Positions 1 through 64,000 of a stretch of 64,000 nt of DNA are shown piece by piece (the stretch's first letter is position 1; every line of letters begins with the position of its first letter). The stretch is from NCBI GenBank assembly GCA_048013815.1, contig CM106585.1, positions 6,386,001 to 6,450,000 on the forward strand, written 5' to 3'. Below the pieces are notes generated by a model. The model worked only from the letters and a program-made list of their open reading frames with translations. It did not search any database and was not told where the DNA came from. A program made the translations under genes and the position numbers. The stretch comes from Setoptus koraiensis (taxonomy: Eukaryota > Animalia > Arthropoda).

Positions 1-539
1 CCTCTAAATCAGTATTTGAGGCCATATCTTGAATGCAGTATTTCTCAAAAATATCGAAACCAATTTACTTGCTTTATTGTAGGCAATGATATTAATTAAA
101 CACGAATTTTATGTCCAATTTTGTGTATATTCAGATGTCTGAAATGTCCCTATTATGCCTAACACAAACGCACAGTAAATGAAATTGTGCACAATAGAAT
201 TGCAAGACCTACTAAAATGGTGCGCCAGATTTGAACAACAAAAAAAGATGCTCTGCTTCTTTGTGGTGCAAGTTGCACGGTGCAACCAATGTTTTCTTTA
301 CCATGCACATAATGGTTCAGGATGCAATCAGAACTGAATTGAGAATTGACACAATAGGCCATCACTCCCCATGAAGGATAATTCCATTTCAATACTCTGA
401 TGAAAAAAAAAACATTGGCCATACAATATTTTCTACTGATTTTTCATATCAAGATATCTACTGTGTATATATTGTAACCATTTGTGACAATATCTATCAT
501 CGGAGACAAGATTAACTTATTTCGAGAGAAGTGGAAACC

Positions 540-1118
540 ATGGCCGGTAAGAAGATTGTGAAGTTGATGGTCTTCGATTTGGATTGCACTTTATGGCCTT
601 TTCATGTGGAATGTTCATTTAGTCCACCATTCAAAATGAAAGGCGATCAAGTAGTGGACGCCCGAGGTGAGTTAATCACAAGACACATTATGAATAAAAG
701 TACATTTGAGATAGGCCCTTGACACATTATTATTCGTTCATGACATCTTACAGGCTCTAGGATGGCCCCATATCCCGAGGTTTTAGAGGTCTTGGAGAAG
801 TGGTCGAAAAAATGCCCTATTGCAGCTGCTTCTAGGACCCACTACCCCGAAGGAGCCGAGGTTTTATTAAACTACTTCGGCTTTAACAAGTACATAACCT
901 ACAAAGAAATATATCCTGGAAACAAGCTTACGCATTTTAACAGCTTGAAGAAAAAGTCCAACGTTGAGTTCAAAGATATGTTGTTTTTCGATGATGAAAA
1001 CCGTAACATCATAGATGTGAAAACTCTCGGTGTAGAGTGCAAGCTCATCGATGAAGATGTTGGTGTTACGAAAAAGATTGTCGACGACACAGTGGCAAAG
1101 AAATTTCCTGATAGTTGA
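540..1118 (+). CDS. MDP1: Magnesium-dependent phosphatase 1 (HAD family), 2 exons (540-666, 754-1118), 163 aa
   Basis: DLDCTLWPF HAD motif I, AAASRT motif II and FFDDENRNI motif IV. GTGAGT donor at 667 and TTACAG acceptor at 753 join the two ORFs in frame (R-G-S-R-M-A-P-Y). Confidence 0.93.
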
Positions 1119-1370
1119 TTAAGATGAGTTCATAAAACTTGAAACCAATAGCAAACCTTTCTCTAGTCATTAATGATATGGAACGACAGAAATTTTGTCG
1201 GAGTTGTTCGGATTGTATAAAGTAAATCATACTCAGAATAGTAGTCTAGTTTACCTGGGAAAAAATCCGTGTAACTTTTTATTTTGATGATTCTTAATTA
1301 TTCAAGCATAATTAATCACTAATTCAGCGATTATCAACTATAATCAATGACGTTTCATCAGTGTCTGCGT

Positions 1371-3674
1371 TTATCGTGTCATTGTCGACGGACCTTGTAA
1401 TTTCGGATGACTGCTTAGTTCGAGATTTGTGTCGTCAAGTCGACTTGCTTTGTTATTTTGGTTGAATGCATTCAACCGTTCCATTTCTTTTTCAAGTCTC
1501 TCAGTGAACTTCTGTAATACTTGGAACGATCTAGATTGCGTTGGCTGACTGTTGAAACTATCATCTGAGATTGAGACATTGAATCCGGTTGGGTTGGCTG
1601 ATCTAGCTTGAGACTTGCCATCGTTACGGCTATAATAGTAATTGTTTTTCTGACCACTATTGTTGTTTGGTCTCACAGGATAGTGATCTATAGGGCCATT
1701 TCGTGCTTCGAAGGTACTGTAAGTCGATGGTTGAGGACTCATTCCATAGCTGTAACTGTTAGATGATGAAGATGACGGAGAACCATAATACATTGGAGAG
1801 TCATAACCATCAGAAACCAAAGGACTGATTGGAGATAGAAGCATCTCACCCGGTGTATAAGTATTTCTACTTGAAGAGACCCGATAAAAGTCATTGGGTA
1901 GAAATGATGAGGATCTGTCCAGGTTCGCACCCTTACCATAATAGTTTGTGTTATTATGGGGCGTCCATGTTCGACTACTTGTTCGCTCTGGAGGTTGTGG
2001 CGCCGATGAATAGTTTGGCGTTATTTTGTAAGAATTATTAGAAATGATTCTGTCACCGTTAGGACTATGCGAAGCAACACGCGGTATATTGAAAGTCTGC
2101 GATAGATTGTCTAAGGATTTGTCGATATCACGTTCAATCTTCAGCACTTGATCTACGAAATTGTTTGACACCGATGATTGTGGCAGGTGCGGTGATATAG
2201 GGGGCAACGATGGCGATACCGACACCGGTCTCACTCCATTATAACTATGTCCATTACATTGTGTTTGATGTGTTTGCTGTAGATGATTCGTTGTGGGTAC
2301 TTCTGGCCTGATATAATTGTAATGACTGTCTAGATGATTCTGTGATGAAAAAGATGATGAGGCCGACGGAGGGGGTGGCGGCGGAGTCATTATGATATTG
2401 ACTGGTGAAGAGATATTCTGTCGATTCATCAATTCATAATAATCTTTGCTATTAATACCGTTATTAGATTTAGTCGTCGTTATTGTTTTGAAAGTGCCGT
2501 TGTTCTGATATTCATTACGTTTTCGTTGTCCATTTACTACCATGTCGTATTGGTTCACATATGATAATGGTTCATTTGATGGATTATCCATGTTAGTAGC
2601 AATTGTTGTGACATATTCAGTGTGAGTGATTGAGGGCTTGATTGGGTCTTTGTAAGTAGTTGTTTTTGTTGTTACAGTCTCATAACCATTACCATTAAAT
2701 TGATTGGATGAATTGCCAATCTTTTGTTCGAAACGATTAGTCTGTCCATCACAACTGGAGTATATTGGATGCGAAAAAGTTGTTACGCGTGAGGGGGGTC
2801 TTGATATGTCAAGTGGCCGTGGAGCGTTGTACAAATTGTTAGCCATTGCTGATGGTTCAGACTTCTGAGCTTCTATTAGCTTGTCGAACATTTGCTCTCT
2901 CTCGTAAAAGTTATATAAGTTTTGATCAAAAAGTTCTGGCGATTTAGGACGCGTGAATTGCATGGTGTCCTCGTTGATGATTGTGCTGTTTTTGTTTACA
3001 CTCGTTGAAGGAGTGTGGTAATTGTAGGATGCTCCAACGTCTGGATTCGAACCATATTTCAATTTATTGTTAACAAGTGATCTACTATCATCCACCATGT
3101 CGGTATCTGTCATCGAGCCATAATCATTGTAATCCATTGAGGGATCATCTTTTCCAGCTTCCAAGTTTGCTAGAAGCCTCTTTCTCATCTTTGGCGACTT
3201 GATTTGACTCAGGTCGAGTTTGCCCTTTTCACCTGGGGCTCCAGCCGGTGTATAAGTGAAAGGTTTTTTGTCTCCATTCATGGTAGAAAGCAACTTGTCA
3301 GGTATAGGCGAACGAGACGCAAATCTCTCTTTAATTTGCTGAGTCAAAATACTGTTCAACTGTTGTTGCCCACTATCAACTTCTTTCTGATTGGCCATCT
3401 TACGGCCAATGTCAGGATCAGTGTTTGTTTTTGAACTATTCACTAATTTATCTTGCTTCTGTAAAAGCTCATCCTTCCAGTTGGGTATATCATTTCCACC
3501 TTTCATACCTGGCATTGGTGGTGGGATAGGCGGCACAGGTAAGCCCGATGTAGTGGGCTTGATTTGCATGGATGTCATAACGGCGTGACAGTTATTTTGG
3601 TGCTGTCCCAAGTCTGGTAATGGTGGTGGTGGTGGAGGTGGCGGTGGCGGTGAAGACATCGCTTGAGTCTCCAT
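1371..3674 (-). CDS. Proline/Ser/Asn-rich, largely disordered protein, 767 aa, single coding exon; possible muscle Z-disc (PDLIM/Zasp-like motif) protein
   Basis: Long uninterrupted ORF with first ATG at 3674 (METQAMSSPPPP...), poly-Pro tracts and a C-terminal QSRSFQVLQKF motif. No family confidently assigned. Confidence 0.8.
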   Translation of the reverse strand: METQAMSSPPPPPPPPPPLPDLGQHQNNCHAVMTSMQIKPTTSGLPVPPIPPPMPGMKGGNDIPNWKDELLQKQDKLVNSSKTNTDPDIGRKMANQKEVDSGQQQLNSILTQQIKERFASRSPIPDKLLSTMNGDKKPFTYTPAGAPGEKGKLDLSQIKSPKMRKRLLANLEAGKDDPSMDYNDYGSMTDTDMVDDSRSLVNNKLKYGSNPDVGASYNYHTPSTSVNKNSTIINEDTMQFTRPKSPELFDQNLYNFYEREQMFDKLIEAQKSEPSAMANNLYNAPRPLDISRPPSRVTTFSHPIYSSCDGQTNRFEQKIGNSSNQFNGNGYETVTTKTTTYKDPIKPSITHTEYVTTIATNMDNPSNEPLSYVNQYDMVVNGQRKRNEYQNNGTFKTITTTKSNNGINSKDYYELMNRQNISSPVNIIMTPPPPPPSASSSFSSQNHLDSHYNYIRPEVPTTNHLQQTHQTQCNGHSYNGVRPVSVSPSLPPISPHLPQSSVSNNFVDQVLKIERDIDKSLDNLSQTFNIPRVASHSPNGDRIISNNSYKITPNYSSAPQPPERTSSRTWTPHNNTNYYGKGANLDRSSSFLPNDFYRVSSSRNTYTPGEMLLSPISPLVSDGYDSPMYYGSPSSSSSNSYSYGMSPQPSTYSTFEARNGPIDHYPVRPNNNSGQKNNYYYSRNDGKSQARSANPTGFNVSISDDSFNSQPTQSRSFQVLQKFTERLEKEMERLNAFNQNNKASRLDDTNLELSSHPKLQGPSTMTR

Positions 3675-3748
3675 CTCAACGTTCGCTGATAAAGTTATTC
3701 GGTGCTTGCTAGCTCGGATTCTACACTGATCCGACTCTATGTTATTTT

Positions 3749-3950
3749 CTATCAAACAAATAATGATGTACTCATGTCTGCAAACGATTCGCTATTGATC
3801 GAGTGATTAACTTGTCCAACTCATGGGTTGGAAACTCTGAGAACTATCGCGCTTCTATCTGTTAGGTACTATTCTAAAGAGCTAGACTATACTCACTTTC
3901 AAACTTCAAATCTAGTGCGTCATAATATTTGATCTTGAAAACTGACTCAC
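3749..3950 (-). other. Probable 5' UTR intron (202 nt) of the Pro-rich gene
   Basis: On the minus strand: GTGAGT donor at 3950-3945 and TTATTTGTTTGATAG acceptor ending at 3749. Confidence 0.55.
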
Positions 3951-4901
3951 AATGGAAGAAGCTGTTCTTCATCAACTGAAGGTCTACTACGATGCCATAT
4001 GTGCTCGCATCAACAACATCTCGAGTGCGCCTAGACCTCGAAGGTCTGCGAAGATTCTGTACACAGTACGTGAACGTTCAGTAGGCTAACTCTAGCGGTT
4101 TTACAAGTTTGTTTATTCGAGCTAAGCCTTTCTACAATATATTATTTGATGAGTGCAAAAAGGGCTGCACACAAAATCAAGTTTAGATTTTGAAATGAAT
4201 CGAGATCAACGGATGTTAGAGCCAAACATAGTCAAGGTTGTTCGAGAACACAAACATTCAATTATATTTACATACAAATGTTGATGCATGCATGCTTGCA
4301 TCATCCTATGTTCAACTATACATACATACTAACTACATATATTTATATACACGCATGCAGACGAAAATGTCATTAATTATCTAGATCTCGAACACGAGAA
4401 AGAAGCTATAGTGATACTCTTGATGCTCTCGGTAGAGTAGTGCATTTCTTTGTTCTCTAATAACTTTGCTACAAGATCAGGGTCGATTGGGCCGTTGGTA
4501 GGCGTCAATGTCTAACGAGCACAAGCTTATCAATCACAAACGTCAGAATCAAATATTTTACATCTAGGACCGTTGTGCGTGTTGATTCTCGCTACCAAGT
4601 ATTTCTATCATGATAGAATTGAAATCATAGCTTGAGCATGGATATCATGTTGTAACGATACCTTCCTGGCAATCAGTGAGATTCGATCTTTGTAAGATAT
4701 TATAGGGGCCGACATTGATTAGCAGAAGAGGGTTTATCTTTGAACACTTCCGGAACCAGTCAAAAATTCATTGAACGAGGATCCAATATGAATGAAGCAG
4801 AGCATATAGATCGCTAGAGAATCGTACCAAGTTTTGCATATTTCACCATAAACTCATTTCAGACTATGTGAAGCCCCACGATTCCGTTAAACCCCTAAAA
4901 T

Positions 4902-4911
4902 GTGACGTCAC
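4902..4911. promoter_or_regulatory. Perfect palindromic CRE (GTGACGTCAC) between divergent genes
   Basis: Exact TGACGTCA match. Function is inferred only. Confidence 0.35.
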
Positions 4912-5000
4912 AGCTCATGGCCAGGTGATTCTCGCAATGCAAAACTGAATGAGCTTTTTGGTGTGGATTCTTTCATCTCTCCTCATGATGATCAACACTT

Positions 5001-5024
5001 TCTCTCTCTCTCTCTCTCTCTCTC
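5001..5024. repeat. (TC)12 microsatellite / GAGA tract
   Basis: Direct reading. Confidence 0.95.
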
Positions 5025-5168
5025 CCTCTCTACGAGCAAATAGAAATTCTTTTATTCTTCGTACGTCACATGTGTATCCACCTCTCAGCTTATCTACTCA
5101 ACTTCAGCAATAAATAATCTATCTTTCCAGAGAGTTTCGGATGGCTGTTGGAAACACATATATATATT

Positions 5169-5178
5169 CTAAAAATAG
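5169..5178. promoter_or_regulatory. Canonical MEF2 site CTAAAAATAG
   Basis: Exact YTAWWWWTAR match in the divergent intergenic region. Confidence 0.35.
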
Positions 5179-5622
5179 TTTTATTGATTTCTCGTTTTTT
5201 CACGTCAATACTCTTGCTACGTATTCGAAAATAGTATGACAATGGATAAATCGATTTTTTTTTCTAGAAACTCTCTCCAGAGCCAATGTACTGATAGTTT
5301 TCTACTAGGAATGGCAGAAAATATTTTTCGACACTCTAAAACCGTCACTCTAAAACTGACTCAGAATAGCATATTTTTCTTTTCTTTTTTCTATGGTAGG
5401 TTTAGTATTTGTATTATTGGAGTCACAACTTATTTTAGTTGATCGAAAACAATATCAAGGGTAACAATTTTTCTACTAATTGGCTCTTAGACATAACGAT
5501 AATAATAACAATAAACCAACGAGATAAACTAGTAAAATATCGGTTCGCGCAATCAGAGAACAATCAATAGCAATAGTAAACAAATCTAAACTATATTACG
5601 CAATCGTCATATCATAGTAATA

Positions 5623-7365
5623 ATGAGTACCACGATTACGATAATTTTAGGCTTGCTGGCGCTCAGCCTGATAAGTCAGGCAGAGGCGGACTTCAGAACA
5701 AAGATAGCGAAAAAATTAGGTAGACGAGGTCTTGGCACGCCACTTACAAACTCATATATAAACTATGGACCATCGGGTGTCGGCAGAGGGGGATCAAGTT
5801 CTAGTGCGGCGGCAGCGGCATCTGGAGGCTATGGCGGATCTTCATCAGCAGCGGCAGCCGCTAGCTCTGCGCCTAGCGCCGGTTACGCGGTTCCCGCATA
5901 CCCCGTAGAGCCTGTTGGTGTCCCCTATAATACTGGTAGATTTGTCGATAATTCCTACGAAAATGGTGGAAATAGTGCATCGAGAAGAGCCACTCATTCC
6001 AGTAGTAGTGCTGAGAATGGTCATGAAGATGACAATCATTATCTCCGCTCCACTGGTTCAGCCTACAGCAACGACGAAGATCTGAATCAGCACTATCAGA
6101 AGAAGAAGGAAAAGGTCAATTCGACGCCCTATGCCTTCAACAGTAACAAGAAAGAGGAGTCTTTCACCATGAATTACAAAAATCGCGCAGCCGGAAGTGA
6201 GACAGCTCACACCGAACATGACAGGCATCATTCGGCATACAATAAAAATAAGTCCAACTTCGATGAAGATGTTGAGCATAGTGTGAACAATGGTATTGCC
6301 GGCCCAAGCACTTATTATTCTACTTCGGCTCATAACGGAGAAGAATCTGATAATTATTACGACAGCGATGGTCTCAATGGAGGTTACGTTCGCCCAGGTT
6401 ACTATGGTGCCGGATATCAACGTCCAGCACCGGTTTACCCTGCCAGAGTTGCCCCCATACCACAATACCCTGCACCAAGAGCTGCTTACCCAACATCGGC
6501 GGCATCAGCAGCGGCTACATCCAGTCCAGGTGGATCGGCGGCGGCGGCAGCCGCAACTGGTGGTGCATCACCATACGGTCGAGCAGCCAGGCCAAGATTG
6601 TACAAACAATATGGTGGTGTACCTGCCGTTAACCCGGTGAGTCCAGTAGTGCAATCGCAATCCTCGTCTGCTTCAGCTCTGAACAAAAGCGACTTTTATG
6701 AACAAGATCAATCGAATGATCATACCATATCATCATCCACATCCACATCTACTAATGCGAACGCGCCATCTGTAGCCTTATCAGGTGCCGGAGGAGATAT
6801 ATTAGTGGGCTCTGACAATCCTGTTAGCAGTAATAACTATTATGAAAATCAAAAATCTAGAAATTTTGTTAAATCGAACAACCAATACAACGAGGTCTCA
6901 GCTGAAGCGTCGCCAGTAGGTGCAGCGGCCAAATCTTCCAACAACTATTACGAGCACGATAAATCTGATGATCATACAATCCAAACTGATGACGCCACCG
7001 AAAATACAACTATTGATGGTCAATCTAAATCAGGAAACTCTTACTACGAGAACAATAGCAACAAAGATTATGTTAAATCACATGCAACGTCCGATGAGAG
7101 CTCCGCCTATCCAGGTTCAACAGCTAAAACTAGCTCCAACTTCTACGAAGCAAACAAGAGTAAGAACTTTGTAAAATCTAGCTCTAATTATAACGAAGAC
7201 ACAGTGGCTGCACCAGTTCCATCTTTCTCGCCACCAACTTTTGTACAACCGAGCTTTGTACGACCAACAGTGCCCCACGGAAATCCGTACATTGTACATG
7301 GTGCGGTACCTTCCTTCAACTCGGCATCCGCATCCGCTTCAGCGAGCTCGAGTAGTGCTATCTAA
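5623..7365 (+). CDS. Secreted Ala/Ser/Gly/Tyr-rich repetitive structural protein (cuticle/cement/silk-like), 580 aa, intronless
   Basis: Hydrophobic signal peptide (MSTTITIILGLLALSLISQAEA), poly-Ala blocks, repeated SNxYYE modules, no Cys. AATAAA near 7440. Confidence 0.85.
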   Translation: MSTTITIILGLLALSLISQAEADFRTKIAKKLGRRGLGTPLTNSYINYGPSGVGRGGSSSSAAAAASGGYGGSSSAAAAASSAPSAGYAVPAYPVEPVGVPYNTGRFVDNSYENGGNSASRRATHSSSSAENGHEDDNHYLRSTGSAYSNDEDLNQHYQKKKEKVNSTPYAFNSNKKEESFTMNYKNRAAGSETAHTEHDRHHSAYNKNKSNFDEDVEHSVNNGIAGPSTYYSTSAHNGEESDNYYDSDGLNGGYVRPGYYGAGYQRPAPVYPARVAPIPQYPAPRAAYPTSAASAAATSSPGGSAAAAAATGGASPYGRAARPRLYKQYGGVPAVNPVSPVVQSQSSSASALNKSDFYEQDQSNDHTISSSTSTSTNANAPSVALSGAGGDILVGSDNPVSSNNYYENQKSRNFVKSNNQYNEVSAEASPVGAAAKSSNNYYEHDKSDDHTIQTDDATENTTIDGQSKSGNSYYENNSNKDYVKSHATSDESSAYPGSTAKTSSNFYEANKSKNFVKSSSNYNEDTVAAPVPSFSPPTFVQPSFVRPTVPHGNPYIVHGAVPSFNSASASASASSSSAI

Positions 7366-7794
7366 GAATTTCTAACAGATAGTATATTATTAGCTTTTAT
7401 TGTCTTTTGTAGTTGTGTATTGTCATACAGGAAGAGCTAATAAATATATATGCCAACACAATAGAACATCAATACTAGTGTCTAGTGATTGCTATTTATT
7501 TTCGCCATCCGTCCCTTTCGTAGTTTTGAACCGTGTCCTCTTCGACGAATATACTGCTTAGTGTTCAATGTACTTAGGTTGAAAACGTGTTGTTTTTTAT
7601 TGTGATTCAAGGGAATGAGAGGAGTACCTTAGTCATTTATGGATTCGATCATAGGAGCTGTGTAACCGGTGGCTATTCGGTGAAAATACAAAATAACGAG
7701 GAACAGTCTATGAGATAACTTGATGAATTCATAAAACGAATTCTTGTGACCATTTTGATTATGTTTAAGATACTACTTCCTTATGCGGAAGACT

Positions 7795-9075
7795 TCATGT
7801 CAGACTAATAGATGCTAGATCCTCTTCTGAGATCTCCTTCATTCTCGAATTGTTGATTTGATTGAAAAGCTTCATATCAGAGCCCTTGTCAACGACAGTC
7901 AGCGCAAGGCCTCTAGAACCGAATCGCCCCGCCCTGCCTATTCTGTGGTAATAGGTTGAAATGTCGTGCGCCACATCAAGATTGACTATGAGATCGATAC
8001 CCTCTATGTCAATTCCGCGAGCTGTTATGTCTGTAGAAACTAGAATTCTAGTGTCGGATCGTTTGAATTGTTCGAATGTTTCTATTCTTTCTTCTTGTGA
8101 TAACTCTGAACATATATAAGAGGCTTGGAGTGACTGTTCATTTTCTTCGATGTTAAATTTTTGCTGATATTTATTCAATCTATCACAGATTATAGGCGCC
8201 CGCGCTTGGTAATTTGTAAATATAATACATTGGTGGTACTTCATCTTTTTTAGAATGTCAATCAACAAATCCAATTTCTTATTCAGTATGGCCGTGTTCG
8301 AATGTGCAGGAGGCGAGTAAATGTAATACTGGTCAATCGCCACCAAGGCAGGATCGTCTGAGCCGAATCTAATAAATTGTGGTGTCTGCATATATTGTGA
8401 AATAAACTCTGCAAGCTCATTGGGGTAAGTAGCGCTAGTTGCAATCATTTGTTTGTCCTGGGGCAGACGTTTGTAAATACTGTCTATTTGCCCCTTGAAT
8501 TGGTCCTCCATTAACTTGTCGGCTTCGTCCAGAACAAATAGGGAGATGGTATTTGTTCGCAAAATATTAATGTCAATGAGCTGACAAATTCTACCAGGTG
8601 TGCCAATGGCTATTTGGCAGCCATTTCCGTTACTCAGTAGAGCCTGTCTATCTTGTTGAACTTTAGTACCACCTATTAGAGTGGCACATCTCAGATTTGG
8701 CGTCTTACATCCTATTAATTTAATAACATCACTAATTTGTATGGCGATCTCACGAGTTGGTGCTACAATAAGCACTTGGACGGAATCACTAGTAAAGTCG
8801 ATGGCCTCAAGAGCTATCACAGCAAAAACGCATGTTTTTCCAGTTCCAGATTTAGATTGCAGCACTAAATCTAGTCCGCATCTACCCAGGGGAATTGATT
8901 GCAATTGGATGGGTGACGGATGCCTGAATCCAGCCTTGTCCGCTTTGAGTCCTTGAATGACATGTGGCTTAAGCATAAGCTGATCAAAAGTAATATCAGT
9001 ATCTATGTTAACATCTATGGATCGTGACTTGTTTGTGTCCTCCAAATTGTGAGCCAATCTAAGCTGATTAGTCAT
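7795..9075 (-). CDS. DDX20: DEAD-box helicase DDX20/Gemin3, helicase core only, 426 aa, intronless
   Basis: Q motif GFRHPSPIQLQSIPLGRCGLDL (PLGRCGLDL is DDX20-typical), plus SKSGTGKT, PTREIA, DEAD, SAT, ARGID and HRIGRAGRFG. Confidence 0.88.
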   Translation of the reverse strand: MTNQLRLAHNLEDTNKSRSIDVNIDTDITFDQLMLKPHVIQGLKADKAGFRHPSPIQLQSIPLGRCGLDLVLQSKSGTGKTCVFAVIALEAIDFTSDSVQVLIVAPTREIAIQISDVIKLIGCKTPNLRCATLIGGTKVQQDRQALLSNGNGCQIAIGTPGRICQLIDINILRTNTISLFVLDEADKLMEDQFKGQIDSIYKRLPQDKQMIATSATYPNELAEFISQYMQTPQFIRFGSDDPALVAIDQYYIYSPPAHSNTAILNKKLDLLIDILKKMKYHQCIIFTNYQARAPIICDRLNKYQQKFNIEENEQSLQASYICSELSQEERIETFEQFKRSDTRILVSTDITARGIDIEGIDLIVNLDVAHDISTYYHRIGRAGRFGSRGLALTVVDKGSDMKLFNQINNSRMKEISEEDLASISLT

Positions 9076-9471
9076 AGCTTTTTTTTATTGGTAGTTAATC
9101 TAATTAAACAACTGACAATGATATACATTACAAGTTGACAGTATGTATGAAGTTACTACAACTTGAACATAAACATTTATTTTTACATCTATATGTACCA
9201 TGAGAACGCCTATCAACATGAAAATATTTGGCTAGGCGCAAAATTTGACATGTTTTTCTATAAAATGTGCCCAATAATGCAAGTATTCATGAATTTGAAG
9301 CTAAGTATTCACGACTTTTTGATTTCGGCGCCCCTTTTTGGCATTTCAAGCGATTACATATTATTCAGGCGTTATCAAGGCATATATATACTCAAGTTTT
9401 CACCACTGATTAGTCACAACCAACTTGTCTCACTTAGATGTCTAATTAGTCACAAACAAATAAAATAAAAA

Positions 9472-10287
9472 ATGTTAATCAGAGAATTTCGCATTATACT
9501 CCCATTGACTGTTGAAGAATACCAAATCGGCCAACTGTTTACTGTAGCCGAGGCAAGCCAAAATGAGACTGGAGGTGGAGAGGGAGTAGAAGTAGTTACA
9601 AATGAACCATTCGATGATCCAACTGTTTTAGGTGAAACATATCCAAAAGGTCAATACACATTCAAAATTTATCATTTGGAAAGCAAAGTGCCCAAATGGA
9701 TCAAAAGTATATTTCCTAGAGGTTCACTAAAAGTGCACGAACATGCATGGAATGCATATCCTTATTGTAGGACAATTTTAACTAATCCAAGTTATATGAA
9801 GGAAAATTTTACTCTCAAGATTGAAACGTTACATGCACCTGACCGAGGCACTAACGAAAATGCACACAGTCTTACACCAGAGACATTGAGGAAACGTGAT
9901 GTTATTATCATTGATATTGCTAATGATGTGGTTAATGAGCGCGATTATAAACCCAAAGAAGATCCTACTAAATATACCTCTGATGTTACGAATAGAGGAC
10001 CACTAGTCGGCAATTGGCGTGAAACATGTGAGCCAGTTATGTGTGCGTACAAACTAGTTACGGCTGAATTCAAATGGTGGGGCATACAAAATCGTATTGA
10101 GCCATTTATAATGAAGCAAGAGAATAGATTATTTCTCAATTTCCATAGGCAAGTCTTTTGTGGTTTAGATCGCTGGTACGGTCTTACGATGGAAGATATC
10201 AGAAATGTTGAAGCTGAAACGCAACGAAGACTAGACGAACAAAGAAGGCAAGGCACTGTGCAAGGTATAGCGGGTGACAATTTTTGA
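9472..10287 (+). CDS. PITPNA: Class I phosphatidylinositol transfer protein (PITPalpha/beta, vibrator-like), 271 aa, intronless
   Basis: REFRIILPLTVEEYQIGQLF, ETGGGEGVEV, EHAWNAYPYCRT and MCAYKLV motifs. Confidence 0.95.
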   Translation: MLIREFRIILPLTVEEYQIGQLFTVAEASQNETGGGEGVEVVTNEPFDDPTVLGETYPKGQYTFKIYHLESKVPKWIKSIFPRGSLKVHEHAWNAYPYCRTILTNPSYMKENFTLKIETLHAPDRGTNENAHSLTPETLRKRDVIIIDIANDVVNERDYKPKEDPTKYTSDVTNRGPLVGNWRETCEPVMCAYKLVTAEFKWWGIQNRIEPFIMKQENRLFLNFHRQVFCGLDRWYGLTMEDIRNVEAETQRRLDEQRRQGTVQGIAGDNF

Positions 10288-10664
10288 TTGTTATTTTTAA
10301 GTGCCAATAGTATACTAAATATATATAATATACAAAACAAAAAAATAGTCATAAATTGAGTAAGAAAAAAAAGAAAGAAGCGAAAATAAACAATGTCTGG
10401 ATTTTAAATTGTGCGCTCTTATCCTATATAAACGTGTTGTGTGGCACATTCACCGATCGGCGACTGTTGACATAATGCATCATGCGTTCGGTGCGGTGAA
10501 TTTTCTTTCTGTCTAATTTAAAAAATGATATCAGATTAGTTCGTTGATCTTTTGATCGCCGGCCACATATCAATAGATATATTCATCATTTATAATAGCC
10601 GCTATATTTTCCGTATTAAAAATATATTATTAGGAATCATTAAAGTATTTAGGCTCAGAGGATA

Positions 10665-11376
10665 ATGTCGGATTCACTAGATGATTTTTTTGCTAAGAGG
10701 GACAAGAAAAAGGGATCTAACAAAGGCAAATCACAATTGACCTCAGAGGCCTTAGTTAAAGAACTGGAAGAGGGAGCCAAATTACCTGATTACCCCATTA
10801 GAAAAGATTTGAAAGCGTCTGCCCTTTCAAGTGAGCTTCTCGGCCTGGATGCTGTAAGTATTGTGGTTGCATTTTGTGGCTGTCATCATATTCTAAAGCA
10901 TTCTTTTCATGATGGATGCAGGTTTGTTCACACATGCTGACAAAAATAAATTCTCTATTTCATTTTTATAGGATGATGCTGACTGGAGGGATTTCGAGGA
11001 TGTCGACAGGAAAGATTATAGTGGTTTGAAAATTCAAACTATTTCCTTAGAAGATCAAAACGAAGAAGAATTAAAACGTCTTCAAGCGGAAAGGTACGAG
11101 GCCAATCTCGATGCATCTGGACCATGGAATACTGCAACTGACAAGTCCGCTGATAAGTCTGGTGATAATACAAGTGCAAAACCAATTGAAGAGAGCAAGC
11201 CTGAGCCAGAGCTTCCGCCTGTCGCCCCTGCTAAAGCTGAACCATACCGACCACCCGGCGAAAGGGCTAACTCTCAGAATCTAGAACGTGTCAAATTGAG
11301 CACAGTTAAGAGAAACCGACTTGCTCCTTCGACACCTGACATATCTGATCAGGCGTCGTTTCCAAGTTTGGGCTAA
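10665..11376 (+). CDS. CDV3: CDV3 homolog, 2 exons (10665-10853, 10972-11376), 197 aa
   Basis: SLDDFFAKRDKKK N-terminus, DWRDFEDVDRKDYSGLKIQ across the in-frame GTAAGT...TTTATAG intron, and a C-terminal PDI...FPSLG motif. Confidence 0.88.
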
Positions 11377-11465
11377 TTACAGATTATTGGATTTTTGATT
11401 ATCGTAATGGAAATGCCGAAAAATAAAAACAATTTATTAGAGTACACTGAGAATCACATACATTT

Positions 11466-11819
11466 CTATATTATAATGTGGCTATGGTGTGCATGGAATA
11501 TATGAGACATTGAAATGTAGAGCTCCTTGTTGAACAGAGCCGTTTGTTTCTGGTCGAATTGTTTCACAGAGGTAGCCTCTATTTGTCCTCTACTGACCAA
11601 CTTGCCACCAACCTCGGTTAGACGGTGAGGCTCGATGAGAGTGTTGTTTCTTTTCAGGAGTACTATCATTTGTTGGTCGTCTGGCAATCTGAGAGTTAAG
11701 GTGTTTACGGCTGTGTTCAAAGATGTGACTTCTCCTATTACGCAAACAGTTTTACCAATGTACATATTAGCGTTCTCTCCAATGATTCTCCAGTGAGTTT
11801 CTTGATTTCTTCCTGCCAT
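11466..11819 (-). CDS. RPA3: Replication protein A 14-kDa subunit, 117 aa, intronless
   Basis: RI...YIGKTVCVIGEV N-terminal pattern and EVGGKL OB-fold strand; size fits RPA14. Confidence 0.8.
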   Translation of the reverse strand: MAGRNQETHWRIIGENANMYIGKTVCVIGEVTSLNTAVNTLTLRLPDDQQMIVLLKRNNTLIEPHRLTEVGGKLVSRGQIEATSVKQFDQKQTALFNKELYISMSHIFHAHHSHIII

Positions 11820-11880
11820 GATGAGAGTTTTTGTTTGATGTAATAAAAATAATGCGGGATAATTGGTAGGATGATAAAAT

Positions 11881-11930
11881 AAGGATATTGGGCTGATGAT
11901 AAAATACGGATATTGGGCTGATGATAAAAT
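11881..11930. repeat. 2 x 25-bp direct repeat AMGGATATTGGGCTGATGATAAAAT just upstream of RPA3
   Basis: Direct reading. Confidence 0.9.
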
Positions 11931-13055
11931 CGACTACCTTTCAGAAATGAAGCGGGTAAATGGCGAGCAACAATTATGTGCGTGGCGCCATGATTTGAAA
12001 AATACACCAACAATGCCGCAAATGGTAGGTGACATATTCACACATGAAGGGGGATACGAATGCATTAGAGTTTACGCCGATTCGAAGATTACCCCCAATG
12101 CGTGACTTTTCCTGACAATTCTAGCTGCGTTCAAAAAGCGCGGCCGGTCGCAATTGGGTGAACCCCATTGTTCTGTGTGCATTCTTTCTGGCGCGCATCC
12201 GGTGGCTTTTTTCCGGACCGCTAGGGCGGCGCTCATGTATTTTCGTAATCGGCGCAAGTGATCTGGCAGAGTAGTTATCAATGGCGGATTCAATGGCATG
12301 CCAACAGGTAATGCGCGTTACGTTCATCTGCAATCTGCCTCATTGCGCCCTACAGCACGCAATGAAAATAAGACAAATGTTCATCGAGACACCAGGCCGT
12401 TCGCTGCGCAATCCGACGGCGTTGCGAGCGCCTCTAGCGGTTGTTTTCGTAATCTAGTGAACGAGCTCTGGAAAAACCTCATAGAGTGACGAAAAATGGC
12501 GCGATTGACAATGGGAGCTAAAGGGAGCTGCGAGAGGCAAAGAAACCTCCCACCAATTAATAATGATGTGCGGCAAGGGGAGGGGTATTTACAGAGGTGT
12601 CTGTTGGGGGAGGCGTGACAGTTTATGGAGAGACGGCCCAAAGTGAAATAGTTTGACTCGGCCCCAGTTTAGCCAGCACCTCATTTTCTCTTTTTATTTA
12701 TACCATTACATGTGTCGGGCAAAGAAATATCTGCGAGGCAACTTAAATTGTGCTCTGAACAAATGCCAGATTCAGGGCAAAGGTGTGCCCTAAATCTGGC
12801 CAAAAATGTGGCCACACAGCGGTGCCAATTTGAGAGAACGGGCATGACTCCAGGGGCCGCTTCCGGTTGGAATCGTGCAACATCGGGGTCCGAGGCCGAA
12901 GGCGATCGTCACAGCTGCCCCGAAAGGAGTGCCTCTGTTCAGGGGCCGGCCCTGTACAGCACATGTTCTAGATCGCATTGTTGCGGTGCCTATATTTTCG
13001 TGTCGGCATCTCCCTAGGCTAACTTTAAAATATCAGCCGCCCCAACTAACCTCTA

Positions 13056-13057
<2 letters not shown>

Positions 13058-13103
<46 letters not shown>
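13058..13103. repeat. (CT)23 microsatellite
   Basis: Direct reading. Confidence 0.95.
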
Positions 13104-13109
<6 letters not shown>

Positions 13110-16100
13110 CTAATCCCCTCATCTTGCCGGCACAGCAACACAAACAGAGAGCATCCATCTCTAAAAGAGAAATTGTCAATTAATTTCGAGTATTCGCCGA
13201 GCTTTGCAAAGGTTAACATGCTTACGCTAGTTTCAGTTCAAGGTTCGCACGCGCTTGCCAAGCAATCATTTTCGCTATTTGGGCCTGTTGTTGACGAAGC
13301 CCCCCAACGTCGCCCAATAGGCGAGCACTCGGCTTCTATCGTTTCGGCTACTGTCACAGTAGTTGGCATGCATCTGAACGAGAGTGACGTCGATGAAAAA
13401 GGTTGAAAAGGATGAGAGCAAAAAAATTGTACAAAGAAATCTGATGCTGCACGTATATTTGTGTTTAGAGTGTCACAAAAAGCAGTGTTTGATTGGTCGA
13501 CAAGGACATACTTGCTTACCCATAGCGAGCGCAGTGCGATAACTGAACGCTATTATGTTACCTGTGTCAATATATTGCGCCGTGGAGCCCCAAAGGTCTC
13601 GAAAAACTTCAATGGACCTCTCTGTGCAGCGCATCATAAAGCCGCCGTAGTGCGGCCAAAGTTTGTTGCAGCTCGCCACCCGAAATAGGGATGCTCGGAC
13701 ACAGACACATTAGGCAAGGCTCATGAATACAGGCAACCATAACGACGACCATAGTTGTTGTTGTTAGACAACAACAACAACAACTAGGCCAACAACAGCC
13801 ATGCCGGCCCTTGCACATTGTATATTGGATAAGATCGCGCGTGGGCATTATCCTGTATTGTGGCCATGCGCTCTATATATATATATAAATTTGTTCGTTA
13901 CTTGCAAACAGTTTGGGGCTCCCTCTCATGGTGGCGGCATCCGCAATGGCTTAAGCGCGGCTCACCTAGCCTGGCGGAGTATATAGAAAACGGTGTATAG
14001 GGTAGGGCATACAGTAGCGGCAGAGTTGGTTGTAGGATGAGCGTTGATTCTTTGAATGTCACCATTAAAATAGGATAAAGTTTGCCCGTTCGTTCGTTCG
14101 TTCGTTCGTTCGTTTCGTTTGGCTGGTTCGCGCTACTTTCGGCCTAGTCAGATGATACTACGTTCGCTGGTCATGATGGCATCACATGTGGCCTTGATGC
14201 TTTAGTGCAAGTTAATCATTTATTAATAGCTACTTTTCGCCTCGGCATAGCTGCTCGCCATGTTGGCTAGATGGCCATCGATTGCATGGCACACATTGCT
14301 TGGCACTTGGCACTCGCTCACACTCACACTCACATGGCAAACACGGGCGCCTCATTTCGCATTTGGAGGCGCCCCGATGAGGCGTCAATTGTAGCAATAT
14401 GCACACATTATATCATATCTGATCACATTGAGTGGCGTCGCAGCGGCCCCATGTCGCATCGTATTAGCAGCCATTGACAGTTGCTTATTTGTTGTGCTGA
14501 CGTGTGCTCAGTGTGGGAGTAATATGATCTATCTTAATTTTATCATCACACGATTAAAGTTATGACACAACAATACGGCAGCACTGGCCAAGGGAGACAG
14601 CGAGGCGCACAGCGGCGGCCCCGGGAGCGGGCCTCGCAAAGAGGTCAACTCTCTTTCAAAGTGTCTACTCTATTTTTGTTTGCATTTCGGTTTGTGTGTG
14701 TGTGAGTGCTGTGATGAATTGCGGCCCGCTCATTATTATTAATATTACACACTGTTATATATGACTGTATAATATGACTACTTCTAGCCGCTGCCATCAC
14801 CTGTATAACGGTGCTGTATTCCGGACGGCATTTCGGGCTGCAACCAGGGTATTAGTGGGCCACTGTCAGCCAGCCAGCCAGCACACACACACGCACAACA
14901 ACATAATACCGAGTCAACTAACAAAGATATAGTTGCCTGTATGTTTACATACAAGCACATGCACATCACACTACCTGATACGTATTACGTAATGTACACA
15001 CAACATTACATGATGTACACATTTAAAGCGGCGCCAATCAACCAGCAACACCGACAACTGGCATTACGTAACAGCGAGCAGCAGCAGTGGCTGGCTGCTG
15101 CTGTTGCACCGTGTCCATACGCTTCCATATGGACACTTACAAATCTCTAGTCGCTATAGCCTAGTCACCGTATCTGCTGGTGGTGCTGGTGGTGTGTGTG
15201 TGTGTGTGTGTGTGCGTGTGTGTGCGTGTGTGTGTAGCCCACCTAGTGTATATCTAGATCTGTGTTTTTCTGTGAGTGTGTGTGCCATCTCTCATTAAAA
15301 CAAGTGAAGCCTCGCCATAAAACTATCAAAACTAGCAGATAGGCCATTATCGGCCATTGCGTAACGCAGTCGACAACAATCTAGTGGCGGGCAACCTATT
15401 AACGTTGTTGCAAAGTTTAACAAAAGTCATCTACTACAAGCAGTGAATTAATCTGTCGCTGGTGCCTCTGAGTGCCAGTTGACACTCGCCAGTGAGCACC
15501 GGCTAGCTGTTATTCACAGGTGAAAATTGGTGTCAAATTTATCATAATGCGCATACGTTTATAATTAGAATATTTAATGGATATTTGGCATAACTATTAT
15601 GGCATATTTAGCGGATATTTACAGCATATTTAGCCAGTGCTAGATTTAGTAGATTTGTGAATGTGGCACAACGACCAACGATCGACAACATTCGCCAAAA
15701 CGAGGCCCGAACACACACAAACACACAAAAATCCACGTTGGCCACGGTTAGCACGTGCAAAGTGTCCCAAGCAGCTTGGGGTCCGCGTGACGGCGGGACG
15801 CTTGTGAATCACAAGTTGTGATTGGCGAAGGTGAGTCACTTTACACTATCGTGTGATTAACATAAACTCAACGAGCCCAAAATAGTCAATTGTCGTGTGA
15901 CGTTGATTGATTCATCCAAATATCTGCGAACAATAATTACGGCTTGCGAATAAGTGTGTCGCTGTCGTTCGTCCCCAATTGCAGACAGTGCAAACATATG
16001 GCTCGTTTTATCGTCTATAGTAACCAATAATGGCAGTGAGAGTGAGTTGTTGCGCTTTTACCTTGAAGTTCAAGTGTGCCAATGAACAATTGCCATTGTT

Positions 16101-16625
16101 TGCATTGGCGACCACACTACCTATTGTTGCTGGCACACGCAACAACTATACTTAGACGACTATATTTATCAAGTAGTACTTTTGGCGATGGTTTACGTTA
16201 CAAGTGCGACAACAAACAGCGACACAACAGCCGAAATAGAGCCAATAACAACAATAGTAATAGCAATAATAATAATGATAATGATAAGATTGTGACAAGA
16301 TATTGCCTAGTCTTGACGGTGTTTCACGCCAAACAGGCCAGATTGTCATCAATGTACGGCGCTGATCAGATAATATATGCGGCGCATATATGGTGGCACT
16401 GCGATTGCTCGACAGTTCAACCAACCAATTCAATTGCCAATTCGTCTGCTGGCCCCCAATTTGGTTTGTTTATCGCTCGCCGACTCGCCTGAGTGTTTTG
16501 CCTGACTGTGGCGAGCGAGCTAACTGGCGGTCTGGCTAACTGGTTGTCATTTATCAGTTGTCGAAATGATCGTGCCATCGTGGTTGCTGTTGTTGTTGCT
16601 AGCGCAAATAGCGTGGATAGTCGAA

Positions 16626-16692
16626 ACGCCTAGCAGTAATTAATCGACGCCTAGCAGTAATAATCGACGCCTAGCAGTAATAATCGACGCCT
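16626..16692. repeat. ~3.3 x 20-bp tandem repeat TAATCGACGCCTAGCAGTAA
   Basis: Direct reading. No unique spacers. Confidence 0.9.
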
Positions 16693-17025
16693 GGGCCACC
16701 TCTCGAGAGTCTCGACGACAGTGTTAGCCGGCGGCGAGAGCCTCGCCACTCGTCGGTGAGATGGCGCAACATGTAGCTCGGTGTTGTTGCTGTTGTTGTT
16801 GACATTCTAATTAACGCCTTTATCGCTTGTTAGTGGCTTATCCCTGTTGACAGACACACTTGTGAGCAGATGCAATCTTGCTAATCTCGCTAATTGTCAT
16901 CTTGGTGCAACCAATGGCGCGCACACCTCAACTGCATGCAACTGTCGCCGGCTGCTCTTTTGGCAATAATGTCAACTACAGCGTCGTCATCTTGGGCCTT
17001 TTATCTCCCTAACGCAATGGAAAAT

Positions 17026-17108
17026 CTCATTGGCAAGTTCTCATTGGCAAGTTCTGATTGGCAAGTTCTCATTGGCAAGTTCTGATTGGCAAGTTCTGAT
17101 TGGCAAGT
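17026..17108. repeat. 6 x 14-bp tandem repeat CTSATTGGCAAGTT
   Basis: Direct reading. Units differ only at the C/G position. Confidence 0.95.
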
Positions 17109-19670
17109 GCGCAATTCAGGCTGCAGCGAGCAAATGTCAGCCAAGCGAGCTCGAGCGATTGGACAACTTGTTGGCTTGTGGCGGCCACTGGAGCACCAAC
17201 GCGGAGGTCCGACGGGTTGCCCGCGATCGCGGGTGAGTCATCGCGGGTCGATTTGAATGAAGGCGAGCTGGAGTGTAACCTGTTTTTGCCCGCAGGAAGC
17301 CCCGTCGTGGTGATAGGCACACGCTCCAACATTGTGTATGTTTCTCGCCACCGCAACATATTGCCTGTAATCGCTTGCGATCGGCATAATCTGCTCGGCA
17401 CAAGCCAGCTTGCATCTGGCCCGAGCATGCGGCGGCGCGAACATCCTTCCGTGACTGGCTACAATAATTCCATTGGCAATCAGCTAGCGACGAGCAGCCC
17501 GAATCGGCGGCCCGGCAGCGCGCTGTTCGGGCAACTGCTGGTTGATCGGGCTCGGGCTGTGCCGAGCCCGAGCATTTTGCGGGCGCGAACAAGCCGCCTC
17601 TGCAAGTCTCTGCAAGTCGAGTCAAGGATACGCACGTCGAGGATACGAGTTTTGGATGACGCCACAATAAGATGGCCGCATCATTGCCACTGGAGGTGCG
17701 CTGCAAACTTTGCAACCACTTGCCGCCGCTGGAGTGAGTTGTTGAGATGGCGGCAACTTGTTATTATGAGCTCATGAGTTTCGCTTGCGATTGCCGAGAT
17801 TGCTCATGTTGGCGCTGTTGGCGCTGTTGCCGCCGTTGCCGCCGTTGCCGATGTTGCCGAGATTTGCGAGATTGCACACACACGCACTCGTGATACCATC
17901 ACGGCGATACTATCGCGGCGATAGGCATGCCGAGTCTTGGCAGCCATTCGCCGATCAGCAACCCTTTTCGTTTGTCGAGAAAACTCGCTTGCAAGAAACT
18001 TTCCCCTGTCTAAATATAAATCTTCCATTTTCTTCTCGAGCTAAAACAACAACAACAGCGGCAACAACAACAGCAGCAGCAACAACAACAACGACAGCAA
18101 CGAGTTTGCCGCAGCCTCTTGCCAACAATAACAAGTCGCTTGGCCAGCCTTGAACTGGCTGCACTTGTGACGCGCAACAATTCGCAACAAGTCAACGGCA
18201 AACGCCAATGCCAGCGCCAGCAATGGCACAAAAATGGCGTAAGAGCACCTGTTTCCTGTCCAAGTGTGTGTGCTGGCTCTGTTGGCGAATTCAAACTTCT
18301 TACAGGCTCGGCTGGCTGGCAATCGCCGGTTTTTAAAGCGCCGCCACCGGCTGTAAAGCAGGCGGACAGGTGTGCAATGGCATTGGATTACAGGCTCATA
18401 GTATGTTGATTTTAATAATATTCGCCATGGCCGAGCCAATCGGCGCTAATGAAGGCAACTATCCGCGCATTTTCGGCCTGATGATGATTTTAAAGCCGCC
18501 CAGTGGCAAGCTGGCACAATGGCGACGGATGCAGCCGTGCAGCAGCGAAAATAAAGCGAATGAAGCGATAGACGACATGGCAACGATGGCAAAAGTGAAG
18601 GTTAACTAGATGGCTCGATGCCGAAATAATGCCACTACTCCTTCACTACTCATACCTGGGCCTGCCGCTGTGCGATACAGCACAAGGCTGCCACCATAAT
18701 ACTGCCACAGGCTGCCGCATAATACTGCCACAGGCTGTGTCATGCCGTAATACAGGTGTATTATCCGGACTGTCGTAGAGTTTTGTTGCTGGCGCACACG
18801 CCACAATAGACGAGACAAGAACACGTCGGGTTAGTCGGCAAAGTCGCCCACAGAGTGCGATGGGAGCATCGCAGTTGACGACACACAACAACCAATCCAA
18901 TCCAATCCAATCCAATGCCAGCCAGTCAGTCAATTGGTTGCGAAAACGCATCAGAAACAAGAAAAACTTGCCAAAAGCCAAGGGATGACATGCAACAAAT
19001 TGCACTTGCCAACTCGCAATCATCTCGCCATCGCAAACAAGCGCAACAAGCGCCAACAATGGCCCCACTGCACACTATACTCAGCAATACTGAGTCAGTA
19101 TGCTGTTTACAATGCCTATAATGCTCGTCGCAGATTCTACCTAGTATTAGTAGTAGTCTAGTAGTAGTAGTCTAGTAGTAGTAGACGCAGCGGAGGCAAA
19201 CTTGTCAACCGACGCAACACAAGCAGCCCGAAATTGAGGCCTCTCGACATGAGGCAATGCGCGCGTTGTTGTTGGCTGTGCATTTGCATTTGCATTTTGC
19301 AGCTCGCTTTATTTTGCCATTTTCCATTTAAATTAATTTAGTCAGCTGTTGTCGTTGTTGTTGCTGTTGTTGTTGGCGTCGTTGTTGCTGCTGTTGTTAT
19401 TGGCGTTGTTGTTGTTGGCGTCGTTGTTGTTGCGCGCAATGTTGTAGACAACAAACCAATCAAGTGTGTAGCTGCCTCCTCCGCTGCCAACACTTTCCAC
19501 TGCAGCCCCGACAACAAGCAACCAGCGTGGATGCAGGTAAAGTGCACTTGTCCCGATTGTGCTCGCTTATCGGCTGTCTTATCGCTCGCTGGTTTCGACA
19601 AGAAAGGAAAGGAAGTTGCAATTAGTTGTCTCTCACAATGCAGCCGAGCAGCGCATGTATTTGGCGGCAG

Positions 19671-19730
19671 TTGGCTGTCGTTGGCTGTTGTTGGCTGTCG
19701 TTGGCTGTTGTTGGCTGCTGTTGGCTGTTG
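19671..19730. repeat. 6 x 10-bp tandem repeat TTGGCTGYYG
   Basis: Direct reading. Confidence 0.9.
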
Positions 19731-22700
19731 TTGGGAAACATGCAACAACGAAAATAGACAACAATGGAGACAACAACGACAACTAAGGCCAGAGCAACAT
19801 ACAACAGCCATCACGACGACAGCCACAACTACAACAACGACAACGACAGCCACTACTGCAACAACGACAACACCAACAGCGACACCAACGACAATACGAC
19901 TACAACAAACGATTTCGCCATCCCCTTTGCTCTCATGCTCATTCTCAATTAACCTTGACCCTGACAACCCCGCCATTGGAGGTTGTTGGTGGCGGCAGCA
20001 GCAACTACTGCCACTAATATCCACTCCAACAACAACAGCAGCATGCCAACGGCTAACAAAGTGCTGCTTGCCGGCAGCATAATAGCTAGACGGCCTGTTG
20101 CTCAGGTGAGACTGGCTGCCGCTTGTGTTGTTTAGTTGTTGCACCAGCCAGTCAGCCAGTTCGTCAGCTGGGCATCAGCTTGTTTCCTATTTGCGTTTCC
20201 GGCCCGGCCCGGCCCGATCCAACCCGACACACACAAACACTGCCATTATATACGCTAACACTATATTAATATTACTATTATTGTTGTTATTAATATCTGG
20301 TTTGTGTGTGTGTGCATTTCATCAGCAGCGATTCGCCAATCATTTGCAATTGGACTCAAACTCATTCAAACTCATTCATCGAGCGCGGCTCTCGGTCCGA
20401 ACTTTAGCCGGCTAGCCAGACAAACAGATTGCTGCTTGTTGTCGGTGTTGCAACGGTCGCAACTTGATGGGTCGCCTAATAGTCTTAATGGCTTGCTTAA
20501 TAGTCACACCAACGACTAACGACCAACAATGCCGGTATGGTGCCAGTAGGCGGTTGAGGCCAATCGTTCACTGTAATGATACTAATTACTTATAATTTAT
20601 TTATAATTTATCATTACGATGGCGGCTGGAAAGCCCTTCTCGTCTGGCTCGTCGTCTCACCTGGTGAAATTTGTGCTCTGTGATCGCAAATTGATTTAAT
20701 GCGGCCTTTGTGATCGCTGTATCGATGATTGGCATGATGATAGACGACGAGTTGGTATAGGCGAAACAAAATTGAAAATTGCACCAGCGTTTACATTGAT
20801 TGCGATGAGATAGGAACGAGCCGCAATCAGCGCACTTGTTCGGGTATGGCACACGGGATACTTAGGCCAAAGCAGCAAATGGTCATTTGTGCAACGCAAA
20901 CGAAAACGACAAGACCCCACGAGAAGACAGCAATGGCAGGTGAAAGGCACGAGGCTGTATAACAACATTAAATAACAAAATGCAATTACCTGTTGCGCAA
21001 CCGGCCATATGTTGCCATTATCGTTGTTGGTCCATTATCGTCCAGTTGGCCATTGGTTCATCTCGCAGCCAATTGGTTTCAGGTGAATCAATTCAACTGT
21101 AGCAAACTGCTGCAACCTGTTGATGCTCAACAAGCTGCCGGCTAGTAGTTATCGAGCATACATAATGCTGTACCTGTTTGTTGAACGCGTATTTGCAATT
21201 TTGCTCGCCTGAGCGCTGAAAGTGAGAAAGCTTGCAATTTTTCCATTATTTTCATTATTTTATTCTGACTTTGTGAGATCACACACCGATAATTAGGGGA
21301 AGTGATAATGGCGCTGCTACTGCTGCTGCCGAAAACTACTTTGAGTCTTCTGGGCCAACTCTTTCGCGCCAACTCTCACGCGTCGCTCATGCGTCGCCTT
21401 GAGAAAGGCCATCGTTGTTTGTTAGACTCAACTATCCATTTATGTTGTCTCTCTTTTTTTTCTCGCCATATTTTCAGTGAGTTGAACCAGTGGAAACAGC
21501 GCCACAAGTTTTCTTTTCGTGGTCGGCCGATTCTTGATTATCCGAGGGATTGTGGTTACAAGCTCGCGCGATCTTGCACTCAAATGAACTCGTTGCTCAA
21601 GGTGGCGGCTTTTGTGATTCGCAAAATTAAAAAGAAACAACAACAACAAAAATATTTCTTTTCGGGATAATTGTCCAAGTTGGCTCAAGGGTGCAGATCG
21701 CGTCTGTGCCCCGCCCAAAGTCCACTGCTGCGCCTAGCTCACAACAGATTGTCGGCGCAATTGTCAGACAGATCAACAATTGCGCCGGGCCAATGCTGCC
21801 CACGACACAATTGCGGCTTAAAACAAGCGGCACGACAAATCTCGTGAGTCTTATGTAAGCAGCGCAATATATGGCAAATTTGCGCCAGCGAGTGGCTCAG
21901 TTTTTGTCCTGTAGCCCGGGTTAGCATGAGAGGGGCCCCAATCTGAGATTTCTCAAGTCATATGAATGTCATGGTCACTGTTGGGCGCGCCCGACAGATG
22001 GGTACCGCGAATCCGTGCACAGGCAGTGTCAAAAGTCCTGCTCCTTAGCGTGCATGTGCGCTGCTAGCGCCGGCAAAAGTCTTGCTACTGGCAGTCGCAT
22101 AGGATCAGGATCGATTCATGCGTGGATACGGCACAAGCACATGTTAACACCAGCCAAAATGACGCTGCTGCGAACGAGATCAATGCGAATATTTGTCGGC
22201 GCAGGAAGAAAAGGCAAAATATAAGCCCGAGTTGACGACAACGACGACGTTGAACTTGACTAGTCACTAGTGTCTTGGCAGCTCTTGTGTGATACGATTG
22301 AGAGAAAAGGAAAGGAGATGAAGGGAAATTTTGTTCACGCGCAAAGCGAATAGTTGCTGAATAATGCTAACGCTCGCGACTAACTAGCGAATAAGTGCGA
22401 CTATGACGATACAAGTGACAATACACGGCCAAGGCAGAGTTTAAGTTTTCTAGTCGCTTGACTATATAAAGTTTATATTGTAAACTATTTAGAGGGAATG
22501 TCGGATTCGTGTCGTTGTTGTGGCTGCAGCAAAGAAGGCAGCAGCAACATGATGGCGCAAATCAAGTTTTGGTCTCTTGTCGCAGACTCACCGGATATCA
22601 TGGGCATAGCGATGGAAATGGGTATGTACTCTTAAGGTTGATAAATCTAACAAGCGAATGTTGGGCGTAGAGACGCGACTCAGCGAGCGACTTTACTTGT

Positions 22701-23387
22701 TGTTGGTTGCATAAAGTCGCCGTATGCAGCCGCATACAGCCGCATACGGGAGAGTCGACTGTGATTTGAGTTGATGTTCACAGCGCGCATATTTTTTGTA
22801 TACATACGTTTTGCAAAAGTGAGCATAAAAGTATATAAATGCTCATGAGTATACAATTGATGGATGGACGGACGGCGGCGGCGGCGGGGGCAAGGGGAGT
22901 AAGAATTGCAAACAATATTAAGCTGCGTAGAGGGAGCGAGAGACAGAGGATAGAAACGATCATTAATTAGTGAGTCAGTGCAAGGCAACTCGACTCACCG
23001 ACGACACGACGATGACGCACACTAGTCAAATCGCTTTGCTCAATCTATTTATAACAAACGAGACGACTGTGCCGAGAGAAAGGATAAAGAGGTGGGGTTA
23101 CTCACTTGCACTTGTAACTCCGGCTGGCTGGCTGGCTCATAAATCGTTGGAAGAGATAAGTTATTTAGAATATTACAGTTCTCAGTATTATCAGTTTAGA
23201 CACACACAAGACACAAATAAGCGAGAGTATGTGAGCTTTATATGAGCTGCTTATACATGCATTCGCACAAGCCAATAGATAATATGGTAATAATAATAAT
23301 GATAATAATTTGAGTTGTGCAGTCTGATTAAAGGTGGTGTTATCCGTTGAAGCAAACAAACACTACACGATCGCCTTGAATCAACTT

Positions 23388-23420
<33 letters not shown>

Positions 23421-26400
23421 TCAGTCAGTCTGCCTGCCTGCCTCGCTCACTGACACACTAGCTATGCCGACTATATAGACAACGACAACAATACATACAA
23501 AGATATACATCCCGCCAATGGTGCAGTATAGTATGCGGGGCAACAAGTGGCATATAAACACTAAAAGTTCAAGCATAGATTATTCATTATCACCATCAGC
23601 GTCAATCAGTTAGCCAGTCACTTTCGTCAATCCAGCCACCTACTGACAACAATCTAACCGACTACTAATAAAATTTTTTTTTTTCATATATAACAATCAT
23701 TTACAATTAACAATCATCCCAGTTGGCTATTAGTTGGCCCCATTTACACCATGGACTGGCATCGCTCATCATCAAGCTGGCGAAACTTTATCTTGAAATG
23801 TGTGTCTGACATCCGATTCACCCAATTAATGTAATAATTGATACAGTAAACAGCAGCAGCAACAAGAACATTACGCCGATATAACAACCGCACAATCATC
23901 AATCCAATTGCAGTCTACGTCTCAGTTGGTTTAATCCAAGTGAACAATGAATAATTAATCGAGCCAACAACCAACAACAGACACACTGAAATGTGTAAAA
24001 CGATACCACATACCAAGTCCGTCGCAATTTGGTGTATTTGGTTGACATGTATATATATTACCACTATGTGACGCCACCAGCCCAACGCTCAGCTAATTAT
24101 CATGCCCCAACGAGACGATTACAGTCATCCAAGTGAACACTATGGTTTTAGCCGACCCAGCCGACACACACACAGAGCGGAAATCTTTTTCAACTTGCAC
24201 CATTTAGTCTGCGTATGGGGCCACATTTCCATGTAAGTGTTTGAAGCTTATGGTCGCTAGTGGTCGCACCATGAACGGCCAACCGTGAACTGAATCTATT
24301 CATACTGTTGGCGAATATTGGCGAATGAGAGCAATAAATCACTCACAGCCGTACCCAGGAAAACCTAGGAGCTGTTGCCGATTATGCTGGCCAGCTATTA
24401 GGCGACTCTCGAGTCGAGTTAGCAGCGGCAGTAGAGCCAGATCGGGCACTCGCCTCTACCACTGTTGCTCTCCAAGTCTCGGCCGTGATCGGCAATTATA
24501 TCAAGTCGGCCAACAATGCCCGCTGGATAACACTGCGCATCTCATTGGTCTCACTGATTGATTTGCTGATAATTAATGAATTATTTCAACGATCGCGCCA
24601 CTGTGTTTGCGACACTATCATGATTAAACTGCGAGCAATGCGATCTGTAGTATCTGGAGCACTAGATGATGACCGTTGCGCGCCGGCACCACCAGCAACA
24701 CATGATACAATATTTGTCGGGCCGGCATTATGTATTATTCTGACAGATGGTCGCAATACACAGTGGAGCCATTGTTTTGCGACAGTGGCACTTGTTGAGC
24801 CGAAATTGGCATTGTGTGACAATGGCCACACAATCATCATTATCGACAATATCAAATTGGCGTGTGTTCCTGTGTGAGTGTGTGTGTGAAATAGCTACTG
24901 GAAACGGCTGACTGACGGGCTTGTAATAGTCAGACGTGGCCCCCGATATTTGTAGCTCCCCTGTTGAGCGAATAGTGTTATCGTGTGCAGGAAGTGGCAT
25001 GTAATATTAGCCACTAGAAATTAGTGCAGCGCTCACAGATATCGATATCATCGAAAAGCAGACTCGATTTATCGATACGAATCTCTCTACTTTGGTCCAT
25101 CATCATGCTTGCGCGATGATGAACTGTATTGCTAATACAATCAATGTATCACTGTTTAGCAAATTGTGCAAATGTGGTGGCGCAATAGTTGTGATTTCAT
25201 GATGGTTGCCCTAGTCAATTGTTATACATTTGCTAGTGTCTCTTTGCTTGCCGTTGGCGAATCGACAGTGGCGCTCTGGGCCCTGCACGCTAGCCGCATT
25301 CGCGACAAATCAGCGCCACTGTCAGCGATTCACCATGCCACAAAACATATAAATACAGTTATAAATCGGTCAGATCTATTTTAGAGCGCATCCACAACAG
25401 TAGCAGTTCCTTAGCAGCGACTTTGGTTGCTCTATTGCAATATTTCAAGTCCATTGTTCAGTGCGAGTGTCTCACAAGTGTTAGTGTTTTATGCTGTGTT
25501 TTTCCTAAAAATCCCCATCTTGCCAACCAAATAGTCGATAGAAATTAGTGCAAGTCACATCCATCACATACATTGCAAATCACGCGCTTGAAACAACACA
25601 CAAATCAATAATTCTCGTGAATTGTCGTCGTCCACTTTTCTAATCGATATTAGCGCCGATAATTGCGTTCCAAAATATGCATTAACATTGCTGCCCGAAT
25701 GGCCCACTATCATATCTGCCCACGTGATCGTATATCGTTAATCTGTTGCTTGTATTAGCAATAAAGATGTGCGCTGGCAAATCAGATTTTCGCATTCAAG
25801 TTGACGCGAATATCTCATTAACACTCGACGGGCGAGTGATAGTGAGCTCTTGTGTAAATGCATTTATTTGGATCGCAATCATTTGCTTGCGCACTTCATC
25901 ATCGCTTCATTCGCAAAAAATCAGATTATTCATTCAAATTGCATTCAAATGGCACCAAAAGATGTCCCAATATTTTCCCATCATTGGCAAAACAAATTGT
26001 GTTCCGACAGTGAGCAAGAAGCAGTAACATTATGCGCAATTGGCAACTATGCGTACTCAAACCACACACACACAGACACACACACACACGTGCATTGAAT
26101 GGCGTCCAAGAGAGTGCACAGTTAATTTCGCCATTGAAGCATGTTAATTTGCGTGCGTACGCGACACATCTTCCACATGTGCCGTGCCATCGTGTGTGCG
26201 AGAGCCATGTCGCATTAATGGGCGACACAACAGCAAATTTTGTGCTTGTGTGTGTGTGACACGGCAACATGATGTCAGCAAATTGCTTTATCGCAGCATT
26301 TTGGCACATGTATGGAAATTCTCAACAAGGATCACGCATTAAAGGTAAAAAAAAGCTTGTACAATCCACCTGTAACCTGTCGCAGAGATATGTCGCAGCT

Positions 26401-27223
26401 CATGGGCGACGGCGGCAGCAGGTGCAGCCCCAGCAGCTATATAACCTTAATAAGCGGCGCCATAATGGTTTAATATCACCATATCACACAGTAATAACAA
26501 TAATGTGTCACCTTCCCAACGCGAGAGAGAGAGAGAGATTAAATGGAAAATAAGGACACCTTGCAAGCAGTTGATGGCTGGTGACGCTTTTATTGTCGGG
26601 CCCGCTGCGTTGTGATCCATGTGAGGCGGTTAGGGTCGCGGCAACGCCGACGCTTGTGCCGATTCACAGTACCTGCTGCTGCTGGCTGCAGAAATGTCAA
26701 ACACACTCGCTTAATGCCGCCGTGCTAAGCTCGTTGAGTGTGTAGAGTGTTTGTTGGAGAGTTTGTCGTATGGCGAGCTTGCCTTTGTGAGCTTGCCAGT
26801 CAGTCAATCAGTCAGTGGGTTGGATTGCCAGTGCCGCAAGTGTGTACCATTAGCGCACTTGTTGTTGCATGTTGTTGTCGTGAGTAGTTGCAGTGGTGCT
26901 GCGGTTGTGTTGTGTGCCTGATGGCGATGTAGATAACAGCAACGATGACGACGGTATGACGGATATATGAAGCCACAGACGCCGGAGTCGATGCCAGCGT
27001 GAGCACATCGTCGTCGTCCTCGTCGTCGTCGACTGTCTCAGTTGTGTGTGTGTGTCTCGGTCCCTGTTATCGCACACCTAGCCCAACACAAGCACGCCCC
27101 CCGGCGCCTATCCGCCAAATGCACATCCGTCGGGCATACCCGCTCGCAGTGCTCAATCAACGCTCAACAAACCCGTCCGCCCGACGCGCCGTCCGTCCGC
27201 TAGAAACGCCCGTTCGGCTCATC

Positions 27224-27309
27224 CGCTCATGGTGCCCAATCGACGCTCATGGTGCCCAATCGACGCTCATGGTGCCCAATCGACGCTCATGGTGCCCAAT
27301 CAACGCTCA
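27224..27309. repeat. 4.3 x 20-bp tandem repeat CGCTCATGGTGCCCAATCGA
   Basis: Direct reading. Confidence 0.95.
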
Positions 27310-30300
27310 ACAAGCCCGCCGAGTGAACCCGCTGAAGGGCTGGTTGGACACGCTTAGATAAATAGATCAATCAATCGATACTCATTTAGGGCGACACGAT
27401 GCCTAGCCAGATCGTATCTGTGGACCAGCACAGTCTAGTGGTGAATGATCGGAAGCCACAAGTGTTGTGTTGCCGTTGTTGCGCATTTACACGCAGACAC
27501 TCGAGCTTTTTATTGATTTGTAGTGATATATCTTTTGATGTAGTGCTCACAGCCAGTATTTGTGTCTGCTACATGCCACAATATACAATATAATATCGCA
27601 CACACTCACTCACATACTCATGTGAGCCTCAACAACAGCTACAACAACTACCCTCAAATAGATATATTTAGTAACTAGATTTCGGGCGATAAAATACGCT
27701 GCCTGAGCGCCAACAACCAGCTAGATAAACCGCCATCATCAGCCATCGTCGAGCCGCGCACCACTGTCACAACCGCCGTTGTCGGGCCACCGCTATTAGT
27801 ACGCGAATTGGCCACACCATTCGACACTTACTCAATGGTGCCACCATCTTGATTTCGTTCATGCTGGTGTCGCCAAACCCCGATTAACCTCACCCATTCA
27901 AACCTCATCACATAATCAACGATCTGCTTAGTTTTCATCCTCTAGCAACAGGCACCTCATCGCAATCACCATTATCGTCGTCGTCGTCGTCGTCATCATC
28001 ACTTAGACGGCCACAAAATCGTTCCCGCGAACAACACGGATCTCAACGAGCCAAAAGTAACGTGACATGACGTGATCAGGTCACCGCCTCAACTACAACT
28101 AGCACATTTTGTCGAGAGAAGGAGTCACATATGGCAGTGTACAAAGCTGGTTGACTGAAAGATAAAACTTGACAACCACTATGTTCACGGCCGTCTTGTT
28201 GCTCTCTTCCTATCATCGCTACACGCTCGACGTTTCTCGATCCCCACCAGCTCAACATTCATCGCCGGAACAGACCCATTTAACCCGTCAGGCGACCCAC
28301 CGGGCACTATTATCCAGTCCCGTGCGTCTTAAAACGTGATCGCGCCCGACCCACACGTCACCGGATCACCAGTGAACAAGCAAACCAAAACAGAGATGAA
28401 CCGGACACATTGTTGGCAAACAGTATTTTTGGGTTTTCCACTTTTGTTATCAAAATTTTATATCTATTAAAATCTCTCTATATATATAAATCTCTATGTT
28501 AAAAAATGTCCATCCTCCGCTCATAGTAGTTGGCGTGTTAATTCTGGCCTGTTAAGCTCGAATTTGTTGCTTTCTCTCCAGTTGCAGTTATCCCCGACAG
28601 GATTTTTGCGTTTCATTGGCGCATCGGCGTAAATCTTGTCAGTGGCCATCATTATGTTCGTTCACAATGGACCACTCACCAAACCAATACGTTCGCGGCC
28701 AAACGAAGCTACTCTGTCCCGTGGGGGCCTGACACTTAGGCACCTTGTCTTATGCTTTTGTTCCATGCACGATGATATATCCTATTGATGGGTGAGTCTA
28801 TTGGGTCAAGTGTTAAATTGGCCAGTAGTTCCATTGATGGGATACGTCAATCCTCATTTAAGCTAGCGCATTATTGTCCTAACGAGTTTGATTTTGGCAG
28901 TGACAATGCTGGTCATAAAACTCTATTAATTTATCTATGCTTTGCTTGTTGTTGCTAATGTATTATGTCATCAATATGGTCATGTTGTCCAACTGATAGG
29001 ATAATAATTGCTAGCCGCCTTATTTGGTTTTTGTTACTAGTACTACTTTATTTGTTTGTTACATTGTTAGAATGTTGTTGTTTCTTCTTTTGCAGCGATA
29101 GGAAATGGATTGGATGGTTAAATCGACGAAACGATATTGTTGTTAAATCATTGGTTGTGATGACTATAATGACACCTTGATATGGACCTTGAGTTATTGT
29201 TGTTGTTGTTGCTGTAATTCAATTGGATGTTAATAGTGTGATGAGTATGGTTATTGCTGTGACCATTTATGTCATGGTGGATTCCTGGTTAAATGCTTTG
29301 CTTGTTGCTGTTTCTATTGCTTAGATTGTCCATTGTTTGTTTGGGTCACCAACTCAAAATTAATATCTCCCAAATTGGCAGCTCATTCGGCTGACTGGCT
29401 GATGGTTTGCGCTGGTGAGCCCAGCCAGACTGGTCGTCAAGACTCAGCCTGGCCTGGCGACACAATTTGTGAGCTGGCTGTCCTTGCAAACTAGACTCTC
29501 ATTGTATAATTGTTACGGTGTTATGGTTCTTGTTCGGGGGGACTCCTTTCGAGTGTTGTTCTTGACTAAACGTACACTTTTTGATTCGGTTCTTGGCTCA
29601 CTTTGTTTACTTGTGTGACACCTATATAAATATATGCAAATATTCATATAAATATCGCTCCTGTGAGATATATAGTATTTGCCTCATACTGTTGAATGCT
29701 GGTTGTTATTAATTGATTCTACTAGCTAACTCATCGTGTTTGTTGTTGTGAGATATGTCTGAGTGTGAGTTTGTTTGAGACGTTTACTATATTTGATGCC
29801 CGTCTGAGTGTTATTGTAACTGCTGCTGATGGCCGATCTCTCTCTCAATCTGCAAATTAAACAACAGTTAGAGGGAGAGAGATCGACCATCATGACTGGC
29901 ATCGCCAAGACGAATAAGTTTTATTTTGGCCGGTCACTCTACTTTTATACCGAACACCATCGACAACGGCGACACTGTATTACAGATACATTTCGAGATA
30001 TGCGTTATCCGTTTTTGGGTGGTACACTTATCATGTTAACTGCCATTGCTGGAAGTGAATAAACTCTGATTGAGTGGACTTAAACAAGCGCAGTAATGTT
30101 GCGTAACATAGTGAGTGCTAGTTGATTGTAGTTGTAGTTGTGGCAGTGGAAGAAGAAGCCAATGACCATTGAGATAAAAAGACTTTACCAACGAGCGGAT
30201 GTTGCCCTCTCTTGTTGCTGTTGTTGTGTGACTAGAATAACACGAAGCACATGATGTATAATGGGCCTGCTCTAAGCCGAGTAAGACAACTTGTCAAGAT

Positions 30301-30581
30301 TGACTGCCCACAGGACGACGATACTATTATGCTGACCAAGTATCATGTATCCGGCTATCCACCTATTCTTCTCTCATGGGTCGTTGATCCTTTGCTTGTT
30401 TCTCTCTTTATTTTTAAACTTGTCTACTCGATGTCTGACGCCACTGTGATTATAATGGCAGCGCAACAAGTGAATCAGGAGCACGCCAATATTAATAGAT
30501 GGCGCAGAAGAAGCCCCTTGCAAAGGAGCAACTTCCTTCGCAGGCCGGCAAGCCCGCTAGCCAACCGGAGAGCTGGCAAGC

Positions 30582-30584
<3 letters not shown>

Positions 30585-30640
<56 letters not shown>
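30585..30640. repeat. (AG)28 microsatellite
   Basis: Direct reading. Confidence 0.95.
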
Positions 30641-30641
<1 letters not shown>

Positions 30642-32021
30642 CTAGTGAACTGATGAGGAGGAGTAGCAAAACAGCACCATCGGCTGCAGCATACTTCTGA
30701 CGTCTCCAACAATCGTTCTCATACAAAGTTCATTGCACTCCATATCTTTAGCTGACTAGCTTATGCCATTACTACTGTTAGCTTGAGCCGATACTTATCA
30801 AACATAAGTCGTCTCGGCCGTTGTTTGTTTGCTCACTGCGTGTGAGGCAACGTAAATGAAATTAAAACTTGAGATTCGTCGTCGTGATTGGGATGTGGCC
30901 AAGGTTGCATCTCTCCGATTCTATCTTATTATTCTCTTTCTTTGTCCATCTTTAAATCTTGTTCATGTTGTTGCTCGTCGGACGATATCAACTTACGTTG
31001 CAGAACGTTGTGCTTGTTGCATCACAAGTCCACACTTTAAATCCGTCACTACCACACACTGATATATAAGTTACCAGACCAGCGAGCAAAAACAAAAATG
31101 AAGCCACCACACGCACCGTCAATGAGCAAGAGAGGGCAACATCCGTTGAGGCAACCCAAGTCATTCAGTGGCAATTCTCAAGTTATCTCAATGGTCATTG
31201 ACTCTGCCGAGAAATGACAGCCAGCCAGCTAGCAGAACTGACAATTGTCCAGTTTTAACTCAATTGAAACGAAATGGCTGCACTGATTGTTGACAGTACA
31301 GGCTTGTCCTGCTGACCATTCGCAGTTTGCTGCTGGCACTCTGGCTGTTCTCTACGTAATTACGTAATGTTGCTCGAATCGCCTTTGTTTGTTCCACCAA
31401 AAACCAGAACTGTTTTTTTGTTGCATACGAACAACAAAACAGTGACACAGTGTTGCTGAATGCTCAAAATGTCCACTTGTTCTATCTGTCAGTCTCGCTG
31501 CTTGTCAGGCCGACAGATGTAAATTGTGGCATGTAGACCAAGAACACAGTAAACAGACCAGCCACTCCAGTTTGTAACAATTGGCGAGCTTTCTATAACC
31601 AGCAACAAGTCCGGCAACATACATCTTGTATCTGTCGACCGATTAGCGACTTTAACAGACACAACTATCATGGTACATGTACCAACAATTGTAAGCAATT
31701 AAAACCTTTGCAACTATTGCAACCATTGATAAACTGATTCAAAATTAAATATTCATAAGTGAATAATTCATTTTCCAATTCAAGCTTGGCGCCCTTCGCT
31801 TGGCGCGAGCATGCTCAGATAGATCTCTCTAGCATTTTTACATTTTTGGGTATATAATCAGAAATTCATACACTGGTTCTCGTAATACTATCATAGATCT
31901 TTATTTATTAGGCTTGTTATGACTAAATTATTGATAGCTAACCTATTATCATTATATCTATTCATTATCGTCGATGTTGATGACAAGCAATACAAGGATA
32001 CGCCAGCCGGCACGCCTAGAC

Positions 32022-32055
<34 letters not shown>

Positions 32056-32198
32056 CGCACAGCTTAGGCGAGGATATAACAATTTTGATCGTTTTAGTCT
32101 AGATTGGAATTAACGATAATGTTTGTTGTGTGGCCCCATTTATATCATACCAAATCAAGTCAGATCGAGCCAATTTGAGAAGGACTAAACAATCCCAA

Positions 32199-34916
32199 CT
32201 AGTGGCCTGCGGTAACCTTGTTGGCGCTGGGCATAAGCTGGCAAACACTTGATGCCGGTACTTTGACACCAGAAACAATTTCCTTCTCCACCACGGAAGA
32301 TTTGCCCACTGGCTCCTGCTCAACAACAACCGTCTTGACGGATTCCGTCCAATCTTGTCTGTTAGACAGCTTGTACTCGAAGTCCATATGGTTCAACGGA
32401 GGCAATGCAACTAGAGCTCTCAATAGATTCTCCAGGCACGAGCGTTGCTTAAACAAGGCATTGACCACCTTAGCGCCACGCTCCACCAACGGTGCCTTGC
32501 ATAGGTACGATAGTACGGACAAGACCGAGTTGAATGTTTGGTAATCGGTGGCTATTGATATAGAAGTAGGCGAAAATATTCTCATATTAGATTCTCACAT
32601 TTGACATATTGGCAGCTCAACAATGGGTACTGAGTTTGCGAGTGCAAGCAACTAACCTTTTTGGGTATTGTGAACCTTAAATTGAACTCGTTGGCACAAT
32701 TCAGTAATGAGAATCAAATCTATAATCAATGGTGCGGCTAGCAACGAATCCTCGCAAGTATTGTGTACTACCAAAGTGTTTTTTCCGCCCAACATTAGCT
32801 CGCTGATGTACTCGTCTAGGGCGCGCTTTGAGTCGGCCACATATGGAACGTATTTTATGACGACACAATGATCTGGATGGGACAATCCTTTGCCGTACAA
32901 CAGTTTGTTTGAGCCAACCATATCGTCCACTACGCTCGACTTGCTTATTTCCTTGCTTCTGAATTGCTGGGGTGCAGACAAATTGTAGCCGTCGTTGTTA
33001 CCCAAATGGTTGTAGCTTACAATTGAGCATGGCTTAATACCAGCGTTGACTAGAAAATCCACCAGTACGGATTTAAATTTTGTTTGGCCCGACTTGAAGT
33101 CGTCGCCGCCAATGAAAACGCCCTCCTCTTCGGCCATCTGAACTAAGCCTGGCACAAATGTATTCTGAGGTGAACCATTTATGTAAGCGGCGCCGGACAA
33201 AATAGAGGCAACAGCGTACAAAGTCGACGGAGCTATTTCGGACTCGTCGCTCTTGATGGCCTCCATTAAATTGGCTCTAGTATCGTGAACTCCTGCCTTC
33301 AGTTCGGTGTATCTCTCAGTGTTTGCGGTCCACAACACTATCACTTTGTCCAATTGATTTTTAGCTTTGAAGTCCTTGATGTCGGCCATGATTTGTTCAA
33401 CCTGTTGATATTTGGACATTTTCTCTGAGTCGAGAACATTGTTTGCGCGCTCAGCCTGGTTTGCGGCAACAAATTTTGGATCAAATAAGGCACGGCGAGG
33501 TTTCATGCTCTCCATCATAGGAATCAATTTCTTTTGTAGCGAAACATCGATCACTTTAGCGCGTTGCATTGATTGAGCCAAGTTTAAATTGGATATGTCC
33601 CAACCGTCCAAGTAGAGATCGTTGGGCGACACCATTGGAATTATGTCTTTCATTGGCAAGTGAGTGTCTTCGCCAGTTTCTGAATCGTTGCCCAAGTAGA
33701 CGGTAGACGATTGGGTGACACTACCAAAATAGTTTGGCTCCACAACACCATCCTTGGTCTCGAATGACATCTTGTATTTGTTGGCCAATATAGCCGCAGT
33801 GATTGTGCTACCATTGTTGCCTCCCCAACCAACAAGCATAACACCCGTCTTGGGCGCCTTGCTTTGGGTCTTAAAGGTTATGTTGGTCTTGAGTGGTGTT
33901 GCCTAAATCATATTGACGATGATACAAGGTTTTAAAGTGTGTTAGTCGATTGTTTCAATTTGTAATTAGTTAAACTCTTGTTTATGGTTTCGTTCGAAAC
34001 AACAAGCAAATTTAATGAGTTCATCATCATCAATTGATTTGTATATCGACTGTTGGCTGTCTAAATATCTATTTGTTACTAACTCATTATTGCTTTCTAT
34101 TAGTTGCGGTACATCAAGGTGCGGAAGTTGTTATTTCAGAGAGCTGTTTGTTTCTAATGAGAAGCTACTATTAATCTATTAATATTAATGTGTCTATGTG
34201 TGTGCGTATCAATGAACCAACCAATTTGATGAATGGCAGTAGATACTGGCAATGTACACAGCCGACACAGTCTATTATTACTAGCTAGGGATTGGAGCCA
34301 CTAATCGAGCGGATGATGATGAGCTACTACTAATCGACAATTGATGATTCATTGCCTACATTGTTATTGAATACCACTGTTTATCTCTCTACATGTGCAT
34401 TATTTTTGTCACTAAAACTAACTGTTGGCTTGTTTGTGTCGTTTTGTTGTTCCATTCATCTGACACTGTGATGAATGACCTCAGGCTGATTAGTTTTATC
34501 TCAAGTAAATGACCTGGCAATGGGTTCACATAACTTTATTGAAAACTGGCGCTCGCGCTTCCGTCAGTACTGATTGACGGAAGCGCCAGCCAGTGCATAA
34601 ACTATCATGTGATTACGTCACTTTGCATAAGTGATATAAATATCGGTATATCTGTGATACATCAGGTACTGTATCGGCGAGGCAAAGGTGTATCGACAAA
34701 ACAATGGATGGGGTGGCTCGGGGTTGGTTTAGGTTTGTATTTGGGTATCAACTGATATTATCAACTAACCTTTACAGTGTTGGTTTGTGCATCTTTGTAG
34801 CACTTGACATGATCGTATTCATAAAGACTTTCCACAGTGCCATCGGGTAAATATTTAACGTTTGGCGATTCAACTTTCAGCTGTGGATATACGAACTCAC
34901 TTGATGAAGCAGGCAT
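32199..34916 (-). CDS. ISYNA1: Inositol-3-phosphate synthase (MIPS/INO1), 3 exons (34916-34770, 33902-32657, 32551-32199), 581 aa
   Basis: [29 protein letters not shown] and [10 protein letters not shown] signature motifs. Both introns (867 and 105 nt) start GTTAGT, end AG and keep frame. Confidence 0.96.
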
Positions 34917-37900
34917 GCTGAAGGAATTGTTTTGTTTTGTTCTCAACTGTATTGACTGACTTATTGTTTACCTGTCCGAAACAACGAAAACCAATTGATT
35001 TGTTTATCGTTTAGTATATCACTGACGGGCTATTATTACTATCAAGCTAATTGTTTAATTGGACTGACACAACAAGTTGATTGGTGAGCGACTAGTTGTT
35101 GCAAACTGTTAATTATCTATCTAATTGATTGATTAATTTGTTATTGAATGCGGATGAAAATGACAGGCAATGCATCACTTTTTATATTGATTTTTTTCGA
35201 CATATTCATCCATCTACGCACAACCCCTCCACAAGAATAGTGGAGAGGTATGCAAAGAAGAGAGAAGAAACCACCAGATAGTATTATTAATAATTGACTA
35301 TACTTCTAGGGGACGATTCTCACTATATTATCTACTTATTATTACTATATTATATGTTGGTGCATGTGACAACGTCACAACGATCACCATCGCGATAATG
35401 CACAACAACGACGATATACAACAATATCAATCGTCATAGTCAATTGTAAAGGCTACTACTTATTATCATTTATTTAGCGATGGTTCTGCGAGTCATCAGT
35501 GTCTGACATGTGAATTGAAACAGAATTTTTAAGACCAACAATTTGGGCCAAAAATATTAGGTCTGCTTATTATTGTTATTATTATTGGCTAGATAAATAA
35601 GTTGCCCATTGGCAGCAATTGCATTGGCAGATTAGATAGATTGATTAGCGCAATGAACAATTTGTTGAATGTTCTAGGTCTGGGCTGTTAGGCGACCCTA
35701 GCAATGATGCATAACAAATAACGTAGAGAGTTTTGATTATTAAGATTTGCAACACTGTCACATTGTCGTTCTCTCATGGTAACTAGCCAGTTTGTTTGGT
35801 CGAGTCTGGTCTAGTCAAGTCAAGTCAAGTGTTGCTAACAAATGTCATCAAATCGAATAAACAAATGATGATATTTATTATCATTGATTGGATACTGACT
35901 GCTACTGCTGCTGTTGGCTCACACAGGGCGCTGTCACGCGCCCATATCATGTTAATTGAATGGCTATCAAAATTGTCTCGATAGATAAGTCGCCTAACCA
36001 GCAGTTTCATCACTTTATTTGACAGAGTTTATTGTTTGCTTGTTACATTATTTATTGTATATATAACAAACAATAAAACTAACTATTTTATTAGTTATCG
36101 TACTTATAATTTATGGTAATATGCAGTGGTGGTGTTAGAGGGTGCAATATGGTATCACTTGTTATGTCGTTGATACATCATCATGGTGGCGTCGATCATT
36201 GACTCTCTATACACAATGGTCCACATTGGTCACATGTCCAGCATGCACACAATTCAAATTGTGTAATTAATTGGTTATTGTGTGATATATGCGATAATGT
36301 GTGATTAGTCCGATTACATCAGCGCCTATCGAGCCGCTTATCGTGACGTCTTTATGTCAATCCAATGTCACCTTTTGGGCCCATTCCAAGCGACCAATGG
36401 CCAGCTCTCAAGCGGGTGCCTCAACTACCACTGATGCGGTTCTGAGGGGCCCGCAGGAACTGACTGCCAGTGGTCATAAATGAGCTTTTCCTTGTGAGGG
36501 TGTAACTCGAAAAATTGTTAAAATGTTTACAAACATGACAGAAAGCGAAACTAGTTTAGATAATTAAATTAGTGCGCGCGTCGTCACGACAACTGCCAGT
36601 CTACGCACGCACTATATGTTGTATCAATTGGACAATTGTATATATTTGTACAGTATATTTTTGCAGCAACAATCGAGCTTGGCCAGATTTGTTTTCGTTT
36701 TGGTGCCGATGCAAGTTGCAGATGGTCCAGATTAGCATAAAATCCGACCTGTGAAACTGGGCTATGCTCTGACCAGGCCAACTATGGGGGCTAGTTTGCG
36801 GGCCTGTCTACCTGTGTAAAGGCAACAAGTGACGCGACTGTTGTTCGTGTTATTTGTTGTTGCTGATTAATTGATTAATTGCAACAGATACTTGTGTATA
36901 CATGCAACTGGTGTGTGACGACACACACACACACACTTTTATGTGTCAGAAAGCAATCGTCAACAAGTTGAAATATCGAGGAAACAAGGAGCAATCCTCT
37001 TCAATTATGCAGTGTGTAATAATAGAGACATGGATGAGGATGAAACAACGGAAATTGAAAAAACTCCGGCAACAAGATGGATGTGCGTCGATGAGTGTGA
37101 CGCCAGCAAGTCTGGCATGACTATCAGACGTGCTGATCATGCTCACAACAAGTGAGTTAGGTCGCCTAACTCGCTTGCCAAGCTCGCAACAACGACGACA
37201 ACAACAACAACAACAGTACCACTACCATGTTACGTCATGATTGTGCAACGATCATCACAGTGCATCAAGTGAGTCTTGGACAGCGCAACAAGCCTCATTA
37301 GTGGAGCGATAAGGCAATATCGAGAGCTTGTTAGCTGACTGTTGTTACCGTTGAAGAGTTTGTCCGTAGATAGAGAGTGTTGTGAGGTAATGTTAGGGTT
37401 CTTGTGGCCCTATTAGAGGGGGCCGTTTGTTGTGTTTGTGTCTCTATAAATATCAGTGTGTGTAAATACAGCGGAGACACTTTTGTTTTGGCCAGCGCCG
37501 TTGGCTAACAAATTGGCCAACAAATTGTTTGCAATTTAGCCTGATACTCACGCTTGTCAGTTAACGCTGTTGGCGAGATATGAACTGCAACTAGCGGCCG
37601 CGGCGAGTTCGTCGAGACAATCAAGATGCGCATCATCATCATTCCAAATGGCGTCATCAGTCGCTGATGATCAGTGGCGGCACTAGCGAGCTGCCAGGCA
37701 AATAGTAGCCGGCCAAATAGTAATGTTCTCATGACCAATTATCTCCAAGTGACATCTTTCGAGCACATGTTTGCGTTGCGTCGTTTGTCTCGGCGCTTGC
37801 GTCTCGCTACGCCGCATATTTGTGCGTAATTAGCAATTGTGCATTTCGTGAGTATTTCGTGAGCATTTATTGTGTATTTCGTGGGTATCGAATGGGCATT

Positions 37901-38907
37901 TAGCGGGCATTTAGTGGGCACAAATAGCGAGCGAGAGAGAGAGAGTTGTCGCCCTCTTACTGTACTTACTTCTCTGTTAGATCGCTGGTGGGCGGCCGAG
38001 CTAGCTCGCCAGTTTGGTTCATTGGACGCAAACAATTTCGCTGCGACGGTTTGCGTGACGTCCGGCGCGAGTGTTTGCGTTGAGCCTTGTCGGTCGCGCG
38101 AGGTCAGTCGGACTGATCAAGTGATCCACTGATGGACCGATCTGCCAATCGCGCGCCGATCGACCGATCAGCAATCTCGCTTGGCGGATTCTGTCGCCGA
38201 CACAATGGGTCGCTGGCGTGCAGTTTCGAATCACCGATAACCGAACATGGAGCCATCCACACATCGAGTCACCCGAACATCGAATCATCTATGCATCGAG
38301 TCATTCGTACATCGAATGGTGGGATCGGCGAATTGGTCGCTGTTATCGAGGCGCAATCGGTAACAATGGCCAAGATAAGCCAAAACAACAAGATAAGAGA
38401 GATCGCTAGATCTCGCTAGTCAACAGTGCGCGAGCTGGCAGCCAGGGGTCAGCGCGATATGGCGATTGCGCCATTTGGTGCCATTTGGTGCCATTTGGCG
38501 CCAAACAACCGAAGCGCCAAAGACTGTCGAGTGAAGAGATAAAAGATTGGGTGCAAAAAGTGAGAATTGCGCAATAATGGCAACATGATGGCGTAATAAA
38601 GAATCACTAAGTCACGAGTGGCAGCAGTGACACTGTCACTGGCATAATGGCAACAATATGGCGTAATGGCGCCGGCGGGGTCGCGCGCGTGAGTGTGTTT
38701 AGAGGACAAGTGAACGAACGCTCGTTCAACATTATGTAACAACGACACTCTCTACTCGTGTGTCTGTGTACATAGTGGATACTGCATGCAATGGCCTAGG
38801 TGTGTTCGCTCGGTTCGACGATCGTTCCCTGGTCGTTTGCGTGGCCGCTGCGAGTTACATAATGCAACTTGCACTGGCTTTCGAGCTTTCGAGCCTTCGA
38901 GCTCGCC

Positions 38908-39125
38908 GCAATTGTGCAATGGTGCAATGGTGCAATGGTGCAATGGTGCGGTGGTGCAGTGGTGAAACTGTGCAACTGTGCAATGGTGCAGCGGTGCAAT
39001 TGTGCAGTGGAGCAATGGTGCGGCGGTGCAGTCGAGAAACTGTGCAGTGGTGCAGAGGTGCAATGATGTGATGGTGCGATGGTGCGATGGTGCGATGGTG
39101 CGATGGTGCAGTGGTGCGGCGGTGC
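38908..39125. repeat. Degenerate 8-bp minisatellite (TGCRRTGG), about 27 units
   Basis: Direct reading: TGCAATGG, TGCAGTGG and TGCGATGG variants. Confidence 0.9.
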
Positions 39126-41943
39126 TCGCTGGCAGGGTCGGCTGGCGAGCGAGCGCCCTTTCGCGGTATAAATAGCCTAAGGTGAGGGGCAAACAAACAG
39201 AAAAAAAAGAGTGCGCGCCAACAACGAACGCGCCGCTCGCAATTCGCTGGCAAGGCCGTCGGACGAACGTCGTCCAGGCTGCGTATCATGCCGTGTCGTG
39301 CCCGCATATACAGACACTGTGTATAAAACAGTATATAATGTATACTATGAATGCTCCGTATACACGAACCTTGTAGACCATCATAGCACCATGATCGAGG
39401 CGCCACAAGCGGCGCTGCCAGCAACTGGAGTGAGCTAGCTGCCAGCAACTGGAGTGAGCTAGCTGCCAGCAAAGTTTGCCGGTTGCGGCCAGTAGCCGCT
39501 GGCGGCGCCTGCTCCGATGACGACGCCGGCCCATGCTATTGCGTCATGGGTCAAACATACAAGGACAAAAGGACAATGAACGCTTCTACGTCGCAAACAG
39601 CGACGAGCGACACCACTTGGCCATTCTCGTTGGCGGCCGCCAGCGAGCTCGCGGACGACTTGTGTCCGGCCGGCCGACGGCGCTGCTGGCCTGATTATCC
39701 AGCTGCTTTGCATTGTGAGCCGCCAACAAACGACTTTGCCCTGTGACGCAACCGACCAGAGTTATCGAGTTACCTGAGTCACTCACAACTCGTCAGACCG
39801 AGTGGCGGCGAGCGAGTGTCCGGCCACAGTGGCAGTTCATATGGCCGCGGCGGCCAGTGAGTCACGGGCAAGTTGCGAAGCGCAACTCGTTCGGCGCGGC
39901 CAGCGGCGACCGTCGGCAGCCGGTTTGCGCCCGCTTTCGGTGCGCTTTGTTTGCGCCACCGACGGCGCATTCCTGCCCGTCGCCGCCGCATACCATCGCA
40001 TATGTTCCAATGTCAACCGGACTGCCGCTCGCCGGCTTCACTGGCGCCCTGCTCACCTGGGCGAGAGTGAATCCTTTGCTGTTCCCTCGCTGTGCGCGCC
40101 AGTTGCCGCTGACCGGTTGCGGGCCGGCTGCTCGGCGTCGGCCCGCTCGCGCAACCATGCGGCAACCGTTGGCAAACAAACTGTCCGTGGCGCACGAGGG
40201 GGCCGCCACGAACAAACACAGTTAAAAAACAGAGCAATAAATAATAATTGTCGCTTATTTGTCGCTGCCCGTCCATTGTTATGTAACACTGTGCCAGCGT
40301 GCCACTGCGCGCCCCGGTGCGAAGCGAGCCAGGCATTAGTCGGTCGATTCGGCGAATCGATTGTCCAATCGAACCGATTGTCACTTAACGGCACTCGCCC
40401 GTCTGCCCTTTCGAGCCGGCCAACAGCCCCGAAGCGGTCATAATTCGACGAATTCAAAATGCAATTTTACAACAATTCGCCAGACTGCCGCCGCTGCCAC
40501 GATCGATGGGGCCCCGCCCGAGCAGCGTCACTCTTGTGTGCGCGTGTGCGTGTAACGGCACAATAAGCACGCTTCCACACCAGTCGACCGGCAACTGGCA
40601 ACCGGCAGCAACTCGCAACACGCGGCACGTAGTACGTGCACCCAGTGTGGAGTTCAGGCGGCGCGAGTTCAAGTTCAGCGCGACCCGCAGCGACGTGACT
40701 CCGCTAACCGTTAGCGGCCAACACCGGGCGCATCTGCTTTTTTACGCTTGGCATTGGCATTCTTCTGTCGGGCGTTTTGCAAGCGCTGGCAGCTTTTGCT
40801 AGCTTTTGCGGAGTTGCAAAACCGAACTGGTTGCAGCTCTAAAATCTAAAATCTGCGCAACAGCCGCAGCAACTTGTGGCCATCGGATTGAATTGTCACC
40901 GTTGTCGCCGGCGACCATTGCGTTCGCTGTCGGCCCGAGCCGGTCCGTTCGCGAACGCCGTCGCCCGGCCGGCCTCTGCCCGTTGCGCGTCTCGTTGCGA
41001 GCCAGCTCCGGGCTGTTCAACTGTTCACGGCGCAAGCCGACACACACTCGGCACGCTGGCCCCGGGCCGCTATGTGTTCGGAGCGGCCACATTGCGACCG
41101 CGGCCGGCATCAACCGGTACGACATGCCGGCACGACCGGCCGGCCGGCCGACTCACAACCGACCGTATCCGCCGGTGAGGGCACCAACTTGCCGCGGGCG
41201 CCCTCGCTCAGCTGGTTGGTGGTCAGCTGGTCGGTGGTCAGCTGTTGGCTGCCAGTGAGCTGTGGCGGCCGCTCGACTGGCGCTGACGGCCGGTCAGCTG
41301 ACGCGACAAGAGAGCAATTGGCCAGTGGCCGGAGGAAACAGCGGCCAGAGAAAACAAGCGAATAACAAGTTGCCCGAACAGTGCAACAGCGAATGTGGCG
41401 CCGACTCTATTAGGCGGACATCTCCACAGGTTAACGTTAGTCCAATCAGTGAGATCACTAACAAGAGTTGTAATTTTGCGAGCTGTCGATTGCGGCAAGT
41501 TGGCGGCAAGTTGCGCAGCCAGTTCAGACCGTTACTCATGGCGAGCACAGTTTTGTGTAGCGGTATGTGGTGAGGCGGCGCAGTGTGCGGCGCGGCCCAC
41601 AACATGAGCAACAATCATTTGTGCGCGAGTGTTTGTGGCCGGCACAAGTCAACTGTGGCCAGTGCCGAACCGGCTTCGATTGAACCCATTTGCTGCCGGT
41701 TTGATGCGGGCCCGCCTGTCGCCCGAACGGCGACCTTGACTGGCTCCGGTTGTGGCCAAGAGAGCAGTCAGCCCAGTGCAATTCCGGCCAGAAGAGGCCA
41801 GTTTATCCTTGGTCGGCACCTTTCAGCCGCCCACTCCACCTGGCGCACGGATGCACAATGACAGTGTGCCAGTGCTGCAAAAATGTAACAACCGCATCCT
41901 GTGCGCGCCTTGCACGCCGCGGGCGCGTTGTCGCGGTTTTGTC

Positions 41944-42039
41944 GGTCACTTTGGCCACTTTGGTCATTTTGGTCACTCGGTCATTTTGGTCACTCGGTCA
42001 TTTTGGTCACTTTGGTCATTCGGTCATTCATTTTGGCCA
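41944..42039 (+). repeat. Tandem array with nine GGTCA and two GGCCA cores at 8-9 bp spacing
   Basis: GGTCA at 41944, 41962, 41971, 41979, 41988, 41996, 42005, 42014 and 42022. Confidence 0.9.
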
Positions 42040-42689
42040 CATTATCATCATTAGCGTAAGCGTGCCCGCTTGACCGCCGGATTTGACATGCACGCGCACG
42101 GGTCAGCGCAGACAATTTTTGGCGCAAGTTGCGCCAACGAGCGCCCGGCGCAACTGTTGCGGTCGCCGGGCAACGGTGCCCGTTTGGTGCTGGCTGATCA
42201 CGGCGATCATCATCACAGATATCACTACTAGTGATACTGGGCAATACTGTGCCCGGCAACACCTACAAGTAGTATTTACGCTGTGCCAATTTGGCACAGC
42301 GAACAGCGTCGAGCTAGTTGGGGCAAGCGAGCATCAGGAGGCAGCGAGAGCGACGAACAGTCTAGAAGGCCGTCGTCTCACAAGCTCGCCTGTCGCACAG
42401 TTTGGCCCGGCCGAGAGAGGGCGCAGCCGGCAACTGGTCGCTTGTTAGCCAGGCTACGCTTGCCCGAATGCCAAGTAAGCCCAGTAACTAGACTGGTGTC
42501 ACTAACGAACAGCAGCACAAGTGAATAAACGCCGCCGACCATTGCGGCATGAGGAAGCAGCTTATCACTTTTGGCAAGCTAGCCGTTTGTTGTGTGGTGA
42601 TCGCTGTTGGGAGTTAATACACTCTCCCGATGACGATGCCGATGAGCGACGAAATGTTGTGTTGTTGTCGTTGTTGTTGCTGCTGTTGT

Positions 42690-42723
<34 letters not shown>

Positions 42724-43698
42724 GTCGTTGTTGTTGTTGTTGTGCGATAGTGTGATGTTGTTGTGCGATAGTGTGACGGAGCTAGTGAACTTGATTGAAC
42801 TCGATTGGACGGCATTCATGTGAAAATGGCAGCGCGTTTGTTTGCCGGCCGCTGGACAACAACCGATGACCGACTCACATGCCGAGCCGGCGAGCCGCCG
42901 ACACGCCAACAAGTGGCCAGCGATCGGCCACATGTCTCGGCACGCCAGCATGCAGCATAATGATGTTGCACGATGGGTCCCGCTGGCCAGACCAATATCA
43001 CTTGTGGCTAGTCGGTGCCGTTTGGTGCTGTATGGTCAACAATGCAATGTATGGATGATACAATGCAGTGTTGCGCCGATAGCATCGTATTATAGTCGCA
43101 ACAGCATCACGTAACTGTGCAGCGCTGTTGTTGGCGGCAGCGCCGTTGTCATCGGTGGTCGTATATCGACAGTGGCATCAGTTTATCTGTCATCGATCGT
43201 TTTGTGTCATCGATCGTGTTGTGTCAAGTGTTTCGATTCATTGTTCAGTCGATTTATTAGCACACACTCAATTGGCTGTAAGCTATATTCACAGTGAACG
43301 GTTCAACTGCAGCGCTTGTTGTTGGTCTGGCTGACGGTAGATTCTGGCAGCATTGCTGCCAGAATCGATGCTGCGCCCGTTGCAGCTCGGCCATTGGGGC
43401 GAAATCAGAAATAAGATAAAAACAAAACGTTGTCGCAATAGGTTCGCCTTGGCGTTCCCACTGACAACGACGACAGTTCGACGGCAACAGCTGACCGCCT
43501 GTTACTCACGATTATCCAATCCAACTCACGTGTGCCGGCGAGCTGCGCGGCCCCCACGCCGGCCAGGCGCCCCTCACCTGGCGAGCGGACGGCCGATGCC
43601 CGGTTGCGTCATGAATTGCAATTAGTGGCTCGTCGGGGATCACGAGGCCCCGCGGGGCACGCGATCAAGCGACCGTGTGTCTGGCGCGACTGTACTGA

Positions 43699-43758
43699 AC
43701 AGAGGCTGCGACAGAGGCTGCGACGGAGGCTGCGACAGAGGCTGCGACGGAGGCTGCA
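43699..43758. repeat. 5 x 12-bp tandem repeat ACRGAGGCTGCG
   Basis: Direct reading. Confidence 0.9.
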
Positions 43759-45387
43759 ACTGTGACTAAACGTCGGATAAGTCTGGCTCGGCGCTGCCAG
43801 CTGACTAGTTGGTCTAGTCAGTGTTAGTGTGAGTGTTGGAGCATTGGAGCGAGTTTGAACTTTACCAAAAGTGTACTTTTGCTCTCTGTTATGCGTCAGC
43901 GTATTGGCGTCGCTGGTCGCTTGCATCTATTCACATGTCTATCGCCGATGGCCGCTCCTATTAGCAGCCATCGGCGGCTATGGTCGTGCCCACGGTGTCT
44001 GCCAAGCGCATAGTTGTAGATATTTTGAATTTCTATATATATATATATTTATATAATGCACAATGGCCGCCGGTTTGTGTGTGTCTACGCAACGTACATA
44101 TTATATAATAATGTATTATAAAATTGTGTGGGGCACTTGGGCACCGGCTGCGCACCCAGCGGGTACGGAGCAGGTGCCCCGTGTGTGTGCTGCCGTGCGC
44201 CGTGCGCCGCGCCACCGGGGCCACGCATCACGGGCCTGGGGTTGCCCAAAATGGGTAGCGCTGGCACGGTTTGTAGGGAGCGTTTGTTATTTTTGTGCAC
44301 TGCAACAGCCAGCCAGTATAACAAGTATAGCCAAAAGTATGTGGCATAGTATTATATAAATGCGTTTTTTAAAGCCAAAAGCTGCTCGACTGCGCATCGG
44401 CATCCCATGCCATCAGTGCAGCGTAATGGATGTCGCTGTTGCCGGCGCTGTCGTTGTTGTTGGCGCTGTTGTTGTTGTTGTTGTTGCTGTCGCTGGAGCA
44501 CAAGTGATGCTGATGCTAGTTAGTTGGTCGGTCGGTCGGTCATTGGACTCGCTTCAAGTTGAAGGTCAGCTGAAGGTCGCACAACACGAACAACTTCCCT
44601 TTCTCGGCCACTTTCGGCTTCCACTCTCCATGCCACTAGCGACTGCCGCTGTTGTTGTGCTGCTGTTGTTGTGCTGCCACAACCGACGACTAGAGTCCAT
44701 CGTGGTTGTTGCACCACGGCCACGCATTACGCTGCTGCTGCTGCCGCCGCGATTGCACAAATGTTTCCATTTCCTATGCCCTCCCCCCGTGGCCGCACCA
44801 CCGCGCATATTGTGTGTGTTTGCCGCGGCGACTGCGATCAATCGCGCTGCCAATTGCTATCGACCGCTTTCCCCCTCGGTGCCCACTCTGCTGACACTGC
44901 TGCACAAACACACACACACACACACACACGCACACACACTGCTGAAAACACACACACGCACAAGCAGTTTGCTGGTCATCTGCTGCCGGAGGATGGTGCA
45001 TTGTTATGCAACTGGCCCGTCAGTGTGTTTGTGTGAGTTGAACCCAATGACGAAAACAAGTCGGCCACAGTTCAACATCCTTGCTCCGGCGGCGCCGCCG
45101 AGATGCGCAGCGTTGCAGCGAGCCGCACATCTTGGCGCCCGCGACGGCACACACACTTGGCGCGGCGCGCCACTGCGCGCCGTCGTGCAGGCGGCCGGCC
45201 GGCCGCCTGCACGACCGTCGGCCCCAAACACGCCAGCTGGCCAGCCTTATGGTGCACTGGTCAGCGGCGCGGCACAGCCGGGCCGCACGACGCACAGCGG
45301 CACAGCCGGGCGTTGCATGGTGCGCGCGTGGAGGTCATTGTCACGGTCGACCTTCAACTTTGGCTCGCTCTCTTCACTTTCTTCACA

Positions 45388-45418
<31 letters not shown>

Positions 45419-45506
45419 GGCTGCCACTACTACTGCGCGCCTCCTTTCCCCCGTTCGCCCTCGGCCGGCGGCGCACACCTCGGGCCAGTGTAGCGTTGCG
45501 CGCACC

Positions 45507-45513
45507 CACACAC

Positions 45514-45567
<54 letters not shown>
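45507..45567. repeat. Long (CA)n tract (one of many CA/GT tracts between 14 and 56 kb)
   Basis: Direct reading. Confidence 0.95.
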
Positions 45568-45569
<2 letters not shown>

Positions 45570-46187
45570 TGGTAATGCTGCTGGTGGCTAAAAGTTGACT
45601 ACTTTTAAACGTACTTGCACCTTTTACTGAAGCATCTAGATCAAAAACAACAACAACAGCCACAACTGGCTGCTGTTCGACACTCAGCCATCGAGCGTCA
45701 TTATTACATAATAATTCGTCTGAGCAACTAACACAATCGGCGATGATTCTCTTAGCGGCTCGCATGATTACGCAATCGACGACACAAGCAGCGACAAGGG
45801 CGACAAGAGCGACATTAGCGACAGCGGCCACCAATCGGGCCACACGACACCGAGACCCAGACAGAGCGGCTCGATAAGCGGGCCCAAGCGAGCAAAAGTG
45901 ACACAGTGCGAACAGAGACAACTGAGAACGAGCCGAACCAAGTGCAAGCGAGTCTCGCCAATCCGTCGAGCGCCAAACGTAGCAACCAAACGTAACAACC
46001 AGCCAGTGACTGAACAGCCAGTGACCGAACAGACAGTGACAAAACAGCGGCCGCACAATAGTTCAGACATTTACCAGACAGCAACCAGACAACACCGACG
46101 AAATAAATAACCGACGAAATAAATAACCGACGAACCAAATAAACGAGTTGACAGTTAAGTTAATCGCATAAACATCAAATTAAAACT

Positions 46188-49100
46188 ATGATGATCGACT
46201 TCGACGGCGACGCCATCCTGTGTCAGGTGTGCGGCGACAAGGCCAGCGGCTTCCACTACGGCGTGCATTCGTGCGAGGGCTGCAAGGGCTTCTTCCGGCG
46301 CTCCATTCAGCAAAAGATCCAATACAGACCGTGCAGCAAGAATCAGCAATGCAGCATATTGCGCATCAACAGAAATAGATGTCAGTACTGTCGCCTGAAG
46401 AAGTGCGTCGCCGTGGGAATGTCTCGCGACGGTAAGTTGTCTCCCTTTTCTCCCATTTTCCCCACTGCCCATTCACCATTTGCCCATTCGCCCGTTTTCC
46501 CCTTTGCGCACCCATTTGCGTCCTCGAGGTTTTGACCGAGATTTTGCAGCATTTTGCAGGATTTTGCAGGATTTTGCAGGATTTTGCAGGATTTTGCAGG
46601 ATTTTGCGACTTTGCGATTTTGTGCGCCAACTTGGCGCTACATTTTGATATCGCCGCCATTTTGCGCCCACAGCGCAGGCCAGCCCGCGCCCAGAGTGGC
46701 CCGAAGTGGCCCAATCGAACCAAACAGCCACCTGTTGCCGGGGCCGGCCGATGCGTGGCGACACCAGTGGCAGCGTGGGGCCAGCGGTCAAGCGACAAGC
46801 GTGCCGCACGCACCAACAAACAGCTGTTTGTTTGCGCCAATCGGCCGCCATGCGGCGCGATACGGCGCAGATTGGCGAGCCACAGTTGCCAGTGTGAGCT
46901 AGTGTGCCATCACGGTGGCTTGCCAGAGATGGCTGCAGGATGAGGCTTAATGAGTTTGCTTTGCCACTAAACTGCCTGCTGATGTGACGTCGTGTTGTTG
47001 CTGATGCCATCAATGCCAATCATTACATCATCTTTGTTTGCACATTTGCACTTTTGACATTGCACTCTGGTCGCCAGAGCGACAGGCATAGAGAGACAGA
47101 CAGACAGTCTGTGAGAGCGAGAGAGAGAGTTAATCGCTAGCCACTTTTTTCCAAACACCCCCTCATGTGCATTATATGACGCAAATAATCAATGTCGTTT
47201 CATTTCGTTGTCCTTCGCCTTGCTGCGCCACCGTCAATTGAACCATACATCACACAACAACTTGACAACAACGCTCAATATCGCTCACTGTCGGCTAACA
47301 TAGCGGTGAGATTTGGTCGTGTTCCGAAGCGCGAGAAAGCTAAAATATTGGCCGCCATGCAAAAGGTGAACGCAAACCATCATGACATGGATATCAGATT
47401 GGACATAGAGGACGAATTGAAACTAATCAACACGGTCGTGAGTGCTCATAAAGACACATGTGATTATACCAAAGAGCGCATTATGCCTCTGATTGAAAGG
47501 GCGCGCAACAATCCCATTTACGCGCAGTGCCCGCCGCAAGCTGTAAGTTTTGCAACCAAACCCCGACGAATTGCCCAAATTCGCCCACAAATCTGATCGA
47601 ATTGCCCAGATTTGCCAATTGGCAACTGGGCCAATTTGCATATCGTTATAATAAATATTTTACAATATTATAATATTTGCAATATGCTAATTATCATGCT
47701 ATCAATGTATATACATATTGCAGAGTTTTCCGCTGAACCCGATCAACCCACTGGCGGCAGCCCTGTCTTACCCTAAACCGGCGCACACCATCACAGTTAG
47801 CTCGGCCGGCGATTACATAACCGGCACCGGGCATGAAACAAGGAGAGAAACAACAATTACACAAGACGACAATGACCACAGTGAGGCCACCCCCGCCTCG
47901 GGCAACCATTTAAGCAATAGTAAGGCCGACACGCAACGGAGCGTCGAGGACCAGGAGGTCAAGATCAAGGCCGAACAGGTTGAGCAAGGGGTTGATTCGC
48001 ATCCGAGCAGCACTATTACGGACAAAAACTGCACCACTGACGACACCACCGCCACCGCAACCACCACCACCACCGCTACAACCACCGCGAATGTGGCCCC
48101 AGCGAAACGAGAGGGCGCCACAGGGCCACAACAGCCAGACACAGACACAAAAGGGCCCACCACTGATACCGACGATTGTTTGCCAAACAAACAAGCGGAC
48201 AATAACAACCAGCAGGACGACAGTGATCATGTGATGCAAACAGACCCAGTGCAATATCATAGCCAATCGTCGCTTGCAGCGAACACGAATTTGGTTAATT
48301 TGGCCAATTCGGGCCGGCCGAGCGAGCCGGAGGCTTGTCGAGACCATGAGCACGATGCTCGTTTGACGGGGGAGCCCACGAGCCAGCAAACAGCGACAAT
48401 TAGCGAACAAAAGCAGGCAGAACGCTTCTCGCCGGCAATAGATGGCGTCATTGAGTTTGCCAAGCGACTGCCCGGCTTTCAGTTGTTGTCACAGGACGAC
48501 CAGGTGACGCTGCTGAAGGCAAGCGTGTTCGAGGTGCTTCTAGTCAGACTGTCGTGCATGTTCGACGCCAAGACCCAATCGCTGGTGTGTCTGAATGGAC
48601 TGTTGTTGAAAAGAGACTCCATTATTGGTCAACAGACGGAGACACTGGCCAGACAGCAGCAACACAGCGGCAACTCGCCCGCAACAACAGCAAGCACCAC
48701 GACGAGCGGCCCCGATGGCGGGCAACTGTCGCTGGTTGCGTTCAATCATCAGCAGCAGCCAAACAACAACAACAACTACGCCAGTAATCAGTTTTCCAGC
48801 TCGGGCGCGGGATTTGGCGGCAGCGGCGGCGGCGGCGGCGCCACGGGCTGCCAGCAATCAAATAATGCCATATTTCTCATGGACTCCATGTTTGACTTCG
48901 CCGAGCGGCTTAACGAGGCCGAGCTGAGCGACCAGGAGCTGGCGCTGTTTTGCGCCAGCGTCATTATGGCCACCGGTGAGTAGAAAGACAAACAGCATTA
49001 GCCAGATATAACTCTCTAAATCATCATGTAAGACGACCTAGAGCACAAGCAACTGAGCTGACAACTAATGGCCCTCTATGGCCCGCGCGCGCAACTCGCA

Positions 49101-52100
49101 AGCGGCTTATTTATTTTTGGCGAGCGCCGCTGCAGCGCCTAGCCGGTGCGCCATTGTTTGCCGTTGGATGGCAGCCGTCGGTATTGCGCGCCAGATGTAG
49201 CAGCGAGATAGCAGCACTTGTGTGCCTGTCTAGACACTTCATATTGTTTTTAGACATGTTTTCAAGGTCGATCCTTTAGCACCCATGAGCAAGATGATGA
49301 TGATGATGAGCACAACAACTCAATGGCAATTGCACAGCCGCAACACACACACACACACATCTAACTAGCTCGCTTGGTGGCAGCAAGCGAGCTAGTCAGA
49401 TGTAGCTAGTGAGTGCGCGCGCGCGCGCCACTTAGGGGCGACCTTGAATATCGACACACTCGCTTGCCAGCCAGTCAGTCAGCCAGCTAGCTTGCCAAAC
49501 GCAGTGTGCGTGCGCGTCGGTGTGTGTGTGTGTGTGTGCGAGTGCGGATTTGCGCTACTTCTACGACAGGTAGCAGGCTGATATGAAATCCTTTTGGCCC
49601 TGAGAGCGAGCGCTCGAGGCTCTGAAATTGGAGCACGGCGGCGCTCGTCGGCGGGCTAGCCGGCGATTGGGGGCCGCCGCCAATGGCGCCTTGGCAGCGC
49701 TGGCGAGCTGACGGGCGCCGTTGTGAGAGCGCGCACTAGCGCCATGGTCAAGGTCGCGCCAGTGGCTCACAGTTGCACAGTTATGTGGAATTGTTGTTGT
49801 TGCCGTTGACGTTTGTGCCGCCGCTGGGGCCGTTGTTGCCGTCGTTGCTGTTGCCGTCGCTGTTGTTGTTGCCGCTGCTGTTGCTACTGGCACAGTGTAG
49901 TGGTGCGCAAAAGTACCTAAGATTACGCTACTTGGTGGCCTTGAAAACAACAACAACAACTGCTGCCGCTGCTGTCTACGTATGCACACACACACACGCA
50001 CACGCACGCACACACAAACGCAATGTGCGGATCAGGCGACGTGTAATAGCGCGAAGGTCTCGCTATTACTCGCAAAAACTGCGCGCTGGCTCGCTCGCTT
50101 GCCACAACTGGCTCGCTTGCCACAACTGGCTCGCTTGCCACAACTGGCTCGCTTGCCACAACTGGCTCGCTTGGCGCAGCTAGCTTGCCGCAACTAGCTC
50201 GCCAGTGGCTGGTGAAATTGTTTGTGTGTGTGTGTGCGCGCGCAAATGTCGCTGCTTTTAGTTTTGCGAGCGCGTGCAATAATCGACAAGACGACTCTTG
50301 CGACACGCAGATAATCGCATATACGCTGCGCTTGCCACACTGTCTGCCTGTCCCGGCGCGCACATATGCGATCGCAACAGCAGCGGCAACAACAACGACA
50401 GCGGCAACAACAACAACAACGACGACGACGACGACGACGACGACAACAAGCTGCAGCAGCGCTCGTGATTTAAATATCGTGTGAGTGCGCGCCTTTCAAG
50501 GTCGAACTCTATATATAACTAGCCAGAGTGTGTAATATCCATTGGCTGGTTGTATTAGTTCGATCGCGAGGGGGGGGCGATGGGGGCACCGACGGTGGGC
50601 AACAATGACAAGCGGCAGCCAGACCAGTCCAGACGGCGCGCGGACGGGCGCGCGGCCGCTCGCTCCGGCCCGTTGTGGCGCGTTCTGGCTCGCCCAGGCT
50701 CACTCTAGCAAGACAGAACAAACAAGAGCGGCGCATAGGTCGGCGCGTCTGGCGCGCCGCGCGCGTCACACTCGTACGCGAATAAGCGTGGTATTATGTA
50801 ACCGCCACTCGTGTCCCCCCGTCCGCGCAATTCGCAGCGCCAATACATGATGACATTACATGATACTATCAATGCGCTGCGGGCCCCAGCGCGCGAGCCC
50901 GGGAGCGCCGCCATTCATTAGCAGCGGCGGCTCGGCCAATAGTGGCTGGCTGGATGTTGGCCAGTCAAGTACTAGACAGACGGGCACCAGAGTGCCCTTT
51001 AGCGCGTCGCTACCCCGTGCATCGGGTGACATTTAGGCGGCTGCTCGGCGGTGCGGTGCACAGTTTGCGCACTTTACTCGACCAGGCCGCCGCTTTGTTG
51101 CAATCCGCTGCCAGGCAGCTCGTCGTCTCGTGCTGCAAAACCAATAAATTGGCTAGAGCGAGAGTATCAGTGGCAGTGGCGCGGCGCGCACCATAGATAG
51201 ATAATGATCATCGTTACCTGGCGCGCGGTGACCTTGACTTTATCAAGACACTTTAAGCTGCCACAGGCAACTTGAGCAGCGCCGCCGACTGCGCCAACGA
51301 GCGCCGGCTCGACAACAGCAACGACAACAACAACAGCAACGACAACAACAACAGCGACAGCAGCAACAACAGCGACAACAGCAGCGACGGCAGCGACAAC
51401 AAAGCCAGCGACAACGATAGCAACAACGACGACAACACGGGCGACAACAGCGACATTAGCAACGACAGCCGCGGCAAGGGCAACGCGCGGCGAGCGGCGC
51501 ACTTGTCGCGAGCACTGTGCTTCGCACACAAATGCGCTCGCGACAAGTGCGCCGCCTGGGCGCGGGCACGCGCCCACGGGCGCCAGTCTGCCCAGGCAGC
51601 GCGCCGTCGAACGCCCGGGGCATTGTTGCCCGGCAGCCGTCGGCTGGCCGCGCGCGCCAAGCGAGTCGCTGCGCAGCTCGCCTGTGCGGGCGAAACGGGG
51701 CACGCTTGCCCGAATGGCCCCCTTCTCCGCGAGCTCGTTTACCCGTGGCCCGCTTGCCCGCGCTCGCTCGCCCGCAGCTGTTCGTGCGGCTCGCGCGCAG
51801 AGCACAGTTGCACGGAAAGCGCTGTAAGTGAGTTAGCGCTGCTGCAGTCTTAGCGCGCCCTCGACGCCAGCGCCACCAGCTCCATTTTCAAGGCCGATTT
51901 GCAACAGGGGGGGGGGGCGCACTCGCTCTCTGCTAATGTCAGGCGGGCTTGCTGGCGCTGTTGCGGGAACGCCAGCGCCGTTGCCGCTGTCGTCATCGCG
52001 CCCCATTTTCAAGGCCAACGCGTGCCGTTTTCGCAGTGCGTGCACTCGCTTGCCGTAGAGGCTTGCGCTCGCTTGCCCGTCTGTCTGGTTGGCTGCTCCA

Positions 52101-54567
52101 TTGTGCCCTGTCGGTCGGATGATTGCACAGCGACAGTGCGGCATTGCGCGCACTCGCTCGGCGCGGCGGGTCCCGCGGGCTCCGCACGCACCGGAGCGCC
52201 ATAATAGGGGCCAAAAGTGGCCAAAATTGCTGCTGCTGCTGCTCCTTCGAGATGCCGAACACCAGCCCGAAGGAGCAGGACTTTTTGCTGGCGCGCTCTC
52301 GTGGCGCTGCTGGGGGCGCCCCAGTGTGCACCACCGACAGATATACTGGGCCTCATTTCTTGTCCATCATTTGAGTGTGTGTGTGTGTGTGTGTGTGCAT
52401 GTGTGGGCGCAATTGGGTTGGCGCCGGTGCACCAGTACCCCTGCACAAACGCTCACCTTTTGATGAGTCCCCGGGGCTTCGCGAAGCATGCTGATCGGGC
52501 CCCAACAGAGTGCATGCACACTGGAGCGGGCCCAATTCGGCCGCCTTGTTATCGATATACATCGATAATGTTGTGTATTGTATCGGAAACCAATTATGGG
52601 CCCCCTTTCGCTTTCATCCCTGGCTGGCGTGTCTTGCCGTCCGGAGACGCTCGCAAAAGGGCAATATAGACTGGTCGCAGTGCGGCACATGACGCAAACA
52701 CGTCGTTGTTGCCTTTCTGTCTCTGTCTCTGTCTATTTATGTCCCTCGGCTTGTGGCAACTATGACTCTGGCAGCGTGACGAGCGCAAAAATTGTTGTCA
52801 GTGCTGATTGTGAGCCAATGACGAGCTCGGCGAGCCCGCTGCCAGCCAGCCAGCCAGCCAACGAGTCGACGAGTGTTTGCGCAGACGGGGCACATCGTTT
52901 GCACTGGTTTTAATCTGCCATTTACGAGCATCGGCAATATCAGCGCGATTTAACGACAACAATATAACAACAACCGGGCCCGCCAACTAGACGCGCCAGC
53001 TCATTAGCATAACTGCCGGCGAGCCGAGTGACGTCTTATTGCTACTTTTGAAGCGTCAATTGCCTCTCAATCCTTTGCAGCCTCTCAATCCTTTGCAGCC
53101 CGTCTGGCCGTAGCGTGCGGCTGTCGTGACACCCGATATGATGGCAAGATCGGTGGCGGCTGCGGTGGTGACATTGAACACTGTCAGTGAGTGTCGTGAT
53201 TTTGCCATTATGATAGCGCCGTGTCTGGCATTATTTTGCTGCCGCTGCTGCTGCTGTATCCATTGCCAATACATCCCATCGCAGCGCGCGTATGACAGGA
53301 ACAAGGAAATGGCCACGCTCTGAGCACTTGTTGTGTTCCAGTGTGACGTGCACTTGTTGGCCGGGCCGCCCGCCTTCAACCACACACTGGCACTGCCAGG
53401 TTGGCAAGACTGCGTGGGCGTGCAGCGCGGTCACGCCTCCGGCGACGGGCAACAACGAGTAGTGGTTCACCTTGGCCTTGACAACTACAAGCTAACTAGT
53501 ACGCCGGTAGTTAGTCATGACTAAACAACGACAACAGCGACGACGACAACAACGACAACAGCAACGACAACGGCAGCAGCGACGACAACAACAACGACAA
53601 CAGCAACAGCGACAGAGACAAATCATATCGGCATGAATGGCGCGAGCACGTTGCGCGTTCTCTCACAGCGCACACTGTCATTGTTGCTGGCTCCCTCGAG
53701 CTCCATTGATGCGCCCAATTAAGCGTTGTTGTTGTTGTGGTTGTCGTCGACGTGGCTGCCGCGATCCTTTCATTACATTGTTGTGCCGCTCGTTTCCGAT
53801 TGTTATTGATGATGCCGATTATCACTTGCACTGAAATATCCATCCGTTGCCAGTGATAACTAATTGCACACACACACACACACTAAAATAATGAGCTGCC
53901 TGTGTGTCGCTTGAGCAAGTGCCAACAAACATGACAATTGCTCGTAGCAGCGTGATAACGTTGCCAGTTTGCCTTTCGTCTCGCTTGCGGCTAACCTTGG
54001 CGTCATCGTTTTGTGCGTGCCAAAACGTTTTTAAAATAAATGTTGCCGCGAAACAACGGGCCGCGTTTTGTCTGTCTCAAAACTGTTCGCCAGACAATAC
54101 GGCAGCAACAACAGCAACGACAACAGCAGCAACAACGGCAACAACGACAACAATGTTGTGGTGTGATCTACAAACTCGCGATACAACTATCCACTCCAAA
54201 CACACTGTTGGAATACGATTCGCATTACACCAAGTGTGTTTGCAGTTTTCAAGACAAGCGCGTTTGGGGCGCTTTGTTGCTGTGCGCTGGCAACTATGAA
54301 CCGCCAACGAGTCAGTCAGCCAGCAGACGAGCCAACGAAACGAATGGAGGCCAACCACTCTTGGCCGGGCGAACGCCTTCAATCGAGACCAACACGCCAG
54401 CGGAGGTGGTTCACCTGTTGACTGGCTTGTGTTCCGTTTCTGGCTGGCTGCTTTGGTGGCGAGCAGCAACAGCGAGCAGTCGATCAAGACGGAACGAGCC
54501 GACAATCCTTTTCGGTCTCGATTGGTCCATTCTTGTCTGGCCTATCGCTCGGTCAATCGGCCGGTCG

Positions 54568-54598
<31 letters not shown>

Positions 54599-57500
54599 CA
54601 ACACAGCGCTCAGGCAATAGTCTGTTGAAAAGAATGACCCAATTAAAGGACACGCACTCTCTCACAGCCAGCCCGCCAGTTAGTGAGACAAAAAACAATC
54701 TTCCTTGATTGAGCGAGCAAAACAGGTAAAGTGGCTCACACACACACACACACACACGACCGAGAGGAAACGAGTGCCATCAGTGATGGCTGAACTGGCT
54801 CAGTGATTGTTCTCTCGCCAATAGCAAGTCGCCATACGCTAGAGATTAGAATGAGAATAATAACACAGATCTACAGACAGTGAGAGGGCAAGATTGATCA
54901 GGAATCGATTCTTGCGCAGCCCGCCTGACAAGAGATACATGAGCGAGAGAGAGAGAGCGACCACAGGTAACCTTAAAGAGCAATGACTCTTGCGTGTTCA
55001 ATGGCCAAAAAGTGGCTCACCACTGTTGTTATGAAAAAGCGAGAGAGAAAGAAAAACTTGATCAACAACGACAACCTGCGCTGCTGCTGTTGGCCTTAGA
55101 TGGGTGATGACCTCCACTCACAACAATGACTTATCTATTTGGGCGACTCCGCTCGCCTTGGCACGCCTACGGACAGCAAGCAAGGTGCCAAGCTCAAGGT
55201 TGGCCGGCTTGCCAACTCGCTCGGTTTGTTGTCGGTATGCATATGAGCCGGCCGTGAATGAAATAGAAAAGTTTGAATGTATGCAAAATAAAATACAGTG
55301 CAAGATACATTTACATACATACCTAGACCGTATGCTGTAAATTGACTTTTGGATGTTGTGCATTATCTGTGCCACTACAACTACTGCTGCCGCCACCACT
55401 ACTACTGGTGATGCCAGTGCTAGCACAAAAGTCGATTTAGTTTGCTCTGACTGTGTGTGTGTGTGTGTGTGTGCTAATTCTACTTGAACTGGAAGTGGTA
55501 GTCAATGTCAACGACCGTGAACCGTTAGCCTTGGCTTCTTTGCTCGCTCATGGAAGCTGAGTGTGTGTGTGTGTGTGTTCGTGAAGTGATAATAAGCCCG
55601 TTCAATGTCGAAACTTCTTGACTGCCAGACAACAGGCTGGCAGTATCAATGTGCCAATTTCAATTTGATAGATCGAGCACAGTTTGTTGCCCGCTCGCAA
55701 GCGGTGGCCCACTGAGGCACCGTCGCTGTTCAATATGGCATAGATCCTGATCTTGCCACTGCAGCAGCGCCGACAACAACAGCAACAACGACAACAGCGA
55801 CAGCGACAACAGCGGCAGCGACAACGGCGACAGCGACAACGGCGACAGCGACAACGGCGACAACAGGTACGCGAGCGTTTCCGCAGAGGTCGCGCACGAG
55901 CGATCCCTGGGCGGCTCGGCGTCGATATCTGGGCGACATTGTTCACTGTTTGCACACTTGTCTCGCCGCTGTCATTGTTGTGTCGCAGTTTGCAAGAGTG
56001 TGTGCGATACTGATAAACTGATAGCGAGCCGAGCTAGACATTTAATTGTGACTGGCAGCCTGATCAAACATCGTGCATCGTCGGGGCTGCGTCGCAAATT
56101 GGCACGTTGCTCGGTTGCGTCGAGCCAAAGTGACAATTTACTTTGCGCTCGCTGGCGCTCCTCCGCCAACAACTGATAATGAATTCACAATATACGGCCG
56201 GGCGACACAACCAGAGTTTGCGGCTCTCGCCAGGCTCTGGTTGTGGCCAGACTCTGGTTGTGGCCAGACTCTGGTTGTAGCCAGACTCTGGTTGTAGCCA
56301 GACTCTGGTTGTGGGCAGGCGGAGAGAGTGAGCCAGCGAGACGGGCTGGCAAGGCCGGCATTAAGCAGCCAGCGCTGACAACATTTGAAGTTTGCTGGCG
56401 CAACAAAACGCTGCTTTGTGCGCTGTGCGAGTTGTGCTGCGCGCAGCGCTCAGTGCGCAGGGCGATTCGCGCTCTCTAGCGCTCGGCACTGCAGAGCGTG
56501 TACTACAGACTCTGTAGTGCAGAGTGTGTAACAACAACAACAACTGCCAGCACAGAGTGTGTAGAGTTGTACAGTTGGCGAGACAGCGCCAGCGAGCGAG
56601 CGAAACGGGTTTGCCCGAGCAGCTTGTGAGCGCAGCGAGTCGGCGGCCGTCGCCAGTGTGGCTGCACACAGCACACAGCTCACAGCGCAGCACACAGCGC
56701 GGCGGACGGCACAGCAGACAGCGCGGCAGACAGCGCGGCGGACGGCACAGCAGACAGCGCGGCAGACAGCGCGGCGCAACGCAACGCGACCCGACACAAC
56801 AGTTCGTCGTTTGTCAGTTCGATTTCAGGAGCGCTCTGGCTCGCACGCATACGACACACAAGCCAAGACAACAAGTGAGCATTGTCGAACTACACGCCAG
56901 CGACGAGACAAAGACGAGCCAACGAATTATTCGACGACGCATTCGACGATACAGTCGACGACGCATTCGACAGCACAGGCAATATAGGCGCGCACACACA
57001 GTTTGTGAGAGAGCCGCAAAAAGCAAAAAGTTCGATTTTGTGGTTGCCAGTTTGTTAGAGTTTGTTAGAGTTTGTTAGAGTTTGATTAGAGTTTGCGCTT
57101 GTGCAACGACACTTTGCAGGCCAGACAAGCGTGATATCGGAGTGATTGCGAGCAGTGCGAGCTTCTAGAAGAAAATGAACAATTATTTGCATTATTTATT
57201 GTGAGAGCAACACACGCGAATTAATTAGACTCGGCGACGACAATATCAATTTGCATGATTAGCGCCACCAGTAAACATTGAGTTATCATTGAGTGTTATC
57301 ATCGGCGCGCGACAACAGTATCCAGTTTCATCGGCGATTGTCAGATCTCAGCTTGTGCAATTGCAGTATTCAGTGCTGCAGCAGCAATATCACCATTCAT
57401 CACATTATATCTTTAGTAACGCTCGTCTCAATTTTATGTTTGCCTCGCCCAACCCGCAACAACTGACGCAACCAACAACCAACGAAATTAAAAATCAAAA

Positions 57501-60500
57501 ATCAACAACCAACAACCAACGATAAACAACCAACGATAAACAACCAACGATAACCAATCAACAGACCGGCCCGGCCTGAGGAACGTGGAGCTGGTGCACA
57601 AGATCAGCGACAAACTGAACGACGTGCTCGAGAGGACCGTGCAACGCACCCACCCGCACCATTCGAATTTGTTCGGCGAGCTGCAGAAGAAAATCACCGA
57701 CCTGCGCACCCTGAACACGCTGCACTCGGACAGGCTGCTGGACACGTTCAACTCGACCGCGGCCCAGCACCCGTCGCTGCACCTGGCGCGCAGCGCACCC
57801 AGCGCCGACGACGACAAACTAGTGCAGCACTACGGCTCGTGGCCCTCGCTCGACCAGTCCCACCAGCAGCAGCAGCAGCATCAGCACCATCAACAGAATC
57901 AGCAACAGCAGCAAAAGACGCGCGGACCAGGCGCACAGCAACTGGCCAACATGATGATTGAGTCGCTGTACGAGCGTCAACCACCAACCACCACAACCAC
58001 CAGCAACACCATGACCACAAACAACAACAACACCAATATCAGCATAAGCATTCAAGTCAACAACAACAACAGCACCAACAACAACCAATCGCGCAACCCG
58101 GACGCCAAAATCGATGCCTACGATCGGCTCATGTCTCCAACCTCGACCACCAACTACAATTATCCTCCAATCGGCGGCCACTATCAGCAGCACAACAAGC
58201 ACAACAACCAGCCCACTCATCACCAGCTCCAGCAGCACAACAACCAGACCATTCAAATGCTTCCGGTCAACCTGACCGCCGTCTCGCCAACGTCTCACCA
58301 CCAGCATCACGGCAACGATATGTGTTGCGCAGACATGCAGTGCAAATCAACACCGCAAAACGTGTCCACAACCACCACCGCCAACAACAACAGCAACAAC
58401 AACAGCAACAGCGGCAACGCAACCGTCAATTCGACAACCAGCAGCACGTCGTCGTCGGCGGCCGCCGCCAGCATCATCGAGCAGTATCTGAGAAATCAAT
58501 CCGCTGTGGCGGAGGCCGCGGCAGCAGCGGCCGCCGGTCTGTCCGTCAGACACCAGCCGTCGGCTCAACAGCAGCAGCAGCAGCAGAAATCAGCCAGCAA
58601 CAGTGGCGAACAGCAGCACTACACGACACTCACCAATCTGCTGCACCACAAGGATCACCAGCATCATCATCATCCCTATCAAAGTCATAATATGAAGAAT
58701 CGCATTGACTCGCCAACAGATTCGGGCATTGAATCGGGCAAAGAAAACGGAGGCATGCGCTCCATAACGCCCAACGGGTCGTCGATTTGCTCAAGTCCGT
58801 CTCGTTCGATGATGGGCGATCATCACTTCAACCATCATCACCATCATCACTTTGGCAACAATCTTCACCTATCCTCGTCATCCTTGGCGAGCTACCAGCA
58901 GCAACAGCAGCACCATTCGAGCGCCATTCAGCGTCATCATCAGCACACAATGATTGAATCATTCAATAATCATCATCATCTCACATCGTCATCGTGCGGC
59001 GAGCAAGCCTCATCAATTAAAGTTGTCACCACCAATTCGTCATCGTCGTCGGCGTCATCGCAACAACAAACCAACGCCAATCACAATTCAGTTCAATTGG
59101 GTCTGGCCAATCAAGCGCACACAAACAACGCCAGCGAGCTAATTACAACTAGCGCCAAGACCAACAACAACTACACAATGACACCCACTACCACCATCGA
59201 CGACATGCCCATGCTCAAGCGAGCCCTGCAGGCGCCCCCTCTAATCAACACCAACATGCTCATGGATGAGGCCTACAGGCACCATAAGAAATTTAGAGCT
59301 GCCCAGAGGAAGGAATCTGTGGATCATCAAATAGGTTCAACAACAGGCAGCACAACTGGCACAAACGGTAATAACAGCGCAACAACAAACAATATTAATT
59401 TATTGGCCTCTAACAACAATCACACATTAATTATGCCAAACGATGACAATATTACAAACACTCAACTCCATATTGAATCACCGCCTATGTCTAAGATATT
59501 ACATAAGCATTTAACCAGTGGTCATAATAATAACAATCAAACAAATTTGGATAAATCATGCAATGGTGACCAGCATCAATTGGCTTCTACTCATTCAACG
59601 TTGCTTAAGACATTGGGTCAGCCATCTAGATATTTGAACGAGCAACAAATTAAACGTACGGATCTCATACATAATCTTATAATGCGCTCAGAACAATTGC
59701 CACCAAACAATGCAACTACTACCACTACCACCACCACTAGTACCACTAGTCCTGTTGGCGGTAATGTAGAACCCATAACAACGGACGACACCAATGGCAA
59801 CAGCAACAAAAATCAATCAATTGTTGTTAATTATGACTCTGATTTACACAGGATTCTCACATCTAGAGCACCAATAAATTCAGCAGTGTCTCAACATCAA
59901 TCAATCTCAATAACTGCTGGCATTGGTGCTAGCCAACATCATCATCATCATCAAGTGACCACCAACGGTAAACTACGTCAACAGCAGCATCATCATCTTC
60001 ATCACAACATAAATAATAATAATAATAATAATGGCCACTATTCGACACTGTCGGCCAACAACCATTCGCAATACACTAATCAGTCACACAATGTTTCGCA
60101 CAGACGCTCGTCATCTTCTAATTCCTCGTTGTCGCCATCGCCAACATCGTCAATCAGTCCCGATTGTGGATTGCCTGTTAGTCATCATCTCTGTGGTCGA
60201 CATTTTAATAATATCAACATCAATAATCATTTCTCCAATAATCATATCAGTCAGCATCATTTGAAACAACCGACATCAGCCATGCTATTGGCCCGATCAC
60301 CTGTGTCTCCATTAGGTTCATGCGGAACTCATAGTAGTAGCGGAATATCATCCTCACTATCATCATCTACATCGTCATCGCCTGAATCACCTCGTCTTAT
60401 TACAACAATGGGCGGAAGTCATCAGCATTTAATTAGTGAAACAACTAACTCATCGTCTAATAATACAGTTGGCCTAAATAGTATGAGTAAATTGAGCTTG

Positions 60501-60710
60501 AACGGAGGAAGCGGACTGCAAAATTTAGATGACACTTTGATGGCAGCCAAGCTTCAACTTATGTCGAGTAGAACCATGATTTCGCCTAATATTACTAATA
60601 ACATGATTAAAGGTACCATTGCCATGATCGATGAACAGGATCATCTTCCATCGATGATGGAGGCCTCTAGCCCAGCCTTGGTCCAACCACTTAATCTATC
60701 AAAGAAGTGA
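46188..60710 (+). CDS. Eip75B: Ecdysone-induced nuclear receptor E75 (NR1D/Rev-erb group), 4 coding exons (46188-46431, 47304-47542, 47724-48975, 57565-60710), ~1626 aa
   Basis: [41 protein letters not shown]; [12 protein letters not shown]; [35 protein letters not shown] and DLRTLNTLH; F-domain [10 protein letters not shown] and [12 protein letters not shown]; terminal QPLNLSKK. All three introns (872, 181, 8589 nt) are GT-AG and frame-consistent. Confidence 0.96.
46541..46607. repeat. ~6.7 x 10-bp tandem repeat ATTTTGCAGG in E75 intron 1
   Basis: Direct reading. Confidence 0.95.
49262..53481. promoter_or_regulatory. Homotypic cluster of nine FTZ-F1/NR5A sites (TCAAGGYCR) in E75 intron 3; putative enhancer
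   Basis: Exact matches at 49262(+), 49439(-), 49748(+), 49936(-), 50496(+), 51229(-), 51888(+), 52009(+) and 53473(-). Confidence 0.7.
50086..50173. repeat. ~4.5 x 18-bp tandem repeat CTGGCTCGCTTGCCACAA
   Basis: Direct reading. Confidence 0.9.
54635..54645 (-). promoter_or_regulatory. Perfect RORE/RevRE TAATTGGGTCA (HR3/E75 monomer site)
   Basis: Exact WAWNTRGGTCA match in E75 intron 3. Confidence 0.45.
56230..56314. repeat. 5 x 17-bp tandem repeat CCAGACTCTGGTTGTRG
   Basis: Direct reading. Confidence 0.95.
57512..57553. repeat. 3 x 14-bp repeat ACAACCAACGATAA just upstream of the E75 exon 4 acceptor
   Basis: Direct reading. Confidence 0.9.
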
Positions 60711-63233
60711 GATGAGCTATCACAACATGGATGCTAAATGTCGATGAAATTTGATACACAAGCTTAATTAACTTGAACAATGTCTCATTTTAATCATCAT
60801 CATCATATTTGCAATGTTGTTTTGCAGACAATATGTACTATTATATAAATGGCGTTACAAACATATTAATGTCTTTTGCATATGTGCAATACTAAATCAA
60901 GGGAAAATATGTTTATATATATATATAAACATAACTATATATAGTGAAAACGCAATGACTGATTGATACAAACAAACATTAATAAATATATACACATGCA
61001 CTCATGTATATAAATGTTAATTTATGCTTAATTCATGGCATGTCTACAAATACCTCCTAGTTACTTTAGTCTTGTGAAAGCCTTTCATTACAACTTGAAG
61101 CTCAGGTCTTTTGTTGGTCGGGTATATTGATAGCTAGTTATGATATCATGTAAGGAGTAATCAAAATTAGTTGAAATAGCTCCCATACTAATGTTATTAT
61201 TTCGCTATGCAAACATCTGAATTTCATTCAGATGAAAAACAAACTTTGCTCATTATGGACATGTTACGTGTTCAATTTCTACCTTATTTATAAATCACAT
61301 GAGCTACATGAGCACATTTTGGAGAACAGAATCCATAGATAGCTAGACTCGGGCCATATCATTATGGTTCCAACAGATGCTGTTGTCCTAGTTTGATTTC
61401 ATTTGTTGTAATTATAAAGGAAGACAATGGTCTGATAATATTTTTATGATGCGACACTGCTCTTATTGAGCGGAGAGACTCGGTGCCAGGCGTTTGTCTG
61501 AAGTATAATTTAGTATACAGTTTTTATTATGATGGGTCAGTGAACTCGCCATAGGAAACTGGAGATCTGGAATAGGCAGTACAATATTTTTTTGGACACT
61601 CTTTTCGCTCTGTTCCTTTTGATATAAACTAACTTATAGTAGCCAGTTATTTAGGCTAACAGGATTGTTGACATGGTGATTAGTATCAGTGCAATTGCTG
61701 AGGTGTCTAGTTGATTGATGGCACTCTGTATGATACATATTCCATAGAGTTTAGGCCTTTGTAAGTTAGTCATACTATGAGCGATTTGATTGGTTTGCGC
61801 CATATTTATGCGTACTTGTTGCTTTTTTATTCAGTCCTATCAATAATTTGACAAATATTTACCTATTCGCATTCGCTTGTTTGTTTGCTGATACCAAGTC
61901 TGATTTCTTCTGTTATTCGCATTCCAGTATAACATGATCATCACTATCGTTCATCTGATTCACTCTGTCGATTGTTGAGTGCATCTCTTCATTATGATCT
62001 CATTTTAACTAACATTGTGATAGGCACCATAAACTTTTAACATGCAATTTAAGGACCCTCTTCTCACAAGAGAGGCACAGATATATTTCGCACAAAATCA
62101 GGATGTTCGGATTCATGTATGTAAAACTCGTACTCCAGTCTGGAAGAGTTCTATAGAGTGGAATTCCGCGTAGCACTCAATCGATAGATAAAAAAACAAG
62201 ATTCTTCGAGATGTTCTTGAATTATCCACCACATAGTGGTCACTATTCATATCCGGAATGGAAAATGCACTCTGTAGCTCTGCGATCATGAGCGATCCAC
62301 TTGAAATATATCGACTGTAGAATGACGGCTCCGACAAATTGTCAGATATCTTATCAGACAGTAGTCATGCAGTCTTCTCTCTACTGCCTACAATCGAAGT
62401 AATCTGCGATATCTTACGTCAGTGATAACGAGGATATCTGTACTTCCAATTGTTTCCTTACAAGTTGGTCTGGTTTTTCACCCCTTCTGGTTGATTCCCA
62501 ACGGCCAAAGGTTTAAACTTTGCACTTTTATAGTTTAGCGCAATGATTGTTGCTCGTGGACTGTTCACAGATCGAGAGATGCTAATCTATAGTGGTACTC
62601 AAACGACACTGACCACAATTGAAAAGATCATCGTTCAATGAGAATTCTATTTCATCAGTCTAAAAATCTGAAGCATAATCTATGTTCAACTCTCGGTCAA
62701 GCTTGACATTCTGAAAGGCTGACAGAAAGACTCGTTGCAATCACTGTTTTAGTTGTCAGGCGGGAGACTTCTCCCGCCTTTCAGCTCCCTCTGGATTTCC
62801 TGAGCTCCTCCGATCACTGCACTTTTTCGTTTCAAAGTTGGCGCGAACTCAATTTGACTCATTGCGCACGCGTATAGAATCGACCGGTGAGGAGGCGTGG
62901 CAGTGTAGAGCATTCAAAAAGACTTCCGTCTTCCAAGCACAGCAAGCATGAGGTTTGCATAGAGTAACCACGTTGAGTGTTGGTCGTCTCATTTCTTTCG
63001 CCATCATTATATCACGACAATTTATCCAATTATTTAATGTTTCCTGGACATATTCGCATATATATATATATATTTGACCTCTCCATTTGAGATTCTCTGA
63101 TAGACCGATGAATATTAGCCTGCCTGGTGAAACTAGGAGATCAATAGAACACACCAAGACAACTAAGTAAAGAAGCGACAAATATCTATTGTGGTAATCG
63201 ACGTAAAAATTCACCACCTACACCAATCACAAT

Positions 63234-63824
63234 ATGCCTCGTGTTCCAACAGTACACAGTAAGACCTATGTTACCCCTAGACGTCCTTATGAAAAAGAAC
63301 GTCTCGATCAGGAATTGAAACTAATTGGTCAGTTCGGACTTCGTAACAAGAGAGAAGTATGGAGAGTCAAATACACTCTGGCAAAGATCCGTAAGGCTGC
63401 TCGTGAACTTCTTACATTGGAAGAGAAGGATACCAGACGTTTGTTTCAAGGTAACGCATTGTTGCGTCGTCTTGTCCGAATTGGTGTGTTAGACGAGAGC
63501 AGGATGAAATTGGATTACGTCCTTGGTCTGCGAATTGAGGACTTTCTAGAGCGCCGTCTACAAACTCAAGTGTTCAAACATGGTCTAGCTAAGAGTATAC
63601 ATCATGCCCGTGTTCTTATCAGGCAGAGACACATTCGCGTTAGGAAACAAGTTGTTAACGTACCATCGTTTGTTGTTCGATTAGATTCTGAGAAGCACAT
63701 AGACTTCTCATTGAACTCACCATTCGGTGGTGGTCGCCAGGGACGTGTAAAGAGGAAGAATTTACGTAAGGCGGCAAGTGGCGAGGGTGCCGGTGGGGAT
63801 AATGCTGATGATGAAGAAGAGTAA
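63234..63824 (+). CDS. RpS9: 40S ribosomal protein S9 (uS4), 196 aa, intronless CDS
   Basis: [44 protein letters not shown] and [18 protein letters not shown]. Confidence 0.98.
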
Positions 63825-64000
63825 ACTAATGAAAGTGAAAATCATTTGATATGAATATACAATAATTAAAGCTGTAATAGACACTGGCAATGACTAGTTT
63901 GACCGTACGATTTATCATCGCGAACATCACATCCCCATGAGAAAATATGTGCACTATTTTGCTTATCTTTCCATGGTGTGTTGTCCGTCTGTAAATTGTA

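Follow-up and report, generated by a model that had tools for sequence, protein, structure and literature searches.

Replacement of the haem-ligating cysteine by phenylalanine in the E75 nuclear receptor of an acariform mite

E75 is a receptor of the moulting-hormone response. To our knowledge, no nuclear receptors other than E75 and Rev-erb have haem as a ligand that responds to redox state and gases. The cysteine of a Cys-Pro motif (fly Cys396, Rev-erb beta Cys384) is the thiolate ligand of the Fe(III) in both the fly E75 and the human Rev-erb beta, and we know of no report in which this ligand was regarded as other than invariant. In Rev-erb beta, a redox disulfide forms between Cys374 and Cys384. 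The main text of Pardee 2009 (PMC2652392) reports that some haem was still bound by the Cys384Ala and His568Ala mutants of Rev-erb beta, and even by the double mutant. With reference to de Rosny 2006 and Reinking 2005, it adds that the fly protein has another cysteine that binds haem, Cys468. Dissociation constants of 0.1 nM (ferric/thiolate) and 22 nM (ferrous) have been given (bioRxiv 10.1101/2020.06.22.164806), which indicates that haem can still be bound once the thiolate is gone. Among the eriophyoid mites, the ligand-binding domain of the Aculops lycopersici E75 was not predictable (Greenhalgh 2020, PMC7738191), and regulators have been widely lost and simplified in eriophyoid genomes (PMC7738191, PMC11879100).

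The window (the whole stretch of DNA that was analysed, 64,000 nucleotides) carries on its + strand a gene whose spliced model (46188-46431, 47304-47542, 47724-48975 and 57565-60710) is a single open frame of 1626 amino acids. Both zinc fingers of the DNA-binding domain are encoded by the exon at 46188..46431, which ends in GMSRD plus a G before the donor GTAAGT; the domain is a C4 double zinc finger (Pfam zf-C4, PF00105, 1.3e-27) with a terminal extension marked by a 13-letter motif. Exon 2 (47304..47542, 94% identical to exon 2 on the contig of a sister species, L001) encodes a 12-residue extension motif and helix 1, and ends in IYAQCPPQA, in which the Cys codon of an upstream Cys-Pro (TGC) lies at 47528-47530. 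After a phase-0 GT-AG intron of 181 nt (47543..47723), exon 3 starts with a 17-residue motif (47724..47774), 16 of whose 17 residues are the same in L001. The haem-regulatory motif is separated from helix 3 by insertion 1 (47775..48419), a low-complexity stretch of 215 amino acids rich in T/D/A/S/Q. Helices 3-6 of the ligand-binding domain follow (48420..48626, with a 32-letter signature) and contain the LVCLNG Cys equivalent to fly Cys468 (TGT, 48588-48590). Insertion 2 (48627..48866), 80 amino acids of low complexity, separates the beta-turn/helix 6 from helix 7, and the helix 7-8 segment (48867..48975, 21-letter signature) closes the exon at the donor GTGAGT. The last exon (57565..60710) encodes helices 8-11, including the axial helix-11 His (CAC, 57723-57725) within a 14-letter motif, a long N/Q/H/T-rich tail, the E75 motifs (32 letters in all, comprising a 24-letter motif and QPLNLSKK) and the stop.

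The gene is the single E75 (NR1D3) of an acariform mite that is probably an eriophyoid or closely allied to that group. Its orthology with arthropod E75 was seen in its tree position, in the intron at CPPQx|xCPLNP and in the C-terminal motifs, and the sequence-only reading, which had taken it for an arachnid E75, was borne out in that its nearest kin were acariform mites. The top PDB matches to the ligand-binding domain were Rev-erb beta and alpha, with E ~5e-23 for the Rev-erb beta structures 3CQV and 2V7C over helices 3-6, and the sequence matches were all E75; when helices 8-11 alone were searched against PDB, the best match was PPAR gamma. The Pfam ligand-binding profile (PF00104, 3.7e-13) was matched at positions 20-86 of 213 only, on account of the insertions. 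RNA-type contigs ran over the insertions (X10 at 47741-47985; X7 at 47912-48260 and 48387-48703), and X7 ran on into exon 4, so that the exon 3/exon 4 joint (48975 to 57565) was seen directly.

Exon 3 opens AGT TTT CCG CTG AAC CCG (S-F-P-L-N-P), and its Phe codon, TTT at 47727-47729, was aligned to fly Cys396 and Rev-erb beta Cys384. The sequence-only reading had reported this Phe together with an intact axial His, LVCLNG Cys and upstream Cys-Pro, and sequence and alignment agreed with it on each. In study P2, a contig of 2241 nt and depth 204 (X2) covered 47119-49050, and in study P3 another (X5) covered 47483-47895; neither had a differing letter at 47727-29. An assembly error in the source sample was therefore rejected as the origin of the TTT, and no TGT or TGC was found in these contigs. 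Logan contigs discard minor variants, so the TTT of the three studies is the major allele and a segregating Cys allele is possible. Within these bounds, the replacement of the haem-iron Cys by Phe in this E75 is real, derived and the major allele in three studies.

Splicing at the motif was examined in the same way. The last codons of exon 2 are CAA GCT (Q-A, closing a 14-letter motif), followed by the donor GTAAGT at 47543, and the sole AG within the final 35 nt of the intron is at 47722-23. The acceptor AG two bases downstream had been said to be out of frame, and its frame indeed reached a stop after 16 codons. No further CPLNP-coding exon was found within the E75 region of the window, and an alternative acceptor or hidden exon giving ACPLNP was rejected on these grounds. 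None of the RNA contigs crossed the exon 2/3 joint, X7 and X10 beginning at least 17 nt inside exon 3. We infer the joint at 47542/47724 from the canonical GT-AG, from an intron position identical to that in dozens of genomic fragments of arthropod E75 genes that end in CPPQ[ML]|VS, from the same exon arrangement at the motif in L001, and from the gap-free alignment of the spliced protein to other E75 proteins.

A Cys-Pro was present within 60 residues of helix 3 in 90 of the 91 E75 proteins having enough upstream sequence, and ahead of helix 3 in all 38 metagenome E75 loci. The lone exception among the 91 was that of the eriophyoid Fragariocoptes, in which the Cys-Pro lies farther upstream. 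Phe at the canonical position was seen in the window only, among ~130 arthropod, mollusc-like and metagenomic E75 sequences surveyed; the canonical haem-regulatory Cys of the His/Cys sensors is absent from the window. The upstream Cys-Pro (YTACPP / YAQCPPQ) stood beside the canonical motif in 41 of 61 arthropod E75 proteins and in L001, and was missing in flies. A shifted alignment that would place the 47528 Cys at the canonical site was rejected, since relatives carry the two motifs side by side and the Strigamia, mite and L001 sequences align without gaps. By this comparison, the upstream Cys-Pro is an ancestral second motif and not a shifted canonical cysteine. Its coexistence with the canonical motif in 41 of 61 E75 proteins suggests a role of its own. 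Of the proposal that this Cys-Pro might have become the new ligand, the retention of the motif was upheld, and the relocation was weakened by its ancestral distribution.

The sister species has kept the canonical Cys at the motif (AGT TGT CCG, within the same 17-letter stretch), which makes Cys/Phe a recent substitution in one species. On this comparison, the window carries one derived change, a G-to-T transversion that turned TGT into TTT once its lineage and that of the L001 species had separated. Between the window and L001, dN was 0.027 and dS 0.665 (dN/dS ~0.04), indicating strong purifying selection. In the 17-codon motif, 10 of the 11 nucleotide differences were synonymous and the sole replacement was Cys/Phe. 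Both insertions and the whole 15-residue segment of the motif are common to L001 and the window; the constraint on this segment is measured between two close species and cannot be ascribed to the branch of the window alone, and any relaxation may have had too little time since the substitution to leave a trace. Closer relatives were sought by a word-based protein search with helices 3-6 (nothing above 76% identity), by a search with the opening 100 residues encoded by exon 3 (no match) and by a metagenome scan (nothing above 64%), leaving L001 as the only close relative found. With an intact frame, splicing partly seen in RNA, and strong purifying selection, this E75 is not decaying.

The ligand-binding domain itself was remodelled. 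The Cys position is 233 residues from the helix-3 Phe position in the window, versus 16-33 (median 23) in other E75 proteins, so that the short 16-33-residue tether and the DFSxRF helix-3 start of the His/Cys haem sensors are both absent. The Phe and Ser of DFSERF, found in 61/61 E75 proteins elsewhere, are Gln and Ala in the window, and the Phe position (equivalent to Rev-erb beta Phe405) is Glu in L001. Pocket positions were mapped for those residues that the main text of Pardee 2009 (PMC2652392) names, among them Phe405 as one of three that interlock with the haem; as this Phe is lost, the lid of the pocket may have departed from the canonical form already. In an alignment of 61 E75 ligand-binding domains, 93 columns were conserved at 90% or more, and the window matches 79 of these. 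The axial His (fly His574, Rev-erb beta His568) is present in 61/61 and in the window, as are the equivalents of F409, F443 and F454 (each 61/61), and the Cys468 equivalent (I-C-L-N-G) is present in 57/61 and in the window as LVCLNG. HSEKLL has become HSDRLL, a Lys-to-Arg change that keeps the charge; the main text of Pardee 2009 (PMC2652392) expects the basic residue three after the axial His to hold the haem propionates. A Cys specific to the window, in EACRDHEHD (48336-48338), lies 30 residues before the helix-3 Phe position and is absent from L001. With insertions shared with L001 and an eriophyoid mite, and with the helix-3 Phe lost, the domain in this lineage was evidently unusual before the Cys was lost.

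As an overall explanation we favour, at about an even chance, a real Cys-to-Phe change in a receptor that probably still holds haem and whose switching is changed, not abolished. Haem would most likely be held by the helix-11 His, the basic residue at +3 and the hydrophobic pocket, and the canonical His/Cys six-coordinate ferric state would be missing. The sixth position might be taken by the LVCLNG Cys, the upstream Cys-Pro or a neutral residue, or be left open; any of these outcomes would alter redox and NO/CO switching without abolishing the receptor, and a rewired haem/gas sensor, as the sequence-only reading proposed, is plausible. The loss was probably tolerated because the 215-residue insertion had uncoupled the motif from helix 3 and the helix-3 Phe was already gone, and it may be mild because of the redundancy offered by a second haem-binding cysteine (fly Cys468). 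What speaks against this explanation is that the DFSERF Phe, universal elsewhere, was already lost, and that the Aculops lycopersici report of no ligand-binding domain predicted (PMC7738191) fits a decaying ligand function in the clade. Both observations also suit an E75 that has become haem-independent, in which the insertion severed the N-terminal lid, the helix-3 Phe went, and Cys-to-Phe was a neutral after-effect, the conserved parts being kept solely for folding, co-repressor binding and HR3 antagonism. That view, which we consider somewhat unlikely, draws on the 233-residue spacing, the missing DFSERF Phe and Ser in both species, a Fragariocoptes E75 without any PLNP motif, and the loss and simplification of eriophyoid regulators (PMC7738191, PMC11879100). 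It has to contend with the retention of the His, the +3 basic residue, Cys468 and the F409/F443/F454 equivalents, with a dN/dS of 0.04, and with an L001 that keeps its Cys despite the same insertion; moreover, the two species do not differ at any of the 16 residues that flank the lost Cys, at a dS of 0.67, which would be difficult to account for if the segment capping the haem were idle.

We regard as improbable a relocation of the thiolate role to the Cys at 47528, 48588 or 48336 that would leave the sensor essentially as before. The upstream Cys-Pro is indeed kept in the window and L001, the equivalent of the cysteine that the main text of Pardee 2009 (PMC2652392) describes as the second to bind haem in the fly is kept too, and the EACRDHEHD Cys is at about the canonical 16-33 spacing. 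However, the upstream Cys-Pro coexists with the canonical motif in most E75 proteins and is missing in flies, and the EACRDHEHD Cys is not followed by Pro; it is one of three cysteines in the fast-evolving 215-residue insertion, where one at that spacing is expected by chance in about 1 in 5 cases. An artefact or minor variant (an assembly or consensus error, a rare allele of one population, or another splice site or exon restoring the Cys) is hardly credible: the exon 2/3 joint lies outside all RNA contigs, Logan contigs suppress minor alleles and the samples may share an origin, but the P2 and P3 contigs match the window at the codon, no other in-frame AG or CPLNP-coding stretch is available, and arthropods in general, L001 included, have kept the intron at this position and in this phase. 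A bolder reading, which we hold to be distinctly improbable, is that the Phe is no tolerated defect and marks a functional conversion to a permanently 'Cys-off' receptor with five-coordinate, His-only haem, the bulky hydrophobic side chain being placed over the haem face by the conserved 15-residue segment. Such a receptor would lack both the ferric thiolate state and the thiol-disulfide redox switch. Its haem would be bound more weakly and reversibly with an open site for direct binding of NO/CO (or O2), and the gas sensor of the moulting timer would thus have been re-tuned by nature in a minute mite that parasitises plants.

The residue lost here normally binds the haem iron, and the window and L001 form a natural mutant pair, Phe vs Cys in an otherwise identical 17-residue motif. 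The pair could reveal the share of the thiolate in the haem affinity, redox switching and NO/CO response of an E75, and it also bears on the roles of fly Cys468 and of the widespread, unstudied upstream Cys-Pro.

Compared with its Drosophila melanogaster orthologue (Eip75B, NR1D3), a haem-containing and NO/CO/redox-responsive receptor, the window gene is alike in the zinc-finger domain, the 12-residue extension, helices 3-11, His574, Cys468 and the C-terminal motifs MPxLKRxLQAPPL and QPLNLSKK. It differs in having Phe (SFPLNP) for Cys396 (ACPLNP), insertions of 215 and 80 amino acids, no DFSQRF-type Phe, and an upstream Cys-Pro. The best match of solved structure, human Rev-erb beta (NR1D2, Fe(III) haem, PDB 3CQV, E ~5e-23), shares the His568, Phe409, Phe443 and Phe454 equivalents, the helix 7 segment and another cysteine that precedes the ligand Cys by some residues; in the window, Cys384 is matched by Phe and Phe405 by Gln. 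Rev-erb has its long loop N-terminal to the Cys, and in the window the long insertion comes after the position of the former Cys and ahead of helix 3. The closest named E75 proteins were those of Dermatophagoides farinae, Brevipalpus obovatus, Tetranychus urticae and Sarcoptes scabiei (60-64% identity over exon 2); these genes and that of L001 have the same exon structure at the motif as the window, but keep the canonical Cys (MACPLNP, MTCPLNP, SCPLNP). The predicted E75 of the eriophyoid Fragariocoptes setiger (P0136) grouped with the window in the E75 tree (98/95) and is alike in its insertions at the same two sites and in an 11-letter and a V-MAT signature. Its exon 2/3 intron and PLNP context are gone and one Cys-Pro (ATCPGQH) remains, the reverse of the window, where the context is kept and the Cys lost. 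The shared insertion sites and signatures show an aberrant ligand-binding domain throughout the clade. The published claim of an eriophyoid E75 without a ligand-binding domain needs to be qualified, since the domain is here both present and constrained, though split by long disordered insertions with which domain predictors do not cope.

The E75 (NR1D3) gene of the window, expressed and constrained, carries a species-level, derived Cys-to-Phe substitution at the canonical haem-thiolate position. The gene lies on the + strand. Its DNA-binding-domain exon (46188-46431, +; Pfam zf-C4 1.3e-27) is followed by exon 2 (47304-47542, +), which ends CAA GCT before GTAAGT, and by a phase-0 intron of 181 nt whose 3' end reads ..ATATTGCAG. 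Exon 3 then begins AGT TTT CCG CTG AAC CCG, or S-F-P-L-N-P, with TTT at 47727-47729. Joining 46188-46431, 47304-47542, 47724-48975 and 57565-60710 gave a single open frame of 1626 aa. Re-reading returned the SFPLNP codons that the sequence-only reading had given, and likewise its upstream Cys (TGC, 47528-30), LVCLNG Cys (TGT, 48588-90) and helix-11 His (CAC, 57723-25), all on the + strand; the AG two bases on is out of frame, as it had stated, and that frame meets a stop after 16 codons. Just 3' of E75, at 63234-63824, a ribosomal protein S9 gene forms one intron-less 196-aa ORF, which is consistent with an intron-poor, streamlined mite genome.

TTT was the assembled allele in three studies, the source sample included, although contigs lose rare variants and a minor Cys allele is possible. 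Two contigs from other studies agreed with the window, showing neither TGT nor TGC. The contig from run X2 (study P2; 2241 nt, depth 204) covered 47119-49050 and matched the window at 47727-29, its three differences lying elsewhere, and that from run X5 (study P3; 413 nt) covered 47483-47895 with its sole difference at 47750. Low-depth X2 contigs were only 85-90% like the zinc-finger exon (46272-46431) and 47302-47373; a second E75 copy with Cys was rejected as their source, and they were assigned to different nuclear-receptor genes or to other arthropods sharing the sample. In the intron 5' of exon 2, a GA/CA-rich simple repeat (47090-47129) drew numerous partial matches from the contigs of every run, and its spikes in depth are artefacts of the repeat.

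An RNA-type contig from run X7 passed from 48907-48975 directly into 30 letters identical to 57565-57594, showing that X7 holds spliced E75 mRNA and establishing the exon 3/exon 4 joint. Contigs from X7 and X10, also RNA-type, were unbroken across 47741-48260 and across 48387-48703, and the low-complexity sequence assigned to exon 3 is therefore exonic. As none of the RNA contigs placed on the window crossed the exon 2/exon 3 joint, we infer that joint, strongly, from genomic sequence. The codon boundary at the end of exon 2 was identical in dozens of arthropod genomic E75 fragments (..CPPQM/VS.., ..CPPTL/VS.., where VS is the translated GTxAGx donor), and the donor and acceptor were placed alike in L001, a Logan contig from a sister species. 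The spliced product aligned to other E75 proteins free of gaps, e.g. Strigamia IYTQCPTQLACPLNPNP against the window. The last 35 nt of the intron held no AG besides the acceptor, and no other exon in the window's E75 region supplied ACPLNP or any further CPLNP-like peptide.

E75 sequences were gathered by word-based searches (helices 8-11 and helices 3-6) and an exhaustive HMMER search (exon 2), and a metagenome scan contributed 80 further loci. Helix 3 was recognisable, with 30 or more residues preceding it, in 91 proteins, of which 90 had Cys-Pro-[Leu/Met]-[Asn/Lys] no more than 60 residues before helix 3 (ACPLNP in 71, TCPMKG in 9, TCPLNP in 4, and others). The Cys-Pro motif was likewise present in every one of the 38 helix-3-containing metagenome loci. 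The sole exception was the predicted E75 of Fragariocoptes setiger, an eriophyoid mite; it lacks PLNP and has, within a single uninterrupted exon, one Cys-Pro (ATCPGQH) lying about 105 residues ahead of helix 3. On the Fragariocoptes contig (L082 1966-5262, GCA_019968535.1), the counterparts of exons 2 and 3 run together without an intron, and the deposited model apparently ends in 90 mis-joined residues in place of helices 8-11. Only the window sequence, of all E75 surveyed, kept the motif context intact with the Cys gone. An E75 lacking the canonical Cys was reported in none of the papers covered by our literature search; several key biochemical papers lay outside it, and a prior mention is possible.

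The closest named relatives in exon 2 were the acariform mites Oppiella, Medioppia, Brevipalpus, Dermatophagoides and Tetranychus (60-64%). The window and Fragariocoptes paired in the E75 tree (support 98/95), a lead rather than proof since both branches are long and compositionally odd; they were also alike in insertions at two common sites, in V-MAT and in one further signature. L001 (sample SRR33593474, 1837 nt) was far closer, with 94% identity in exon 2, and its exon 3 starts AGT TGT CCG CTC AAC CCA.., with the canonical Cys present. Synonymous divergence from the window (dS = 0.665, dN = 0.027; 495 aligned coding nucleotides), together with a mostly unalignable intron and insertions, marks L001 as another species. 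Because every outgroup has Cys, the window's TTT is derived, by one G-to-T transversion on the window's own branch.

To judge from dN/dS (~0.04, window vs L001), the gene is still constrained. The 17-codon motif segment differed at 11 nucleotides, 10 of them synonymous, and the lone replacement was Cys/Phe. Relaxation in either lineage would leave other replacements; in this two-species comparison, the segment of the window species has either stayed functional or undergone the substitution very recently. Set against the ligand-binding domains of 61 other E75 proteins, the window kept 79 of the 93 columns conserved at 90% or more. It retained the Cys468 equivalent (57/61) and four residues present in all 61: the His and the counterparts of Rev-erb beta Phe409, Phe443 and Phe454. 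Its losses at fully conserved positions were the canonical Cys, Phe to Gln and Ser to Ala in DFSERF, Gly to Ser in KAGVF, and Lys to Arg three positions after the His. That last change keeps the basic character that, in the expectation of Pardee et al. 2009 (PMC2652392), attracts the propionates of haem in E75. The DFSERF Phe (61/61 other E75) matches Phe405 of Rev-erb beta, which Pardee et al. 2009 (PMC2652392) name with two further residues as interlocking with haem. It is Gln in the window (48408-48419, ..KQAE before RFSPA) and Glu in L001, and its absence there too places the loss of this haem-packing Phe before that of the Cys.

The domain is split by two long insertions, both of low complexity. 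Insertion 1 (47775-48419; 215 residues, T/D/A/S/Q-rich) lies between SYP and ERFSPA, before helix 3, and separates the Cys position from the helix-3 Phe by 233 residues, vs 16-33 (median 23) in the 61 other E75. Insertion 2 (48627-48866; 80 residues) lies between KRDSII and helix 7, exactly where the Rev-erb beta alignment was interrupted. Both were represented in RNA-type contigs and present in L001 (883-1500; from about 1722), and Fragariocoptes (L082 2480-4045) has insertions at both sites. The Pfam ligand-binding-domain match covered only positions 20-86 of the 213-position model, and such splitting is probably why 'no LBD predicted' was reported for the eriophyoid Aculops lycopersici (Greenhalgh et al. 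2020, PMC7738191). Codon-length indels between runs in a poly-Thr/Ala tract (48052-48062; 9 nt missing in X5, 3 nt in X7) are length polymorphism within insertion 1. This insertion holds three Cys among its 215 fast-evolving residues. One, in EACRDHEHD (48336-48338), is window-specific and absent from L001; with two His nearby and 30 residues before the helix-3 Phe, about the canonical spacing (16-33), it may be a substitute ligand or a product of chance.

The main rival explanation makes the Cys loss a neutral after-effect, in a lineage whose receptor had given up ligand function earlier. The 215-residue insertion, the missing Phe405 equivalent and the eriophyoid literature (PMC7738191) favour it, whereas the window retains ligand residues and L001 keeps the Cys despite the same insertion. 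Retained haem binding is probable, by analogy with Rev-erb beta, given that the window keeps the His, the basic residue and most of the pocket and that Rev-erb beta ligand mutants and its Cys-off state still bind haem: some is retained by the Cys384Ala and His568Ala mutants and even by the two changes combined (PMC2652392), and the ferrous Cys-off state binds at ~22 nM, vs 0.1 nM for the ferric/thiolate state (bioRxiv 10.1101/2020.06.22.164806). With haem retained, the sequence predicts no canonical His/Cys ferric state. The LVCLNG Cys, the upstream Cys-Pro or a neutral residue may then fill the sixth position, or it may be left open; the passage of PMC2652392 citing de Rosny 2006 names fly Cys468 as a second haem-binding cysteine. 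The window species and that of L001 constitute a natural one-residue mutant pair for probing the role of the thiolate in E75.

The proposal that the ligand had switched to the Cys-Pro at 47528 fared differently from the loss itself, which stood with neither an alignment shift nor another exon replacing the residue. Paired motifs occur in insects and Daphnia (YTACPPTL-ACPLNP), Strigamia (YTQCPTQL-ACPLNP) and mites and ticks (YAQCPPQM-ACPLNP), so a pair of Cys-Pro spaced by six to seven residues is ancestral; its upstream Cys (C-P-P-x-x-A-C-P) is found in 41 of 61 aligned E75 proteins and was lost in flies. The 47528 Cys is therefore neither a new ligand nor the canonical residue displaced by misalignment. 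This upstream motif of arthropod E75 has apparently gone unstudied. The pair resembles Cys374 and Cys384 of Rev-erb beta, where the upstream Cys and the ligand Cys form a disulfide in a thiol-disulfide redox switch (bioRxiv 10.1101/2020.06.22.164806); should the arthropod pair act likewise, the window E75 would be without that switch too.

Follow-up and report, generated by a model that had tools for sequence, protein, structure and literature searches.

The loop of E75, HR3 and FTZ-F1 times arthropod moults, and to our knowledge little is established on its cis-regulatory wiring outside Drosophila, where the FTZ-F1 sites are few and scattered. In the mite DNA studied here, a stretch of 64 kb that we call the window, nine exact copies of the nuclear receptor word TCAAGGYCR lie within 4,220 bases of an intron of E75 (49262-53481), and the question is what such a group of sites is for. 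As judged from its sequence, the cluster is probably a receptor docking platform.

The cluster and its surroundings

The original prediction was right about the nine sites, their strands and their variants (Table 1), and its count of only three other matches in the window (14189 on the minus strand, 41731, and 47965, which is on the plus strand in coding sequence) also proved correct. The nine are distributed over both strands (five on the plus, four on the minus strand) at irregular spacings of 121-1464 bases, and they vary only at base 7 (T in five, C in four) and base 9 (G in five, A in four), i.e. at the degenerate positions of the consensus YCAAGGYCR. The 5' flanks are T-rich, with T in 6-7 of the nine sites at positions -3 to -1 in local DNA that has about 20% T.

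Table 1. Coordinates of the E75 exons, the intron and the TCAAGGYCR sites in the window
Feature	Position	Strand	Remarks
E75 DNA-binding-domain (DBD) exon	46188..46420	+	both zinc fingers; 3' boundary approximate
E75 exon, first part of ligand-binding domain (LBD)	47724..48976	+	long low-complexity inserts; contains the coding-sequence match 47965
E75 intron, 8,588 nt	48977..57564	+	GTGAGT...ACAG; phase 1, Asp codon of ..MATG|DRPGLR
Last E75 exon	57565..60710	+	rest of LBD and ~1,000-residue low-complexity tail to the stop
Nine-site TCAAGGYCR cluster	49262..53481	.	~1 site/470 bases; 59.5% G+C
Site 1, TCAAGGTCG	49262..49270	+	5' flank gttt
Site 2, TCAAGGTCG	49439..49447	-	
Site 3, TCAAGGTCG	49748..49756	+	
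Site 4, TCAAGGCCA	49936..49944	-	C at base 7, NR5A-favoured form
Site 5, TCAAGGTCG	50496..50504	+	
Site 6, TCAAGGTCA	51229..51237	-	only cluster site doubling as a perfect ERR element
Site 7, TCAAGGCCG	51888..51896	+	possible old 121-nt tandem duplicate of site 8
Site 8, TCAAGGCCA	52009..52017	+	
Site 9, TCAAGGCCA	53473..53481	-	AGGTGA directly after; only DR0-like arrangement
Isolated TCAAGGTCG	41731..41739	-	upstream of the E75 DBD exon

The cluster occupies the first ~4.5 kb of the intron, between the two halves of the LBD coding sequence, and the DBD exon lies upstream of it at a distance of over 2.8 kb. Apart from E75, the genes closest to it are RpS9 and ferritin, both of them housekeeping genes and at least about 10 kb distant. 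The DNA from 48977 to 53600 has 58.7% G+C and a CpG observed/expected ratio of 1.14, i.e. no CpG depletion, and the 4.2 kb of the cluster also have a concentration of a second word, CTCGCTTGCC, restricted to the plus strand. Contigs from four public DNA runs cover the stretch (no run on record as RNA contains it), X5 and X6 in parts only, while X1 and X2 cover it well and show no differences outside repeat tracts. Since the runs agree with the window sequence, the cluster is not an assembly artefact.

Enrichment of the exact sites

The comparison with a local Markov background, which the original prediction had proposed as a check, came out in its favour. Models trained on the 4,220-base cluster stretch itself predict 0.137, 0.107, 0.085, 0.161 and 0.470 sites for orders 0-4, respectively (at order 5 the sites themselves cause over-fitting), as opposed to the nine observed (Poisson P <= 2e-9), so that exact TCAAGGYCR is about 65-fold above chance. 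Over the whole window 12 matches stand against 1.5 expected from dinucleotide shuffles, and 0 of 100 shuffles reached 12. The same is seen when the TCAAGG hexamers are followed into their next three bases: YCR comes next in 9/9 hexamers in 49000-53600 and in 3/27 elsewhere (Fisher P = 2.3e-6), and with p(YCR) = 0.074 nine successive extensions have a probability of 0.074^9 = 7e-11. Equal enrichment in GC-rich DNA would speak against a specific role, but the adjoining GC-rich non-coding DNA of E75 lacks it, with one site in 38000-48976 and none in 53482-57564. The Markov models, the hexamer extensions and this adjoining DNA rule out a compositional artefact. Nor was the motif cherry-picked, since the word comes first in an unbiased k-mer scan: with tandem repeats masked, TCAAGGT, TCAAGGTC and TCAAGGTCG are the top over-represented 7-, 8- and 9-mers of the whole intron. 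As regards equally degenerate patterns that outnumber TCAAGGYCR, the best 60 of 71 are all microsatellite-type or tandem-repeat words.

The excess is confined to perfect copies. The chance model gives about 23 one-mismatch variants per perfect site, and such variants are at the neutral level (3 observed vs 3.2 expected). Enriched exact sites together with neutral one-mismatch variants are the pattern predicted by selection on the full 9-mer. Natural enhancers, however, usually combine strong and weak sites, and an enrichment limited to exact sites is unusual for an enhancer, which is a point against the FTZ-F1 enhancer reading.

Origin and independence of the sites

The oriented flanks of the sites are unrelated to each other, with the exception of sites 7 and 8. 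CCATTTT precedes both 51888 and 52009, which the original prediction had correctly noted as the only shared flank, and the respective 121-nt segments are about 54% identical, with several co-linear blocks. From this resemblance the two sites may be one old tandem duplication, in which case there would be 8 independent origins, not 9. The intron is rich in microsatellites and short tandem arrays (67 TRF rows), and a repeat search and TRF over the sites gave just microsatellite-type families, none of them covering a site. A repeat or transposon origin was rejected on this ground and because of the unrelated flanks, the possible 121-nt duplication of sites 7 and 8 aside.

The strand orientation is near-alternating (7 of 8 neighbours, P = 0.035, post hoc), and a TIR-like pairing of the alternating sites was dismissed, as the inverted pairs have unrelated sequences on their inner and on their outer sides. 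An RNA-level motif such as a splicing signal is unlikely with 4 of the 9 sites antisense. A nested gene or known RNA was rejected, in that the seven longest intronic ORFs have no Pfam match and Rfam gives just far sub-threshold matches across the intron.

Candidate receptors

In specificity FTZ-F1 overlaps with ERR on TCAAGGTCA and with HR4/GCNF-type receptors on extended half-sites. HR4 is a GCNF-type receptor that helps to shut off the early ecdysone genes in Drosophila, where DHR4 represses early genes, and Bombyx GRF/HR4 binds TCAAGGTCA as a monomer. The assignment of YCAAGGYCR as the FTZ-F1/SF-1 consensus holds: it is the canonical FTZ-F1/NR5A consensus (PMC7239656), and the nine sites match this 9-base extended half-site exactly. 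In their two orientations and the lack of an RGKYCR partner at any constant spacing up to 25 bases away they resemble monomer sites, as is expected of NR5A. ERR and NR5A have many common targets; Esrrb/ERR has TCAAGGTCA as its canonical element, and in mouse ChIP-seq a C at base 7 shifts the preference from Esrrb to Nr5a2 (PMC8451941). The ERR response element (TNAAGGTCA) combines an AGGTCA core with A at base 9, and only the site at 51229 fits. With four sites carrying C at base 7 and a single TCAAGGTCA, NR5A (FTZ-F1) is therefore a better fit than ERR. A GCNF/HR4-type DR0 (AGGTCAAGGTCA) was not found in the window, which has one DR0-like TCAAGGCCAAGGTGA at 53473. In Aculops lycopersici, the one eriophyoid genome so analysed, FTZ-F1 is kept, as are ERR and an HR4 homologue without predicted ligand-binding domain, while HR39 is reported absent (PMC7738191), and this weakens HR39 as an alternative binder, which had been suggested.

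It had also been argued that ecdysone response elements (EcREs) matter less here, as no perfect IR1 was seen. The EcR/USP IR1 consensus RGKTCANTGAMCY is indeed missing from the cluster and the intron, but the argument is not safe: one full RGKTCANTGAMCY match does occur in the window, at 61534, some 820 bases past the stop codon of E75.

Comparison with related mites

The comparison of E75 introns with other mites, also proposed originally, supports the age of the intron but not that of the cluster. The intron is ancestral, its position and phase being common to Fragariocoptes setiger and two metagenomic mites (L022 and L023). It has been lost in most related mites, and most of the 16 E75 loci from a metagenome scan are without it. 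In two relatives the orthologous intron measures 205 nt and 1,461 nt, vs 8,588 nt here, i.e. it has expanded in this lineage. Counts of TCAAGGYCR in the orthologous introns are 0 in F. setiger, 0 in L022 and 1 in L023; the 7.8-kb E75 contig of F. setiger has no site at all, with 0-3 per 3-20 kb at the E75 loci of metagenomic mites. As the cluster is missing from all the mite relatives compared, none of which is close, it is lineage-specific and without conservation support.

Two E75 protein searches gave no close relative, the best being 62-78% identical in conserved segments. The closest named relatives by RpS9 are eriophyoids (94-95%). In a synteny search from RpS9, E75 was not upstream of that gene in L002 or L007, and the remaining RpS9 contigs end within ~700 bases upstream of it. 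The L018/L020 pair, at ~89-93% identity, is too close to inform on conservation. The host genome is about 50 Mb, and the authors of the Aculops lycopersici genome point out that retained eriophyoid introns are possibly rich in cis-regulatory sequence (PMC7738191).

Discussion

We consider it somewhat better than an even bet that the locus is a homotypic cluster of monomeric NR5A-type elements, with FTZ-F1 as the likeliest occupant, and a putative enhancer of E75. A homotypic cluster is defined by several sites of a single factor, beyond chance, in a span of some kb, and there are nine here where 0.09-0.47 are expected. The FTZ-F1 enhancer reading is plausible and partly supported: the consensus, the monomer-type sites, the location in an E75 intron and the Drosophila precedent speak for it, while conservation and the side claim on EcREs do not, and we infer from the sequence the FTZ-F1 binding, the enhancer role, E75 as target and the sign of the effect. 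A single receptor molecule would occupy each 9-base site, with AGGYCR read by the zinc-finger core and the 5' TCA by the C-terminal extension (FTZ-F1 box). With eight or nine such high-affinity sites in 4.2 kb, occupancy would climb steeply to a high level as FTZ-F1 goes up during the part of each moult cycle in which hormone is low, and the platform would then control E75 transcription or the competence of E75 for the ecdysteroid pulse that comes next. In this manner the E75 / HR3 / FTZ-F1 loop would be closed directly at E75 DNA. FTZ-F1 gives early genes their competence, and by analogy the mite cluster would fit this logic.

The same platform could be real and have another monomer-type occupant, ERR (NR3B) or HR4, bringing metabolic input or post-peak repression of E75. 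We think this unlikely. Site 6 is a perfect ERR element, the AGGTGA after site 9 is DR0-like, both receptors are kept in A. lycopersici (HR4 without predicted LBD, PMC7738191), and ERR targets overlap those of NR5A (PMC8451941); but the AGGTCA core with A at base 9 is found in just one of the nine sites, the C at base 7 of four sites disfavours Esrrb relative to Nr5a2 (PMC8451941), the window is without AGGTCAAGGTCA-type DR0 and the 5' flanks are T-rich, not AGG. It is quite unlikely, in our view, that an FTZ-F1-like factor binds here in the service of something other than the E75 promoter, be it an intronic promoter (for a truncated E75 isoform or a non-coding RNA), a neighbouring gene, or a sink that buffers FTZ-F1. 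The position between LBD exons, far from any known E75 promoter, is a point against the E75-enhancer reading, and the GC-rich DNA without CpG depletion, the location past the DBD exon within the coding part of E75 and the strand-restricted CTCGCTTGCC, which hints at a further, directional function, would all suit such a role; dense exact clusters for one factor are known from ZNF410 at CHD4 (bioRxiv 10.1101/2024.02.24.581901). However, the intron has no conserved ORF, Pfam domain or Rfam RNA, a transcript started in it would encode only the last LBD helices and the low-complexity tail, the genes next to it are distant housekeeping genes, and Ftz-f1 peaks in Drosophila Eip75B are also intronic.

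Very unlikely, finally, is that the cluster has no regulatory function and is a by-product of turnover in an expanding, repeat-rich intron, through eroded local duplications or biased mutation/gene conversion. The many microsatellites and short tandem arrays, the resemblance of sites 7 and 8 to an old duplication, the lack of the cluster in relatives and the near-alternating strands, a possible hint of structured origin, are consistent with such a history. Yet seven sites have no detectable flank similarity, and erosion that erased the flanks should have damaged the 9-mers too, whereas one-mismatch copies are not in excess. Moreover, what sets the four variants apart is confined to the two positions at which a known protein-binding consensus is itself degenerate, and the adjoining E75 DNA, which is GC-rich and repeat-rich, is without the word.

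It is useful to compare the candidate FTZ-F1 platform with known systems. The FTZ-F1 elements of Drosophila and Bombyx (ftz zebra element, Edg84A, Adh) have the same 9-base extended half-site with the same degenerate positions, and their recognition is likewise monomer-type and orientation-independent. Classical FTZ-F1 targets carry a site or two in the 500 bp before the start site (PMC7239656), as opposed to nine exact ones across a 4.2-kb intron stretch in the mite. Another parallel is Drosophila Eip75B, i.e. the same gene and the same factor family, where CUT&RUN of Ftz-f1 in follicle cells gives motif-bearing peaks in introns (including 'intron 5 of 7') and near promoters. There, single motifs are scattered over a gene of ~100 kb, whereas the mite has a compact block of candidate sites at ~65 times chance density. 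The multi-EcRE enhancers of Drosophila E75, which work over a distance, likewise have many copies of one nuclear-receptor element distributed among introns (Bernardo et al. 2014, PMC4176353); they consist of EcR/USP palindromes, while the mite cluster is without an IR1-type element. ZNF410 sites at CHD4 similarly bring many exact one-factor motifs to one locus, although the factor family is different (bioRxiv 10.1101/2024.02.24.581901). Much as in that case, the ancestral intron might have been kept and enlarged 6- to 40-fold for a dedicated, all-exact FTZ-F1 platform, with E75 as the dominant direct target or sink and the moult timer hard-wired at one locus, a speculation to which we give only a small chance of being right.

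If the cluster turns out to be non-functional, it will be a warning that a 65-fold enrichment of exact matches to a known motif is insufficient to call an enhancer. A compact block of eight or nine exact sites in E75 would be an unusually clean substrate on which to test direct FTZ-F1 input, in a lineage that purges introns and has lost several nuclear receptors, and it could show whether streamlined genomes retain long introns on account of the regulatory sequence in them.

Statistical support for the site cluster

A pattern search of the window recovered 12 matches to TCAAGGYCR, nine of them within 49262-53481, and reproduced the coordinates, strands and variants of the original prediction together with the three further matches that it had named. 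Dinucleotide-shuffled versions of the window average 1.5 sites, and all 100 of them stay below 12. Since the cluster stretch is GC-rich (59.5% G+C), Markov models of orders 0-4 were trained on local DNA, i.e. on the cluster stretch, the whole intron and the 20-kb GC-rich domain. Expected numbers are 0.09-0.47 in 4,220 bases (Poisson P <= 2e-9) and 0.17-0.54 in the 8.6-kb intron. The expectation of 0.13 put forward earlier agrees with our order-0 value of 0.137, and the comparison with a local Markov background that had been proposed with it leaves nine sites against 0.09-0.47.

The hexamer-extension and neighbour-word tests are independent of the choice of pattern. YCR follows TCAAGG in 9 of 9 hexamers inside the cluster stretch versus 3 of 27 outside (Fisher P = 2.3e-6), the chance of this extension at local composition being 0.074 per hexamer, and words one mismatch away from TCAAGGYCR are at expectation (3 observed versus 3.2 expected; chance ratio of one-mismatch to exact words, 23 to 1). 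The enrichment is therefore confined to the exact 9-mer. An unbiased k-mer scan of the intron, carried out after masking 36 tandem-repeat intervals (67 TRF rows merged), ranks TCAAGGT (k = 7), TCAAGGTC (k = 8) and TCAAGGTCG (k = 9) first. There are 71 equally degenerate 9-mer patterns with at least nine matches, and the best 60 of these 71 are all microsatellite-type or tandem-repeat words. Equal enrichment of the 9-mer in all GC-rich introns had been named as an argument against the enhancer reading; the other GC-rich non-coding DNA of E75 is without enrichment, with a single non-coding site in 38000-48976 and no site in 53482-57564, the rest of the intron 3' of the cluster.

The stretch is held by six public sequencing runs under two organism labels, none of the six recorded as RNA. 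The two well-covered runs have no differences from it outside repeat tracts, so the cluster sequence is real. The observation of the site cluster is solid.

Features of the E75 locus and of orthologous introns. Slashes mark exon-intron boundaries; cluster sites are given by their starts.
Feature	Position	Strand	Remark
TCAAGGYCR, cluster	49262, 49748, 50496, 51888, 52009	+
TCAAGGYCR, cluster	49439, 49936, 51229, 53473	-
TCAAGGYCR, outside cluster	14189, 41731, 47965		pattern search of window
E75 exon with both zinc fingers	from 46188	+
E75 hinge exon	ends 47542	+
E75 exon, first part of ligand-binding domain	47724-48976	+	end reads ..IMATG/gtgagt
Last E75 exon	57565 to stop at 60710	+	preceded by ..caacag; reads (D)..
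CTCGCTTGCC copies	49459, 50094, 50112, 50130, 50148, 52045, 52068	+	span 49459-52077
Minisatellite, 3' half of intron	56229-56318		17-nt unit, 5.3 copies, 94% match
Minisatellite, 3' half of intron	56674-56776		36-nt unit, 2.9 copies, 94% match
Intron at same codon and phase, mite locus L022			205 nt
Intron at same codon and phase, mite locus L023			1,461 nt
Intron at same codon and phase, F. setiger contig L025			donor alone located, ..VMATG/gtaagt

Layout of the sites

Five sites lie on the plus and four on the minus strand, irregularly spaced (177, 309, 188, 560, 733, 659, 121 and 1464 bases between neighbours). Aligned on the motif strand, the 30-base flanks of the sites have nothing in common beyond an excess of T at the 5' edge (positions -3 to -1, with T at 6-7 of the nine sites), and no direct or inverted repeat family covers any site, all families being microsatellite-like. 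The CCATTTT noticed earlier next to sites 51888 and 52009 is indeed common to both, and an alignment of their 121-nt segments gives about 54% identity and co-linear blocks. These two sites may represent one old tandem duplication, which would leave eight independent origins. Neither a second half-site at a fixed distance from the nine sites nor a DR0 was found, the nearest thing to the latter being TCAAGGCCAAGGTGA at 53473. CpG is not depleted (observed/expected 1.14), therefore the CpG-containing site variant is not disfavoured. The E75 intron contains eight or nine exact NR5A sites of monomer type that are independent of one another.

Other repeated elements are present in the same DNA. Of the nine copies of the word CTCGCTTGCC in the window, the 4.2 kb of the cluster contains seven, and four of these belong to a tandem array of 4.5 perfect 18-nt units (50093-50173); the word may be recognized by another factor or act as a strand-specific signal. 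Mid-cluster, two 18-nt arms (51497-51514 and 51536-51553) form a perfect inverted repeat around a 21-nt loop, and Rfam gave only mir-like matches far below threshold for it on both strands.

The E75 intron and its evolution

E75 lies on the plus strand, and its exon ends define the host intron as 48977-57564 (8,588 nt, phase 1); its earlier label, intron 3, holds if one counts from the DBD exon. The ligand-binding-domain exon has long low-complexity inserts, the C-terminal tail, roughly 1,000 residues long, is enriched in N, Q, H, S and T, and the hinge junction reads ..QA/SFPLNP. Downstream of E75, the intronless RpS9 (63234-63824) shares 95% identity with its counterpart in Fragariocoptes setiger and 94% with the one in Aceria tosichella, two eriophyoid mites, as against 83-92% for other mites; the genome is about 50 Mb in two sequence pieces. 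A ferritin gene follows RpS9 on the opposite strand both here and in several related mite contigs (L001, L003, L007, L026, L027), an order that represents conserved microsynteny, and E75 is absent upstream of RpS9 in contigs L002 and L007.

Protein searches queried with the conserved ligand-binding-domain parts found no close E75 relative, and a metagenome scan gave 16 E75 loci with 42-78% identity in the best segment. Most of these E75 loci (L010-L021, L024) lack the intron and encode the ligand-binding domain without a break between its halves, and three metagenomic mite loci (L010, L015, L016) have no intron at all from the DBD to the LBD. Three other loci have an intron that matches in codon and phase (see table), hence the intron is ancestral. 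On this comparison it has been lost repeatedly in mites and greatly expanded in S. koraiensis; at ..G/DRPGLR it offers a clean case of repeated loss within one gene.

Receptors that may occupy the sites

The original reading of the word as an FTZ-F1 consensus agrees with YCAAGGYCR, the canonical Ftz-f1 motif, for which Drosophila CUT&RUN gives CAAGGTCR and DBTCAAGGTCA de novo (PMC7239656), and the nine sites vary only at its two degenerate positions. In mouse cells base 7 separates receptor families sharing TCAAGGNCA, T favouring Esrrb and C favouring Nr5a2 (PMC8451941). Four of the nine sites have C at base 7 and four further ones end in G, versus the A of the ERR element. HR39 had also been suggested as a binder, but it is absent from the eriophyoid Aculops lycopersici, which has retained FTZ-F1 and ERR as well as an HR4 homologue (PMC7738191). 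Together, the site variants and this receptor set make FTZ-F1 the best candidate. ERR, likewise suggested earlier, does have one perfect element, at 51229, but the other eight sites deviate from it; ERR and HR4 are, on these criteria, weaker candidates, and we regard it as unlikely that either is the actual occupant.

The original prediction had also suggested that ecdysone-type elements are possibly less important here. There is indeed no IR1 element within the cluster, but a full match to the EcR/USP IR1 consensus RGKTCANTGAMCY, the only one in the window (roughly 0.1 expected), is found as GGGTCAGTGAACT at 61534-61546, between E75 (about 820 bases downstream of its stop) and RpS9; the window gives no basis for weighing EcR input against FTZ-F1 input. 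Other receptor-type words occur upstream of E75: TCAAGTTCA (3 window copies versus 0.7 expected) is present twice upstream of the DBD exon, at 40669-40677 and, as part of the DR4-like AGTTCAATCAAGTTCA, at 42786-42794, and about ten GGTCA/GGCCA half-sites in a single orientation, 8-11 bases apart, lie at 41944-42039.

Possible role of the cluster

The sites might instead act on another target, drive a promoter inside the intron or work as a sink, which we find rather improbable; the intron contains no Pfam-domain ORF and no Rfam family near threshold. That the cluster is without function seems to us quite improbable. The comparison with E75 introns of other mites that had been proposed earlier was negative in the loci compared, none closely related: the 7.8-kb F. 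setiger contig has 0 sites, other relatives have 0-3 per 3-20 kb with no cluster in any, and the orthologous intron of L023 contains one site. Conservation thus lends no support, the compared species being too distant for a fair test.

Direct action of FTZ-F1 on E75 from within an intron has precedent: the Drosophila Ftz-f1 CUT&RUN tables contain peaks with the motif at Eip75B, among them one in 'intron 5 of 7' and others 2-3 kb away from two Eip75B promoters, and further peaks at Eip74EF, and Drosophila E75 introns carry many EcR elements looping to E75 promoters (PMC4176353). Compared with Eip75B, the mite cluster is unusual in site density and exactness. An FTZ-F1 enhancer is a reasonable interpretation, and we lean towards an intronic FTZ-F1 platform that probably acts on E75 transcription. 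Following the ecdysteroid peak, newly present FTZ-F1 would bind the sites as monomers, their large number would make occupancy strong and steep, and the platform would then either activate E75 or make it competent for the next pulse. In Drosophila, E75 restrains HR3-driven ftz-f1 expression in an established loop, and it is this loop that the action of FTZ-F1 on E75 would close.
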